IMG/VR virus record: IMGVR_UViG_3300028581_002462
Coordinates: 1 to 46,908 of that record
Reading direction: 5' to 3' (one strand)
Source of the DNA: a virus
Lineage: Duplodnaviria; Caudoviricetes
DNA: 46,908 bases
Both the position numbers and the translations under genes were made by a program. Shown piece by piece: positions 1 to 46,908 of this stretch. The notes below the pieces were generated by a model. The model was given only the letters and a program-made list of their open reading frames with translations. It did not search any database and had not been told where the DNA came from. Every line of letters starts with the position of its first letter. Position 1 is the stretch's first letter.

Positions 1-137
1 TGTAACACTTGATTCTGAAATAGTTGAAGAAGCAAAAAAGTATTATACTGATTTTGGTGGAAAGCTTTCTCCATTGTTAAACAAACTATTAAAAAACTGG
101 AATGTTATCCAAAGAAGTAATGCTAAAGAACTTCCTA
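1..137. repeat. Terminal direct repeat, left copy (circular contig overlap)
   Basis: 1-137 matches 46773-46908 except for one A (tgctaaagaac vs tgctaagaac). Confidence 0.97.
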
Positions 138-205
138 AGAAACAAAAGAAGAACATTGATAAAGACTTAGACATTGATTTAGATTTAACAGGAGATATAG
201 AATGA
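1..205 (+). CDS. 3' part of a ribbon-helix-helix-like regulator spanning the circular junction (starts 46753)
   Basis: Joined ORF MVNENYSVTLDSEIVEEAKKYYTDFGGKLSPLLNKLLKNW...GDIE*; beta-strand YSVTLD followed by two helices. Confidence 0.7.
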   Translation, partial: VTLDSEIVEEAKKYYTDFGGKLSPLLNKLLKNWNVIQRSNAKELPKKQKKNIDKDLDIDLDLTGDIE

Positions 206-663
206 AAGCTTACCAAATATGGGGACTAGACTTAATATTTTGTATATTATCAACTCTTTTCTTTTTTGATATAAATGAATTTTATTCAGGAATATGTTTA
301 GGTATGGCAATATTTTGTTTATTAATTTTTATTGCAACATTATTTTTTAATGGAGAGCAAGATGAATAAAAAAATATATATTAATTTTATGAGAAAGAAA
401 GGATATGTTGTTACAAGAGATATAAAGAAAGCATGTGTAGATATTTTTGATAAAGATGAATCTGGTCAAGCTTATTATATCAGATTCAGGAGATTAGGCA
501 AATGAGTGTAAATGATTTTGCTCCAGCATTAGCTTTGATTGTTAGTGGAGCTGTTGAAGCATACTTTCAATTAAAATTAGGAATAGCATGTATGGGCATA
601 ATACTTATGTTATCTTTTATATTAGCAATGCAAGTAAATAGGGAGAATAAAGATGGTTACTGA
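202..663 (+). CDS. Three small overlapping ORFs (202-369 membrane, 362-505, 502-663 membrane)
   Basis: Manual translation; start/stop overlaps; two are hydrophobic. Below the ORF-track size cut-off. Confidence 0.55.
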
Positions 664-880
664 TTCTAAGTTCTGCGAAGAAGTTCATATGGAAATACAT
701 GCAGTTAGAAGAATAGCTAACTATAAACCAAATCCAATGGAAGTTAATATATCTAAAATGGTTATAGATCATTTTCCAGATTGTGAAGAATGTAAAGAAG
801 CTGGATTAAAACAGAAGTATGCTCCCCAAGCTAAATCAAACGATGGATTTATAACTAAACTATTCGGAGGTAAATCATGA
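653..880 (+). CDS. Small Cys/His protein, possible Zn-binding
   Basis: C-x3-H ... H-x3-CxxC pattern. Confidence 0.6.
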   Translation: MVTDSKFCEEVHMEIHAVRRIANYKPNPMEVNISKMVIDHFPDCEECKEAGLKQKYAPQAKSNDGFITKLFGGKS

Positions 881-986
881 TAATTGATGTAGGTTCAATG
901 TTAATCGCAGGAGCTTTACTAATTGTTGCAATTGCAATAGGTTGGTTAGCTGTAGAAAATGGAAAAAATAGAAGGAATAATAACTA

Positions 987-1697
987 ATGGCTGACGAGAT
1001 AACAAATATTAATAATCAAATAGTAAGTAGTATTACTAATCAGAATTGGGGTAATATAATAGGTTGGATAGTATTTGTTTTAGTATTGGCTGGTGCAGGA
1101 ATATTAGGTTATCTTTGGTGGAACAATAAAAGAATATTTAATAAAAAAGCTACAGTACTAGAAGTAGTTGGAATTAATTACGTTCCAACATTTACTGATA
1201 TGATGAAAATAGTTAAGATTGGAACAGGAGGATTTGAAATACTTTATTTTAAGAAATTAAAATGTTATAGAATAGGTTATGGTGGAAGAGTAGGTAAAAG
1301 AGATTATTATTTCTTTATTGGTAAGGATGGCTATTGGTACAATGGTATGTTATCTGCTGATATAAATTCAATAGATAAAAACGGTGGACTAATTCCAATT
1401 GTAACAACAAATCCAAACATGAGAGGACAATATACTTCTTTAGAAAAACAAATTGATACATTACATTCAGAGAAGAAAACATTTATGGAAAAATATGGTA
1501 TGTGGGTATTAGCATCAGGATTTATTTTAATCATTGGAGTATTTGCTTGGTTAATATTTAGAGAGATGTCCCCATTAATGAACTCTGTTGCAGGTGTAAC
1601 TGATAAACAATTATTAATTACAGATAAATTAGATATGTTAATATCTCGTTTAGCTCCAGCAATAAATTCAACATCAAATGGATTGATACCAGTATAA
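987..1697 (+). CDS. Membrane protein with two TM segments, probable morphogenesis module
   Basis: N- and C-terminal hydrophobic helices flank a soluble domain. Confidence 0.75.
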   Translation: MADEITNINNQIVSSITNQNWGNIIGWIVFVLVLAGAGILGYLWWNNKRIFNKKATVLEVVGINYVPTFTDMMKIVKIGTGGFEILYFKKLKCYRIGYGGRVGKRDYYFFIGKDGYWYNGMLSADINSIDKNGGLIPIVTTNPNMRGQYTSLEKQIDTLHSEKKTFMEKYGMWVLASGFILIIGVFAWLIFREMSPLMNSVAGVTDKQLLITDKLDMLISRLAPAINSTSNGLIPV

Positions 1698-1699
1698 AA

Positions 1700-2188
1700 A
1701 TGGAAATAATATATATAGTTTTAATAGTAGTAGTAATTTTAATTATTGTAATTCCAATATTACTTAAAAAATATATTAATAAAAAGAAAGCACAAAGACA
1801 ATCATTATCTGGAGTTCCAGAAGAAATAATTGAACAATTTAATTTAGCTGAAAAAATGTTAGCTGATGGTAAAGGAGAAAAAACACCATATGAAATAATG
1901 TGGGAAATATCACGTAAACATAATGATAAAAATTTTATGAAAGGAGGTAAAGATGGTGGAGAAAACACAACAGAAAGAAGAAGAGAAACAACCAACACAA
2001 GAAGAAATAATTCAAGCACTGTACCAGAACAATCAACAACTGAGACAGGAGAATTACCTGGAGTCATTGAAAGAAGACAAGATATTCAGGATGGAACTGC
2101 TATCAGCGATGACAGCTCAGACAGCAGCGATAAACTTGGTGAATCAAACATTAAAGGAAATTTCTTCTCCAGATTTAAAAGAAAATAA
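1700..2188 (+). CDS. N-terminally anchored membrane protein
   Basis: N-terminal TM followed by a basic patch; low-complexity C-terminus overlaps the next ORF. Confidence 0.7.
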   Translation: MEIIYIVLIVVVILIIVIPILLKKYINKKKAQRQSLSGVPEEIIEQFNLAEKMLADGKGEKTPYEIMWEISRKHNDKNFMKGGKDGGENTTERRRETTNTRRNNSSTVPEQSTTETGELPGVIERRQDIQDGTAISDDSSDSSDKLGESNIKGNFFSRFKRK

Positions 2189-2195
2189 AAAATGA
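1953..2195 (+). CDS. Coiled-coil protein overlapping the previous ORF in another frame
   Basis: SD GGAGGT just upstream of the ATG; its stop overlaps the next ATG (ATGA at 2192-2195). Confidence 0.7.
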   Translation: MVEKTQQKEEEKQPTQEEIIQALYQNNQQLRQENYLESLKEDKIFRMELLSAMTAQTAAINLVNQTLKEISSPDLKENKK

Positions 2196-2317
2196 GTGAA
2201 AAATTATTAACTACAAATATTAAAAGAGTAGCAGGTAATCTTTATTTTGTTAAATCTAATGAAGAAGGCTTCTTAGAAATATTTACTGCAAAAGCAGGAA
2301 GACCTAGCAAGAAGTAA
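2192..2317 (+). CDS. 41-aa basic protein
   Basis: MSEKLLTTNIKRVAGNLYFVK...AKAGRPSKK*; coupled to neighbours at both ends. Confidence 0.6.
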   Translation: MSEKLLTTNIKRVAGNLYFVKSNEEGFLEIFTAKAGRPSKK

Positions 2318-2563
2318 ATGAATAAGAAAGATATTTTATTCTATTTTTTAATTTTTATTGTAGTATCTTTATCAGTTTATCTTATATGGTTTATTAATAC
2401 TGAAAGTTATCAATGTATAAATAAACCTTTAGACTATGCAGCTTCAAAAATAATTTATATTAATCCAATAACAAAAGTTCAAGAGAACTTTACTTGTTCT
2501 TGTCAACCTAAAGCAACAGAATTGTTACTTGACAATAGTAACATATTAAAATTGGTTAAGTAG
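2318..2563 (+). CDS. Small membrane protein with exported Cys motif
   Basis: One TM, then C...P..Y...CSC. Confidence 0.7.
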   Translation: MNKKDILFYFLIFIVVSLSVYLIWFINTESYQCINKPLDYAASKIIYINPITKVQENFTCSCQPKATELLLDNSNILKLVK

Positions 2564-2579
2564 CAAAAATATTTAAACT
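2563..2579 (+). promoter_or_regulatory. Archaeal BRE/TATA promoter
   Basis: gcaaaaatATTTAAAct about 20 nt before ATG 2599. Confidence 0.55.
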
Positions 2580-2598
2580 ACGTGTTAGTAGTATATTT

Positions 2599-5500
2599 AT
2601 GCCAACTAATCCATTTGCAGGACTGAATAGACCTCTAGTTCCTACTACACCTCCAAATGTTGTTCAAAATCCTTCTTCTCCAACAGGCTATACTAATAAT
2701 GCAGGTCAACCAATTTCTTATGCACCTCCAAGTCAAAGAGGAGGAGGCGGAGGACATTCAGGAGGTGGAGGTTCAAGTGGAGGAAGTTCAACTCCTACAA
2801 CCACAACGGTTACAACACCTACTTCAACAACAGATCCTTTAGCTGGTTACACTCCTGTTTATTCTGGAGGACAATTATTAGGCTTTAGACAAACTTCTGG
2901 AGGAGGTTTTATTCCAAGAGAAACTGCAATGGTTAATGGAAGTTATCAACCAGGATTAGCTAAACCAATTACTTCAAGTTATAATGGTGGGCCTTCAAAT
3001 GTAGTAGGTTACACTGCTGCAAGTGGAGTAGGAGGAGTTAATATTTCTGAAGCAGGAGGAAAGACTTTTTATAATGTTACTGGTGGTGGGGGACAAAGTA
3101 AAGGAAGTTATGCATTTGAAAATTCTGGAGGATATACTGATAAAGAAGGAAGACCTATTTCTTATGTTCCTATTGAAGAAAGAGGAAAAATAATAACTCC
3201 AAAATATACAGATAATTTAGGTCAAGGAATGAGTTATGTGCCAAGAGAAGAAAGAATGAAATATGAACCATATATTGTTAGAGTAACTGAAGGAGACGCT
3301 TCATCTGGAAAATATGTATTAATTAATCCACAAATTAAATATACTGATATTTTAGATCAAGGTGTAAGTTATGTTCCAATAGAAAAAAGAGATAATAATC
3401 AAAAATCAATAAATATTAATAATAAATATAAAATAAATATAAGTAATGTTGAAAGATTAGCTACATTTGAAGAAGTAGAAAAATATGGTGAGCAGAATAT
3501 ACAAGAATATGTAATACCTAGAAGAGGATATGAAATTACTCCAGAAAATGCTTTAATATCTTATAAAACTGGAGAATTACCAAAATATACGCCTACTACT
3601 GATTTTGAACTTAGAACTGTTTTATTTGGAACTGGCGGAGATCAGATGAAAAGAGAATCTGTTAATTTTCTATATGGAAAAGAAGGAAGCGTTAAAGATA
3701 CTAGGATAGGTAAGATATTTTCTAATATTCAAGAATACACTAAATTTAATCAACTAAAAGATTTTGCATATAAGACATCTAGTGAAGCTTATTCAAAATT
3801 ACCTTCTGTAGTAAAAAATCCTATTGAAATATCAACTAGGTCAATCACTACAGCAGCAGGTATATTACTTATTGATTATCCTATATATGCTCAAGGTTAT
3901 TCTACCACTAAATTTCTAGGAGAAATAGCTATATCTAGAGGTGGAGTTTTAAAAGATTTAGCTGTTCAAACATATACTGGAGTAGTTAATCCTGAAACTA
4001 GATATGAAACAATTTTAACAACAGCATTATTATTAGGACACGGTAAAGCTAAAGATTTAAAAGTAGATATAAAATTACCTAAATTAGGTTCAACTTCTTA
4101 TGAAATAGCAGGAGCAAAGTCTATGAGTTTTGGTTATGATGTAAAAGGAAAAATAATAAAAACAGAAGCAGAACCTGGAAGTTTTAAAGTTTATTTTGAG
4201 AAAAAACCTAAACCAGATTATGTAAATACTCAAGCAAATTTGGATAGACAAGCTTATTTAAAGAGAATATTTGGAACAGAAGATATTAAAATAAGAGACG
4301 TTCTTAGAGATGTATTTTTACAAGAAGAAAAAGTTACATTAACTCCACAATTAACAGAACAGGCAAGATCAGGATTACAAGCACAACAATTATTGGAAGG
4401 AGTATCTCCAAGTCCAAATCTTCCTGCACCAGATATAAGTTCTGTAAAATTTAAAGAATTAACTCCTGAAGATGTATCAACTGTATTACAAAATAAAAAT
4501 AAAAAGAATGTTGAATTAATAACAGGTTCAGTTGGTGCTTTGTCAAGAGCAGAAGTTGCAGGAGCATTTTCTTTATTATTAAAAGAGGGAAAAATTACTC
4601 CAGCACAATTTGAAGAATTTTCAAAAGCTGGAGATATAGATATAATTATAAAGAAATATAAGCCTGAATTAAAAACTATTAAGTTTAAAAAAGAACAGAG
4701 TCCACTAGAATCAAGAGCAAAATTACAATTAGCTGGATATGAACAAATAGAAAAAAAAGGTTTAGATGTAAAAGCAATTAAAGAGATAGAAACAAAAGTA
4801 GAACAGTCTGGAGTAAATATTGAATTTGATGTAATAAAAGAATTAGAAGCATATGGATTAGAACCAAGACAAAGAATGTTATTAGAAGAAGCAAAAGGTG
4901 CAGTAATTAAAGGTACAGCAAGAGATATATTATCAGATATACTTTATTATAAAGCAGGAATATTAACAAAAGAACAATTTGAAAAGAGAATGAAAATAGG
5001 AACAGAAACACCAAAAACATTAATAGGTAAAGATATAGATTTTGAAGTATTACCTAAAGCTTTAGGAAAAGAAGGAGAACAATTTGTAGAAAGATTAAAA
5101 ATAAGATTTGAAACAAAAGAAGGTAAATATGCAGTACTTGCAATGGATATTAAAACAATAAAAAAAGGAAGACCAAAAGCTGAAACTGGACAATTAGGCT
5201 CATTTAAAACTTCTTATATTGATGCAGAAGGAAAATTAGTTGAAGAATATTATACTAAAGGAGAAGCAGTAAGATTTAGATTACAAGAAGCAATATTAAA
5301 AGAATCATTAGTACCAGAAGATATTAAACTAAGAGATGTTTGGAAAGATGTATTAACAGGAACAGAAACACCAGAAAAGTTAGTTAAAGGAGATCTTGCT
5401 TATTCAGAATTAAAAGAAAGTCAAAAAGTTTCAATGAGACCAGCTAATTTTGAGCTTACTAGAGTATATGAAGTTGCAAAACAATTAACTGAAGATCCAT

Positions 5501-7449
5501 TTGGAGATATTTCAAGAGGATCTACAGTAGAATATCTAGCTAAGAAAGCTAAGCCTGGTTCTCCAGTTGTAATTTCAGATAAAGCTCAAAATAAAATATT
5601 AACATTACAAAAAGAATCATTAAGAACATTAGATCAGGCAGAAAGTACATTACTTAATGTAGATATAGAAAAAGTTGAAAAGAAAGCAGGTAAATTTCAA
5701 GAAGCAATAGATTTAGGAGTAATAAAAACAAATAAAAAGTTTTTAGTTAAAGAAAAAGGAGCATTGGCATTTGGTGCTGAAAAATCATTACAATTACAAA
5801 AGAAAAGTATAGAATCATTTGCTATAAATGATAAAGGATTAATATCTTTATATAAAAAAGTTGGTGAAGAAAATGTAGAAGTAGCTCATGTATTTGATGT
5901 TGGACAAATGCCATTGTTATTTAAACCTAAAGAACTTAAAACTAAAGAAGGATTAACAACATTAGATAGATTTAATCAAGATATTAATAATGTTTTAGCT
6001 ACAGTTATTAGAGGATTTAGAGAAGATATACCTATGGCTGAAAATAAAGACTTAGCTAGAAATATTGCAATTACTAGAAGTAAAATAGATATTGGAGAAA
6101 AATTAAAATCAGAAGGAAAATTAAATTATAAACAAAAAATTGCTTTAGAGATAGTAAAAGAAAAATTATTAGAATTTGAAGGAAGAAAAGAAATATCTCA
6201 GCCTCAAGAACAGATGAGAAGTAGAATTGCTAAACTATTAAGGATTAATAGAGTTTATAGAACTGGCAAAGAAGTATCTATAAATATTGATAAATCTTTA
6301 AGTTTAAAAGATAATTTAAAACCAACTAATTTATTTTCAAGGACAGATTTTATAGAAATAAAAGATAAAGCTCCAATAAAATATGAATCTCCTTCAATAG
6401 CAGAAGGTATGTTTGAACAAGCTATTCCAGAACTTAAAGAAGGTATTACTTCTCAACAATTAAAATCACAATTTTTAGGTTATGTAGCTAAAAGAACAAC
6501 AGGAGCTTCAAAAGCATTTAGAGAAGCAAGTAATTTAGACATACCAAATAAAGTTTATTCATCAGCAGAAGCATCAAAATTATTTAGAGAATTATATCAA
6601 AAAGTTAAACCTCAAGTTTCAAAAGAATCAGGAACTATTTTATCTTCAATAGAAAAGAATTATGCTAGAGATTATGCAAAAGCAATTGCACAATCAGAAA
6701 ATGCAAAACAACTAGGATATGCAGTTAAAAAGAGTATTATGCAAAAATCATATAATAAAGTTGATAATTATCTATCTGATAATTATGTTGATTATAATTA
6801 CTCAAATAAATATGGAGATTATACAGGCTATAAATATCCTAATTATAAATATGCTTCTTATAAATATGGAGAATACAAATATACAAAGTATCCTAAATAC
6901 TCATCATATACAAAGTATCCATCTTATACAAAATACCCTGACTATACTAAGTATCCAGATTATACAGAATATCCCTCATACACAAAGTATCCATCTTATA
7001 CAAAATATCCAAATTATACAAAATATCCAGAATATAAACCTCCAATTGAATATCCTAAAAGAAAATTTAAAGAAGATGAAAAAAAGAAAAAGTCCTTCCT
7101 TAAACAGCAAAAAACATACAACGTTCTTCTAAGAAGACGTGGAAAGTTTGCACCAGTCTATCAAGGATTAACTCGTGGTGAAGCGTTACTACGTGGCAGT
7201 GACATAACTTTAAAGTCGCTGTCTCGTACGTTCAAAATACAAGAAACAGGAAAAACAAAAGAAACATTTGGACAAGATATTGATTTCATGCCAAGGGAAA
7301 CTCAATTCCGTCAATATCAAGTTAGAAAAGGAAAGAAAGTTCAATTACAAAATACATTTATTCAATTGAACAAAGCAAATCTTCAATCATCAGAAGAAAA
7401 GTATCAGATAAAGGAGGCAAAAAGATTGAAGAAACTAATTGGTTTTTAG
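2599..7449 (+). CDS. 1616-aa multidomain protein, likely virion-internal
   Basis: P/G/T-rich N-terminus; repeated YTDxxGxxxSYVP motif; central hydrophobic stretch; ITGS...GDIDI motif; YTKYPx repeats; basic C-terminus. Confidence 0.85.
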   Translation: MPTNPFAGLNRPLVPTTPPNVVQNPSSPTGYTNNAGQPISYAPPSQRGGGGGHSGGGGSSGGSSTPTTTTVTTPTSTTDPLAGYTPVYSGGQLLGFRQTSGGGFIPRETAMVNGSYQPGLAKPITSSYNGGPSNVVGYTAASGVGGVNISEAGGKTFYNVTGGGGQSKGSYAFENSGGYTDKEGRPISYVPIEERGKIITPKYTDNLGQGMSYVPREERMKYEPYIVRVTEGDASSGKYVLINPQIKYTDILDQGVSYVPIEKRDNNQKSININNKYKINISNVERLATFEEVEKYGEQNIQEYVIPRRGYEITPENALISYKTGELPKYTPTTDFELRTVLFGTGGDQMKRESVNFLYGKEGSVKDTRIGKIFSNIQEYTKFNQLKDFAYKTSSEAYSKLPSVVKNPIEISTRSITTAAGILLIDYPIYAQGYSTTKFLGEIAISRGGVLKDLAVQTYTGVVNPETRYETILTTALLLGHGKAKDLKVDIKLPKLGSTSYEIAGAKSMSFGYDVKGKIIKTEAEPGSFKVYFEKKPKPDYVNTQANLDRQAYLKRIFGTEDIKIRDVLRDVFLQEEKVTLTPQLTEQARSGLQAQQLLEGVSPSPNLPAPDISSVKFKELTPEDVSTVLQNKNKKNVELITGSVGALSRAEVAGAFSLLLKEGKITPAQFEEFSKAGDIDIIIKKYKPELKTIKFKKEQSPLESRAKLQLAGYEQIEKKGLDVKAIKEIETKVEQSGVNIEFDVIKELEAYGLEPRQRMLLEEAKGAVIKGTARDILSDILYYKAGILTKEQFEKRMKIGTETPKTLIGKDIDFEVLPKALGKEGEQFVERLKIRFETKEGKYAVLAMDIKTIKKGRPKAETGQLGSFKTSYIDAEGKLVEEYYTKGEAVRFRLQEAILKESLVPEDIKLRDVWKDVLTGTETPEKLVKGDLAYSELKESQKVSMRPANFELTRVYEVAKQLTEDPFGDISRGSTVEYLAKKAKPGSPVVISDKAQNKILTLQKESLRTLDQAESTLLNVDIEKVEKKAGKFQEAIDLGVIKTNKKFLVKEKGALAFGAEKSLQLQKKSIESFAINDKGLISLYKKVGEENVEVAHVFDVGQMPLLFKPKELKTKEGLTTLDRFNQDINNVLATVIRGFREDIPMAENKDLARNIAITRSKIDIGEKLKSEGKLNYKQKIALEIVKEKLLEFEGRKEISQPQEQMRSRIAKLLRINRVYRTGKEVSINIDKSLSLKDNLKPTNLFSRTDFIEIKDKAPIKYESPSIAEGMFEQAIPELKEGITSQQLKSQFLGYVAKRTTGASKAFREASNLDIPNKVYSSAEASKLFRELYQKVKPQVSKESGTILSSIEKNYARDYAKAIAQSENAKQLGYAVKKSIMQKSYNKVDNYLSDNYVDYNYSNKYGDYTGYKYPNYKYASYKYGEYKYTKYPKYSSYTKYPSYTKYPDYTKYPDYTEYPSYTKYPSYTKYPNYTKYPEYKPPIEYPKRKFKEDEKKKKSFLKQQKTYNVLLRRRGKFAPVYQGLTRGEALLRGSDITLKSLSRTFKIQETGKTKETFGQDIDFMPRETQFRQYQVRKGKKVQLQNTFIQLNKANLQSSEEKYQIKEAKRLKKLIGF
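6880..7032 (+). repeat. Degenerate 18-bp coding tandem repeat (YTKYP[S/D/N])
   Basis: About 8 hexapeptide units, e.g. tatacaaagtatccatct. Confidence 0.9.
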
Positions 7450-7463
7450 TTACCACTAATTAG

Positions 7464-7482
7464 AAACGAAAAGATTTATAAA
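7464..7482 (+). promoter_or_regulatory. Archaeal BRE/TATA promoter
   Basis: aaacGAAAagaTTTATAAA ends about 21 nt before ATG 7504. Confidence 0.7.
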
Positions 7483-7503
7483 CTTCATATTACTATATAA
7501 AAC

Positions 7504-8181
7504 ATGTCTAATACTCAACCACAAGGGCCATTGACAAGAGAGGGAAAATTTCTATCAAAAAAAACTATAATAGAAAGAATTAACCCATTTAAAAAAAAGT
7601 ATGGTTCTAATATTTCTGACGATAGATTAAAAGTTTTAGAAGCTGCTAGAGAACGTTCAAGAGAAATTGAATTTAAAAAGACACAAGAAAAAGAAGCATA
7701 TCTTGCTAAGATGGAAAGATATAAACAATCAAGAAGTGGTAAATTAGGTAAGTCAATTAGTGGTGGATTAAGAAATATACAAACATTTGGAACGGCAAGA
7801 GGAGCAAGAAATTATTATCAATCAAGAGGATATTTACCTCCTTCAAGTATGTCTCAAGCATCAAAAGGATCTAATTCTTCTTCAAAAGGATATGGTAAGA
7901 GAGGAAGGCCTGTTGGTACTAAAGATCCTAGATATGCGGCTTATGGAGGAGTTTATGGATGGAGGAAGGCACAAGCATTAGCAAATAGACAAGCAAGATT
8001 ACAAATGATGAGACAATCTACTGTTTCACCTCAGCAAGAAGCTTATTTAAGGCAACTTGAAGCAAGAAATCAAGCTGTTAGACAAGATCCAGAAAGACGT
8101 GTTTTTCCTGATACTAATGGAGGAGTAAATTTAAGAGGTATTCAATCAGAAATTGATAATGCCGCTCATATTTTTGATTGA
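7504..8181 (+). CDS. Basic protein with AT-hook-like motif
   Basis: K/R-rich; GKRGRPVG motif. Confidence 0.75.
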   Translation: MSNTQPQGPLTREGKFLSKKTIIERINPFKKKYGSNISDDRLKVLEAARERSREIEFKKTQEKEAYLAKMERYKQSRSGKLGKSISGGLRNIQTFGTARGARNYYQSRGYLPPSSMSQASKGSNSSSKGYGKRGRPVGTKDPRYAAYGGVYGWRKAQALANRQARLQMMRQSTVSPQQEAYLRQLEARNQAVRQDPERRVFPDTNGGVNLRGIQSEIDNAAHIFD

Positions 8182-8328
8182 GATGATTACAGTTTTAGAT
8201 AAAAAGTTAGGTAGAGTAGGAAAAGATGGTTTAAAATATTCAATAAGAGGAGAAAAACAATCTGGATTACCTAAGAAATTTAAAGTACTACCAATAAAAT
8301 TAAATATTAGATTTAAAAAAATGAAGTA

Positions 8329-8991
8329 ATGGGAACTGGTAAAGATTTACAAGATCAGGAAGATGCATTAATGCAGAGATATGAAGAAGAGCAAATGCAA
8401 CAAATGCAAATGCAACAAGCACAAAATGTTAGTCCTTATGCTTCTACAATGTTTCAAGGACAAAATAAACAAAATTTAGTTGAATGGCAGTTAGATTTTA
8501 AAAATGAATTAGATGATATTGAAAGACTTCTTAGATGTGATATAATGGTTAATGATACAAATGGAAATCAAATATGGATAAGGAATCCTAATCCTGAAAG
8601 AATTATATTTAATGATATTGGAGTAAATGATATTTTAAGAGAGATTAGAATGTTTCTTAATAAAAATAAAGTTTTATCTAATTATGGTGTTGAAGAAATA
8701 AAACCTAGAATTAAAATGATTGGACATGAAATTAGAATTTTAATTTATAATAATTATGAACATTATGGAATGGATAACGAATATAAACAGAATAATTATT
8801 CTATGATTGTATTAACTATTTTATCTATGATTGAAGATAGTTATAGAAGAGCTATTAATGGATTGGAACGAAAAGATTTAAATTCTTTTCGCACGGTAGT
8901 TCAGCAAGAACCTTTAGCTCAACCAATGCCATACGGTACAGGAATATCATCTCAAGGAAAAAAATCTATTTTAAAACCGTGGACTTGGTAA
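8329..8991 (+). CDS. Hypothetical protein in the late operon
   Basis: 220-aa ORF with Q/M-rich N-terminus; ends immediately before the next gene. Confidence 0.75.
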   Translation: MGTGKDLQDQEDALMQRYEEEQMQQMQMQQAQNVSPYASTMFQGQNKQNLVEWQLDFKNELDDIERLLRCDIMVNDTNGNQIWIRNPNPERIIFNDIGVNDILREIRMFLNKNKVLSNYGVEEIKPRIKMIGHEIRILIYNNYEHYGMDNEYKQNNYSMIVLTILSMIEDSYRRAINGLERKDLNSFRTVVQQEPLAQPMPYGTGISSQGKKSILKPWTW

Positions 8992-8992
8992 A

Positions 8993-9868
8993 ATGGTATG
9001 GAATAAAGGATTAAAAATTTCTGAAGAAACTAGAATAAAAATAAGTAATGCAGGTAAAGGAAGAAAATGTTCTCAAGAAACTAAAAATAGAATGGCTATA
9101 TCAAAGATGGGAGATAAAAATCCTATGAAAATATTAGAAGTAAGACTTAAAAGTAGTTTATCTAAAAAAGGATTTAAACATACAGAAGAGCATAAAGAAA
9201 AAATAAGAAATATTGCAGCTAATAACCCAAATTATGGTATGAAAGGAAAACATCAATCTAAAGAATCAAGAATAAAAATAGGTTTAGCTAGTATTGGTAG
9301 ACACGTATCAGAAGAAACAAGAAAAAAATTAAGTGAAGTAAATAAAGGAAGAATATTTTCAGAAGAACATAAATCTAATCTTCGTAAATCAAAACAACAC
9401 ATATCTGAAGAAACAAAAATAAGGATGAGAGAAAATCATCCTAGAGCAATGCTAGGTAGACATCATACAGAAGAAGCTAGGAGAAAAATAGGATTAGCAG
9501 CACGTAATATATCTCAAGACACAAGAGATAAAATGAGTATCTCTCATAGCGGAGATAAGACAAATTTTTGGAATGGGGGAATATCATTTGAACCTTATTC
9601 AATAGAATTTAATGAAAGATTTAAAGAAGCAATAAGAATTAGAGATAATTGTTGTATGATTTGTAATAGTAATGAAAAAAAAGGTAGAAAATTAAATGTT
9701 CATCATATTGATTATAATAAATTAAATTCTACTAAAGAAAATTGTATTGCTTTATGTGATTCTTGTCACGCAAAGACTAATAATAATAGAGAGCAATGGA
9801 TAACTTTTTTCCAGTCATTATTAAGTAAAAAATATAAATATATTTATGTAGAGGTAATTAAAATATGA
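8993..9868 (+). CDS. NUMOD3-repeat HNH homing endonuclease
   Basis: Multiple (H/V)SEETRxK repeats; C-terminal CxxC...VHHIDY...N...LCxxCH. Confidence 0.9.
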   Translation: MVWNKGLKISEETRIKISNAGKGRKCSQETKNRMAISKMGDKNPMKILEVRLKSSLSKKGFKHTEEHKEKIRNIAANNPNYGMKGKHQSKESRIKIGLASIGRHVSEETRKKLSEVNKGRIFSEEHKSNLRKSKQHISEETKIRMRENHPRAMLGRHHTEEARRKIGLAARNISQDTRDKMSISHSGDKTNFWNGGISFEPYSIEFNERFKEAIRIRDNCCMICNSNEKKGRKLNVHHIDYNKLNSTKENCIALCDSCHAKTNNNREQWITFFQSLLSKKYKYIYVEVIKI

Positions 9869-12800
9869 AACTAGCAGTTGTTTTCCTTCTATCTTTATTT
9901 TTAACTTTAGGAATAGTTGGAACAGTTTCTGCTTCTCCTTTTGGTTATGATATTGAAAATGGATTAGGTGGTTCTTCAACAGCACCAATCACAGTAGTAA
10001 TAAACCAAACCACAACAAACGTAAACAATTCAGATTATCTTAATGGACACGATTCTTCTTATTTCTATCCAGCTTCTAATCCAGATGGATTTATAGACGA
10101 TGGAAACACAGGTTGGGATAATTTATATGGATTTATAACTAACGCAGTAAATAATTTAATAAACTATTTCACAAAAACAGAAGTAAATGATATGATTGCA
10201 GGAAACTTCACAGCATTAAATAATTCTATTACAAATATTTCTTTAACTCCAGGACCACAAGGAATACCAGGAGTTAATGGAACTAATGGATATACTCCAG
10301 TTTATGGAGTAGATTATAGAAATGGAACTGATGGTACAAATGGAATTGATGGTGTAAACGGAACAAATGGAATTAATGGTGTTAACGGCAGTGATGGTTA
10401 TACTCCAGTTTATGGAGTAGATTATAGAAATGGAACTGATGGTTATACTCCACAATATGGAATAGATTATGTAAACGGAACAAATGGAATTAATGGTGTT
10501 AACGGCAGTGATGGTTATACTCCAGTTTATGGAGTAGATTATAGAAATGGAACTGATGGTATAAACGGAACTAATGGTGTTAATGGTAGTAATGGTATCA
10601 ATGGAACATTCACAGATATACTTAACTCAACTCAATTTTATAATCAATCAACAACTTGGAGTTTAAATCTTACTTGGCTTACTTCAATATTTGATACAAT
10701 CTATTTGAAAATATCTGATATGTTTACTAAACAAGAAATAACAGATATGATTAGTGGTAATTATACAGAGCTTAATAATTCTATCACAAATATTTCTTTA
10801 ACACCTGGACCACAAGGACCTCAAGGAATACCAGGTATAAATGGAACTAATGGTATTAATGGAAGTCAAGGACCACAAGGTATCCCAGGAGTTAATGGAA
10901 CTGATGGTTATACTCCACAATATGGAATTGATTATGTTAATGGAACAAATGGAATTGATGGTGTTAACGGTATTAATGGTGTTAATGGTTCTGACGGATA
11001 TACTCCTCAATATGGTATTGATTATGTTAATGGAACTAACGGCATTAATGGAGTTAATGGAACTAATGGACAAGATGGTATCAACGGAACTTTCACAGAT
11101 ATATTAAATTCAACTCAATTTTATAATGAAAGTAATGTTTGGAGTTTAAACTTATCTTGGTTCAATTCCGTTTATGATTTAATTTATTTAAAAATATCAG
11201 ATATGTTTACTAAGCAAGAAGTTAATGATATGATTGCAGGTAATTATACAACATTAAATAATTCAAAACTAAATATTGGCGACCAAAGATATAATGATAG
11301 TGCTAAGGCAGATTACAACTTCACAACTAATAACTTTAATGGTAACGGAAACTTTAATACTTCAGGTAATATAACAACAACAGGTTATTTAATGGGGCAA
11401 CCATTACTTGGAATGTTAGGTTCAGGTATTATTCAATCAACTGAAACAAATCCTTTAAGTGAAGTTAATGTAACTTGTTCAGGATTAAATTGTTCTTATA
11501 ATGCTTTTGAAGTTAGATTAGTTAGTGGAACATCAAATCAATTTGCTACATATTGTAAAATACCTGCAAGTAGTATGGTAGTTACAGATAATAATCATAT
11601 AGTTTTATATGTAGATAGTAATTGTGCTATTCAATCTACAACTATTGAAACTTGGTATGGAGGAACAATACAAACAGGAGGATTATGGGATTTTGCTAAT
11701 ACTGTTTGTTATAATGGGGCTTGTGAAGTAAGTAATGGAATTGGACTTGAACAAAGGAGAATGATGAAACAAAGAGTATTAGACTTTAATGAAATGCATT
11801 TAAAGGTTGTTAGTGGACTTGATAAACAAATAAGCACATTCCCCGGATTTAATATAACATCAGGTAAATATATTTATTTAATGGATGTTGTTACAACTGC
11901 TCCAGTTAATGCTAATCAATCAGGAACTTTAGAATATATTTATCATAATTCAAGTATGGCTAGTGGATGGACAACAGTAGATACATCAGGTATACAATTA
12001 ACTAAATGTGATAATGGAACTAATTTAGTAACTTGCACTGGAAATAATTGGAGAAGATATTTTATTTATATGGTTGGTTGGAATGAAACAGGTAAGACAA
12101 CAAGTGGAGTCCATCAAACTGCCGCATTACTTGGAACATCTTATTCTTCTTTAGCAAATTGTTTAGATACAAATCTTAATCCTCTAGTTTACAATCTTCC
12201 ATCTTGGTATGTAACAAGTGCAGTGCCTCTTTATGCTTATTGTGCGAGAAGAACAGATACAGCAACACAATGGTTATCAGCTAACTTTATTGATTTAAGA
12301 ACTGTTAAAACAGGTTCATCTTCAACAAGTGCTTTAGAAACTGACCCAGTATGGACAGCAGAAAAGGTTAATTATTATACTGCTAGTCAGATAGATGCTA
12401 ATAATTGGAACTCTACTTATAATGCAACTTACGATGCTACAACTCAAAATGTAAATGCTAATCAATCAAATTGGTTTAGTAAATATAATGCAAGTTATTT
12501 AACAAGTTCTTACAATACTACATACGATGCAACTAGTGCTGATGTAAGTGCTAATAGAACTAATTGGGAAAGTAAGTATAACAGTTCATATTTAACAAGT
12601 TCTTATAATGCTACTTATGATGCTACAACTTCACAATGGAATGGTAATTATACAGCATCTAGTAAATATTGGTATAATATGACACCTACTACATTTTACA
12701 ATTCAAGTTATTTAACATCTTCATACAATGCAACTTATGATGCTAAGAATACTTCATCAATAAAATCTATTAATACAACTCAATTCTCAACTGATAGTAA

Positions 12801-13446
12801 TGGAGTATTAAATCTAATTGAAAGTTGGATTAGAGGAGTTATAACAGGTTATGGATATTTAACAAGTTCAGCTAATACAACTTATAGTGCAACAAGTGCT
12901 GATGTAAGTGCTAATCGTTCTGCTTGGTTTTCTACTTATAATGCTTCTTATATGACTAATACTTATAATTCTACATACGATGCTACAACTTCTCAATGGA
13001 ATGGAAACTATACTGCATCTAGTAAGTATTGGTATAATATGACTAATAATATATTTTATAACAGTTCATATTTAACAAGTTCTTATAATGCTACTTATGA
13101 TGCTACAACAAAGAATGTAGATGCTAATTATACAACTTGGGAAAGCACATATAATAGTTCTTATCTAACATCTTCTTATAATTCTACTTATCATACAACA
13201 AGTTTAGATCTTACAGCAAATAGAACTGCTTTCTTATCAACTTACAATAGTTCTTATCTAACATCTTCTGCTAATACAAGTTACTTATTAAAAGCAGGAG
13301 ATAGTATGACTGGCAATATAAATATGACTACAAAGAATGTTACTAATTTAGGCTATATCAAAATAGATAGTATTGGTAATGCTCCTTGTGAACCTACAAG
13401 TGGAAATATTTGTAGAAATGCTAGTGGTATGTTCTTATATGGATAA
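9865..13446 (+). CDS. Secreted collagen-like, sequon-rich fibre/adhesin
   Basis: Sec-type signal peptide; GPQG and G(I/V)NG(T/S) triplets; Cys-containing beta domain; C-terminal YNSSYLTSSYNATYDAT repeats. Confidence 0.85.
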   Translation: MKLAVVFLLSLFLTLGIVGTVSASPFGYDIENGLGGSSTAPITVVINQTTTNVNNSDYLNGHDSSYFYPASNPDGFIDDGNTGWDNLYGFITNAVNNLINYFTKTEVNDMIAGNFTALNNSITNISLTPGPQGIPGVNGTNGYTPVYGVDYRNGTDGTNGIDGVNGTNGINGVNGSDGYTPVYGVDYRNGTDGYTPQYGIDYVNGTNGINGVNGSDGYTPVYGVDYRNGTDGINGTNGVNGSNGINGTFTDILNSTQFYNQSTTWSLNLTWLTSIFDTIYLKISDMFTKQEITDMISGNYTELNNSITNISLTPGPQGPQGIPGINGTNGINGSQGPQGIPGVNGTDGYTPQYGIDYVNGTNGIDGVNGINGVNGSDGYTPQYGIDYVNGTNGINGVNGTNGQDGINGTFTDILNSTQFYNESNVWSLNLSWFNSVYDLIYLKISDMFTKQEVNDMIAGNYTTLNNSKLNIGDQRYNDSAKADYNFTTNNFNGNGNFNTSGNITTTGYLMGQPLLGMLGSGIIQSTETNPLSEVNVTCSGLNCSYNAFEVRLVSGTSNQFATYCKIPASSMVVTDNNHIVLYVDSNCAIQSTTIETWYGGTIQTGGLWDFANTVCYNGACEVSNGIGLEQRRMMKQRVLDFNEMHLKVVSGLDKQISTFPGFNITSGKYIYLMDVVTTAPVNANQSGTLEYIYHNSSMASGWTTVDTSGIQLTKCDNGTNLVTCTGNNWRRYFIYMVGWNETGKTTSGVHQTAALLGTSYSSLANCLDTNLNPLVYNLPSWYVTSAVPLYAYCARRTDTATQWLSANFIDLRTVKTGSSSTSALETDPVWTAEKVNYYTASQIDANNWNSTYNATYDATTQNVNANQSNWFSKYNASYLTSSYNTTYDATSADVSANRTNWESKYNSSYLTSSYNATYDATTSQWNGNYTASSKYWYNMTPTTFYNSSYLTSSYNATYDAKNTSSIKSINTTQFSTDSNGVLNLIESWIRGVITGYGYLTSSANTTYSATSADVSANRSAWFSTYNASYMTNTYNSTYDATTSQWNGNYTASSKYWYNMTNNIFYNSSYLTSSYNATYDATTKNVDANYTTWESTYNSSYLTSSYNSTYHTTSLDLTANRTAFLSTYNSSYLTSSANTSYLLKAGDSMTGNINMTTKNVTNLGYIKIDSIGNAPCEPTSGNICRNASGMFLYG
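10230..11260 (+). repeat. Collagen-like repeats within a ~0.5 kb internal duplication
   Basis: GYTPVYGVDYRNGTD x3, GYTPQYGIDYVNGTN x3; TDILNSTQFYN...IYLKISDMFTKQE occurs twice. Confidence 0.9.
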
Positions 13447-13448
13447 AA

Positions 13449-15914
13449 ATGGTAAATAAAAAGTTTATTATATTTGGTATAGTAAGTATTTTATTAATAG
13501 GATTTTTAACTTTTGTTTATGCACAAGAGTTTTCTACAATAGATAAAACTTATACTAAAACTCCAACAGCTGATTTATCAACATTCATTAAAGAAGATTT
13601 TAATACAAAATATGGAGCTATTACTTTATCTGATAGTGCTAAGATTGGAGAAAAGAAAATGGCTGAGTTCTCTTTAATAAGTAATACTGAAAAATGTTTA
13701 GATAAATGTTTCCAACATTATAAAGCTACATTATATCAGCCAATGAGTTTATTTGATAAGGTAGATTATAATATTTTACAAGGAGAAGGTAGTTTAAGTT
13801 CTATTCCTAAAGTTACAATAAAGTATAATGAAACATATTATGAAGAAGTAATAGATAAGATAATGGAGAAATGTGAAGATATTTCTAATAAAACATTTGA
13901 AGGAAAATATTGTTATAACATTACTTTAACTACAAAAAATATAACTAAGACTAGAGATAGTTGGAAAGAATATAATGGAGAGATTTTACCAATAGGTAAT
14001 TATGAATACCAAATTACTGGAAAGTTAGAAAGAAACCAAATAATAGATGTTGTTCAAACTACAAGTAATAAACAATTTACTGAATGGACTACTTGGACTG
14101 CATCAGATTGTATTGGTATTGGAGGAACAATAACAATAGATGGAGATTATTGTGTTCATACTTATTTAACAAGTTCTAGTTTTAATTTAACAACAACTAA
14201 TTCTATAAATGCAACAGTATTAGTTGTAGCAGGTGGAGGAGGTGGAGGTTTTGATTTAGGAGGTGGTGGAGGAGGTGGAGGTTTAATATATACTATGTCA
14301 GTTAATGTAAGTGCTAATACTACTGTATCAATTGGTTTAGGTGGAGGACCTGCATCAGCAACTTCAATGAGTGGTTATAGAGGACAAAATTCTTCTTTTG
14401 GAACTACTATTGCATTGGGTGGTGGTGGAGGTAAATCAAGAAGTGGTATTGTTCAAAGCACAGGTGGAAGTGGAGGTGGAGGTTCTTATGCACAGGCATT
14501 AGGAGCATTAGGAACTGTAAACCAAGGTAAAAATGGTGGTAATTTATCTGCATCTTATGGTTGTGGAGGAGGTGGAGGAGCAGGTGCACTTGGTGGAACA
14601 AGTGGAAGTGATAGTGGAGGAAATGGTGGAGTTGGTTTAGCATACACAATTAATGGAACATCAAATTATTATGCAGGTGGTGGAGGTGGAGGTGCAGGTG
14701 GAGCAGGTAGTAGGTCAGCAGGAGGACTAGGGGGTGGAGGTGCAGGTGGTAAGGATGCAGTTGCAGGAGTTAGTGGAATTAATGGAACTGGAGGAGGAGG
14801 AGGAGGAGGTGGTTCAAGTGGAGCTCAAGGAGCAGGAGGAAGTGGAGTTGTTATTGTAAGATATTTAGCAGGTTATCCAAATATTGTAGTAACTATGAAT
14901 TACCCCTTAGATAATCAAGTATATACAAATACAAGTCAATTATTTAATTGTTCAGCTTTTAATACAACAAGATTAACAGTTCAAGTTTGGAATGATACTA
15001 TTATAAATGGTTTAGTAGCATATTATGATTTTGAAGAAACAAGTGGGGTTAGATTGAAAGGTTGGAATGGTGTTAATAATGGTTCAAATAGTGGAGCAAC
15101 AATAAGTCAAAGTAGTAAATTAGGTAATAGTTATTTGTTTAATGGTAATAAATATGTAACAATTAATAATACTCCACAGTTAAGTATTGCTAATAATGCA
15201 CCTATGACTATTTCTGCTTGGGTAAATGTTAGTAGATTTCCAGTTAATAATAATTGGGGAATGATAGTAGGCAAAGATCACAATGTAGCAACATCAACAT
15301 CTCCTTATGAATTTAGAATACAGAATACTTCAGGATTAAATTTAGTATATTTTGGAGCTTATAATGGAAGTGATTTTTCAACAACTTGGAATAGTGGAAC
15401 AGGATTAACCGATAAGGACTATCATAATTTAGTAGGACAATATAATGGAACTGCTTGGTTAATTTATTATGATGGAGTTTTAAAGAATTTTACTGCTAAT
15501 GCTTTTGGACCTAAAGTTAATGCTCTTAATGTAAGTATCGGAGCATTTTTTATTAGTGGAGCTTATGCTAGGTTTTTTAATGGTTCAATAGATGATGTTG
15601 GTATTTGGAATAGAAGTTTAAGTGCATCAGAAGTATTAGATATATATAATGATGGTAATGCTTCAAGAGGTTTAATTACAAGATACTCTAATTCAAGTGC
15701 AATAGACGGAGATTATGTTTATACAGATAGTTTAGCTGTTGGGCAACATTATACTAGATGTATTTCTAGAAATTCAGTTGAACAAATGAATACAACATCT
15801 AAAATAAGTTTTAATATAACTTCAGCAGTTACTAATTGTTGGACAAAGACATCTACACTTTTATTTATTCCAACTGGATGTGTTTATAATATTGCGAGTG
15901 GGGGAATGGGATGA
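13449..15914 (+). CDS. Exported Gly-rich plus LamG-like adhesin
   Basis: Signal/TM; VVAGGGGGG...GGSGVVIVRY Gly-rich domain; LamG hallmarks TISAWV, YHNLVG, FNGSIDDVGIWNRSLS. Confidence 0.85.
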   Translation: MVNKKFIIFGIVSILLIGFLTFVYAQEFSTIDKTYTKTPTADLSTFIKEDFNTKYGAITLSDSAKIGEKKMAEFSLISNTEKCLDKCFQHYKATLYQPMSLFDKVDYNILQGEGSLSSIPKVTIKYNETYYEEVIDKIMEKCEDISNKTFEGKYCYNITLTTKNITKTRDSWKEYNGEILPIGNYEYQITGKLERNQIIDVVQTTSNKQFTEWTTWTASDCIGIGGTITIDGDYCVHTYLTSSSFNLTTTNSINATVLVVAGGGGGGFDLGGGGGGGGLIYTMSVNVSANTTVSIGLGGGPASATSMSGYRGQNSSFGTTIALGGGGGKSRSGIVQSTGGSGGGGSYAQALGALGTVNQGKNGGNLSASYGCGGGGGAGALGGTSGSDSGGNGGVGLAYTINGTSNYYAGGGGGGAGGAGSRSAGGLGGGGAGGKDAVAGVSGINGTGGGGGGGGSSGAQGAGGSGVVIVRYLAGYPNIVVTMNYPLDNQVYTNTSQLFNCSAFNTTRLTVQVWNDTIINGLVAYYDFEETSGVRLKGWNGVNNGSNSGATISQSSKLGNSYLFNGNKYVTINNTPQLSIANNAPMTISAWVNVSRFPVNNNWGMIVGKDHNVATSTSPYEFRIQNTSGLNLVYFGAYNGSDFSTTWNSGTGLTDKDYHNLVGQYNGTAWLIYYDGVLKNFTANAFGPKVNALNVSIGAFFISGAYARFFNGSIDDVGIWNRSLSASEVLDIYNDGNASRGLITRYSNSSAIDGDYVYTDSLAVGQHYTRCISRNSVEQMNTTSKISFNITSAVTNCWTKTSTLLFIPTGCVYNIASGGMG

Positions 15915-15936
15915 AAATAGTATCCCTATAGAGAGA

Positions 15937-15951
15937 CGAAACATTTATTAA
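15937..15951 (+). promoter_or_regulatory. Archaeal BRE/TATA promoter
   Basis: cGAAAcaTTTATTAA ends about 25 nt before ATG 15977. Confidence 0.6.
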
Positions 15952-15976
15952 CCAGGTTTACTTAAGAAAAATAACA

Positions 15977-16726
15977 ATGAAATTTGCAAATACATTTATT
16001 TTTTGTATGCTTTTGTTAGTAATTATACCGTCTATATCTGCAACTACTGGAAATCTTGGAACATTTAAACAAAATGAATGTATAAATCTTTTACAAACTT
16101 GTGCTGATTGTACTTATAATAATATTACTTCTGTTACTATAGGACAATATAGTACTAAATTATTAGGATTAACTTCTATGGAAAGATCAGGGACAATATT
16201 TAATTATACTTTTTGCGATACATTAGTTCCAGGAATATATACTGTTGATGGATATGGAAATCCAGCAGGAACAAAAACAATTTGGAATTATAAATTTGAA
16301 GTAACTGCAACAGGACAAGATTCTACCGTTAGTAAGTCAATAACTTATGTTTTATTATTTATATTTTCAATTATTATATTCGGAGGATTAGTTTATATGG
16401 GAATTGGTATTCCATATAGCAATAAGACAGATGAAATGACTGGTTATGTATTGGCTGTTTCAAATATTAAATATTTAAAATTAACTTTATTAGGTTTATC
16501 TTATGTAGTTGCTGTATTTATAGCATATTTTTCTTGGATGTTAAGTTATGCTTATCTTGATATGGACTTCTTATCTAGTATATTACAATTTTTATTTTAT
16601 GGTCTTGCGGTATTATTAGTTCCAATATTTATTCTGTTTGTTTATTTAATAATTGCTAATCTAGTTAGAGATAGTAAAATAGCAGAAGCATTACAAAGAG
16701 GTTTTACAGTAGATGGTAAAGAGTAA
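15977..16726 (+). CDS. Membrane protein with exported beta domain and three TMs
   Basis: Signal peptide, Cys-containing beta domain, three C-terminal hydrophobic helices. Confidence 0.8.
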   Translation: MKFANTFIFCMLLLVIIPSISATTGNLGTFKQNECINLLQTCADCTYNNITSVTIGQYSTKLLGLTSMERSGTIFNYTFCDTLVPGIYTVDGYGNPAGTKTIWNYKFEVTATGQDSTVSKSITYVLLFIFSIIIFGGLVYMGIGIPYSNKTDEMTGYVLAVSNIKYLKLTLLGLSYVVAVFIAYFSWMLSYAYLDMDFLSSILQFLFYGLAVLLVPIFILFVYLIIANLVRDSKIAEALQRGFTVDGKE

Positions 16727-17498
16727 TACTTGGATGTTAAAAGCTCCAATACAACTAAAAGAAAGATTAGATAAAGTTAGAATAGAGAGAATAAAGAATG
16801 GAAAAGACAAACAAATGACAACCTATAACAGATTATGTTTAGCAATGTCCAGACATGAAGCATTATTAAATGATTTAGCAACAGCAGATTTTATTAAGGA
16901 TAAGAGGGGACAATTAGGAGGACAAGAAGCAGGAGGTTCAGTATTTAGTATATTTCAATTTATGATTGTTGCATTTTTAGCTATTGTTATGTTCGCAGGT
17001 ATGATTTATGTTCAAGGAGAACTTAATATTTTATTTCATGATGTTGGAGTTATGAACGATCAAAATAATCCAGGTAAAAATTCTACTGATGGTTCTGGAT
17101 ATGTTAATATGACGTTAGCAGCAGATCAGACTTTTGGTGAAGTAAATAAATCTATTCAAGCATTACGTATGGTGGCCTTAGTTTATATTTTAGCGTTAGC
17201 TATTAGTATTATAATTACAAATTTACTTATAAGATTACATCCTATATGGTTCTTTGCATACATGTTAATTTCACTCTTAGCAATTGTATTTTCAGTACCA
17301 ATATCCAATTCTTATGAAGTATTAAAAAATACAAATGTATTTGTAGGTAGTGATGGAAGTGGTGGTTTAGCTTCATTTGTTGGAGCAAATTTCTTCATGG
17401 AATATCTACCAATTTTAGTTTTAGTTATAAGCATACTTGGTGGAGTATTTTTATTTATAAATTTGATAAGATCTGGACAAGAAGGAGAATTTAGATAA
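16713..17498 (+). CDS. Four-TM protein with internal KRG|Q class III-like site; possible minor capsid protein
   Basis: Soluble 66-aa N-terminus ending DKRG|QL, then two helical hairpins; LAADQT resembles LAANQT in the 111-aa capsid candidate. Confidence 0.7.
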   Translation: MVKSNTWMLKAPIQLKERLDKVRIERIKNGKDKQMTTYNRLCLAMSRHEALLNDLATADFIKDKRGQLGGQEAGGSVFSIFQFMIVAFLAIVMFAGMIYVQGELNILFHDVGVMNDQNNPGKNSTDGSGYVNMTLAADQTFGEVNKSIQALRMVALVYILALAISIIITNLLIRLHPIWFFAYMLISLLAIVFSVPISNSYEVLKNTNVFVGSDGSGGLASFVGANFFMEYLPILVLVISILGGVFLFINLIRSGQEGEFR

Positions 17499-17499
17499 A

Positions 17500-20400
17500 A
17501 TGGTAAAAAAACAAGTTATATTCGGAAAAATGGCTTTATTTAGCTTGATTACAGCAACTTTAATTATGTTTATGATATTTAATATGGTGGTAGTTTCAGC
17601 ACAAGAAATAATTAAAGAAGATGATGGAAAAGTTGGTGTTTCAGATATAATTATTCCAACAAATGCATTAACTGATAGAGCTGGAAATAGTTTAGATAAT
17701 ATTAAAGAGTTTACTAAAGATATTGAAATGGAATATGGTAAAATTGATATTAAAAATAGTTTCTTATGGTTTTTACCAACATCTACTATTGAAACAATTG
17801 AATTAAAGAAAAATACTAATATTTGTGGACAATTTTGTTCTGCTGAAAAAGAAATAACAATCTATACTGATACTAAGTTAATTGATAGTATTAAGTTTAT
17901 GAAATTAGAAGATAATGGAAATTGGGTTAGAAGTAATATAAGAAATTATAAATTTTATATTAGAAGTAAACAAACTCCTTATGAAGTTGAAGATACAAAG
18001 TGGGTATGCAAAGATACTGGATTTATAGATGAGAAAAATGGAAGTGCTATACAAGATTGTTCTAATCAAGTAGTTGGAAGTCATACTGAATACGAAGATA
18101 GTTGGATAGAATATAATTATGAAGTTATGCCTACTGGAACTTATTATGTTAAATTAGAAGGGGAGAAAAGACCTGAGTTTACTTATGATTGGATAATTAC
18201 TTCACAAGGTAAAGAGATTAGTGAATGGAGTGTATGGGGAAGTAGTGTTTTAGCAACAAGTTCTCAAGCATATTATAACTTTGATGGACAGGGTTCATTA
18301 TTAAATGAAAATGGTGCTTTTAATTTAACTGCTGGGAAAGTTGGAACTAATGGAGTATCTACTTATGGAGTATCTGGTTATTCTGATAATGATTCTAAAG
18401 TTAGTTTTAATGGTGTAACAACTGCATCTTATACTTTTTGGTTTAAAGGAACAGGGCAATCTAAACAAATGATGGGAATGGGAAAAGGTGGAGGTAATCA
18501 AGGATTTTATATACAAAATGATGCAGTTAATAGATTACAAGCTTGGGCTAGAAATAGTGCTGATAATTATGCTTTTATAACTCCTGCTAGTTTATATGAT
18601 GGTAACTGGCATCACGTTGGAGTTATTTGGGATATTACAAATGCTACGACAAATAGTAGAATAAGATTCTATATTGATGGAGCTTTAGATATAACTGGTT
18701 ATTCAAGTGGTTGGAATAATCAAACTGCGATTAATACTGGAGCTGGAGTATTTTATCTAGGTTCAGATTATTTAGCAGCTAATAATTATGATGCAATATT
18801 TGATGAAGTTGGAGTATGGAATAAATCATTAACACTATCAGATATTACTACATTATATAATTCTGGAACTGGTTTAGCTTATCCTTTCTCTTCTTCAATA
18901 ACATTAAACTCTCCAGTAAATAATTATGGAACAAATATAAGTTCAATTAATTTTAATTGTTCTTCATCAACAGTTGGAGCAACTTTAGTTAATATGTCTT
19001 TAATGTTTAATAATGCTATAAATCAAACATTTTCAAAAACTGGAACAACAAATAATTCAATATTTACAAAATCTATGTCTGAAGGGCAATATAATTGGAC
19101 TTGTCAAGCTTGTGATAGTGATGGAGTTTGTAGTGGTGGAGAAAATAGAAGTGTATCAATTGATACTACTGCTCCAAAAATATCATTAATATATCCTGCA
19201 TCAGTAGTTAATTATGCTTATTTAGGACAAAATATTTCGTTAAATTATTCTATAACTGATTTAAACATTAATACTTGTTGGTATAATTATAATGGTTCTG
19301 ATAAAGTTATACCCTGCACAGCTAATTCAACATTTATATTAACTTCGCAGAAGAATATGACTATTTATGCAAATGATACTGCTGGTAATTTAAACAGTTC
19401 ATTTTTTAGTTGGGATTATAGTATATTTGAAAATGTATTAAGTTATAGTAAATCTACAATTGCTGGAAGTACTGAAAATTTTATATTTAATATGACTCCT
19501 AGTACAATATACACTTCCATATCTCCATTTTTGATATATAATGGAACTTCATATACGATGGATTATTCTGGAGGAGTATATTCAAAATCTATTATTATTC
19601 CAAATATCGCACCTAGAACTAATAATACTTTTTATATTTCAACAATACTTTCAAATTCATCTGGAACTATAACCATAAATAGTACATTGTATACTCAAAA
19701 TATTAGTTCTTTATTAATGGATAATTGCTCATTATATACAAATAAAGTAATTAGTTTTAATATGGTTGATGAAGAAACATTAGCTAATATCTCTGGAACA
19801 ATTAATGTTTTAGCAAAATTCTATTCATTAGATAGAAGTATTTTAGTAAATACATATAATGGTACATTAAATTATGATGGAGTTACTCCAGTATCAATAT
19901 GTTTAGCTAATTTAACTTCTCAATATTCATTAGACTATGTAACTCAATTTTATAGTAATCAATCTTTATATTTTATAAAATATAAATCAATGCAAAATTT
20001 TGTATTATCTAATTTGACTTCTGGACAAAATATAACTCTTTATGATTTATTATATAATTCAGGTAATATATTTCAATTGAGAGTAAGAGGATTATCTGAC
20101 AATACAAATGTATTAGTGGATATACAAAAACAATATTTATCAAAAAGTGAATTTATTTCAACTGAAAGTTATATCTCAGATAGCGATGGTATAGCTATTG
20201 GACATTTAGTTACTTCTAGTGCAGTTTATAATTTTGTTTTATCAAGAAATGGGGTAATTTTAGGTAGCTTCAATAATTATCAGGTAAAATGTAATAATGC
20301 TATAACTGGTGATTGTTATGTAATATTAAATGTTTATGATTCTTCAATATTATTACCTAATTTTAAAAGTTATGGAAATATAGATGGAGCATTTACTTTA

Positions 20401-20883
20401 GTTAAAGCAACTAGAACTTTACAATTTACATTTTCAACTACAGATGGACAAGCACATACAGTAGATCAACAGATAGTTAAGTTTGGCGGTTCTAGTAATA
20501 TTACTATATGTAATATATCTACATATGGAACTTCTGGAACTTTAACATGTGTTATTCCTGAATCTTATGGAAATACTACATTTATGGCTAGAACTTATGT
20601 ACATTCTGATAAATTATATATTAATACTTATATATTTTCTTTTGGTAAAAATCCAAATTTTACAGGTGTTGAAGTTTTATTAGAAATGTTATTATATTCT
20701 ACTTTAGTATTAATGTTTTTATCTGATCCTATACTTGTAATACTTGGAGCAGTATTAGGATTTACATTAGCAATGGTATTATTATTCTTAGGAAGTGATT
20801 CAACTATTACTATAATATCTACAGTAATATTCTTTATTGCAGCAGGTGCAATAATTATAGCTAAGCTAGGGAGGAGAATGTAA
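17500..20883 (+). CDS. Large LamG/Ig-like adhesin with C-terminal TM anchors (candidate tail/spike protein)
   Basis: Signal peptide; N-terminal domain similar to that of 13449-15914; LamG motifs WHHVGV and DEVGVWNKSL; three C-terminal TMs. Confidence 0.85.
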   Translation: MVKKQVIFGKMALFSLITATLIMFMIFNMVVVSAQEIIKEDDGKVGVSDIIIPTNALTDRAGNSLDNIKEFTKDIEMEYGKIDIKNSFLWFLPTSTIETIELKKNTNICGQFCSAEKEITIYTDTKLIDSIKFMKLEDNGNWVRSNIRNYKFYIRSKQTPYEVEDTKWVCKDTGFIDEKNGSAIQDCSNQVVGSHTEYEDSWIEYNYEVMPTGTYYVKLEGEKRPEFTYDWIITSQGKEISEWSVWGSSVLATSSQAYYNFDGQGSLLNENGAFNLTAGKVGTNGVSTYGVSGYSDNDSKVSFNGVTTASYTFWFKGTGQSKQMMGMGKGGGNQGFYIQNDAVNRLQAWARNSADNYAFITPASLYDGNWHHVGVIWDITNATTNSRIRFYIDGALDITGYSSGWNNQTAINTGAGVFYLGSDYLAANNYDAIFDEVGVWNKSLTLSDITTLYNSGTGLAYPFSSSITLNSPVNNYGTNISSINFNCSSSTVGATLVNMSLMFNNAINQTFSKTGTTNNSIFTKSMSEGQYNWTCQACDSDGVCSGGENRSVSIDTTAPKISLIYPASVVNYAYLGQNISLNYSITDLNINTCWYNYNGSDKVIPCTANSTFILTSQKNMTIYANDTAGNLNSSFFSWDYSIFENVLSYSKSTIAGSTENFIFNMTPSTIYTSISPFLIYNGTSYTMDYSGGVYSKSIIIPNIAPRTNNTFYISTILSNSSGTITINSTLYTQNISSLLMDNCSLYTNKVISFNMVDEETLANISGTINVLAKFYSLDRSILVNTYNGTLNYDGVTPVSICLANLTSQYSLDYVTQFYSNQSLYFIKYKSMQNFVLSNLTSGQNITLYDLLYNSGNIFQLRVRGLSDNTNVLVDIQKQYLSKSEFISTESYISDSDGIAIGHLVTSSAVYNFVLSRNGVILGSFNNYQVKCNNAITGDCYVILNVYDSSILLPNFKSYGNIDGAFTLVKATRTLQFTFSTTDGQAHTVDQQIVKFGGSSNITICNISTYGTSGTLTCVIPESYGNTTFMARTYVHSDKLYINTYIFSFGKNPNFTGVEVLLEMLLYSTLVLMFLSDPILVILGAVLGFTLAMVLLFLGSDSTITIISTVIFFIAAGAIIIAKLGRRM

Positions 20884-21374
20884 TGGCAAGTGGACTTAGG
20901 CCTTTTTATGAAATATTTATTTGGTTTTTATTATTTACATTTTTTGTAACAATATTTGTAGTTTCATTTTTATCATTACAAAATCCAACTTCAGATTTAA
21001 TAGTTAATGATAATTATGGATTTAATAAATCTATTAATATGCTTAATCAACAAATGGGTAATTTTACTACTTTTGCTAATACTACTCAAACTAAATTAGG
21101 AGAAGCAAAGCCTGATCCATTACAATTTGTATTCCTTATGTTTGAATCTGCATTTTATATTCCTCAATTATTTTTAGGTATTATATCAAGTTCTATAGTA
21201 GCAATGACTACTTTATTATTTAATTTTGGTGGTGGGGATTTATCTAAGAATCCTTTTGTTTCAACAACAGTAGGACTTTTATCAATGGTAATGTATATAA
21301 TATTTGCAGTATTAACTGTAAGAGCAGTTTTATATATCATCAAAGCAGTAAGAACTGGGGAGAGTGAACGTTAA
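20883..21374 (+). CDS. Membrane protein of the virion module
   Basis: Three hydrophobic segments; NKS, NFT and NTT sequons. Confidence 0.75.
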   Translation: MASGLRPFYEIFIWFLLFTFFVTIFVVSFLSLQNPTSDLIVNDNYGFNKSINMLNQQMGNFTTFANTTQTKLGEAKPDPLQFVFLMFESAFYIPQLFLGIISSSIVAMTTLLFNFGGGDLSKNPFVSTTVGLLSMVMYIIFAVLTVRAVLYIIKAVRTGESER

Positions 21375-21375
21375 A

Positions 21376-21711
21376 ATGGCATATATACCTTTCAATGGAA
21401 CAGAAATGGGAAATGATTTGACTTATTTAATAAAATATGCTGACGATGTAACTGGAGGATGGACTTCAATAAGTATAACTTTAGCTTTCTTTTTTGTAGT
21501 TTTAATTGGTAGTTTACTTTGGCAAAAAAGGAGTATTGGACAAATGGTAAAACCTGAATCAAGTTTTTTAATTGCAAGTTTTGTAACTTTAGGATTTGAA
21601 TTAATAATGATGCAAAGTAATTTAATTAATGGATGGTGGTTTGCATTTACATTATTTATAACGCTGTTAAGCTTTTTATGGGTACTTTTAGATAATTCTG
21701 AAGGAATGTAA
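21376..21711 (+). CDS. Three-TM membrane protein
   Basis: Hydrophobic helices; ATG 21376 preferred over GTG 21364. Confidence 0.75.
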   Translation: MAYIPFNGTEMGNDLTYLIKYADDVTGGWTSISITLAFFFVVLIGSLLWQKRSIGQMVKPESSFLIASFVTLGFELIMMQSNLINGWWFAFTLFITLLSFLWVLLDNSEGM

Positions 21712-21755
21712 TTTTTATTCTGTTATTACTACCTAGTAAACTCATTTTACCTCTA

Positions 21756-21809
21756 TTTATAAAGAAAAAGAACATAGATATTTTAATCCTATTCGTAATG
21801 AAAGGAGGT
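21756..21809 (+). promoter_or_regulatory. TATA box and strong SD for the capsid candidate
   Basis: TTTATAAA at 21756; GGAGGT at 21804. Confidence 0.6.
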
Positions 21810-21819
21810 AATCAATAAA

Positions 21820-22155
21820 ATGTTTAAAAAATTACTTAATAACATCAAAGCAGTTTTCGGCTTAACAGCTGTTCAACAGTTCTTTGCTGTAATATTAGGT
21901 ATAGCTCTTTTAGCTTATGTAATTGTTATCATAATGGGAACATTATCCAATGCTTCAATTGTACCAACTGGCAGCTTAGCTGCTAATCAGACAAATTCAA
22001 TCTTGGCTAATGTATCTACTGGAATAACAGGGTTCTTCTCTGCTATCAATCCAGTTTATGCAATTCTAGCTATCCTAGTTATTATCCTAGTATTAGTTGT
22101 ATTAGTAAGAGTTGTTCAAGCTCCATCTAGTGGTGCTGCATCACCTTCTTTGTAA
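21820..22155 (+). CDS. Putative major capsid protein, spindle-virus-type hydrophobic hairpin
   Basis: Basic leader ending KA|VFGL; two long hydrophobic helices with an N-X-S/T-bearing linker; own promoter, SD and terminator. Confidence 0.7.
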   Translation: MFKKLLNNIKAVFGLTAVQQFFAVILGIALLAYVIVIIMGTLSNASIVPTGSLAANQTNSILANVSTGITGFFSAINPVYAILAILVIILVLVVLVRVVQAPSSGAASPSL

Positions 22156-22176
22156 GGTTCTCTAACTAATAGAATT

Positions 22177-22229
22177 GTCAGGAACGCTGACCTGCCGTTT
22201 CTAACTCAAGCAGGTTAATTTTATTTTTC
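22177..22229 (+). terminator. Hairpins plus T-tract after the capsid gene
   Basis: gtcag/ctgac and cctgc/gcagg stems followed by ttaatttttattttt. Confidence 0.5.
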
Positions 22230-22278
22230 GGAGTTGACAGAATCTCCCTACACAAAACTGTCACCTTATATTTACAAA

Positions 22279-22452
22279 ATGCCACTTAACAGAATGGGAA
22301 GAAAAATTGAAAGAGAAATGGGAGAGCATAGTTGTAAAAAATCTTCTAAATCACAATTAGTTCTTTATGGAAATAGAGCAAAAATGAGACATATGTTTAT
22401 ACATTTAAATAAAGAGCATCCTTCTTTAAAAGGACATATGAAGCTTAAATAA
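22279..22452 (+). CDS. Small basic protein
   Basis: MPLNRMGRKIERE..., K/R/H-rich; ATG 22279 preferred over TTG 22234. Confidence 0.55.
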   Translation: MPLNRMGRKIEREMGEHSCKKSSKSQLVLYGNRAKMRHMFIHLNKEHPSLKGHMKLK

Positions 22453-22472
22453 GTACTGAAAAGGAGGTTTAA

Positions 22473-23075
22473 ATGAAAAAAATAATAAATCTCAACAAAG
22501 ATAAACGAGGAATTTTCGGTTTAACAGCTGTTCAACAATTTTTTGCAATAATTTTATCAATAGCTTTACTGGCTTATGTAATTGTAACTATTATGGGTAC
22601 ATTATCTAATGCTAATATTGTTCCATTAAATACTGTAGCTATGAGTGGAAGTGTTGCTAATGAAACTTTAACATCCGTTACTGAAGATTTACATTATGTT
22701 TCCAAGTCTACATTACCTAATTTTGATATGACGGTTTGTATAACTTGCGTACTTAATGCCACAAATAATGTTGTCATTCCTGCTGCTGATTGGGGATATA
22801 CTGGTCCTGGTGGAGTAAGAGTAACTAATTCTACAAGTATATTTAATAATACTAATTGGAAAGTAAGTTACACATATACTTACACTGCTGACAGTCCACA
22901 AGTAGCAAATGCTAATTCAATATTAGGAAATGTCTCAACAGGTATCACTGGCTTCTTTGGAGCAATCAACCCAGTATATGCAATCTTAGCAATATTAGTA
23001 ATAATATTAGTTTTAGTTGTATTAGTAAGAGTTGTTCAAGCACCAAATGGAATAAATGAATCTGCCTCGTTATAA
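22473..23075 (+). CDS. Capsid paralogue with inserted beta-rich domain
   Basis: Leader KRG|IFGLTAVQQFF; both helices nearly identical to 21820-22155; ~90-aa insertion in the loop. Confidence 0.75.
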   Translation: MKKIINLNKDKRGIFGLTAVQQFFAIILSIALLAYVIVTIMGTLSNANIVPLNTVAMSGSVANETLTSVTEDLHYVSKSTLPNFDMTVCITCVLNATNNVVIPAADWGYTGPGGVRVTNSTSIFNNTNWKVSYTYTYTADSPQVANANSILGNVSTGITGFFGAINPVYAILAILVIILVLVVLVRVVQAPNGINESASL

Positions 23076-23156
23076 AATCATTTTAAATTAGGCCTTTTAT
23101 TTTTCAGGCCTTTTCATACTCACAATAATCAACTCTCAAAAGGGAGGTAAATAATA

Positions 23157-23285
23157 ATGAAGTCACAAACTCAAAAATCTAAAAAAATGTTACATGAAAT
23201 GCATAGAGGAGATACTGTATTAAAAAGTGCATTTAAAGGAAGTAATTTATATATGAAACGAGCTATTATGAATCCAAATGAATAA
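23157..23285 (+). CDS. 42-aa basic protein
   Basis: SD GGAGGT; MKSQTQKSKKMLHEMHRG... Confidence 0.55.
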   Translation: MKSQTQKSKKMLHEMHRGDTVLKSAFKGSNLYMKRAIMNPNE

Positions 23286-23379
23286 ATGGATGTTGCATTT
23301 AAGCAAGGTTAGGAAAGCTAATCCAAAAATTAAGAATGTTGCAGCAATTGCAAAATTAGCTAAGAAAACATATAAGTAA
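23278..23379 (+). CDS. 33-aa basic peptide, HMG-box-like pattern
   Basis: MNKWMLHLSKVRKANPKIKNVAAIAKLAKKTYK*. Confidence 0.6.
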   Translation: MNKWMLHLSKVRKANPKIKNVAAIAKLAKKTYK

Positions 23380-23436
23380 TTCTTTTTATTATTTTAAAAT
23401 AGAAACATTTAAATAGTTGTTACTATTCTATTTCTT

Positions 23437-23565
23437 ATGAAAATACAATTCAAAGAACTTTCTATTCCTTTGAAAATTGCTATAGTATTTGGATGGATTG
23501 CAGGATCAATATATGCTCTTGCTTTTATATCTGGATTCTTAGAAGGAATTTTTAGTACAGTTTAA
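23437..23565 (+). CDS. 42-aa single-TM protein with own TATA promoter
   Basis: gaaacaTTTAAATA upstream; MKIQFKELSIPLKIAIVFGW... Confidence 0.55.
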   Translation: MKIQFKELSIPLKIAIVFGWIAGSIYALAFISGFLEGIFSTV

Positions 23566-23573
23566 AATTTAAT

Positions 23574-24035
23574 TTAACTATTAAATTTGTAAAACCAATA
23601 AACTAAATAAGTTAATGTAATTGCTGGTAAAAATGGTACTTCTTTTCCTTTAAGCAAAACTTTTGCAAATAATCCATAGATTGTTCCAATTATTAAGAAA
23701 AATATTAAGAAAAACCACATACTAACCATTGTATTTGCAAATCCTTGAGTTAAACCCATAAAAGCAATAATTCCTGGTAAAATCTTAACATCTGCACCTC
23801 CAAGTACTCCTCTGTTCCATAGGAATAGGGCTAAAACGAACATAAGCACTGCAAGAGTGAGATTTAACCAAAACTGTGGTGAAATACACATCCATATCAA
23901 AGATAGGGCTAGAAACAAGAATATTGGCTTATTTTCAATTTCAGATTTCTTGTAATCAATGTAAGTAAAATAACATAAAGCTCCAGCTCCTAAAAGAAAT
24001 GAAGTATTGCTTATTATTGTAATTATATCTATCAT
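23574..24035 (-). CDS. A24-family prepilin/prearchaellin peptidase
   Basis: Polytopic membrane protein with first Asp in YIDYK, GGADVK motif and C-terminal VPFLPAI. Confidence 0.9.
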   Translation of the reverse strand: MIDIITIISNTSFLLGAGALCYFTYIDYKKSEIENKPIFLFLALSLIWMCISPQFWLNLTLAVLMFVLALFLWNRGVLGGADVKILPGIIAFMGLTQGFANTMVSMWFFLIFFLIIGTIYGLFAKVLLKGKEVPFLPAITLTYLVYWFYKFNS

Positions 24036-24367
24036 TTTCTAATCCAAGTCCCAGGAGGTATTTTACAAGATTCACAAATTTCACATTTTCTTCCAGTTTT
24101 TCTAAATAATAAACCACAACGTTTACAAGGTCTCATAAAGTATTGTGTATGTACTCTCATTTTTTCTTTTTACCTCTTAAGTCAAAATAAATTAATGTTC
24201 CCATTATTAAAAATGTTATTATTGTACTAACAATAAATATCATATTTTGAGACATAACACAATGAAAACAAATCATGATGTAAACTCCATTGTTTTAAAA
24301 TATCTCCAAGTAAATCCTATTAATACTAAAAAAATTACTACAATAATAATAACTATCCATGCATTAA

Positions 24368-24607
24368 TCATGGCATTTGTCCTGCAACTGCTGTTGTAAT
24401 ATTTACTGCTGAGGGATAAGCCATTAATTTATTAATAAACTCATTCTGAAATTTTAACATTAATTTAATGTTCTTTTCATTCATCTTTGTTTTCACACGG
24501 AGATAACAAATAAGTATATCCTCATCTAATCCAAATGTTTTAATTGCATTAAATCCTTCAATGACTTTCTTTAGTCTTTCTCCTGTTATTTCTATTTGTG
24601 TCTTCAT
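24368..24607 (-). CDS. Hypothetical protein
   Basis: 79-aa ORF in the minus-strand gene run. Confidence 0.6.
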   Translation of the reverse strand: MKTQIEITGERLKKVIEGFNAIKTFGLDEDILICYLRVKTKMNEKNIKLMLKFQNEFINKLMAYPSAVNITTAVAGQMP

Positions 24608-24614
24608 TTTACTT

Positions 24615-24758
24615 TTACCGTACCATCCCGTAACCCACCATTCTCAACCACTCCTGGCTCCACCTTATGAATATGAACCCTTACCGTAACATTCCTAACC
24701 TTTACTTAACTTACCGAGCCACGCCTGACTATACCAGACGTCTCCCATCGAATATGAA
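24615..24758. repeat. Pentamer-periodic tract (NNNCC on +, GGNNN on -), two blocks
   Basis: ttacc gtacc atccc gtaac ccacc...; blocks of 10 and 14 units, each followed by gaatatgaa. Confidence 0.85.
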
Positions 24759-24798
24759 ATCGGCTAAAAAATTAAAGCCGTTATAATAATAATTTTAC

Positions 24799-25215
24799 TT
24801 ATATATCAAACCTTGTCTTCTCATTTGATAAACCAAACATCGGTGGACTTGGTAACTTCTCATCCTTTCTTTCTACGAACTTAATGACTTCTTTGATAAT
24901 TTCTTTTGTTTCTACTTTTGTAGCCTGTCTAGGATATGCTTTGTCTATGCATTTTTTACATATCAAAAGACCACTATACTGTCCTTCGTATTGACAATAT
25001 TTAAAGAAGACATATTTATCTTTATCTCCTTCATCCATCAAAGTATCTCCACAGACATCACATTCCATTTCTTCGTCTTCCCATTCTTCCATAGAGTAAT
25101 CCTTGCATTTTGGACAAGTAGGATAATCTTCTAAGTCATCAAATTTCTTTTGTGTCATAGTTATTTTATAACCACAATCTTCATCTTCGCACATAAGAGT
25201 TACTTCATCTACCAT
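24799..25215 (-). CDS. Double Zn-ribbon protein
   Basis: Four Cys pairs (CxxxxC, CxxC x3). Confidence 0.7.
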   Translation of the reverse strand: MVDEVTLMCEDEDCGYKITMTQKKFDDLEDYPTCPKCKDYSMEEWEDEEMECDVCGDTLMDEGDKDKYVFFKYCQYEGQYSGLLICKKCIDKAYPRQATKVETKEIIKEVIKFVERKDEKLPSPPMFGLSNEKTRFDI

Positions 25216-25216
25216 T

Positions 25217-26050
25217 TTATTTGTTTAAATCAAATAATTTCAAGATACCATTAGCGTTATCTCCAAGTATTACTTTGGAATTATTCTTTAATGCTTCTCC
25301 AGCAATTTCAAATTGTTTTAACTTCTGAGCATTACCTTTAAAATATTTGTCAGCAGCTTCATTTACAATCTTAATTTGTTTAGCAGTAGCATCAGCAACA
25401 ATAATTCTTCCCTGTGCAATACCTTCAGCTTCTTTGATTGCAGCTCTCTTTTTACCATCAGCTTCTGTTTCAAAAGCAGTAGCAAAGTCAACAGCAGCAG
25501 TCTTTTCGTTTTCAGCTTTAATAACTCTATTCATAGTTTCTTGAACATCGCTAGGAGGAGTAATTTCTTTTAATTCAACTCTAACAATGTCTACGCCCCA
25601 AGTTTTAGTTTGTTCAGCCATTACTTTAGCTAATTTAGTATTCAAATCGTTTCTTTTAGAGTTAACATCTTTGAAAACCATATCGCCAATAACATTTCTA
25701 GCAGTTGTTTGTGCTAATGTAATAATCTGACTTTCATAGTTATTTACATTATACAAAGCTTTTTGAAAACTATCCTCGTCACTTCTAACTTTATAGAAGA
25801 TAACTAAATCTGTACGAGCATTTAAGTTATCTGAAGTTATAATGTCCTGTGGTTCTACGTTTGCCATTTGTTCAGTAACATTTACTTTTCTCATGTGCTG
25901 AAATATTGGTATAATCCAACTAAATCCTGGCCCACGATAAGAAGTATATTTACCTAATGTTTCAACCGCAGCTCGTTCTGTTTGATTAACAATTCTTATT
26001 CCACTTAAACCTATAAGTAGTAATAAACTAATAATAATATATTCTATCAT
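25217..26050 (-). CDS. SPFH/Band 7 (stomatin/prohibitin-like) protein
   Basis: TM plus GIRIVNQTERAAVETLGKY, TTARNVIG, WGVDIVRVELKEITPP and AE-rich coiled coil. Confidence 0.93.
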   Translation of the reverse strand: MIEYIIISLLLLIGLSGIRIVNQTERAAVETLGKYTSYRGPGFSWIIPIFQHMRKVNVTEQMANVEPQDIITSDNLNARTDLVIFYKVRSDEDSFQKALYNVNNYESQIITLAQTTARNVIGDMVFKDVNSKRNDLNTKLAKVMAEQTKTWGVDIVRVELKEITPPSDVQETMNRVIKAENEKTAAVDFATAFETEADGKKRAAIKEAEGIAQGRIIVADATAKQIKIVNEAADKYFKGNAQKLKQFEIAGEALKNNSKVILGDNANGILKLFDLNK

Positions 26051-26146
26051 CTTTTAAACCTCCTTTCATTTGCGATTTGTTTATTTTTGAATATCCTATT
26101 TATTTTAAACTCCAAACTACTTCTAATAACGGGATGTTCTTGTAAT

Positions 26147-26572
26147 TTATTTTCCATCATTATCTCCAAAACGATACCAATTAAATTCGTGTTCTCCTAA
26201 TTCTTTAGTAACATCAAAATCTAATCTTGGATGAACATAGCTGTCAGCAGATTTGTTATCTAATACCCTGACTATTTCATCCGTCTGTGACAACGGGTTA
26301 CCTTTAGTTTCTCTTTCATTTTTTGTCTGCTGACTATTAAATCCAATACTCTTAGTCCAATTTATCTTAAAGTTCTCTGCTAAATCTCTTTGTTTATTAT
26401 AAAATGCTTCATAATTAAATATATCAAAACTATTCTTAACCTTTCTTTTAATGAACTCGTATGCGTGAGAGTTATATTCACATTTATCTTCAGGACAAAC
26501 TAATTTACAATTATGTGCTAAATTTTCTAAGCTTAGTTTTATTGATTCGTCTAATTGTTCTAGGCGTGTCAT
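26147..26572 (-). CDS. Hypothetical protein containing an inverted-repeat insert
   Basis: FNSQQTK...SAD segment shared with 28347-28868. Confidence 0.55.
   Translation of the reverse strand: MTRLEQLDESIKLSLENLAHNCKLVCPEDKCEYNSHAYEFIKRKVKNSFDIFNYEAFYNKQRDLAENFKINWTKSIGFNSQQTKNERETKGNPLSQTDEIVRVLDNKSADSYVHPRLDFDVTKELGEHEFNWYRFGDNDGK
26243..26343. repeat. Inverted-repeat element, copy 1
   Basis: gtcagcaga (26243) / tctgctgac (26326); 23-bp ttttgtctgctgactattaaatc identical to 28602-28624. Confidence 0.75.
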
Positions 26573-26693
26573 TTTTTATTTCTCCTATTAAAAAAATCAC
26601 ACAATAAATCATAAATCATTATTAGTCCTATTATCCATAATGGAACTGCTAGAGAAAACATCATTATTATTAAACCAATTTCCACAAAATCTA

Positions 26694-27059
26694 TCATTCT
26701 CTCAATCCCTCCAAAGTCTTTATTTCTTCTTGGACCTGTTTATGTTCTAATTTAGTAAAACTTAATCTTCCTTTAGTTACTGAATAATAATTATCTGGAG
26801 TTTTAGCTAAACACATATAACCAAAAATCCAAGTTAAATATTCTTCTTCATTAATAATGGTTCTTAAATAATATTTCTTTTCATCTATTAATATTTGGAT
26901 TTGGGCTTGGCGTATCTTTTTACATTGAGGACATAAGATTAAAGCTTCTCTTATAATATCTCCACAATTACCTTCAAATGGTTCTGGAGAAACAGTTTTA
27001 CACATTCCTTGTAATAACTTTCCACATCCTTGAGGGGATAAGATTGATTGATGTATCAT
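26694..27059 (-). CDS. Hypothetical Cys-rich protein
   Basis: GCGK...CG...LCPQC; ATG overlaps the upstream methyltransferase stop. Confidence 0.65.
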   Translation of the reverse strand: MIHQSILSPQGCGKLLQGMCKTVSPEPFEGNCGDIIREALILCPQCKKIRQAQIQILIDEKKYYLRTIINEEEYLTWIFGYMCLAKTPDNYYSVTKGRLSFTKLEHKQVQEEIKTLEGLRE

Positions 27060-27637
27060 TTTGAGTTCTCCTGAAAGGTTTGCTCTTTCAACTCCATCAT
27101 TTCTGCTTGGGAGGAATGCCGTGCTTCAGATTGCATAGCTTCCTGCTTGACCTCCTCTGGAATTTTAATAAAGCAAAACCAGTTAGTCGGTATTTTACTC
27201 CCATTAGGATGACCAAATAAAGGTTGTTCTTTCAAAACTTCTAATATCTCTTTTCTTTTTATACTGCTTTCGTTCCACTTGAATATTAAAATACCCCAAT
27301 CCTCTAAAACTCGCATACATTCATCAAATCCCTTTTTAATATCTTCTTTCCAAGTTTCTTTATTAAGAGTTCCATAAGTTCTTGTCATCCTACATCCATC
27401 TGGTTTTCCAATTAAATGAGGCGGGTCCATCACAACTAATTTAAAACTTTTATCAGCAAATTCTAACTTTCTGAAATCCATAATCATATCAGGATGTAAT
27501 TCTCTATTCTGCCTGTTATCTATAAATCCTTTATCATACTCACGATTATCTATAAAAATTGTATTTGGTTGCCTTTTATCAAACCAAAACATTCTGCTTC
27601 CACAACAAGCATCCAATATTTTTTTGTTTGTTTCCAT
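27056..27637 (-). CDS. SAM-dependent (probable amino-DNA) methyltransferase
   Basis: ILDACCGSRMFW motif I; DPPH motif IV; LIFKW. Confidence 0.88.
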   Translation of the reverse strand: METNKKILDACCGSRMFWFDKRQPNTIFIDNREYDKGFIDNRQNRELHPDMIMDFRKLEFADKSFKLVVMDPPHLIGKPDGCRMTRTYGTLNKETWKEDIKKGFDECMRVLEDWGILIFKWNESSIKRKEILEVLKEQPLFGHPNGSKIPTNWFCFIKIPEEVKQEAMQSEARHSSQAEMMELKEQTFQENSK

Positions 27638-27678
27638 AGTTCGTTAAGATACCCTACCCTTTAGGGTATGGGAGTATG
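27056..27678 (-). mobile_element. Non-autonomous IS200/605-end-flanked cassette 2
   Basis: Left hairpin catactcccataccctaaagggtagggtat before the ATG; cggcattcctcccaagc near the 3' end. Confidence 0.75.
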
Positions 27679-28254
27679 TCATTTCTTCTCCTGAAAGGTT
27701 TGCTCTTTCAACTCCATCATTTCTGCTTGGGAGGAATGCCGTGCTACCTCTATAAAATTTAGTTGATTAGGTAAACTAAGTTTCCAACAGAACCAAGCAG
27801 TTTGAAACCAAGCTCCTGAACCTTTGCCTGAAGGAGTTTCAAAATTAAATCTCTTATTAGGAATTATTAAACTTATTCCATATTTTCTATAAAGTTCTCC
27901 TCTTTTCTTTCCTTCTAAGGCTGTTAAAGGCATAAGCAAAGCAAAAGGTTTTCCTATCTCAAAACATCTCTGTAAAAATTCTTCTTTTTTTGAATATGGG
28001 GGATTAGTTACAATACAATTAAATTCTTCTTTGTTTAATCCTAAATCTTTATTCAAAAAATCTTTAAATGGTTCTCCAATAACTTTGAAACCTTCTTTTT
28101 CTAAGTGTTTTGCTAAACTGCCTTTTCCCCAAGCACATTCCCAAAGAGTCCAGTCTTTCTTTAGATAAGGCAATAAAATATCTATTGCTTCTTTTGGAGT
28201 TCCAAACTCGTCACTCCTTCCATTCATCTGTATTTTAAGTTTTTTCTTTTCCAT
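27679..28254 (-). CDS. N6-adenine-type DNA methyltransferase
   Basis: DEFGTP, WECAWGKG, TNPPYS; paralogue of 41922-42484. Confidence 0.88.
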   Translation of the reverse strand: MEKKKLKIQMNGRSDEFGTPKEAIDILLPYLKKDWTLWECAWGKGSLAKHLEKEGFKVIGEPFKDFLNKDLGLNKEEFNCIVTNPPYSKKEEFLQRCFEIGKPFALLMPLTALEGKKRGELYRKYGISLIIPNKRFNFETPSGKGSGAWFQTAWFCWKLSLPNQLNFIEVARHSSQAEMMELKEQTFQEKK

Positions 28255-28295
28255 AGTTCGTTAAGATACCCTGCCCTTTAGGGTATGGGAGTATG
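27679..28295 (-). mobile_element. Non-autonomous IS200/605-end-flanked cassette 1
   Basis: 60-bp repeats 27631-27690 / 28248-28307 (1 mismatch) and 27066-27125 / 27686-27745 (identical). Confidence 0.75.
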
Positions 28296-28346
28296 TCATT
28301 TCTTCTCTTTTAGTATTAGGATTTACACCTAGCATTAAACCACTTT

Positions 28347-28868
28347 TCATTCCGTACCTCCAATACTATATTCTTTTGCTAATTTATCTACTAAATCATT
28401 AATACCTTCCAAATAAACAAATGGTATTCCTTTTCTCCTAAGTATTTCTTCGGATAATTTAGTCATAAACTCTTTTTCTCTTTGAATATGATTGTCAGCA
28501 GTATTTATTCCATTATCAACGATGCTCTTATTGTATTTTGAAGCTCCCAAAACTGTGTTCTGGATAGTCGCAACTTCATCGTCTGAACATTTGTCCAAGG
28601 ATTTTGTCTGCTGACTATTAAATCGTTCTTTAAGTTTTGTTCTTATCCATTCTAATTCTATTTCATTACAAAATGACCTACTATTTATATTAATTACAGT
28701 ATCAATAATCTCTAATACTCTTTTCTCTTGATTTTCAGCAACTTCTATTCCTTTTGATAATGCTTTAGTTATATCTTGTTTATTACAACAATCTTCACAA
28801 TCACAACCTTTTTGAATTCCCTTTTCAAAATCTTCTCTCTCATTACGAAGTTCATTTAGGGTTATCAT
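28347..28868 (-). CDS. Hypothetical protein containing an inverted-repeat insert
   Basis: 173-aa ORF with FNSQQTK...TAD segment. Confidence 0.55.
   Translation of the reverse strand: MITLNELRNEREDFEKGIQKGCDCEDCCNKQDITKALSKGIEVAENQEKRVLEIIDTVININSRSFCNEIELEWIRTKLKERFNSQQTKSLDKCSDDEVATIQNTVLGASKYNKSIVDNGINTADNHIQREKEFMTKLSEEILRRKGIPFVYLEGINDLVDKLAKEYSIGGTE
28494..28624. repeat. Inverted-repeat element, copy 2
   Basis: gtcagcag (28494) / ctgctgac (28608). Confidence 0.75.
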
Positions 28869-29341
28869 TTAGACTCCTTTAATTTAGGTAGTTTATTTAA
28901 TAATGCAAATTCTCCAAAGCTATTTTTAGCTTCTTTGTTATATGCTCTTGCTGCTTCTTCCCCTGTCTTAAAATAACCTATATGCTTACTTTTATTATTT
29001 ATAGTTATTTGTGCTTGATATGGATTAGTCTTATTTTGTAGTGGAACATACCATACACCTTTAAATCCTGATTTTGAATAACTTTTTCTATTCATTCCAT
29101 TTTGGGATATAGAGCAAAATCTTAAATTAGCTTTTCTATTATCTAAACCATCACCATTTATATGGTCTATAAATTGACCCTTCTTAGCTTTCATAATTAT
29201 CCGATGTAATAATTTAGAATCCTTAGTATATGCATAAAATGTATTTCTACCTTTCATTAGATAAAATTTCATATCCTTAATTTTATTAAAATCTTCATCA
29301 TCTATTATTGCTATTTTATTCTCTGATAAAGTTATTTCCAT
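28865..29341 (-). CDS. HNH-AP2 endonuclease
   Basis: LHRIIM...IDHINGDGLDNRKANLR plus AP2 motif GYFKTGEEAARAYN; start 29341 preferred over 29362. Confidence 0.9.
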   Translation of the reverse strand: MEITLSENKIAIIDDEDFNKIKDMKFYLMKGRNTFYAYTKDSKLLHRIIMKAKKGQFIDHINGDGLDNRKANLRFCSISQNGMNRKSYSKSGFKGVWYVPLQNKTNPYQAQITINNKSKHIGYFKTGEEAARAYNKEAKNSFGEFALLNKLPKLKESK

Positions 29342-29841
29342 TATTTTAATGACTCCTTGCAAAATCTACATCCACGAACCTCATAGTTGCAGTTCAAGCT
29401 CCTGCAGTAGCCAACAAGCTCAGACCTATAGTCATCAACAAGCCAATGAAGCCACGCATTCCAATAAGGATATTTTTTATTATCTTTAATAGGTTGAGAT
29501 GTTATTTCATCAAAATGTTTATCTTTTCCCCAATTAAATTTATCTTGATAATTATTATAAATAAATAATAATTCACTTAATTCTAAAAGTCTATAACCTT
29601 GCGGAATAACAATCTTATTTATTTTATCCATTTCAATATGTAAGTTTTTCTCTATCTCTATGTTTAATTCTGGAATAAAAACTAATTCTGATTTAGGTTC
29701 TTCTTTAGGTTTGAAATATAAAGTATTTCCTTCTATGCTATATCTAACTTCTCCTACATTTTGTAAGTTGTCATATTCATCTTCTGTTATCTCTACATAT
29801 TCATTCTTTTCCATCATTTGTTTTATTTGTTGTTTATTCAT
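29341..29841 (-). CDS. Protein with C-type-lectin-fold-like C-terminus resembling DGR targets
   Basis: GYRLLELSEL motif; C-terminus ...RSLNCNYEVRGCRFC with NNC/NNT codons. Confidence 0.6.
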   Translation of the reverse strand: MNKQQIKQMMEKNEYVEITEDEYDNLQNVGEVRYSIEGNTLYFKPKEEPKSELVFIPELNIEIEKNLHIEMDKINKIVIPQGYRLLELSELLFIYNNYQDKFNWGKDKHFDEITSQPIKDNKKYPYWNAWLHWLVDDYRSELVGYCRSLNCNYEVRGCRFCKESLK

Positions 29842-31498
29842 TTGGACTTCCCATCATATATTTTATTTAATGGACAAAATTCATTTAAACAACTTTTATT
29901 ATGACATTTAAATCCTCTAAATACAAAATTAAGACATCTTCTAGCAGTTCTTACTTTATCTTTTGCTTCTTTTAAAGTATCTAATCTAACTTTCTTAATA
30001 TTATCACATTGTCTTTTAGTATCTTCTTTCATTTGTTTAATTGCTTCTTTTGAGGTTATCATTTCCCTTTCTCCTTCTCATCCCAAACTACTACAATCAT
30101 AAATGGTTTAATTGAATTAGTAGAGCAGAAGCTCTTTGCACTTTCAATATCTTTTACGACTTCGGAATAGAGTGTCATTTGAAAATCTCCTTTTCCTTTA
30201 GCCATCCATCTTTTTTGATTTGTTCTATCGTTTGATTATCTTCTTTCAAGACTAATTCATAAACTTTATTACATTTTTCACAAACTAATAATGTATTCAT
30301 TATATAAACTGATTTTAATTTATTATTACAAAAAGGACAAAAAATATGTATGAAAGATTCAATAATAGAATTTCTATTAGCATTTAATCTCTCAAATGCG
30401 TTCCATTTCTTTGTCATTTGTTTATCTCCTTAACAAATTTAAATAATCTTCTAGCTTCATTATCATTTAAACAAACTAACTTTTCTTCAACAACTAAATC
30501 AGCATTATCTTCAGGTCTATGATACCCATTATAAATTATAAAGAACTGTCCTTGCTCGTTATAACTAAAGGTTTTGATTTTCCAGTGTAGGTCTATTGCC
30601 TTTTTATCTGTTTTTCTTTGGATGGTTTTCATTGTTTTCCCCTTATCTTAGCTGTATTTTTATGATAACATACTTCACATAAACCTGTTTTATTCCAACT
30701 TCTAATTAACTTTGGACATAACTTACAATGTTTTGCTTTTATTGTTATTTGGCTTTTCATTTTTCCATCCATACTTTTTTAATTAATTCCCATTCTTTTG
30801 TTGTAAAATCCATATCGTTATCTATTGCGAATCTTATAACTTTTTTCATTAGCTTTGTTGTATCTATGTTTTGTTGTTTCATTTTTTATTAGCTCCTATT
30901 ATATCTTCTATTACTATTCTGTATTATAGCAATTAATACTACTAAACCTATTATAACAACTCCAATACTAAAATCATAAAACATTAAACCTAATCCTAAA
31001 CCAAAAAACAAATCTACTAAATCATAGGTTTCTGTTTTCTTAGGTTTATTTTCTTCTTTATCTTCAAGAGGTTTTAATTGTTTATACAATGCTCTATCCA
31101 TTGCTTTTTGAGGATTATGAAATTCATTATCACAAAATAATGTAACATATTTTCCACATTCTGGGCAAGGATTAAGATTTGGTTGTTTTTGTTGTTTCAT
31201 TGTTTTATTTTCCTCCAAGCATAAAATATTACACCTATTATTACAATTAAACCAATTAATTCAAATATCATTAAAAGCCCACCTGCTTTCGCATTAACTT
31301 CATGTTACTCCTAAAACATTTTAAATGGTATTTTTCTTTATTAAAACTTCTAATCTTGTCTAATTCAAAAATAGGTTGCTTACATGCTCCACAAATTCCT
31401 ATTGTATGAAATATATTAGGTGAAACGATTGGCTCTTGAGATTGTTCAACTGGTTGAGGTGTTTCTTTTTTGCTGAATAGTTTAATTAAAATGCCCAT
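29838..31498 (-). CDS. Run of small hypothetical, Zn-finger and membrane ORFs (29838-30062, 30175-30417, 30414-30632, 30889-31218, 31271-31498)
   Basis: Co-oriented short ORFs with CxxC motifs; some start/stop overlaps. Confidence 0.6.
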
Positions 31499-31500
31499 TT

Positions 31501-32340
31501 TTATTTTACCTCTCCCATTATTCTAGCGATATTTCTTCTTTCATCTTGTGTAAATATTAAAGAGGATCCATAGTGTAAGATATAAGTATTAACATCGTGG
31601 CCCATTCTATAACATAGTTCTCCTATCTCTTTATTATATGCCCTCATCCACATTCCATAAGTCTTTCTAATATTATGGGGTGAAAAATTATACCAATCTG
31701 CAATACCTGCTTTCTTTAATTTTCTCTTAAAAAGTTGTGAATAGGCAGTAACTTTTGAAGTATAATACTTTTCTCGCTTATCATTATCTAGATCATTATA
31801 ATTTATAGGAAGTTTAGAGTTATCTAAAAATATATAACTTTCAGGATTAATAGTTTTTCCCCTAATAAAAGATTTATATTCAGATAAAAATTCTGAACTA
31901 ATAAAGAAACTTCTTGTCTTACCAGTAGCAAAGAAATTCTTTTTAGCTTTTCTTTGTTTAACTATTGTAAAAGTTACTGTTTCTCTTTCGGTATCTATAT
32001 CCTTATATCTTAAATTAAGTACTTCCATTATTCTGCCTCCAGTATGCAAACAAGTTAAAAAAAAGAATCTATGTTCTTTATTCTTAACTAAATTAATAAA
32101 GGAAGTCCATTCATCTGGAAAAAAATATCTATGTCTATCATTTCTAACTGTATATTTATAACCTCTTGAATTTTTTGCAGTTAATAATCCTGTAGTTTCA
32201 CTAGGTTTTAAATTTAAGATCTTCTTACCACAAGTTGGACAAATTAAAAAGTTTTCTACTTCTTGATAATTATGAATATGATATTTAGTAGTTAAAGATA
32301 CACCTTCTTGTTTTATATTATCTCTTTGTATTTGTTCCAT
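31501..32340 (-). CDS. Tyrosine recombinase/integrase
   Basis: TGGRIMEV (R), PHNIRK (HxxR), MGH and HYG (Y) motifs; N-terminal CPTC. Confidence 0.9.
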   Translation of the reverse strand: MEQIQRDNIKQEGVSLTTKYHIHNYQEVENFLICPTCGKKILNLKPSETTGLLTAKNSRGYKYTVRNDRHRYFFPDEWTSFINLVKNKEHRFFFLTCLHTGGRIMEVLNLRYKDIDTERETVTFTIVKQRKAKKNFFATGKTRSFFISSEFLSEYKSFIRGKTINPESYIFLDNSKLPINYNDLDNDKREKYYTSKVTAYSQLFKRKLKKAGIADWYNFSPHNIRKTYGMWMRAYNKEIGELCYRMGHDVNTYILHYGSSLIFTQDERRNIARIMGEVK

Positions 32341-32375
32341 AGTTTGTCTATTACCTTAAAAGATATATATCAAAG

Positions 32376-32393
32376 TATTTAAACCTTTCGGTT
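32376..32393 (-). promoter_or_regulatory. Archaeal BRE/TATA promoter
   Basis: aaccGAAAggTTTAAATA on the minus strand. Confidence 0.7.
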
Positions 32394-32985
32394 GTTAAAG
32401 TGTCACTCAAAAAAGACAAATAAATAAATATGTTTACCTATCGTCAGTAAACCAAATAAATAATTATTTGATCCTGCAATTAATCAAATAAATAATTTCA
32501 TAAATCTTGATCACCCAAAATGAAATAAAAAATATTATAATGTAAAAACAAATAGATAAAAATAACCGCCTAAAAAGAGTAATATAAAAAAATAGAAAAG
32601 AAAAAATAAAAAGAAATAGGTAGAAGAAATAAATTAAAAAATTAATTTTCTTCTTCTGTAAAGTCTATGGCATTATATAAAACATATGCGTCACTATCTA
32701 AAGCCATGTTAAAAACGTTGTTTGTTTCCATTTTGTAAACCTCCATAATTTAATTAAGTATTTCCAGATCTACGCTTAAGGCGTATATATCCGCAATATC
32801 ACTATTTAATAATATAAAATCGTCTTCACTCATTTTTTTTATTATTTTTCATTTTAATTTTAATAATTTTTAAGGTATTATAAAAACCTATGATTATAAA
32901 TCGGCTTTTATTGTTGGGGATGCCGTAACCCTCTTTTTTTCTTCACCCTTTTAGGCGTGAGTATGAAAACCCTAAAAAATAAGGG

Positions 32986-34173
32986 TTAATAATATAAAAA
33001 TTGCTCGTAAACTTTTTTATCTTCTGCTATCTTATGCCCTAATTGATTTATTTTATTAATTTGTTCATGGTATTTATCAGGATAATTTCTTAAACTTATA
33101 TCTCCATAACAATAACAAAAATCAATGGATAAAAGAGTTCTGCTTAACTTTATACTTTCTTTAGTAACATTTGGAAATATTTCCTTAATACTACTTATAA
33201 AGCTATAAAATAAATTTCTATTTGAAATTATCTTCATTTTATCTGTATATTAAAATTTTTAGTTAATAACATATAACCTTTTTGTAGTTCACATTTAAAT
33301 AAACATTCAATACCAATACCTTTTAAAAACTTCTCTGCAATATCTCCAACGTTGTTAAATTCATAATCGTAAGAAATGATTTTAGTCTTATTGAATCTAG
33401 TGTCTATTATTCTTACTCTAGCACCACGGCTATTTGTTGCACCTAAAAAGACAACTTCAAAACCTCGTAAGTTTTCCATTTTAGTCTATACCTCCTTTTG
33501 ATTCTTTAATATAATCTATTTCTGATTGTCTGCAAACCTCACAATAAAATTCTTTTTGACTATCTATATATTTTGTCTCTTCTGACTCTCCACAATTGAA
33601 ACATTTTTTATTACTCATTGTTTTACCTCTTTACTTCTTTTATGACATTTTGGGCAGTCATAAATATTTATTCCGTTTAAGATAGCATAAATATAAAGCC
33701 CTTCTTTATTGTGGCAGTTTGAACACTCCATTTTAAAAGAAAACCTCTTAAGCTGTTTGTTTATTTCTGGCTTTTCTTCATCTGGTAAACTATCCCAATA
33801 ATCCATCAAGATATAATAAGCTTCTTCATAATTTGCTTTCATTGTATTAAACCCCTTCCAATTAATTCATATTTAATAGTATCCATAATATATTCATTTA
33901 GTTTTAATAATTCTTTTAAACTTAATTTCCTTATATCTCTTTTTATAGCTTCCATTATAAACCACACTCCTTTAAACATTCTTCTAAAGTTATTTCATTA
34001 TAAGCATAACTTAAAAGTATATTTTCAACTTCAAAGGCATAACCCACATATTTTAGTTTATTAATATTTAAGGCAATAGCTCCACATACCCCTTGTAAAT
34101 CTGAGGTTATTAAATCATCTTGTAAAGTGTTTAACTCTTCTATGCGTTGTTTTATTGTTTTTGTTTCTAACAT
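32986..34173 (-). CDS. Cluster of small ORFs (32986-33237, 33234-33479, 33615-33842, 33955-34173)
   Basis: Co-oriented, some with GAGG SDs; one has a C-terminal Zn ribbon. Confidence 0.6.
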
Positions 34174-34385
34174 TTTTTAGTATCTCCTTTTTTAATATAG
34201 TATATCAAAAAGCTTTTAGAGTAATAAGTATTAAACAATACTCTTAATACTTCTTGGCCTTGTTGTGTTTGTTTTATTTGTATCATCTTATTTTAGTATG
34301 AACAAGGAAAAGGATAAGTTAAATTAAAACTCCCTTTTATAACCTTATTTTTTTGTTTTTACTTAATATATTAAGGGGTAATCCC

Positions 34386-34403
34386 TTTATAAATGTTTCG
34401 GTT
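34386..34403 (-). promoter_or_regulatory. Archaeal BRE/TATA promoter
   Basis: aaccGAAAcaTTTATAAA on the minus strand. Confidence 0.7.
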
Positions 34404-34857
34404 ATTAAGTTTTTATCCTCGGTATTAAGTATTTGTCTTTTATCCTAAAAGATATATATTAGTCCTATTTAAAAGAGATAATCCTTTTTAATAGTATATA
34501 TCTTTAACTATGATTTAAAGCTTTATTGTTTATTGAAAGATATTTTTTAACCTATACGTGCAGTAACTTAAACCTTATTATATATCCCTATTGATTATCA
34601 TAGCCCCTATTATATGGCCCCATGGTTATATATAGCCCTAATTAAGAAGATGTCGCCCTTTATATATATTGTGCTTATTTAATTGTATTTATCTGTCCGC
34701 AATATAGCGGACAATTAATTAAGCAATTAAACCAATTAAATACATGTTCAACCAATTAATTAATTGTCTGTCCGTTTGGGGTATTTAATTGATTAATTGG
34801 CTGTCTAAAACCCTATTTAGATCCTTTTCAGGCTATTTTAGGCGATATATTAGTATA

Positions 34858-35883
34858 TTATAGCCCCTCTTCCTCTTCTTCTGGGCCACAATCATCAATT
34901 TGTTGTCCCTCTACCATAGTAGTAATATTGATGGTGTCAGCAGAACCTTCAAAACCTTCATTTCCTAGAGAATTCTCTTCAATTTCTGGCTTTTTATCAA
35001 TTTTACTCCATCTTTCCACAGTTCTTACACTAACTCCCAAAGCTTTTGCCCAATCTTCAGCACATTCAATCTTTAAATCTTTTATATTGTGTCTAAGCTT
35101 TCCAAATGCTGATTTAAAATTATTAAAATCTTGTTCCATCTTGCTTTCCTTCTTGCCTTTCACTTCATCTACCTTTCCAATTGAATTAATTGCCAGATCT
35201 TTCTGATGATGATAGTCTTTCATGGTAGCATGAGGCTTACCCTCCACGGAAAAGTCCATTAAGTCAAAGTATTTATCCATAACTTCTGGAAAATGTCCAC
35301 GAAAGGCAGTACATTTTTTATAACTTCTTATCTTTGCCTTCATATAATCATTCCAAAGTGTCTCTAAGCTTTTCTTTTTAATATAAACAAACCTTCCCAT
35401 ATCAATTTCATCTTTAGAATACATATGAACCATTCCTAAACATCTATCAACCACAATATACTCTCCAAACTTCCAGAACTTAGTGAAGTTTATTATAAAC
35501 ATATGCTGTCTCTTTCTAATTGTCATAGCCAACCTTAAAAGATCTCTACCAATTCTTTTTAATTGATCAGTAGATAAAGAATCTAATGAAGGTTCATCCC
35601 AGATCATGATTTGTTTCTTAGTTCTTTGTGCATGATTGATTAATGCTTGAAGCCTAAAGAATATATGTGCATCTCTACCTGTCTTTTGTTTAACATAATT
35701 GGCCATAGCAACGGCAGAATTACTCTTACCAGATCCCTCAGAGCCTTCCACTTGTAACCATGCATCTAATACTGGAGTCTCTCGTGTTATCCTTTCAATC
35801 ATTATATCTAGCTTCTTAACCAATTCATTCTCTAGATTATAACTGTAACCATTACATTGTATTAACATTTTGTTTCTCCTCAA
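34858..35883 (-). CDS. P-loop ATPase with C-terminal HTH (candidate morphogenesis ATPase)
   Basis: Walker A GSEGSGKS; Walker B IMIWDE; IRKR; HTH WAKALGVSVRTVERW. Likely ATG start at 35868. Confidence 0.85.
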   Translation of the reverse strand: MRRNKMLIQCNGYSYNLENELVKKLDIMIERITRETPVLDAWLQVEGSEGSGKSNSAVAMANYVKQKTGRDAHIFFRLQALINHAQRTKKQIMIWDEPSLDSLSTDQLKRIGRDLLRLAMTIRKRQHMFIINFTKFWKFGEYIVVDRCLGMVHMYSKDEIDMGRFVYIKKKSLETLWNDYMKAKIRSYKKCTAFRGHFPEVMDKYFDLMDFSVEGKPHATMKDYHHQKDLAINSIGKVDEVKGKKESKMEQDFNNFKSAFGKLRHNIKDLKIECAEDWAKALGVSVRTVERWSKIDKKPEIEENSLGNEGFEGSADTINITTMVEGQQIDDCGPEEEEEGL

Positions 35884-36346
35884 TATATTCTAGATGTTTT
35901 ACTCTACCTAAACTATGATTACAATTCATACATAGAATCCTAAATCCTTCTGGAAATTTATTTCTAACTAACCATAACAGAATGTCGTTACCTATTTCTT
36001 TTATATGCTTTTTTCCACCACCATTAATATGATCGATAGATAAACATTCAGGTCTTGATTCTGGGCATAAAGCACATTTATATCCTCCATAATGATTATA
36101 AACTAAATCTTTCTTTCTCTGTCTCCATGAGTAACTCCACTTTGCTACCTTATGTTTATTTAATTTTCTATATTCTTTTACACGTGCTTTATACTTTTCT
36201 GATCTACGATATGCTTTAACTTCTGGTCTTTGATTATATAATTTATACTTATCAGATTCTTTATACTGTTTAATATATAATTTATATTTATCTGATTGTC
36301 TATATAATTTCATATATTCTTTTCTATCCTGATTAGACCATACCAT
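35852..36346 (-). CDS. HNH endonuclease
   Basis: CALC...LSIDHINGGG...ILCMNCN. Confidence 0.8.
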   Translation of the reverse strand: MVWSNQDRKEYMKLYRQSDKYKLYIKQYKESDKYKLYNQRPEVKAYRRSEKYKARVKEYRKLNKHKVAKWSYSWRQRKKDLVYNHYGGYKCALCPESRPECLSIDHINGGGKKHIKEIGNDILLWLVRNKFPEGFRILCMNCNHSLGRVKHLEYIEEKQNVNTM

Positions 36347-36348
36347 TT

Positions 36349-36762
36349 TTATAATCCCTCGTCGGCTTCGTAATTTGGAGAGTTAAGATTATGCACATCT
36401 AAAAATACTTTATTGATCTGTTCATAAACCATTATTAATTCTTTGAACTTCTCAAGGTTCTTATTATTAATTTTATACTCGCCATTGTTAGAATATACAA
36501 TAGGAAATGTTTTCATAAAGTCTGTAACTATCTTTCTTATTCTATTACCTTTAACTTGTTCATCACAAGTTAACTTACTCCATACTTCCATCAATAGTCC
36601 ATCGTTAGAAGAAACCATTACTTCATAATTAAACTTATTAACTTCATAGTTGTATGCAGTAAGATTAAACCTAGCTGCGTTCAATGCTTGTTGTAAAGAA
36701 TGTATACGTTCAGTTTGTGCAATTCCTGCGTTAAAAACACTCTTCTTTCCTTCGCCTTCCAT
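36349..36762 (-). CDS. Hypothetical helical protein heading the ATPase operon
   Basis: First gene after the divergent promoter region. Confidence 0.7.
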   Translation of the reverse strand: MEGEGKKSVFNAGIAQTERIHSLQQALNAARFNLTAYNYEVNKFNYEVMVSSNDGLLMEVWSKLTCDEQVKGNRIRKIVTDFMKTFPIVYSNNGEYKINNKNLEKFKELIMVYEQINKVFLDVHNLNSPNYEADEGL

Positions 36763-36914
36763 ATTATATAGTCCTCATTATAAATAATATAAATAATGTT
36801 TATATATAAATCTTTTGTTAGTGAAGTGTTGTAATTTAAAAGTGATACTATGTTTTGTAAACATTATTAAGTAACACCAAAGAATTTAAATAGTATTTAC
36901 TAATTAATTATTTT
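36763..36914. promoter_or_regulatory. Divergent promoter region (main strand switch)
   Basis: TATA-like boxes on both strands (TTTATATATAAA near 36798; TTTAAATA at 36885). Confidence 0.65.
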
Positions 36915-37414
36915 ATGACTAATGATATAACAGAAATAAAAGAGAAGATATTATTTTTACATCAGCGAGGAATAAAAGCTCATGTGAATACTAATAAGTT
37001 AGTGAAACAAAAAGATGGTTCACTTAAATATCAATTCTACAATGGATTAATTAGAGAGCTAAGTGATGCATGGTTTTTAATTGAAGATGAATATTATTAT
37101 GCTGATAATAAATGTTATCCTACTGTTTGGATCACAGATGTAAAAGAAGTTAAGCCTTTTATATTTCCAAAGGAGGAAAGCAAATGAGTCTTAATGCTAC
37201 TGAATGTTGTAGAACTATTGGATGTAATTGTGGTGGAACAAAAATGGTTGAGAATATGAATTATCTTACTACACACTATTGGATATTAGGTTTAGTTATT
37301 ATTATAGCTGCTATTGTATTATTATTAATTGGATATATTATTTCTAAATATCAAAACGAACAGAGAGCAAGGAGAGATGGATTAATGTTTGGAACTGATG
37401 GGGGAAAATCATAA
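36915..37414 (+). CDS. Two small ORFs (36915-37187; 37184-37414 single TM)
   Basis: ATGA/TAATG coupling. Confidence 0.6.
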
Positions 37415-37725
37415 TGGAAAGAGTATGTGAGAAGTGTAGTGAAGTTCCAGTTGATGAGCATCATCTATGGTGCAAGTATTTAGATAAACCTCATGGAAAT
37501 TCCTGGAAGAATTATGATAATAGAATCTTTCTATGTAAGAGTTGTCATCAACAACTTCATAAAATTATATTGTCTATACTTCAAAAATATAATCCTTCAT
37601 CTATAAAAAGTTTAGTTGAACATATTAATTGGAGAAAGATAAATACTAAGAATAGAAATAAAGTTATTGATATAGTAGTCAAGGAGAGTTGGAGGTGGTT
37701 AAAAAAAGATGACAGAAATTCCTAG
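37414..37725 (+). CDS. HNH-like Zn nuclease
   Basis: CEKC...EHH...N...LCKSCH. Confidence 0.65.
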   Translation: MERVCEKCSEVPVDEHHLWCKYLDKPHGNSWKNYDNRIFLCKSCHQQLHKIILSILQKYNPSSIKSLVEHINWRKINTKNRNKVIDIVVKESWRWLKKDDRNS

Positions 37726-39931
37726 AAGATTACAAGAGAGAGGTATTAAGTTTGTCTTACTTGAAAAAGGAGGTAAGAAACCATTTCAAAAAGAGTGGCA
37801 GAATAAAATTATTGAATATGATAATCCTGAACTATTACAACATTTATCTAATGGTGGAAACTATGGTGTGATGGGTGGAGGAGAAAAGCAATTAGTTATA
37901 ATTGATTTTGATAATGAAGAGTTACAGAATAAACTTCTAAAAGAATTGCCTGAAACATTTATGGTTAAAACTGGAAGTGGGAAGTTACATCTTTATTATG
38001 TTAGTGATAAGGTAGATAGCTTTAAAATATTTGATGAACAAATGAATACTCTTGCAGATGTTCAAGGAGATGTTAAACAAGTTGTTGGAGCAGGAAGTAT
38101 ACACCCTAACGGAAACAAATATGAAGTTGTAGATGATGGAGCTTTAACTTATATTCCTTATGCACAAATAAAAGCATTACTAACTCCTTATGATAAGAAA
38201 CCTAAGAAGGAAGATAAACCTAAAGAAGAATATAAACCTAAGACAGATGTTCAAGATGACTTCCTAGATAAACTTAAATCAAAGGTTTCTATTACTGATG
38301 TCTTAGATTCATTTGGTATTGATACATCACATAGTCCAACACTATGCCCATTCCATTCTTCTAAAGGTGGAAAGTGTTTAGGATTCAATGATGATACTGC
38401 TCATTGCTTTCATTGTGATGGAAGTTGGAATATATTTAGTTTTGTTAAAGATATGAAGAAATGTGATTTTAAAGAAGCATTAGAATACTTAGCAAATATT
38501 GGAGGACTTCAAGATGACTTAGAAGTTAGTAGAAGAAAATATATTGATAAGTTAAAAGAGAATCAAAGAAATGAAAAGTCAGAAGTTAAAGATAAGTTCT
38601 TAACTTTAGTTAAGGATAAAGATTTAGGAGGAGCTAGTGAACTACTTGTTAATTATATAAAGAAGAATAATTATATCTATACAACGAAAGATGATGTTAA
38701 GTCTGAGATGTGGATTTATGATAATGGGATATATGTTCCTCAAGGTAAATCACAGATTAAATTTATATTAAGAGATGTATTAGATAATTGGTATTCTGTA
38801 TTTTATTATAATTTAGTATTAGGTAAATTAGAACCAGATACTTATATTGATCAAGACAAGTTCTTTAATCAAAACTATCCAGATGAAATTCCAGTCATGA
38901 ATGGATTGCTTAATCTAAAGACAAGAGAACTTAAACCATTTACTCCTGAGAAGATATTCTTTAATAAACTTCCAGTTGAATATGATATTAAAGCAGAGTG
39001 TTCACAAATAGATAATTTCTTATCAGAAATATTAAAGAGTTCTGATGATAGAGATGTATTCTATGAGATGGGAGGTTTCTGTTTATTAAAAGAATATAAA
39101 TTTGAGAAAGCATTTATGTTTGTAGGTAATGGAAGAAATGGAAAAGATAAATCATTAGAGTTAGTTAAAAGATTAATTGGTATTGAGAATTGTTGTTCAG
39201 TTCCTTTAGCTTCAATAGTTCCAGAAAGCTTTATCATATCTGAGTTTCATAATCGTATGGCTAATCTTGCTGGAGAGATTAGTAATCAAGACTTAAAGGA
39301 TGCCTCAGCATTTAAAGCATTGACAGGTAGAAGTCTTCAATCTGCACCAAGGAAGTTTTTGAAGCCTATTACATTTGTTAACTATGCTAAGTTTATCTTT
39401 GCATGTAATGAACTTCCAATGGTATATGAAAACAATAAAGGTTTTTGGGATAGATGGGTAGTATTAGAATTTCCTTATACATTTGTTCCTAAAAAAGAAT
39501 TAGATATGTTAACTGATAAGACTGGAGTTAAACTAAGGGATGAAAGTATTATTGAGAAGATTACAACTCCACAGGAAATGTCAGGGTTACTTAATAAATT
39601 TCTTGATGGCCTAGATAGATTGTTAGATAAGAGAAACTTTAGTTGTACTATAGGTTCAGATGAAATAAAGAAGTTATGGATTAGAAAGAGTAATTCGGTT
39701 ATGGCTTTCTGCTTAGCTAACATTGAAGAACATTATGATGGCCATATTAGTAAGAAAGATTTTAGAAAGAAGTATACTGAGTTTTGTAAAGAACATAAAC
39801 TAACTCCTAAATCTGATTGGGTAATTAAAAAGACAATAGAAGAATCTTATGGTGCTTCAGAAGGACAGAGAGAAGTTAATAGTAGATGGGATAGAGTATG
39901 GGAATGTATTAAATGGAGGAGTGCTTTTTAG
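37709..39931 (+). CDS. Primase-polymerase / CHC2 Zn finger / D5-like SF3 helicase
   Basis: NYGV...IIDFD...KTGSGKLHLY (PrimPol); CPFH...HCFHC; GNGRNGKD, KALTG, IFACNELP, WDRW. Confidence 0.92.
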   Translation: MTEIPRRLQERGIKFVLLEKGGKKPFQKEWQNKIIEYDNPELLQHLSNGGNYGVMGGGEKQLVIIDFDNEELQNKLLKELPETFMVKTGSGKLHLYYVSDKVDSFKIFDEQMNTLADVQGDVKQVVGAGSIHPNGNKYEVVDDGALTYIPYAQIKALLTPYDKKPKKEDKPKEEYKPKTDVQDDFLDKLKSKVSITDVLDSFGIDTSHSPTLCPFHSSKGGKCLGFNDDTAHCFHCDGSWNIFSFVKDMKKCDFKEALEYLANIGGLQDDLEVSRRKYIDKLKENQRNEKSEVKDKFLTLVKDKDLGGASELLVNYIKKNNYIYTTKDDVKSEMWIYDNGIYVPQGKSQIKFILRDVLDNWYSVFYYNLVLGKLEPDTYIDQDKFFNQNYPDEIPVMNGLLNLKTRELKPFTPEKIFFNKLPVEYDIKAECSQIDNFLSEILKSSDDRDVFYEMGGFCLLKEYKFEKAFMFVGNGRNGKDKSLELVKRLIGIENCCSVPLASIVPESFIISEFHNRMANLAGEISNQDLKDASAFKALTGRSLQSAPRKFLKPITFVNYAKFIFACNELPMVYENNKGFWDRWVVLEFPYTFVPKKELDMLTDKTGVKLRDESIIEKITTPQEMSGLLNKFLDGLDRLLDKRNFSCTIGSDEIKKLWIRKSNSVMAFCLANIEEHYDGHISKKDFRKKYTEFCKEHKLTPKSDWVIKKTIEESYGASEGQREVNSRWDRVWECIKWRSAF

Positions 39932-39954
39932 TTATGGAATTATTATACTTTCAT

Positions 39955-40047
39955 GACTTGCAGGACTTGCAGGACTTTTCAATCCTTATAGGAGGTCTTG
40001 AGCTGTCCTATAAGGTAGAAAAAAGGTGCAAGTCCTGCAAGTCCTGC
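39955..40047. other. Candidate replication origin: iteron palindrome
   Basis: 18-bp IR 39960-39977 / 40030-40047 built of 9-bp GCAGGACTT units; inner 10-bp IR 39984-39993 / 40006-40015. Confidence 0.7.
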
Positions 40048-40121
40048 TGGAGTTTATCATCTAAAGGTTCGCATAATCTATTTACATCAACAACTAAATA
40101 TAAACTACAACAATATTTCTA

Positions 40122-40539
40122 ATGGGCAAACTTATAACAACATGGTGTGATCATTGCCAAATTGAGACTGAACAGGAGTGGCAGGTTGAACCAGAAGATG
40201 AAGGTAACCCTCCAGAGTTCTACACTTTATGTTTATTGTGTGGGAGATATAACTATGACTAACCTAAAACAAAAGTATGCATGTCTTGAATGTGGGGAAA
40301 CTTTTTCCTATAAACATAATTATAATCTTCATGAGTGTAACATTAATAAAGTTAAACAAGAAAGAATGTTTAAATCTCTTAAGAGAGTTGAGCAACAGAT
40401 CAAACAAAGAAAGAGATTTGTTTATATTAAAATAAAAAAGATAAACTACAAGTGTGCTAACTGTCATGATGATGAAGTAGAACATAGAGGAGATTGGTGT
40501 GACACTTGTAACTTACCTGAGAGGAGTTCTATACAATGA
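40122..40539 (+). CDS. Two Zn-finger ORFs (40122-40262; 40255-40539)
   Basis: CDHC...CLLC in the first; CLEC...H..C and CANC...CDTC in the second. Confidence 0.6.
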
Positions 40540-41054
40540 TAATCAATACTTCTCTATCATTAATCATCTTATCTCTTTGTTTAATTGCAGTAATGATATT
40601 GTATTTTATTAATCACTTGGTAGGAGTAATAAGAAAACAAATAGGTATAAACTATAATCAATTTATTATCTTTAGTATTATCTTAGCCTCAGTAAAGATG
40701 TTTGATTTATTAACAACAAAAATGTTTGTAGGTTTCTATGGAATAGAACAGGAAGCAAATGTTATAGCTAGAGACTTCATGAATAACTTGGGAGTCAATG
40801 GAGGACTAATTACTTTATATCTTATTGCAGTTATCTTAATGACTGTATTAATGTTTACAATATGCAGTCAATATAAAATTGGAAACAAAGAGAATATAAT
40901 TTCTAAAACTACTAAATGGTTTATCTTTTTAATGTTAGCTATCTCTCAATTCCTAGTTGCTATCTGGAATAGTTTGAATGAACAAGAATCATTATGGTTA
41001 GTAAATCATTTACCAATAATACAAACAATGTTTAAATTATTATTTAATAACTAA
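40536..41054 (+). CDS. Membrane protein, DUF5658-like
   Basis: DLLTT...EAN motif with multiple TMs. Confidence 0.6.
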   Translation: MIINTSLSLIILSLCLIAVMILYFINHLVGVIRKQIGINYNQFIIFSIILASVKMFDLLTTKMFVGFYGIEQEANVIARDFMNNLGVNGGLITLYLIAVILMTVLMFTICSQYKIGNKENIISKTTKWFIFLMLAISQFLVAIWNSLNEQESLWLVNHLPIIQTMFKLLFNN

Positions 41055-41361
41055 TGGAAAAAGTATATAACACCAAATGTAAATATTTAAATTTATGTAG
41101 ATATTGCGATCATAAACAAATAGATAAAATGTTTACTAATCTTAATTATGATTCCATTTATCATAGTATTAATTATTATAACTAATTTAGACAGAAAACC
41201 TTTTGTTGTGAAAAGATTTGTCCCTTAATAAGAGTAACAATTAAATTTGAAGAAGTTATTAAAAACAGAAAGGTTTATAAAGGTGGAGGTATTAAATAAA
41301 TCATGGAGAAAGATAAATGAAATACTCTCATGCCCTAAAGGGCAGAGTATCTAACTAAAAC

Positions 41362-41922
41362 ATGGTAAAACACGAATACAAACATTTCAATCCGTTAGAA
41401 CATCAAGTAGATGTTAAAATGGCGAAAGTTAAAATTAGTTCTCACTCAAAGCATAATATTAACTATCACATAGTTTTCATTCCAAAATATAGAAAGAAAG
41501 TTTTAATGGGCGATAAATTAAAAGAAATTTTAACTACAATTATCAAAGGACAATGTGAGGATTTAGGAGTTGAACTTTTGGCTTTAGAAATTATGCCAGA
41601 CCATGTTCATATTTTTGTCGGAGCGAAACCAACTCATACCCCTTGTAAAATAGTCAATCAAATTAAAGGAAATACTTCAAGGCAAATTAGACTTATATTC
41701 CAAGACATTAGATGTTTAGGATACGAACAAAAGTCTAACACTTGGAGAGGATTTGATAGTCTTTGGGCAGATGGTTATTATTGTGGAAGTGCTGGACATG
41801 TAAGTCAAGATAGTGTTAGAAGATATATTGAAGAACAACAAGGTAAGAAAGTCTTTGAGTATGATATTTATGAATGTCCAGAGGAACTAAAAGGTCAATT
41901 AAAAATAGGAGATTTTGTATAA
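41362..41922 (+). CDS. tnpA: IS200/IS605 Y1 HUH transposase
   Basis: YHIVFIPKYR, DHVH (HUH), IKGNTS, LWADGYY and VRRYIEEQ (catalytic Tyr). Confidence 0.96.
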   Translation: MVKHEYKHFNPLEHQVDVKMAKVKISSHSKHNINYHIVFIPKYRKKVLMGDKLKEILTTIIKGQCEDLGVELLALEIMPDHVHIFVGAKPTHTPCKIVNQIKGNTSRQIRLIFQDIRCLGYEQKSNTWRGFDSLWADGYYCGSAGHVSQDSVRRYIEEQQGKKVFEYDIYECPEELKGQLKIGDFV

Positions 41923-42484
41923 TGCAGATGCCACCAAAGAAAATAGGCAGTTCAGATGATTTTTATACTCCAAATAGTGCAATCAATCCAATAATTTCAT
42001 ACTTAAACAAAGAATGGAAAATCTGGGAATGTTGTTCTGGAACTGGAAATATAGTTAAATTTTTGAGAGAGAGAGAGAGATGAATGTTTTTGGAACAGAT
42101 ATAAAAGAGGGAGAAGATTTTTTAACTTCAAACAGAAAAGATTTTGATTGTATAATAACCAACCCTCCATTTTCATTAAAAGATAAGTTTTTAAAGAAAT
42201 GCTTTGAGTCTGAAAAACCTTTTGCAATGCTCTTACCACTAACGGCATTAGAGGGAAAATTTAGACAATCTCTATATAAGAAATATGGAGTTCAAGTTAT
42301 TTTATTTAATAAGAGAGTAAATTATCAAGTACATCAAAACAAAAACTCTTGTTGGTTTGCGAGTGCTTGGTTTTGTTATAAACTTAATCTACCTAAAGAC
42401 TTGAATTTTGTTGAACTAAACGACGGAAACAACGGCATTCCTCCCAAGCCTAAAGTCTTAGGTATCCTGCCTACGATTATATGA
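41922..42484 (+). pseudogene. N6-adenine-type DNA methyltransferase frameshifted at (GA)8; possibly phase-variable
   Basis: DDFYTP/WECCSGTG half and TNPPFS half lie in different frames; removing one GA fuses them. Confidence 0.85.
42065..42080 (+). repeat. (GA)8 microsatellite
   Basis: ttttgagagagagagagagatga. Confidence 0.95.
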
Positions 42485-42723
42485 AATATAAAATACCTTG
42501 GATAAATATAGTTTGGATATTATCTTTAATTGTTATAATAATTGTTATAATGATTGGATCTCTGCAATATATCTCAAAAGAATATTTATCTTTAAATTAT
42601 TTTCCAATGCAGATGTTTGAATTACTGTTAATTGTAATAATAGCTAAGTTAATGTTTAATGAAATTAGTAATAGTAAAATTATAAGCAAAAAAGATATAA
42701 AGGAGGTTAAACAAAAAGTCTAA
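42481..42723 (+). CDS. Two-TM protein
   Basis: Hydrophobic; its ATG is the element's terminal ATGA. Confidence 0.65.
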   Translation: MKYKIPWINIVWILSLIVIIIVIMIGSLQYISKEYLSLNYFPMQMFELLLIVIIAKLMFNEISNSKIISKKDIKEVKQKV

Positions 42724-42834
42724 GCAAGTGCGTAAGGATTAAGCTTATTTTTTTTAATTTAGCTAATGTCCCTTTAACGCAACAATGCATAACAATACAA
42801 ACATTTATAAACTACTAAAACATTTAAATTAACA

Positions 42835-43266
42835 ATGGAAGCAAATAAAGAGGAAACAAAGGAAGGTAAGAAATTAATAGTAAAGAATTGTGCAAGATGT
42901 AATAAAGAAATTACTGGCACAGCAAGGAAGAAGTTTTGCTCAGTAAGATGTACTCAGAATTATTATTATTATCATAGTGATAAAGTTAGAGAAAGAAACA
43001 TAAGACAGTCAAGAGAATCATATCAAAGAAATAAAGATAAGCCAGAAGTAAAATTAAGAACTAGAGAGAGATTTAAAAAGTGGTTATCTATTCCTGAAAA
43101 CAAAATTAAGTTTAATGAAAAGATGAGAAACTATATGAGAAAAAGAAACTATAGATTATATCATGAACGTTTAGATGCAGGACTATGTACAAACTGTGGT
43201 AGATCTAAAGAAAGAGATATAACTACTTGTAATAAATGTACCGAGCAAAGGAATAAATGCAAATGA
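42835..43266 (+). CDS. Zn-finger basic protein
   Basis: CxxC...FCSxxC and C-terminal CxxC...CxxC; TATA box at 42804. Confidence 0.7.
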   Translation: MEANKEETKEGKKLIVKNCARCNKEITGTARKKFCSVRCTQNYYYYHSDKVRERNIRQSRESYQRNKDKPEVKLRTRERFKKWLSIPENKIKFNEKMRNYMRKRNYRLYHERLDAGLCTNCGRSKERDITTCNKCTEQRNKCK

Positions 43267-43589
43267 AAATAAAATTAGAAGTTGATGATGAGAAAGAAAC
43301 AAAGAAGAATAATAAAGAAACTAAATACCAACCAATGCACGTGGAGATTGGAGATTTACCAGAATGACAATACAAACAGAACTTAAAAAGATAGGAGAGA
43401 TAAAGATATTTAATAAGTATGATAATAAAGGAAAACCTTTTGGTAATTATAATATTGAAACTTATGAGAAAAGTTTAATTGCTGATCTCAAAAAAAAGAA
43501 AAAGGTGAAAAAGAAATGACATACAAAAAAGATGGTGATACTCTAGAATTAAACAGCAAAACTATTTCTGATAGTTCTGGAGGAGTCTT

Positions 43590-43721
43590 GCCTGGAAGCG
43601 GCACAAAAATAAATACGTTGGGAGTCACACACCTCTTTACTTCCAATAACAAACTTAATGGGAATTTAATGTGCCCGTGTTCGTATTTCCTGTCACTGTC
43701 ATCTCTGAGCGGCTTCCAGGC
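43590..43721 (+). ncRNA. Possible structured RNA
   Basis: Nested stems gcctggaagc/gcttccaggc, ggcac/gtgcc and ttgggagt/acttccaa in a locally GC-rich patch. Confidence 0.4.
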
Positions 43722-43908
43722 GTTATATTCAAGGAGTTCATATGGGTGAAGTCCAGTTACTAATATCAACATTAGCTTTGGTTGATTGTATAATTTGTTT
43801 TGTTATTGGTGGAATGATAACTCTTATAAGTGAACTAATAGTAACTAATTACTTTGATAAGTTAAAAAGAGAATTTAAATATACTAAAGAGGAATATAAA
43901 TATATCTA

Positions 43909-44496
43909 ATGAAAAGCCAAATTAATATAAAAAAATGTATAAATTGTAATAAAGAATTTAAAAGAATTGGGAATAAAAATAAAGGAAATAAATATTGTTC
44001 ATTATCATGTGTCTTTGAACATAGAAGAAAAATATCTAAATCATTACCAATAAATAAAATAACTATTATTGAAAGAGCAAAAAATAAATGTGAGGAATGT
44101 GGGATAGAAAGAAAATTACATATTCATCATATAAACAAAGCTGAATATCATAAAAATGGACATTCTCCTTTAAGTGGTGAACAAAACAATCCAAAAAATC
44201 TAATAGCTTTGTGTATTTTTTGTCATAGAAAATTACATTCAAAAGGTGTAAAAAGATTTACTAATAAAGGAAAGTGTATTGCTTGTGGAAAGGAATTTTA
44301 TTATTATCCTAAAGCTAACCGTGGAAAGTATTGTTCAAGAGAATGTGCTTATAAAAATTGTAAATTGAAATTTGAAGATTATATTCCTAAAATTAATACA
44401 TGTAAATATTGTGGATTAGCATTTGTTAATAAGAGAGAAAAAATGTATTGTTCAAATAAATGTAAGTCAAGGTGGTATTATTATGATAAAAAGTGA
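43909..44496 (+). CDS. HNH endonuclease with repeated Zn-finger modules
   Basis: Three CxxC...YCSxxC modules plus HIHHI...N...LCIFCH. Confidence 0.8.
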   Translation: MKSQINIKKCINCNKEFKRIGNKNKGNKYCSLSCVFEHRRKISKSLPINKITIIERAKNKCEECGIERKLHIHHINKAEYHKNGHSPLSGEQNNPKNLIALCIFCHRKLHSKGVKRFTNKGKCIACGKEFYYYPKANRGKYCSRECAYKNCKLKFEDYIPKINTCKYCGLAFVNKREKMYCSNKCKSRWYYYDKK

Positions 44497-44878
44497 AAGA
44501 AGTAAATTAGGTAAGCGTTATAGAATTTTGGGCAAGGCTCACGAACTTGCTACTCGCAAAGATTTAGAGTCACAAGGCTGGATCGTATGCCGTTGGGATA
44601 AACAAGTTAATCTTCAAACTAATCAATTAGAAAATTCCAAACCAAAGTTTAATCCATATACTAAAACACTTATGATGTCTCAGAGTGGATTTCCAGACTT
44701 TATAATTTTTAAGTCAGTATGTGTTGGAGAAGTTTTGATTAGACTAGTTGAATCAAAGATGACAGGTAAGCTTGACAAGATTGAAAAACAAAAGATTAAG
44801 TGGTTGTACGATAATTTAAATATCTCAACATTGATTGCTTCTAAAGGAACAAACAAAGGAGAAATAACATATGGTTAA
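44483..44878 (+). CDS. PD-(D/E)XK nuclease (Hjc/VRR-NUC-like)
   Basis: G..HE, GFPDF and VESK motifs; ATG 44483 preferred over 44423. Confidence 0.75.
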   Translation: MIKSERSKLGKRYRILGKAHELATRKDLESQGWIVCRWDKQVNLQTNQLENSKPKFNPYTKTLMMSQSGFPDFIIFKSVCVGEVLIRLVESKMTGKLDKIEKQKIKWLYDNLNISTLIASKGTNKGEITYG

Positions 44879-45134
44879 ATATCTAAAAGAAATAATTATG
44901 CATCTGATGATTATCGGAGTATCTGCTTTTGCATTTATTAGTTTATTATCTTTTAGTAAATGGTATTTTACAATATTAGCTTATCTATTTTTATTACTTG
45001 GAGTATTTAATCTATTAATGATGTTATCAAGATTATTTAATCCTACAATGTGGGACACAGTTACAATAACAAATAATATAGTAAAAGAATATAAAAAAAA
45101 TAAACCTGAGGTACAAAATAATGCCGTTCAATAA
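44871..45134 (+). CDS. Two-TM protein
   Basis: Hydrophobic hairpin. Confidence 0.6.
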   Translation: MVKYLKEIIMHLMIIGVSAFAFISLLSFSKWYFTILAYLFLLLGVFNLLMMLSRLFNPTMWDTVTITNNIVKEYKKNKPEVQNNAVQ

Positions 45135-45399
45135 AAGAAGAAATAATTTTATAGATAGATTTCAATTGGATAACTTAAGAATGAAAAAAGATAAATGTAA
45201 AAACTGTGGTAGCATGGATAAAGAAGAACTAACATTACATCATATTGATAATAGTCCCCTATTAGAATTTGATGAGGATAACATAATAGTTTTATGTAAG
45301 CACTGTCATGATGAAGTTCATAAGTATGATAACTTGGAATGGAAAAATAGAATGGCTAAATTAAAATTACTGAAAGGAGGTAACAAGAAAAATGACTGA
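45121..45399 (+). CDS. HNH endonuclease
   Basis: CKNCG...LHHI...N...LCKHCH. Confidence 0.8.
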   Translation: MPFNKRRNNFIDRFQLDNLRMKKDKCKNCGSMDKEELTLHHIDNSPLLEFDEDNIIVLCKHCHDEVHKYDNLEWKNRMAKLKLLKGGNKKND

Positions 45400-45793
45400 A
45401 GACATATTCGCAAAAGGAATTGGGAATAAGGAAGGACAAAAGTCTTTACAGGCAAAGCCAGTAGTGGTTATGGGCAAAGTAGCTGAACCAGTACTTGGTA
45501 AGGTTGGTTCTTTAAAAGCTGGAAAGGAAGTAGGTAAGAAATTAGTTCTTATCTGTAAACATCCAGACAAAGAAGAACTTATTAGAATATCAGAATTGAT
45601 ATTCGTAGCTGGAAAGACTGTTAAGACTTCAACAATGTGGATTAATCTGGATGAAGAAGGAAATATTCAGAAAGGATCTATCATTGCTAACTTATTGACT
45701 AAATATGGTGCTGCAAATGTTAATGCTTTAGAAGGTATGACATTACAGACTGATTTAGATGAAAATAAGTTCTTAGCTATCAAAGCTTACTAA
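45392..45793 (+). CDS. Hypothetical beta-rich protein, possibly ssDNA-binding
   Basis: Strong SD GGAGGT; beta-strand pattern; function is a guess. Confidence 0.65.
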   Translation: MTEDIFAKGIGNKEGQKSLQAKPVVVMGKVAEPVLGKVGSLKAGKEVGKKLVLICKHPDKEELIRISELIFVAGKTVKTSTMWINLDEEGNIQKGSIIANLLTKYGAANVNALEGMTLQTDLDENKFLAIKAY

Positions 45794-45875
45794 ACAACAT
45801 TAAAGTTGTCCTAGTTGGCTGTAATTCATTCACAGGGCCTTTTATTCTTGAGGCTCATATCATTTAACTTATCAA

Positions 45876-46481
45876 ATGGAAACACAAAACAAAGACAAGC
45901 TAATACTTGCCTACAACAAATTAAAGGAAGAACTTAATACTCAAAGAGATTCAGAAACTCTAAAGAAGTATGAGATACTTAATAAGGCCTATAAGTTAGG
46001 TAAGAAGATTTATGGAAATACATATTCTATTTCTAAGTTATCTTTAGACTTTGAATTACCTTTTACTACAACTAAAAGAATACTTTCATTAACTAAAGCA
46101 AACAATAAGACTTGGGAACTAATCAAATCAGGAAAGATGTCTGCATTTAAAGCTGCAATGATACTTTGTTCTAAACATTTAACTTATCAAGATGAAGTAA
46201 TGCAAATGGTTATTAAGAATAATCTATCCACTTATGATATAAAAAATATAAAGATTAAGAATTATGATGATGTTAAAAGAGAGAAGTTAAGAATTGCAGT
46301 TGAAAGAGGATTTTCCAGAGAAGATTCTGCTTTTCATGCTTTTATAAATACAATTAATCGTTTAAACGAATTACTTAACTTAAATGAAGATTTCTTAACA
46401 AAAAACAAAAGAGATACAATTAGAAAAGAGTTATCAAAGTTAAATAAGAGAATTGAAACTTATATTGAAATTGAAGAATAG
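45876..46481 (+). CDS. HTH protein resembling the ParB/Spo0J central region
   Basis: SISKLSLDFELPFTTTKRILSL...IKSGKMSAFKA pattern. Confidence 0.6.
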   Translation: METQNKDKLILAYNKLKEELNTQRDSETLKKYEILNKAYKLGKKIYGNTYSISKLSLDFELPFTTTKRILSLTKANNKTWELIKSGKMSAFKAAMILCSKHLTYQDEVMQMVIKNNLSTYDIKNIKIKNYDDVKREKLRIAVERGFSREDSAFHAFINTINRLNELLNLNEDFLTKNKRDTIRKELSKLNKRIETYIEIEE

Positions 46482-46510
46482 ATTTAAATAGTTAAAGAGT
46501 TTTATTTTAT

Positions 46511-46636
46511 ATGGTTAAAACAAAGTGTGAGGTGTGGAGTAGAGTTGTAGGATATTTAAGGCCAGTAGAACAATTCAACGAAGGACAACAAGCTTCTTTC
46601 CATGATAGAAAAGAATTTAAAGTAGTTACTAACTAA
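46511..46636 (+). CDS. Stand-alone NrdD C-terminal glycyl-radical peptide (41 aa)
   Basis: MVKTKCEVWSRVVGYLRPVEQFNEGQQASFHDRKEF; own TTTAAATA box upstream. Confidence 0.85.
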   Translation: MVKTKCEVWSRVVGYLRPVEQFNEGQQASFHDRKEFKVVTN

Positions 46637-46662
46637 TAGTAACATATTATATTTTAATTGTT

Positions 46663-46705
46663 CAGCGAGGACGATAGGGAGAATTATCCTCGCTGTTTTA
46701 CTTTT
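46663..46705 (+). terminator. Stem-loop plus T-rich tail
   Basis: cagcgagga / tcctcgctg followed by ttttactttt. Confidence 0.6.
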
Positions 46706-46711
46706 ATTAAT

Positions 46712-46729
46712 AACCGAAAGCTTTATATA
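46712..46729 (+). promoter_or_regulatory. Archaeal BRE/TATA promoter for the RHH gene
   Basis: aaccGAAAgcTTTATATA ends about 23 nt before ATG 46753. Confidence 0.7.
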
Positions 46730-46752
46730 TAAATAATATTTATGTTATTTAT

Positions 46753-46908
46753 ATGGTTAATGAAAACTATTCTGTAACACTTGATTCTGAAATAGTTGAA
46801 GAAGCAAAAAAGTATTATACTGATTTTGGTGGAAAGCTTTCTCCATTGTTAAACAAACTATTAAAAAACTGGAATGTTATCCAAAGAAGTAATGCTAAGA
46901 ACTTCCTA
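46753..46908 (+). CDS. 5' part of the junction-spanning RHH-like protein
   Basis: ATG at 46753; frame continues through position 1 to the stop at 205. Confidence 0.7.
   Translation, partial: MVNENYSVTLDSEIVEEAKKYYTDFGGKLSPLLNKLLKNWNVIQRSNAKNFL
46773..46908. repeat. Terminal direct repeat, right copy
   Basis: Matches 1-137 with a 1-bp deletion. Confidence 0.97.

Follow-up and report, generated by a model that had tools for sequence, protein, structure and literature searches.

The question raised by this locus is what a prepilin-type peptidase gene does next to two genes for paralogous membrane proteins in a viral genome. The locus lies in the IMG/VR record IMGVR_UViG_3300028581_002462, which was analysed over its whole length of 46,908 nt (hereafter, the window). 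The first bases of the AT-rich window recur in a terminal direct repeat at 46773–46908, and the element is therefore circular, with a genome of ~46.8 kb (~46,772 bp). Its genes include those for a primase-helicase, a tyrosine integrase, methylases and HNH nucleases; the plus strand carries a long cluster of membrane and lectin proteins with two hairpin paralogues at its end. The upstream structural cluster (13449–20883, plus strand) is common to relatives and includes, by Pfam, two large concanavalin A-like (Laminin_G_3) proteins (13449–15914 and 17500–20883); also within the structural cluster is a 1193-aa protein with a signal peptide and collagen-like repeats (9865–13446). Elsewhere, we noticed three DNA methyltransferase-like ORFs (27056–28254 and 42080–42484); ORFs 27056 and 27679 share the terminal peptide ARHSSQAEMMELKEQTFQE, which suggests a duplicated 3' segment. 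An IS200-like TnpA transposase (41362–41922) has no adjoining TnpB-sized ORF. Both matches to the genome collection in the capsid-alignment search lie in Woesearchaeota bins, and the host is probably a Woesearchaeota-like archaeon. Judging from the genes alone, we put at roughly two in three the probability that the element is a spindle-shaped virus whose adjoining A24 peptidase would cut the class III leaders of the predicted coat hairpins after Lys/Arg-Gly/Ala.

The paralogues are a small hairpin protein of 111 aa, the probable major capsid protein (21820–22155, plus strand), and a large one of 200 aa, a probable second capsid protein (22473–23075, plus strand). Identity between the two is 63% in the first 64 alignment columns and 85% in the last 53. 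Both have two hydrophobic segments, and the large paralogue has an insertion of ~85 aa in the loop between the same two helices. In the small protein this loop contains the N-glycosylation sequons N44, N56 and N64, and at least two N-x-S/T loop sequons occur in 119 of 120 homologues, which are the best of 347 found at E <= 0.001. AlphaFold, supplied with 66 sequences, modelled the small protein as two long helices (residues 2–44 and 53–100; pLDDT 85.7, pTM 0.60). A fold search had been proposed in the first-pass annotation; with Foldseek, the small-protein model matched generic hairpins only, the list including a two-helix archaeal conjugative pilin at an insignificant E of 6.1. Small basic ORFs, possibly DNA-binding, lie between and after the two genes (22234–22452 and 23157–23285); the ORF between the paralogues in the relative L001 (10688–10897) matches DUF5661, whereas those of the window match nothing. 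Among relatives, three tandem capsid-like paralogues are found in L029 (2–1492) and L045 (9986–11453), and a single capsid-like gene in G002. Also, six proteins of 390–930 aa (P0157, P0179, P0180, P0184, P0222 and P0266) end in a capsid-type second helix, and two of the six also open with a leader and first helix; such proteins appear to have large domains inserted into the hairpin loop.

Small hydrophobic two-helix hairpins with sequons in the loop are the build of spindle-virus capsid proteins, and the element combines the capsid gene and the circular genome with a P-loop ATPase (34858–35883, minus strand) resembling the morphogenetic AAA+ ATPase of spindle viruses. Indeed, when six-frame segments of five known viruses were searched with the profile of this ATPase, the AAA+ ATPase of TPV1 (E 4.5e-5) and ORF16 of His1 (E 0.004) were matched with modest scores. 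The major capsid protein of SMV1 (7RO2) was the fifth PDB match of the small-homologue profile (E 0.054), and the nearest named Atlas clusters were VP1_VP3 (0.84, with 29% of members carrying the family) and the His1 capsid (0.82; 62%), both at the level of leads. Direct comparison of the small family with SSV1 VP1 by hhalign gave no significant alignment (probability 1.7%). The hairpin layout is shared with SMV1 7RO2, His1 ORF21 and TPV1 ORF 8215–8553, and tandem paralogous two-helix hydrophobic proteins with loop sequons are found as VP1/VP3 in fuselloviruses (SSV1, SSV19; PF06281). An AAA+ ATPase with two paralogous capsid proteins is also described for the spindle viruses of Nanohaloarchaeota (DNSV-1/2, which have an integrase as well) and of Asgard archaea (Wyrdviridae) in the available part of bioRxiv 10.1101/2025.02.15.638363; unlike the present element, they are described there without the words "peptidase" or "signal peptide".

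The weak sequence links to capsid proteins would also be compatible with a mobile element that is not a virus and that uses a prepilin peptidase of its own to mature the hairpins as pilins for a pilus or a conjugative channel; two-helix archaeal conjugative pilins do exist, and the insignificant Foldseek match is one of them. We consider this very improbable: no Pfam family for an ATPase or platform protein of type IV pili or of conjugation was found in 44 proteins of the window and 47 proteins of two complete relatives, while TPV1 and His1 are matched by the ATPase profile, the paired paralogues with an AAA+ ATPase fit the spindle viruses described in the preprint, two lectin proteins are described for Thermococcales spindle viruses (PMC12934983, excerpt), and two relatives are themselves IMG/VR records. 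These lines of evidence converge, each of them modest, and the element is probably a spindle-shaped archaeal virus, known here from its genes alone; from architecture and gene context, we infer that the paralogues are its capsid proteins.

The first-pass annotation had pointed out that the basic leaders of the two paralogues end in KA↓V and RG↓I, and the ORFs and their alignment bear this out. The small protein begins with MFKKLLNNIKA↓VFG, the cut being predicted between A11 and V12 (nt 21852 and 21853), and the large paralogue with MKKIINLNKDKRG↓IFG, where the cut is predicted between G13 and I14 (nt 22511 and 22512). Both leaders are short and basic, as had been claimed; that they are unrelated is true only loosely, with BLAST still aligning them. 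On the profile alignment of the small homologues, the site is covered in 119 of 120, with Gly or Ala at -1 in all 119, [KR][GA] in 111 and invariant Phe, Gly and Leu at +2, +3 and +4 (119/119), while position -6 is highly variable; the motif is thus kept while upstream leader positions change. A more diverged set was taken as the best 150 of 266 representatives, of which 68 had gaps and were left out, most of them being long-insertion forms, fragments or fusions; in the 82 aligned over the site, [KR][GA] occurs in 76, Gly at +3 in 73 and Gln at +1 in 19. The large paralogues (34 distinct, 33 anchored) have [KR]G in 30 of 33 and Gly or Ala at -1 in 33 of 33. As a control for chance, [KR][GA] was found just before the transmembrane segment in 3 of 26 ORFs of the window with an early membrane segment, and these three (both paralogues and ORF 16713) all belong to the structural cluster and have in common a basic leader or domain, [KR] at -2, [GA] at -1 and then a retained hydrophobic helix.

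When the PDB was searched with a diverged profile of 66 small homologues, the top four matches were archaellin precursors (E 0.003–0.04), with the cleavage sites in register. PibD-type enzymes cut before a hydrophobic domain that the mature protein keeps (PMC6098224, excerpt), and the predicted precursors resemble pre-archaellins and type IV prepilins in the basic leader, the K/R-G/A site, the Gly at +3 and the hydrophobic helix in register. They differ in that a second hydrophobic helix takes the place of the globular beta domain, and the build of type IV pilins and archaellins (one N-terminal helix and a globular domain, with an assembly ATPase and platform) was not found here. The published PibD consensus, (K/R)(G/A)↓(L/I/F)(S/T/A), is matched before the cut and departed from after it, where V-F follows in the small protein and I-F in the large one, i.e., Phe at +2 in both and also the +1 residue in the small protein; a natural deviation from the consensus, RG↓MT, is on record (PMC7347861). 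On these sequence features, the capsid leaders very probably undergo class III processing by some A24 peptidase.

Other proteins of the cluster carry similar sites. The product of ORF 16713–17498 (plus strand) spans the membrane several times and contains a class III-like site in its interior, KRG↓Q (G66 and Q67; nt 16910 and 16911), preceded by a basic domain of ~65 aa; among 20 distinct homologues, 18 have [KR][GA] and all have Gly or Ala at -1, two rows having been read by eye. It is likely a third substrate, and its cleavage by the same A24 would free the basic N-terminal domain into the cytoplasm. The basic domain is fused before the site in the window, L002, L037, L052 and L055, and many other relatives encode it as an ORF of its own. 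The conserved membrane protein encoded at 20883–21374 (plus strand) has no leader in the window, and many of its homologues have, by eye, a KK[GA] or KRA leader before the same start; the leaderless ones, as in the window, start near the predicted mature N-terminus.

In terms of a mapped cut, the known example is SSV1 VP1, in which KLTKG precedes the residue before helix 1; the mature protein starts at that Glu (E66), right after KG, and the protease was unknown as of 2017 (PMC5748691, Iverson et al., excerpt). Deletion of the five residues upstream of the cut abolished infectivity, whereas the E66Q and E66A mutants were still infectious with many abnormal particles (same excerpt), and we infer that this pattern fits an enzyme reading -2 and -1; the word "pilin" is absent from the available part of that paper. 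The SSV1 +1 residue, like that of the present small paralogue, falls outside the PibD consensus (PMC7347861). We found [KR][GA]↓E in all nine translated fusellovirus VP1s, chosen from 60 records, and in SSV19 VP1, so that a variable leader ending in [KR][GA] is common to fusellovirus VP1 and the proteins studied here, while most VP3s start without a leader; the present element differs in having leaders on both paralogues and V/I, not E, at +1. Also, a TPV1 candidate (ORF 8215–8553; E 3e-5 in a set of 22 proteins) has RRRG↓S before helix 1. In contrast, the capsid candidates of SMV1, His1 and PAV1 have no [KR][GA] motif, and no A24 was found in any of the five known viruses searched (SSV1, SMV1, His1, TPV1 and PAV1). 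The Arg-rich N-terminus, not resolved in the SSV19 structure, is proposed as a probable DNA binder, and no cut is reported in the available part of the paper (PMC9351363), which counts against universal cleavage. A pibD mutant resists SSV9 (PMC7217056, excerpt); this resistance acts at an early step and hence has no bearing on maturation.

The leader might then be a topology signal, a DNA-binding tail like that proposed for SSV19, or the target of a protease other than A24, with the adjoining peptidase a coincidence, and the Phe at +2 and the absence of the motif from several spindle-virus capsid proteins speak for it. Such a reading is nonetheless improbable, given the invariant small residue at -1, the archaellin cut sites in register, the same motif in unrelated proteins of the cluster, the leaderless ORF 20883 homologues that start near the mature end, and the mapped SSV1 cut exactly after KG.

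The peptidase itself is encoded at 23574–24035 (minus strand) and is a miniature A24 (prepilin-type, GxGD-like) aspartic peptidase of 153 aa, matching PF01478 (Peptidase_A24) with E 1.7e-10 and 41.7 bits, over a curated cut-off of 26.5. The earlier description of a compact A24 with both Asp motifs converging on the cluster is thus confirmed: Asp27 lies in YIDYK (nt 23955–23957) and Asp82 in GGADVK (nt 23790–23792), and the gene is convergent with the capsid cluster, ending 499 nt after the large paralogue. Both aspartates are invariant in 12 aligned compact homologues, in which the second motif is GGAD. The sole PDB match of the peptidase profile was FlaK (3S0X, E 0.006), with which both aspartates and the last helix line up while a long intervening part is missing in the viral enzyme; the two aligned FlaK aspartates are those we take to be catalytic. 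In comparison with FlaK, PibD and EppA (PF01478), the viral enzyme has the two aligned aspartates, the GGxD-K motif, the N-terminal helices and the last helix, but at 153 aa is shorter than both the FlaK chain (237 aa) and its cellular relatives from the candidate host class (263–350 aa). The large insert, central to C-terminal, is missing from the viral enzyme, which is also encoded by a virus, stands on a separate branch, and has predicted substrates with two helices and Phe at +2. A SPFH/Band 7 (stomatin-like) membrane protein (25217–26050; PF01145, E 1e-37) is encoded near the peptidase on the same strand.

A profile search, in which 8000 candidates were scored, retrieved 22 clusters at E <= 6.5e-19, followed by a gap to 2e-5. 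Within the candidate host class (the class of G003), 55 of 151 genomes have A24 matches, nearly all of them longer cellular enzymes; the best of these cellular A24s reaches E 2e-13, whereas the compact copy in G003 scores 7e-49. A tree was built from 13 compact (140–156 aa) and 29 cellular (263–350 aa) sequences, one cut-off cellular row of 131 aa being left out. The compact peptidases all fall to one side of a single branch, which has a support of 92/83 and carries long-branch warnings; five of these 13 have no genomic context. By sequence, the peptidase is assigned to a miniature A24 subfamily that is apparently virus-linked.

The association with capsid genes was followed in 82 loci from the capsid-alignment searches, most of them short and including the best 80 of 94 stretches of a metagenome scan, which were merged at 95% DNA identity. 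A peptidase near capsid genes was found in 10 non-redundant loci (the window, L024, L025 (partial), L029, L037, L052, L069, L074, L079 and L081), nine of them convergent and eight within 1.1 kb; L029 and L081 have it at 3.2 and 7.2 kb, respectively. The mutual identity of the locus peptidases compared is only 28–53%. All 10 loci have Gly or Ala at -1, with Glu at -2 in L052 and L081, and a locus with the peptidase but no such leaders, the case named beforehand as refuting the idea, was not seen among them. Conversely, leaders do occur without the peptidase: 19 merged loci extend at least 4 kb further downstream, and seven of these have the gene and 12 do not, some of which could carry it beyond the sequence examined. 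The complete genomes G001 (its first 40 bases are found again at 30,072) and G002, which is 25 kb long and has terminal repeats and a CheckV estimate of only 54%, match neither PF01478 nor the viral profile and have no protease family among their 47 scanned proteins, and KG leaders are kept in both. The G001 sequence is a head-to-tail repeat of a ~30-kb genome, and a tRNA-Met is found in it (L087, 5343–5416). Absent from 12 of 19 informative loci, including two complete genomes with leaders, the viral peptidase is therefore accessory, and the default processing enzyme is likely the host PibD/FlaK.

It could then be supposed that host PibD/FlaK cuts the leaders in all members, the viral A24 being redundant or acting on host pilins and archaellins in receptor remodelling or superinfection exclusion. 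Besides the leaders without a viral peptidase, the cellular A24s in the candidate host class, the position of the gene at the end of an opposite-strand block of variable small genes, and the five changes that its presence needs on the weakly supported capsid tree (mean after shuffling, 7.5; 29/500 as low) are consistent with this. We find it unlikely all the same, since even peptidases this diverged are still encoded next to the capsid genes, three motif-bearing substrates are encoded in cis, and atypical sites concentrate in peptidase-bearing loci: small-capsid sites other than [KR]G were found in 4 of the 8 loci with the peptidase and in none of the 12 without it (Fisher p 0.014), a weak hint in that the comparison is post hoc and the genomes are related, not independent. 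A non-canonical CG site is found in the large paralogue of the peptidase-lacking L034. Peptidase distances correlate with those of the small paralogue (rho 0.52, p 0.012; 7 loci) and not with those of the large one (rho -0.01). Maturation by the virus's own enzyme, as the first-pass annotation proposed, is thus favoured by the conserved class III-like leaders, both aspartates and the recurrence beside capsid genes in divergent relatives, and is qualified by the 12 of 19 loci without the gene.

In the maturation by the viral A24 that we prefer, the precursor would sit N-in in the host membrane, kept there by its basic leader; both helices would be inserted and the sequon loop would face outwards. 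Cleavage by the membrane aspartic protease ahead of helix 1, at the cytoplasmic face, would then take away the positive charges, and the mature hairpins would leave the membrane pool for the helical shell of the virion during budding, probably driven by the viral ATPase. Relatives without the gene would use the host PibD/FlaK, and the viral A24 may be an accessory that secures or relaxes processing. The general mechanism, by host or virus, would be class III processing.

No such role had been described to the knowledge of the first-pass annotation, and our literature search agrees within its scope: in full-text literature, with few subscription papers and no supplements, no link of prepilin peptidases to capsid maturation and no virus-encoded prepilin peptidase was found; the search also took in passages of PMC6563490, PMC13705601, PMC10791045 and PMC7911016. 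Supplementary annotation tables may already list such genes.

In conclusion, the prepilin-type peptidase gene and the matching cut sites of the neighbouring capsid-like proteins argue, at the level of the genome, for one particular class of enzyme and provide a testable candidate for the maturation enzyme of spindle-virus coats, the SSV1 VP1 protease having been unknown in 2017 (PMC5748691, excerpt); the question can be tested in Sulfolobus with the existing pibD mutant. Taking the broader view, we lean only slightly towards class III signal processing as capsid maturation in a large part of the spindle viruses, with PibD as the SSV1 VP1 protease, a Woesearchaeota-linked family that has domesticated a prepilin peptidase of ~150 aa, and an assembly that takes over from type IV pili the principle of a membrane pool and leader removal. 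If true, a membrane aspartic protease would join the known viral maturation proteases, the compact peptidase would offer a minimal enzyme for structural work and its site a motif for finding divergent capsid genes, and the assembly of spindle viruses would be linked to the biogenesis of type IV filaments.

Follow-up and report, generated by a model that had tools for sequence, protein, structure and literature searches.

The two adjacent DNA methyltransferase genes at positions 27056..28307 of the window (the whole stretch of viral DNA that was analysed, 46,908 nt in length) are best read as transposase-less cassettes with ends of the IS200/IS605 type. Intact relatives of these cassettes would be moved as single strands by a TnpA transposase, and the pair itself probably came to lie in tandem by duplication and recombination; we put the probability of this reading at about three in four. 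The family to which the cassettes belong is real at the family level and is apparently an undescribed, cargo-carrying variant of IS200/IS605, of which the two window cassettes are defective derivatives.

Genomic setting and likely host

The window carries a 126-nt repeat at both of its termini, and its ORFs include a primase-polymerase/helicase, a tyrosine integrase, HNH nucleases and a prepilin-type peptidase (Pfam, 42 ORFs); the closest Atlas clusters of its ATPase are 72-100% viral. No terminase or capsid family was matched by the 42 ORFs compared with Pfam or the 24 compared with PHROGs, ORF 8329-8991 had no usable Atlas match, and an Rfam search of the window gave 0 matches. We infer that the window is a virus or a virus-like element, and its sequence is contained in lake-water metagenomes, with no RNA data set among the listed ones that contain it. 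Judging from sequence relationships, the host is likely a DPANN archaeon, because the TnpA relatives and most of the GTDB records with the end motif are archaeal or DPANN: the relatives which carry names come from Woesearchaeota and Nanoarchaeia, and of 10 GTDB records in which the end motif occurs seven are archaeal MAGs, six of these being Woese-, Pace-, Nano- or Micrarchaeota, the remaining records belonging to Patescibacteria, Mycoplasmatota and Poribacteria. Among cultured phages the matches to TnpA were distant only (<40%), and those to the methyltransferases were confined to the coding sequence, none extending into the ends.

The methyltransferase pair and its ends

Both genes are encoded on the minus strand. 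Cargo A (27679..28254, 191 aa) matches phrog_799 (E 4e-38) and has an NPPY motif; cargo B (27056..27637, 193 aa) matches phrog_954 (E 2.5e-64) and has a DPPH motif. The earlier note had called the two dissimilar, and their proteins indeed align only over the last ~50 residues, which are mostly a common tail, and are otherwise unrelated. The reading frame of cargo A continues across its broken left end and the spacer, which encode the tail. Before each gene stands a right end (RE) composed of a guide GATA, a hairpin and a TCAT on the plus strand, the presumed TnpA-active strand. The RE of cassette A (28265..28299, TCAT at 28296-28299) has an 8-bp hairpin with a TTTA loop and a bulged T, and its minus strand reads as a 12-codon leader from the ATG; that of cassette B (27648..27682) has its TCAT at 27679-27682, and the stop codon of gene A lies inside its minus-strand ATGA. 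The left ends (LEs), also on the plus strand, are broken: that of cassette A (27725..27741) keeps the 3' arm and the inner tail and has lost the loop, the 5' arm and the guide, and that of cassette B (27105..27121) breaks at the same base. Only positions 5-44 of the approximately 75 in the LE model are matched, so an intact left end is absent in both.

It had further been claimed that the hairpin before each gene matches the one before a distant tnpA, and that a 17-nt sequence at the end of each gene recurs behind it and is translated into protein tails. All of this is borne out. The hairpin motif has exactly three copies in the window (27648-27666, 28265-28283 and 41333-41351), as has the 17-mer (27105-27121, 27725-27741 and 42433-42449), the shuffle means being 0.03 and 0.02 and three copies being reached in 0/100 shuffles in either case, and the two tails, ARHSSQA and GIPPKP, match the description. 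A profile scan of the window returned three right-type ends, one complete left-type end and two half left-type ends, and no others. The stem covaries when cassette B is compared with the tnpA copy, the arms TACCC/GGGTA and TGCCC/GGGCA being compensatory; cassette A departs from this, its arms being hybrid (TACCC/GGGCA) and forming a G.T wobble when read on the other strand.

The cassettes are separated by a non-element spacer of 42 nt (27683..27724) which lies mostly inside an exact 60-base repeat (27066-27125 = 27686-27745), the repeat extending beyond the 17-mer into the spacer. The second spacer copy (27060..27104) extends as far as an ATGA shared by the stop of gene B and the start of ORF 26694-27059. 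A GAGAA microhomology is found at the joint and bounds the repeat unit on both sides. A 6-bp hairpin within the spacer could be a substitute LE, yet it does not fit the end model. The 60-base repeat, the mixed arms of cassette A and the methyltransferase carried by the tnpA element itself had escaped the earlier note.

The tnpA element and its transposase

The tnpA-bearing element occupies 41317-42480. Its RE (41317..41351, minus strand, TCAT at 41317-41320) precedes the gene of a Y1 HUH transposase of 186 aa (41362..41922, plus strand) which matches PF01797 (E 1.5e-34) and NF033573 (above the cut-off), has HVH and catalytic-Tyr motifs, and aligns to solved IS200/IS605 transposases. The cargo of the element is a phrog_799 methyltransferase (41922..42484, plus strand) with 56% identity to A over 100 residues. 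It is split into two frames (41922-42083 and 42080-42484), broken within a (GA)8 run at 42065-42080 which contigs from runs X1, X3 and X4 cross without gaps. The intact LE (42433..42480, minus strand) comprises 14 nt, a guide GATA and an 8-bp hairpin, and directly outside it lies the target TCAT (42481-42484), whose complement ATGA provides the start codon of the next gene. In the four runs compared to the element no joint skipping it was found. A Y1 transposase is present in cis for 41317-42480, and for the methyltransferase pair in trans only.

Relatives of the TnpA number 461 proteins at E 1e-20 or better; among the best 120 of these 461, which share at least 59% identity, the HUH motif is present in 117 and the Tyr motif in 113. 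Among the 42 window ORFs scanned no Pfam match to TnpB was obtained, and a TnpB motif lay beside none of the 15 tnpA loci at ≥55% identity (of which only eight have 1.4 kb on each side and two are the same contig), compared with 37/78 more distant loci. When 401 genomes of the phylum to which G002 belongs were sampled, 7 proved to contain a TnpA relative of ~60% identity; at most of these loci tnpA is preceded by an RE-like start and followed by varied genes.

End structure and the active strand

In the family and in the tnpA element the ends are of the IS200/IS605 type and the N|ATGA kind, with a subterminal hairpin at each end and no terminal inverted repeats; that such ends are common to the pair and the tnpA element, as first proposed, is upheld. 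On the strand antisense to the genes, the order of parts behind the cargo is TCAT, 14 bases, GATA and hairpin, and that in front of it is GATA, hairpin, 6 bases and TCAT. Because this layout matches the left and right ends of IS200/IS605, the hairpin before the gene is the RE and the 17-mer a fragment of the LE. The guide GATA and the cleavage tetramer TCAT found at each end presumably obey the guide-tetramer pairing rule, and they are consistent with it in a comparison with the AAAG/TTAC of IS608 only. In IS608 the LE inserts 3' of TTAC, which is recognised by a guide, AAAG, situated 5' of the foot of the hairpin (PMC5027513). Five loci with IscB-like genes (so labelled by eye, from a PLMP-type start) are likewise matched by the LE pattern; for such elements, an RE upstream of iscB and a TAM/target motif TTCAT are described (Meers et al., bioRxiv 10.1101/2023.03.14.532601), and ISC elements are stated to insert at N|ATGA with iscB in the orientation opposite to tnpB (Kapitonov et al., PMC4810608).

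The hairpins are conserved as structures. In 42 distinct REs the hairpin is paired in 94.6% of 336 cells with 43 double changes, in an alignment whose invariant letters are fixed by the search pattern and whose covariation is inflated by related copies; 0/500 shuffles reach the observed pairing, and the best slid control gave 70.5%. The LE hairpin is paired in 89.4% of 160 cells (20 LEs). Among 31 distinct RE arm types, mismatches that are C.A on the gene strand, and thus G.T on the other, number 16 vs 6 for gene-strand G.T, and the antisense strand folds better in 54/56 LEs; the fold energy of the RE is lower on the antisense strand in only 56/146, favouring no strand. The wobble asymmetry and the LE energies therefore favour the antisense strand, but the RE energies do not. 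We propose that TnpA would read the strand opposite the genes, and that the guide GATA would select TCAT at both ends.

Target site and fit to operons

Read on the gene strand, TCAT becomes ATGA, and as the RE of an element brings its own ATGA, one ATGA would stand on each side after insertion. This is the pattern seen: ATGA is present at 145/146 REs, although its A was outside the search pattern, and follows directly on 48/56 LEs, with ATAA in 5. The ATG after the LE opens a frame of at least 40 codons in 40/49 cases, compared with 515/1419 control ATGA, and the TGA of the RE closes an upstream frame in 52/133, compared with 145/1419. An overlapping stop upstream and a start downstream would both be kept after insertion, and the cargo would enter the operon behind a short leader frame, with its own tail encoded by the LE. 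The RE can be read as a leader of 12-14 codons in 122/145 copies, partly as a consequence of sequence conservation, and the first gene begins 6-15 nt past the RE in most copies; the cargo starts with ATGG in 116/137, and its stop lies in the LE hairpin (33), on the target ATGA (9) or in the tail (6), making 48 of 54.

Exact boundaries were seen on one side at L101, L110, L066 and L090/L105, the first of these being inserted at an ATGA within the 3' end of a tnpA found intact elsewhere. Exact excision can only be presumed, because a flank search among the collected loci found no two-sided empty site for the 53 complete cassettes. A spacer pattern search of IMG/VR gave 0 matches, and a search for relatives of the genes flanking the window pair returned no loci. 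Flank repeats at L045, L066, L092 and L110 were considered as target duplications and rejected, being paralogous small genes.

Family distribution and cargo

One strict RE pattern, with the metagenomes covered to 15/64 parts, matched 9 viral loci, at least 121 metagenome loci (~520 estimated overall) and 14 in GTDB. When the window is added, they amount to 146 distinct RE copies, mostly on virus-like contigs, among which some are the same insertion in different assemblies. Where an LE was found the element measures 184-1407 bases. Order and orientation of the ends are fixed in 34/42 long loci; for 8/42 REs with at least 1500 bases of sequence no LE was detectable, and some LEs follow small genes without an RE that matches the pattern.

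Across metagenomes the ends enclose many unrelated genes and are not restricted to the surroundings of tnpA or tnpB. The 127 scorable copies lead into methyltransferases of eight families (62), tnpA (6), a radical SAM gene (one), a TBP-like gene (one) or no labelled family (57), L162 (Poribacteria, TTGA start) being excluded from these counts and from the RE alignment. The methyltransferases are N6/N4 (24), C5 (11), phrog_799 (9), phrog_954 (6), MT-A70 (5), Dam (4) and two others (3), with labels propagated by BLAST from a local set, and the unlabelled cargo may therefore include modification enzymes. Complete cassettes contain a methyltransferase in 25 of 56. An end-encoded tail was found by regex in only 5/120 closest homologs of methyltransferase A, with two more that look decayed by eye, and because it is so rare the cargo appears to be drawn from a larger free pool. 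The emphasis of the earlier note on methyltransferase stacking is not sustained by these figures, about half of the cargo not being recognisably methyltransferase. The unlabelled cargo suggests that the vehicle may deliver genes in general, with methyltransferases as frequent passengers.

Movement, stacking and exchange of cargo

Cargo is found in new places. In pairs with cargo at 85-99% identity the upstream flanks are unrelated in 13/13 (0.34-0.44; background 0.38 +/- 0.04), and in the one non-methyltransferase pair with both flanks available (L037/L095) they differ on each side. Cassette A of the window is identical to L002 in 526/588 columns, from just before the ATGA of the RE to the end of the 17-mer; L002 then runs on into a complete LE, and its flanks are unrelated to those of window A. 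Exact end-to-end stacks, in which an LE tail is joined directly to the ATGA of the next RE, were found six times (L056, L069, L074, L101, L135 and L164), with the tnpA element as the second unit in L074; RE-LE junction sequence was met only as such stack junctions. A further stack flagged by regex, L048, was rejected on inspection by eye. Stacking follows from the proposed mechanism because the target stays beside the LE: with the target kept after insertion, a second element could land there. The arrays are short, at most 2-3 units. Of the proposed HUH-driven cassette system, varied cargo, new sites and stacks speak for the family, and less so for the window pair.

Cassettes without a transposase would arise by internal deletion of tnpA elements. 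Remnants of tnpA persist within the cargo-only copies L003, L061, L066 and L116, and the methyltransferase of L081 bears a TnpA N-terminus; because they keep such remnants, cargo-only copies appear to descend from tnpA elements by deletion. They may then gain or swap ordinary viral genes via recombination in the conserved ends. Different cargo stands behind identical 150-nt flanks in L108/L128, L109/L127 and L031/L141, the first pair having an N6/N4 and a C5 enzyme. Hairpins that are hybrids of LE and RE lie between two genes in L093 and L165, and L103 and L115 are empty forms with one hairpin.

Such exchanges at fixed flanks, together with the hybrid and one-hairpin forms, the hybrid arms in window cassette A and in L128, and a cargo start (ATGG) that differs from the target tetramer, could also be read as an integron-like platform with purpose-built arrays, the hairpins being recombination sites where TnpA or the viral tyrosine integrase exchanges cargo and inserts more of it. 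We consider this rather unlikely. LE and RE share the loop and the guide-side sequence, so homologous recombination or slippage would yield the same products; several of the exchanges start within the coding start and not at the hairpin (L109/L127); long arrays are wanting; and the sole tyrosine recombinase found, a phage-type integrase at 31501-32340, is 3 kb off and adjoins none of the ends. A bolder extension of the preferred reading, that the family is an HUH counterpart of the integron in DPANN viruses, with TnpA moving single-gene cassettes to start codons, stacking them with operons left intact and itself exchanging their cargo at the hairpins, so that the viruses would share a rapidly changing library of DNA-modification genes directed against host restriction, is offered as a tentative possibility that we ourselves doubt.

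Origin of the tandem pair

Within the reading of transposase-less cassettes, the window pair would on the simplest history have begun with one insertion, after which the left hairpin was lost. Two further steps would have followed, in either order: at GAGAA, unequal crossing or a duplication, and elsewhere the substitution of a new cargo for one of the two via recombination in the shared ends. The mixed arms of the cassette A hairpin fit a crossover at that place. Similar LE breaks are seen elsewhere, at L035, L047 and L090. Loss of the left hairpin would fix the cargo in place: as far as sequence can tell, the window copies should not be excisable without guide and hairpin, and they are likely stranded, half of one end being lost. 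The earlier note had suggested that the copies with broken ends may be immobilised, which agrees with the lost hairpin half; the broken end is the LE, however, and not the RE.

It had also been supposed that the cassettes were stacked here by the transposase. Successive insertion of the two by TnpA, each later losing its hairpin half, might be expected from the exact stacks in the family, the cognate tnpA in the same genome and the ATGA at which both REs begin, but it is improbable for this pair. In true stacks nothing separates the tail of an intact LE from ATGA, whereas 42 non-element bases intervene in the window, and to explain the common LE break with the 60-base repeat one would have to assume that the same deletion happened twice independently and that a repeat was already there. 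The pair is thus not a TnpA stack, given that the LE break falls at one and the same base in both cassettes, that the duplicated spacer is common to them and that the stack junction is absent; the stacking that had been claimed is a feature of the six loci elsewhere.

Alternatively, the ends could be passengers, remnants of selfish insertion sequences which landed at starts beside resident genes with no movement of a unit, as 115/120 of the closest A homologs lack an end-encoded tail, some REs lack an LE and some LEs stand behind small genes with no matching RE. This we hold to be very improbable given the recurrence of the same cargo at unrelated flanks (13/13), the match of window A to L002 from the ATGA of the RE through the 17-mer, the ordered and oriented ends (34/42) and the cargo stops in the LE or on the target ATGA (48/54).

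That the tandem is an assembly artefact, alternative alleles of one site set in a row, is scarcely credible even though repeats on both sides of both cassettes break assembly graphs and no single contig crosses the whole stretch: the tandem is real because cassette depth equals flank depth in lake runs X1-X3 (23.2 / 21.1 / 24.9 / 21.2 in X3, where cassettes equal flanks rather than half of them, and X2 likewise) and contigs cross the spacer joints, from spacer to A in X2 and X5 and from the RE of B to the spacer in X5 (55 nt), read joints with sides of 20-30 nt, which fit other cassettes of the same lakes, not being counted, and the 5-nt microhomology at the joint is too short for assembler joining.

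Relation to known systems

Integron cassettes are single genes with short structured ends that are stacked, exchanged and expressed from outside, and the window family is alike in outcome. It appears to differ in having no linked integron integrase or fixed attI platform, many ATGA landing sites and short arrays. Passenger genes are also moved by IS ends in transporter IS (tIS) and in IS91/ISCR, which use DDE or Y2 rolling-circle enzymes, that of ISCR being HUH; here the enzyme would be of the Y1 class, and the cargo is enclosed by both ends. PATEs and gene-less miniatures similarly have ends without a transposase, but only L103 and L115 lack a gene between the ends, and the cassettes hold complete genes that take their first and last codons from the ends. 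The tnpB gene of IS605/IS1341 is absent here (0/15 close tnpA loci).

The family shares with IS200, IS608 and ISDra2 the Y1 HUH TnpA, subterminal hairpins, a foot guide and an apparently fixed tetramer target (peel-and-paste elements; PMC5027513) and, with IS200, a tnpA without tnpB; in contrast to these elements it has passenger genes between tnpA and the LE, and its target equals the tetramer of the RE (TCAT), which would preserve stop/start overlaps. The likeness to ISC (IscB) elements extends to insertion upstream of ATGA, a gene read from the RE inward and a similar LE, and ISC elements are mostly non-autonomous and moved in trans (Kapitonov et al. 2016, PMC4810608; Meers et al. on the IscB-encoding ISGst). 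The window family, however, has neither IscB nor omega-RNA, and its cargo is variable (methyltransferases, radical SAM, TBP-like and small unlabelled genes).

In the TnpB survey of Altae-Tran et al. (2023, PMC10691335), IS200/IS605 elements are said not to have been known previously to carry cargo, and rare cases are given. Bao and Jurka (PMC3627910) describe methyltransferases in Mariner elements of viruses, and not within IS200/IS605 ends, and the word "methyl" is absent from the accessible text of PMC10691335 and PMC4810608. The family was undescribed in literature listings and the openings of abstracts; reviews of IS200/IS605, ISfinder and the supplements of PMC10691335 and PMC4810608 could list it.

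Biological significance

IS200/IS605 elements are known as carrying only TnpA and an RNA-guided nuclease, and here a TnpB-free clade appears to move varied single genes, about half of which are DNA methyltransferases carried between viruses. Orphan viral methyltransferases can protect against restriction, and the putative role for which this cargo is likely kept is that of a shield of viral DNA against host restriction. Such elements might also serve as a scarless tool for single-strand gene insertion. As both the target and the tetramer of the RE are the reverse of ATGA, insertion would keep the stop and start of the operon, a simple way of adding a gene to a compact genome, and the protein tails encoded by the ends provide a marker for gene flow among uncultured viruses.

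Cargo and ends of the cassettes

Cargo other than methyltransferases was recognised by family matches among the retrieved loci (L numbers), and comprised a radical SAM protein (L003:2497-3396), a TBP-like protein (L051:454-804) and, with a weak match, an ASCH-like protein (L079:548-799). Several cassettes can share a contig: L157, L158, L159 and L167 all lie on one 33-kb MAG contig, which carries at least four right ends with differing cargo; L082/L083 and L037 contain two cassettes each. The same left end as in the cassettes was also present in viral IscB-like elements (L010, L012, L017, L019, and L022), one of which, L019, has two consecutive right-end-like hairpins. In L093 a left-end hairpin about 900 nt past the right end carries inserted extra sequence close to its loop. 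The left ends of L013, L014, L018, L020, and L023 follow small genes, the right-end pattern found no right end there, and these left ends probably represent other end subtypes.

The tnpA loci

The methyltransferase carried as cargo by the tnpA element of the window is interrupted by a frame break within a (GA)8 run (42065-42080), and its two halves share ATGA as their overlap. The same break at the (GA)8 run is present in contigs from three runs; it could reflect either phase variation or decay.

TnpA relatives of about 60% identity (L252-L261) are found on genome contigs from the phylum of genome G002; these loci have a longer leader and their cargo is frequently on the opposite strand, that of L253 resembling, as judged by eye, a methyltransferase and a nuclease. 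In L170 two C5-like methyltransferase genes, separated by an end-like tail, lie behind tnpA. A short conserved ORF, which may encode a small DNA-binding regulator, separates the right end from tnpA in L076, L117, L136, L154, and L169.

Nature of the window virus

Two adjacent ORFs (21820-23075) have repeats of 118 and 132 nt in common at about 78% identity, a local gene duplication. The window carries a terminal repeat (1-126 and 46773-46898), a prepilin-type peptidase (23574-24035) and a Zot-like viral ATPase (34858-35883), and no terminase or capsid match was obtained among the ORFs scanned (42 against Pfam, 24 against PHROGs). With these features, the window could come from a DPANN archaeal virus that lacks a tail.
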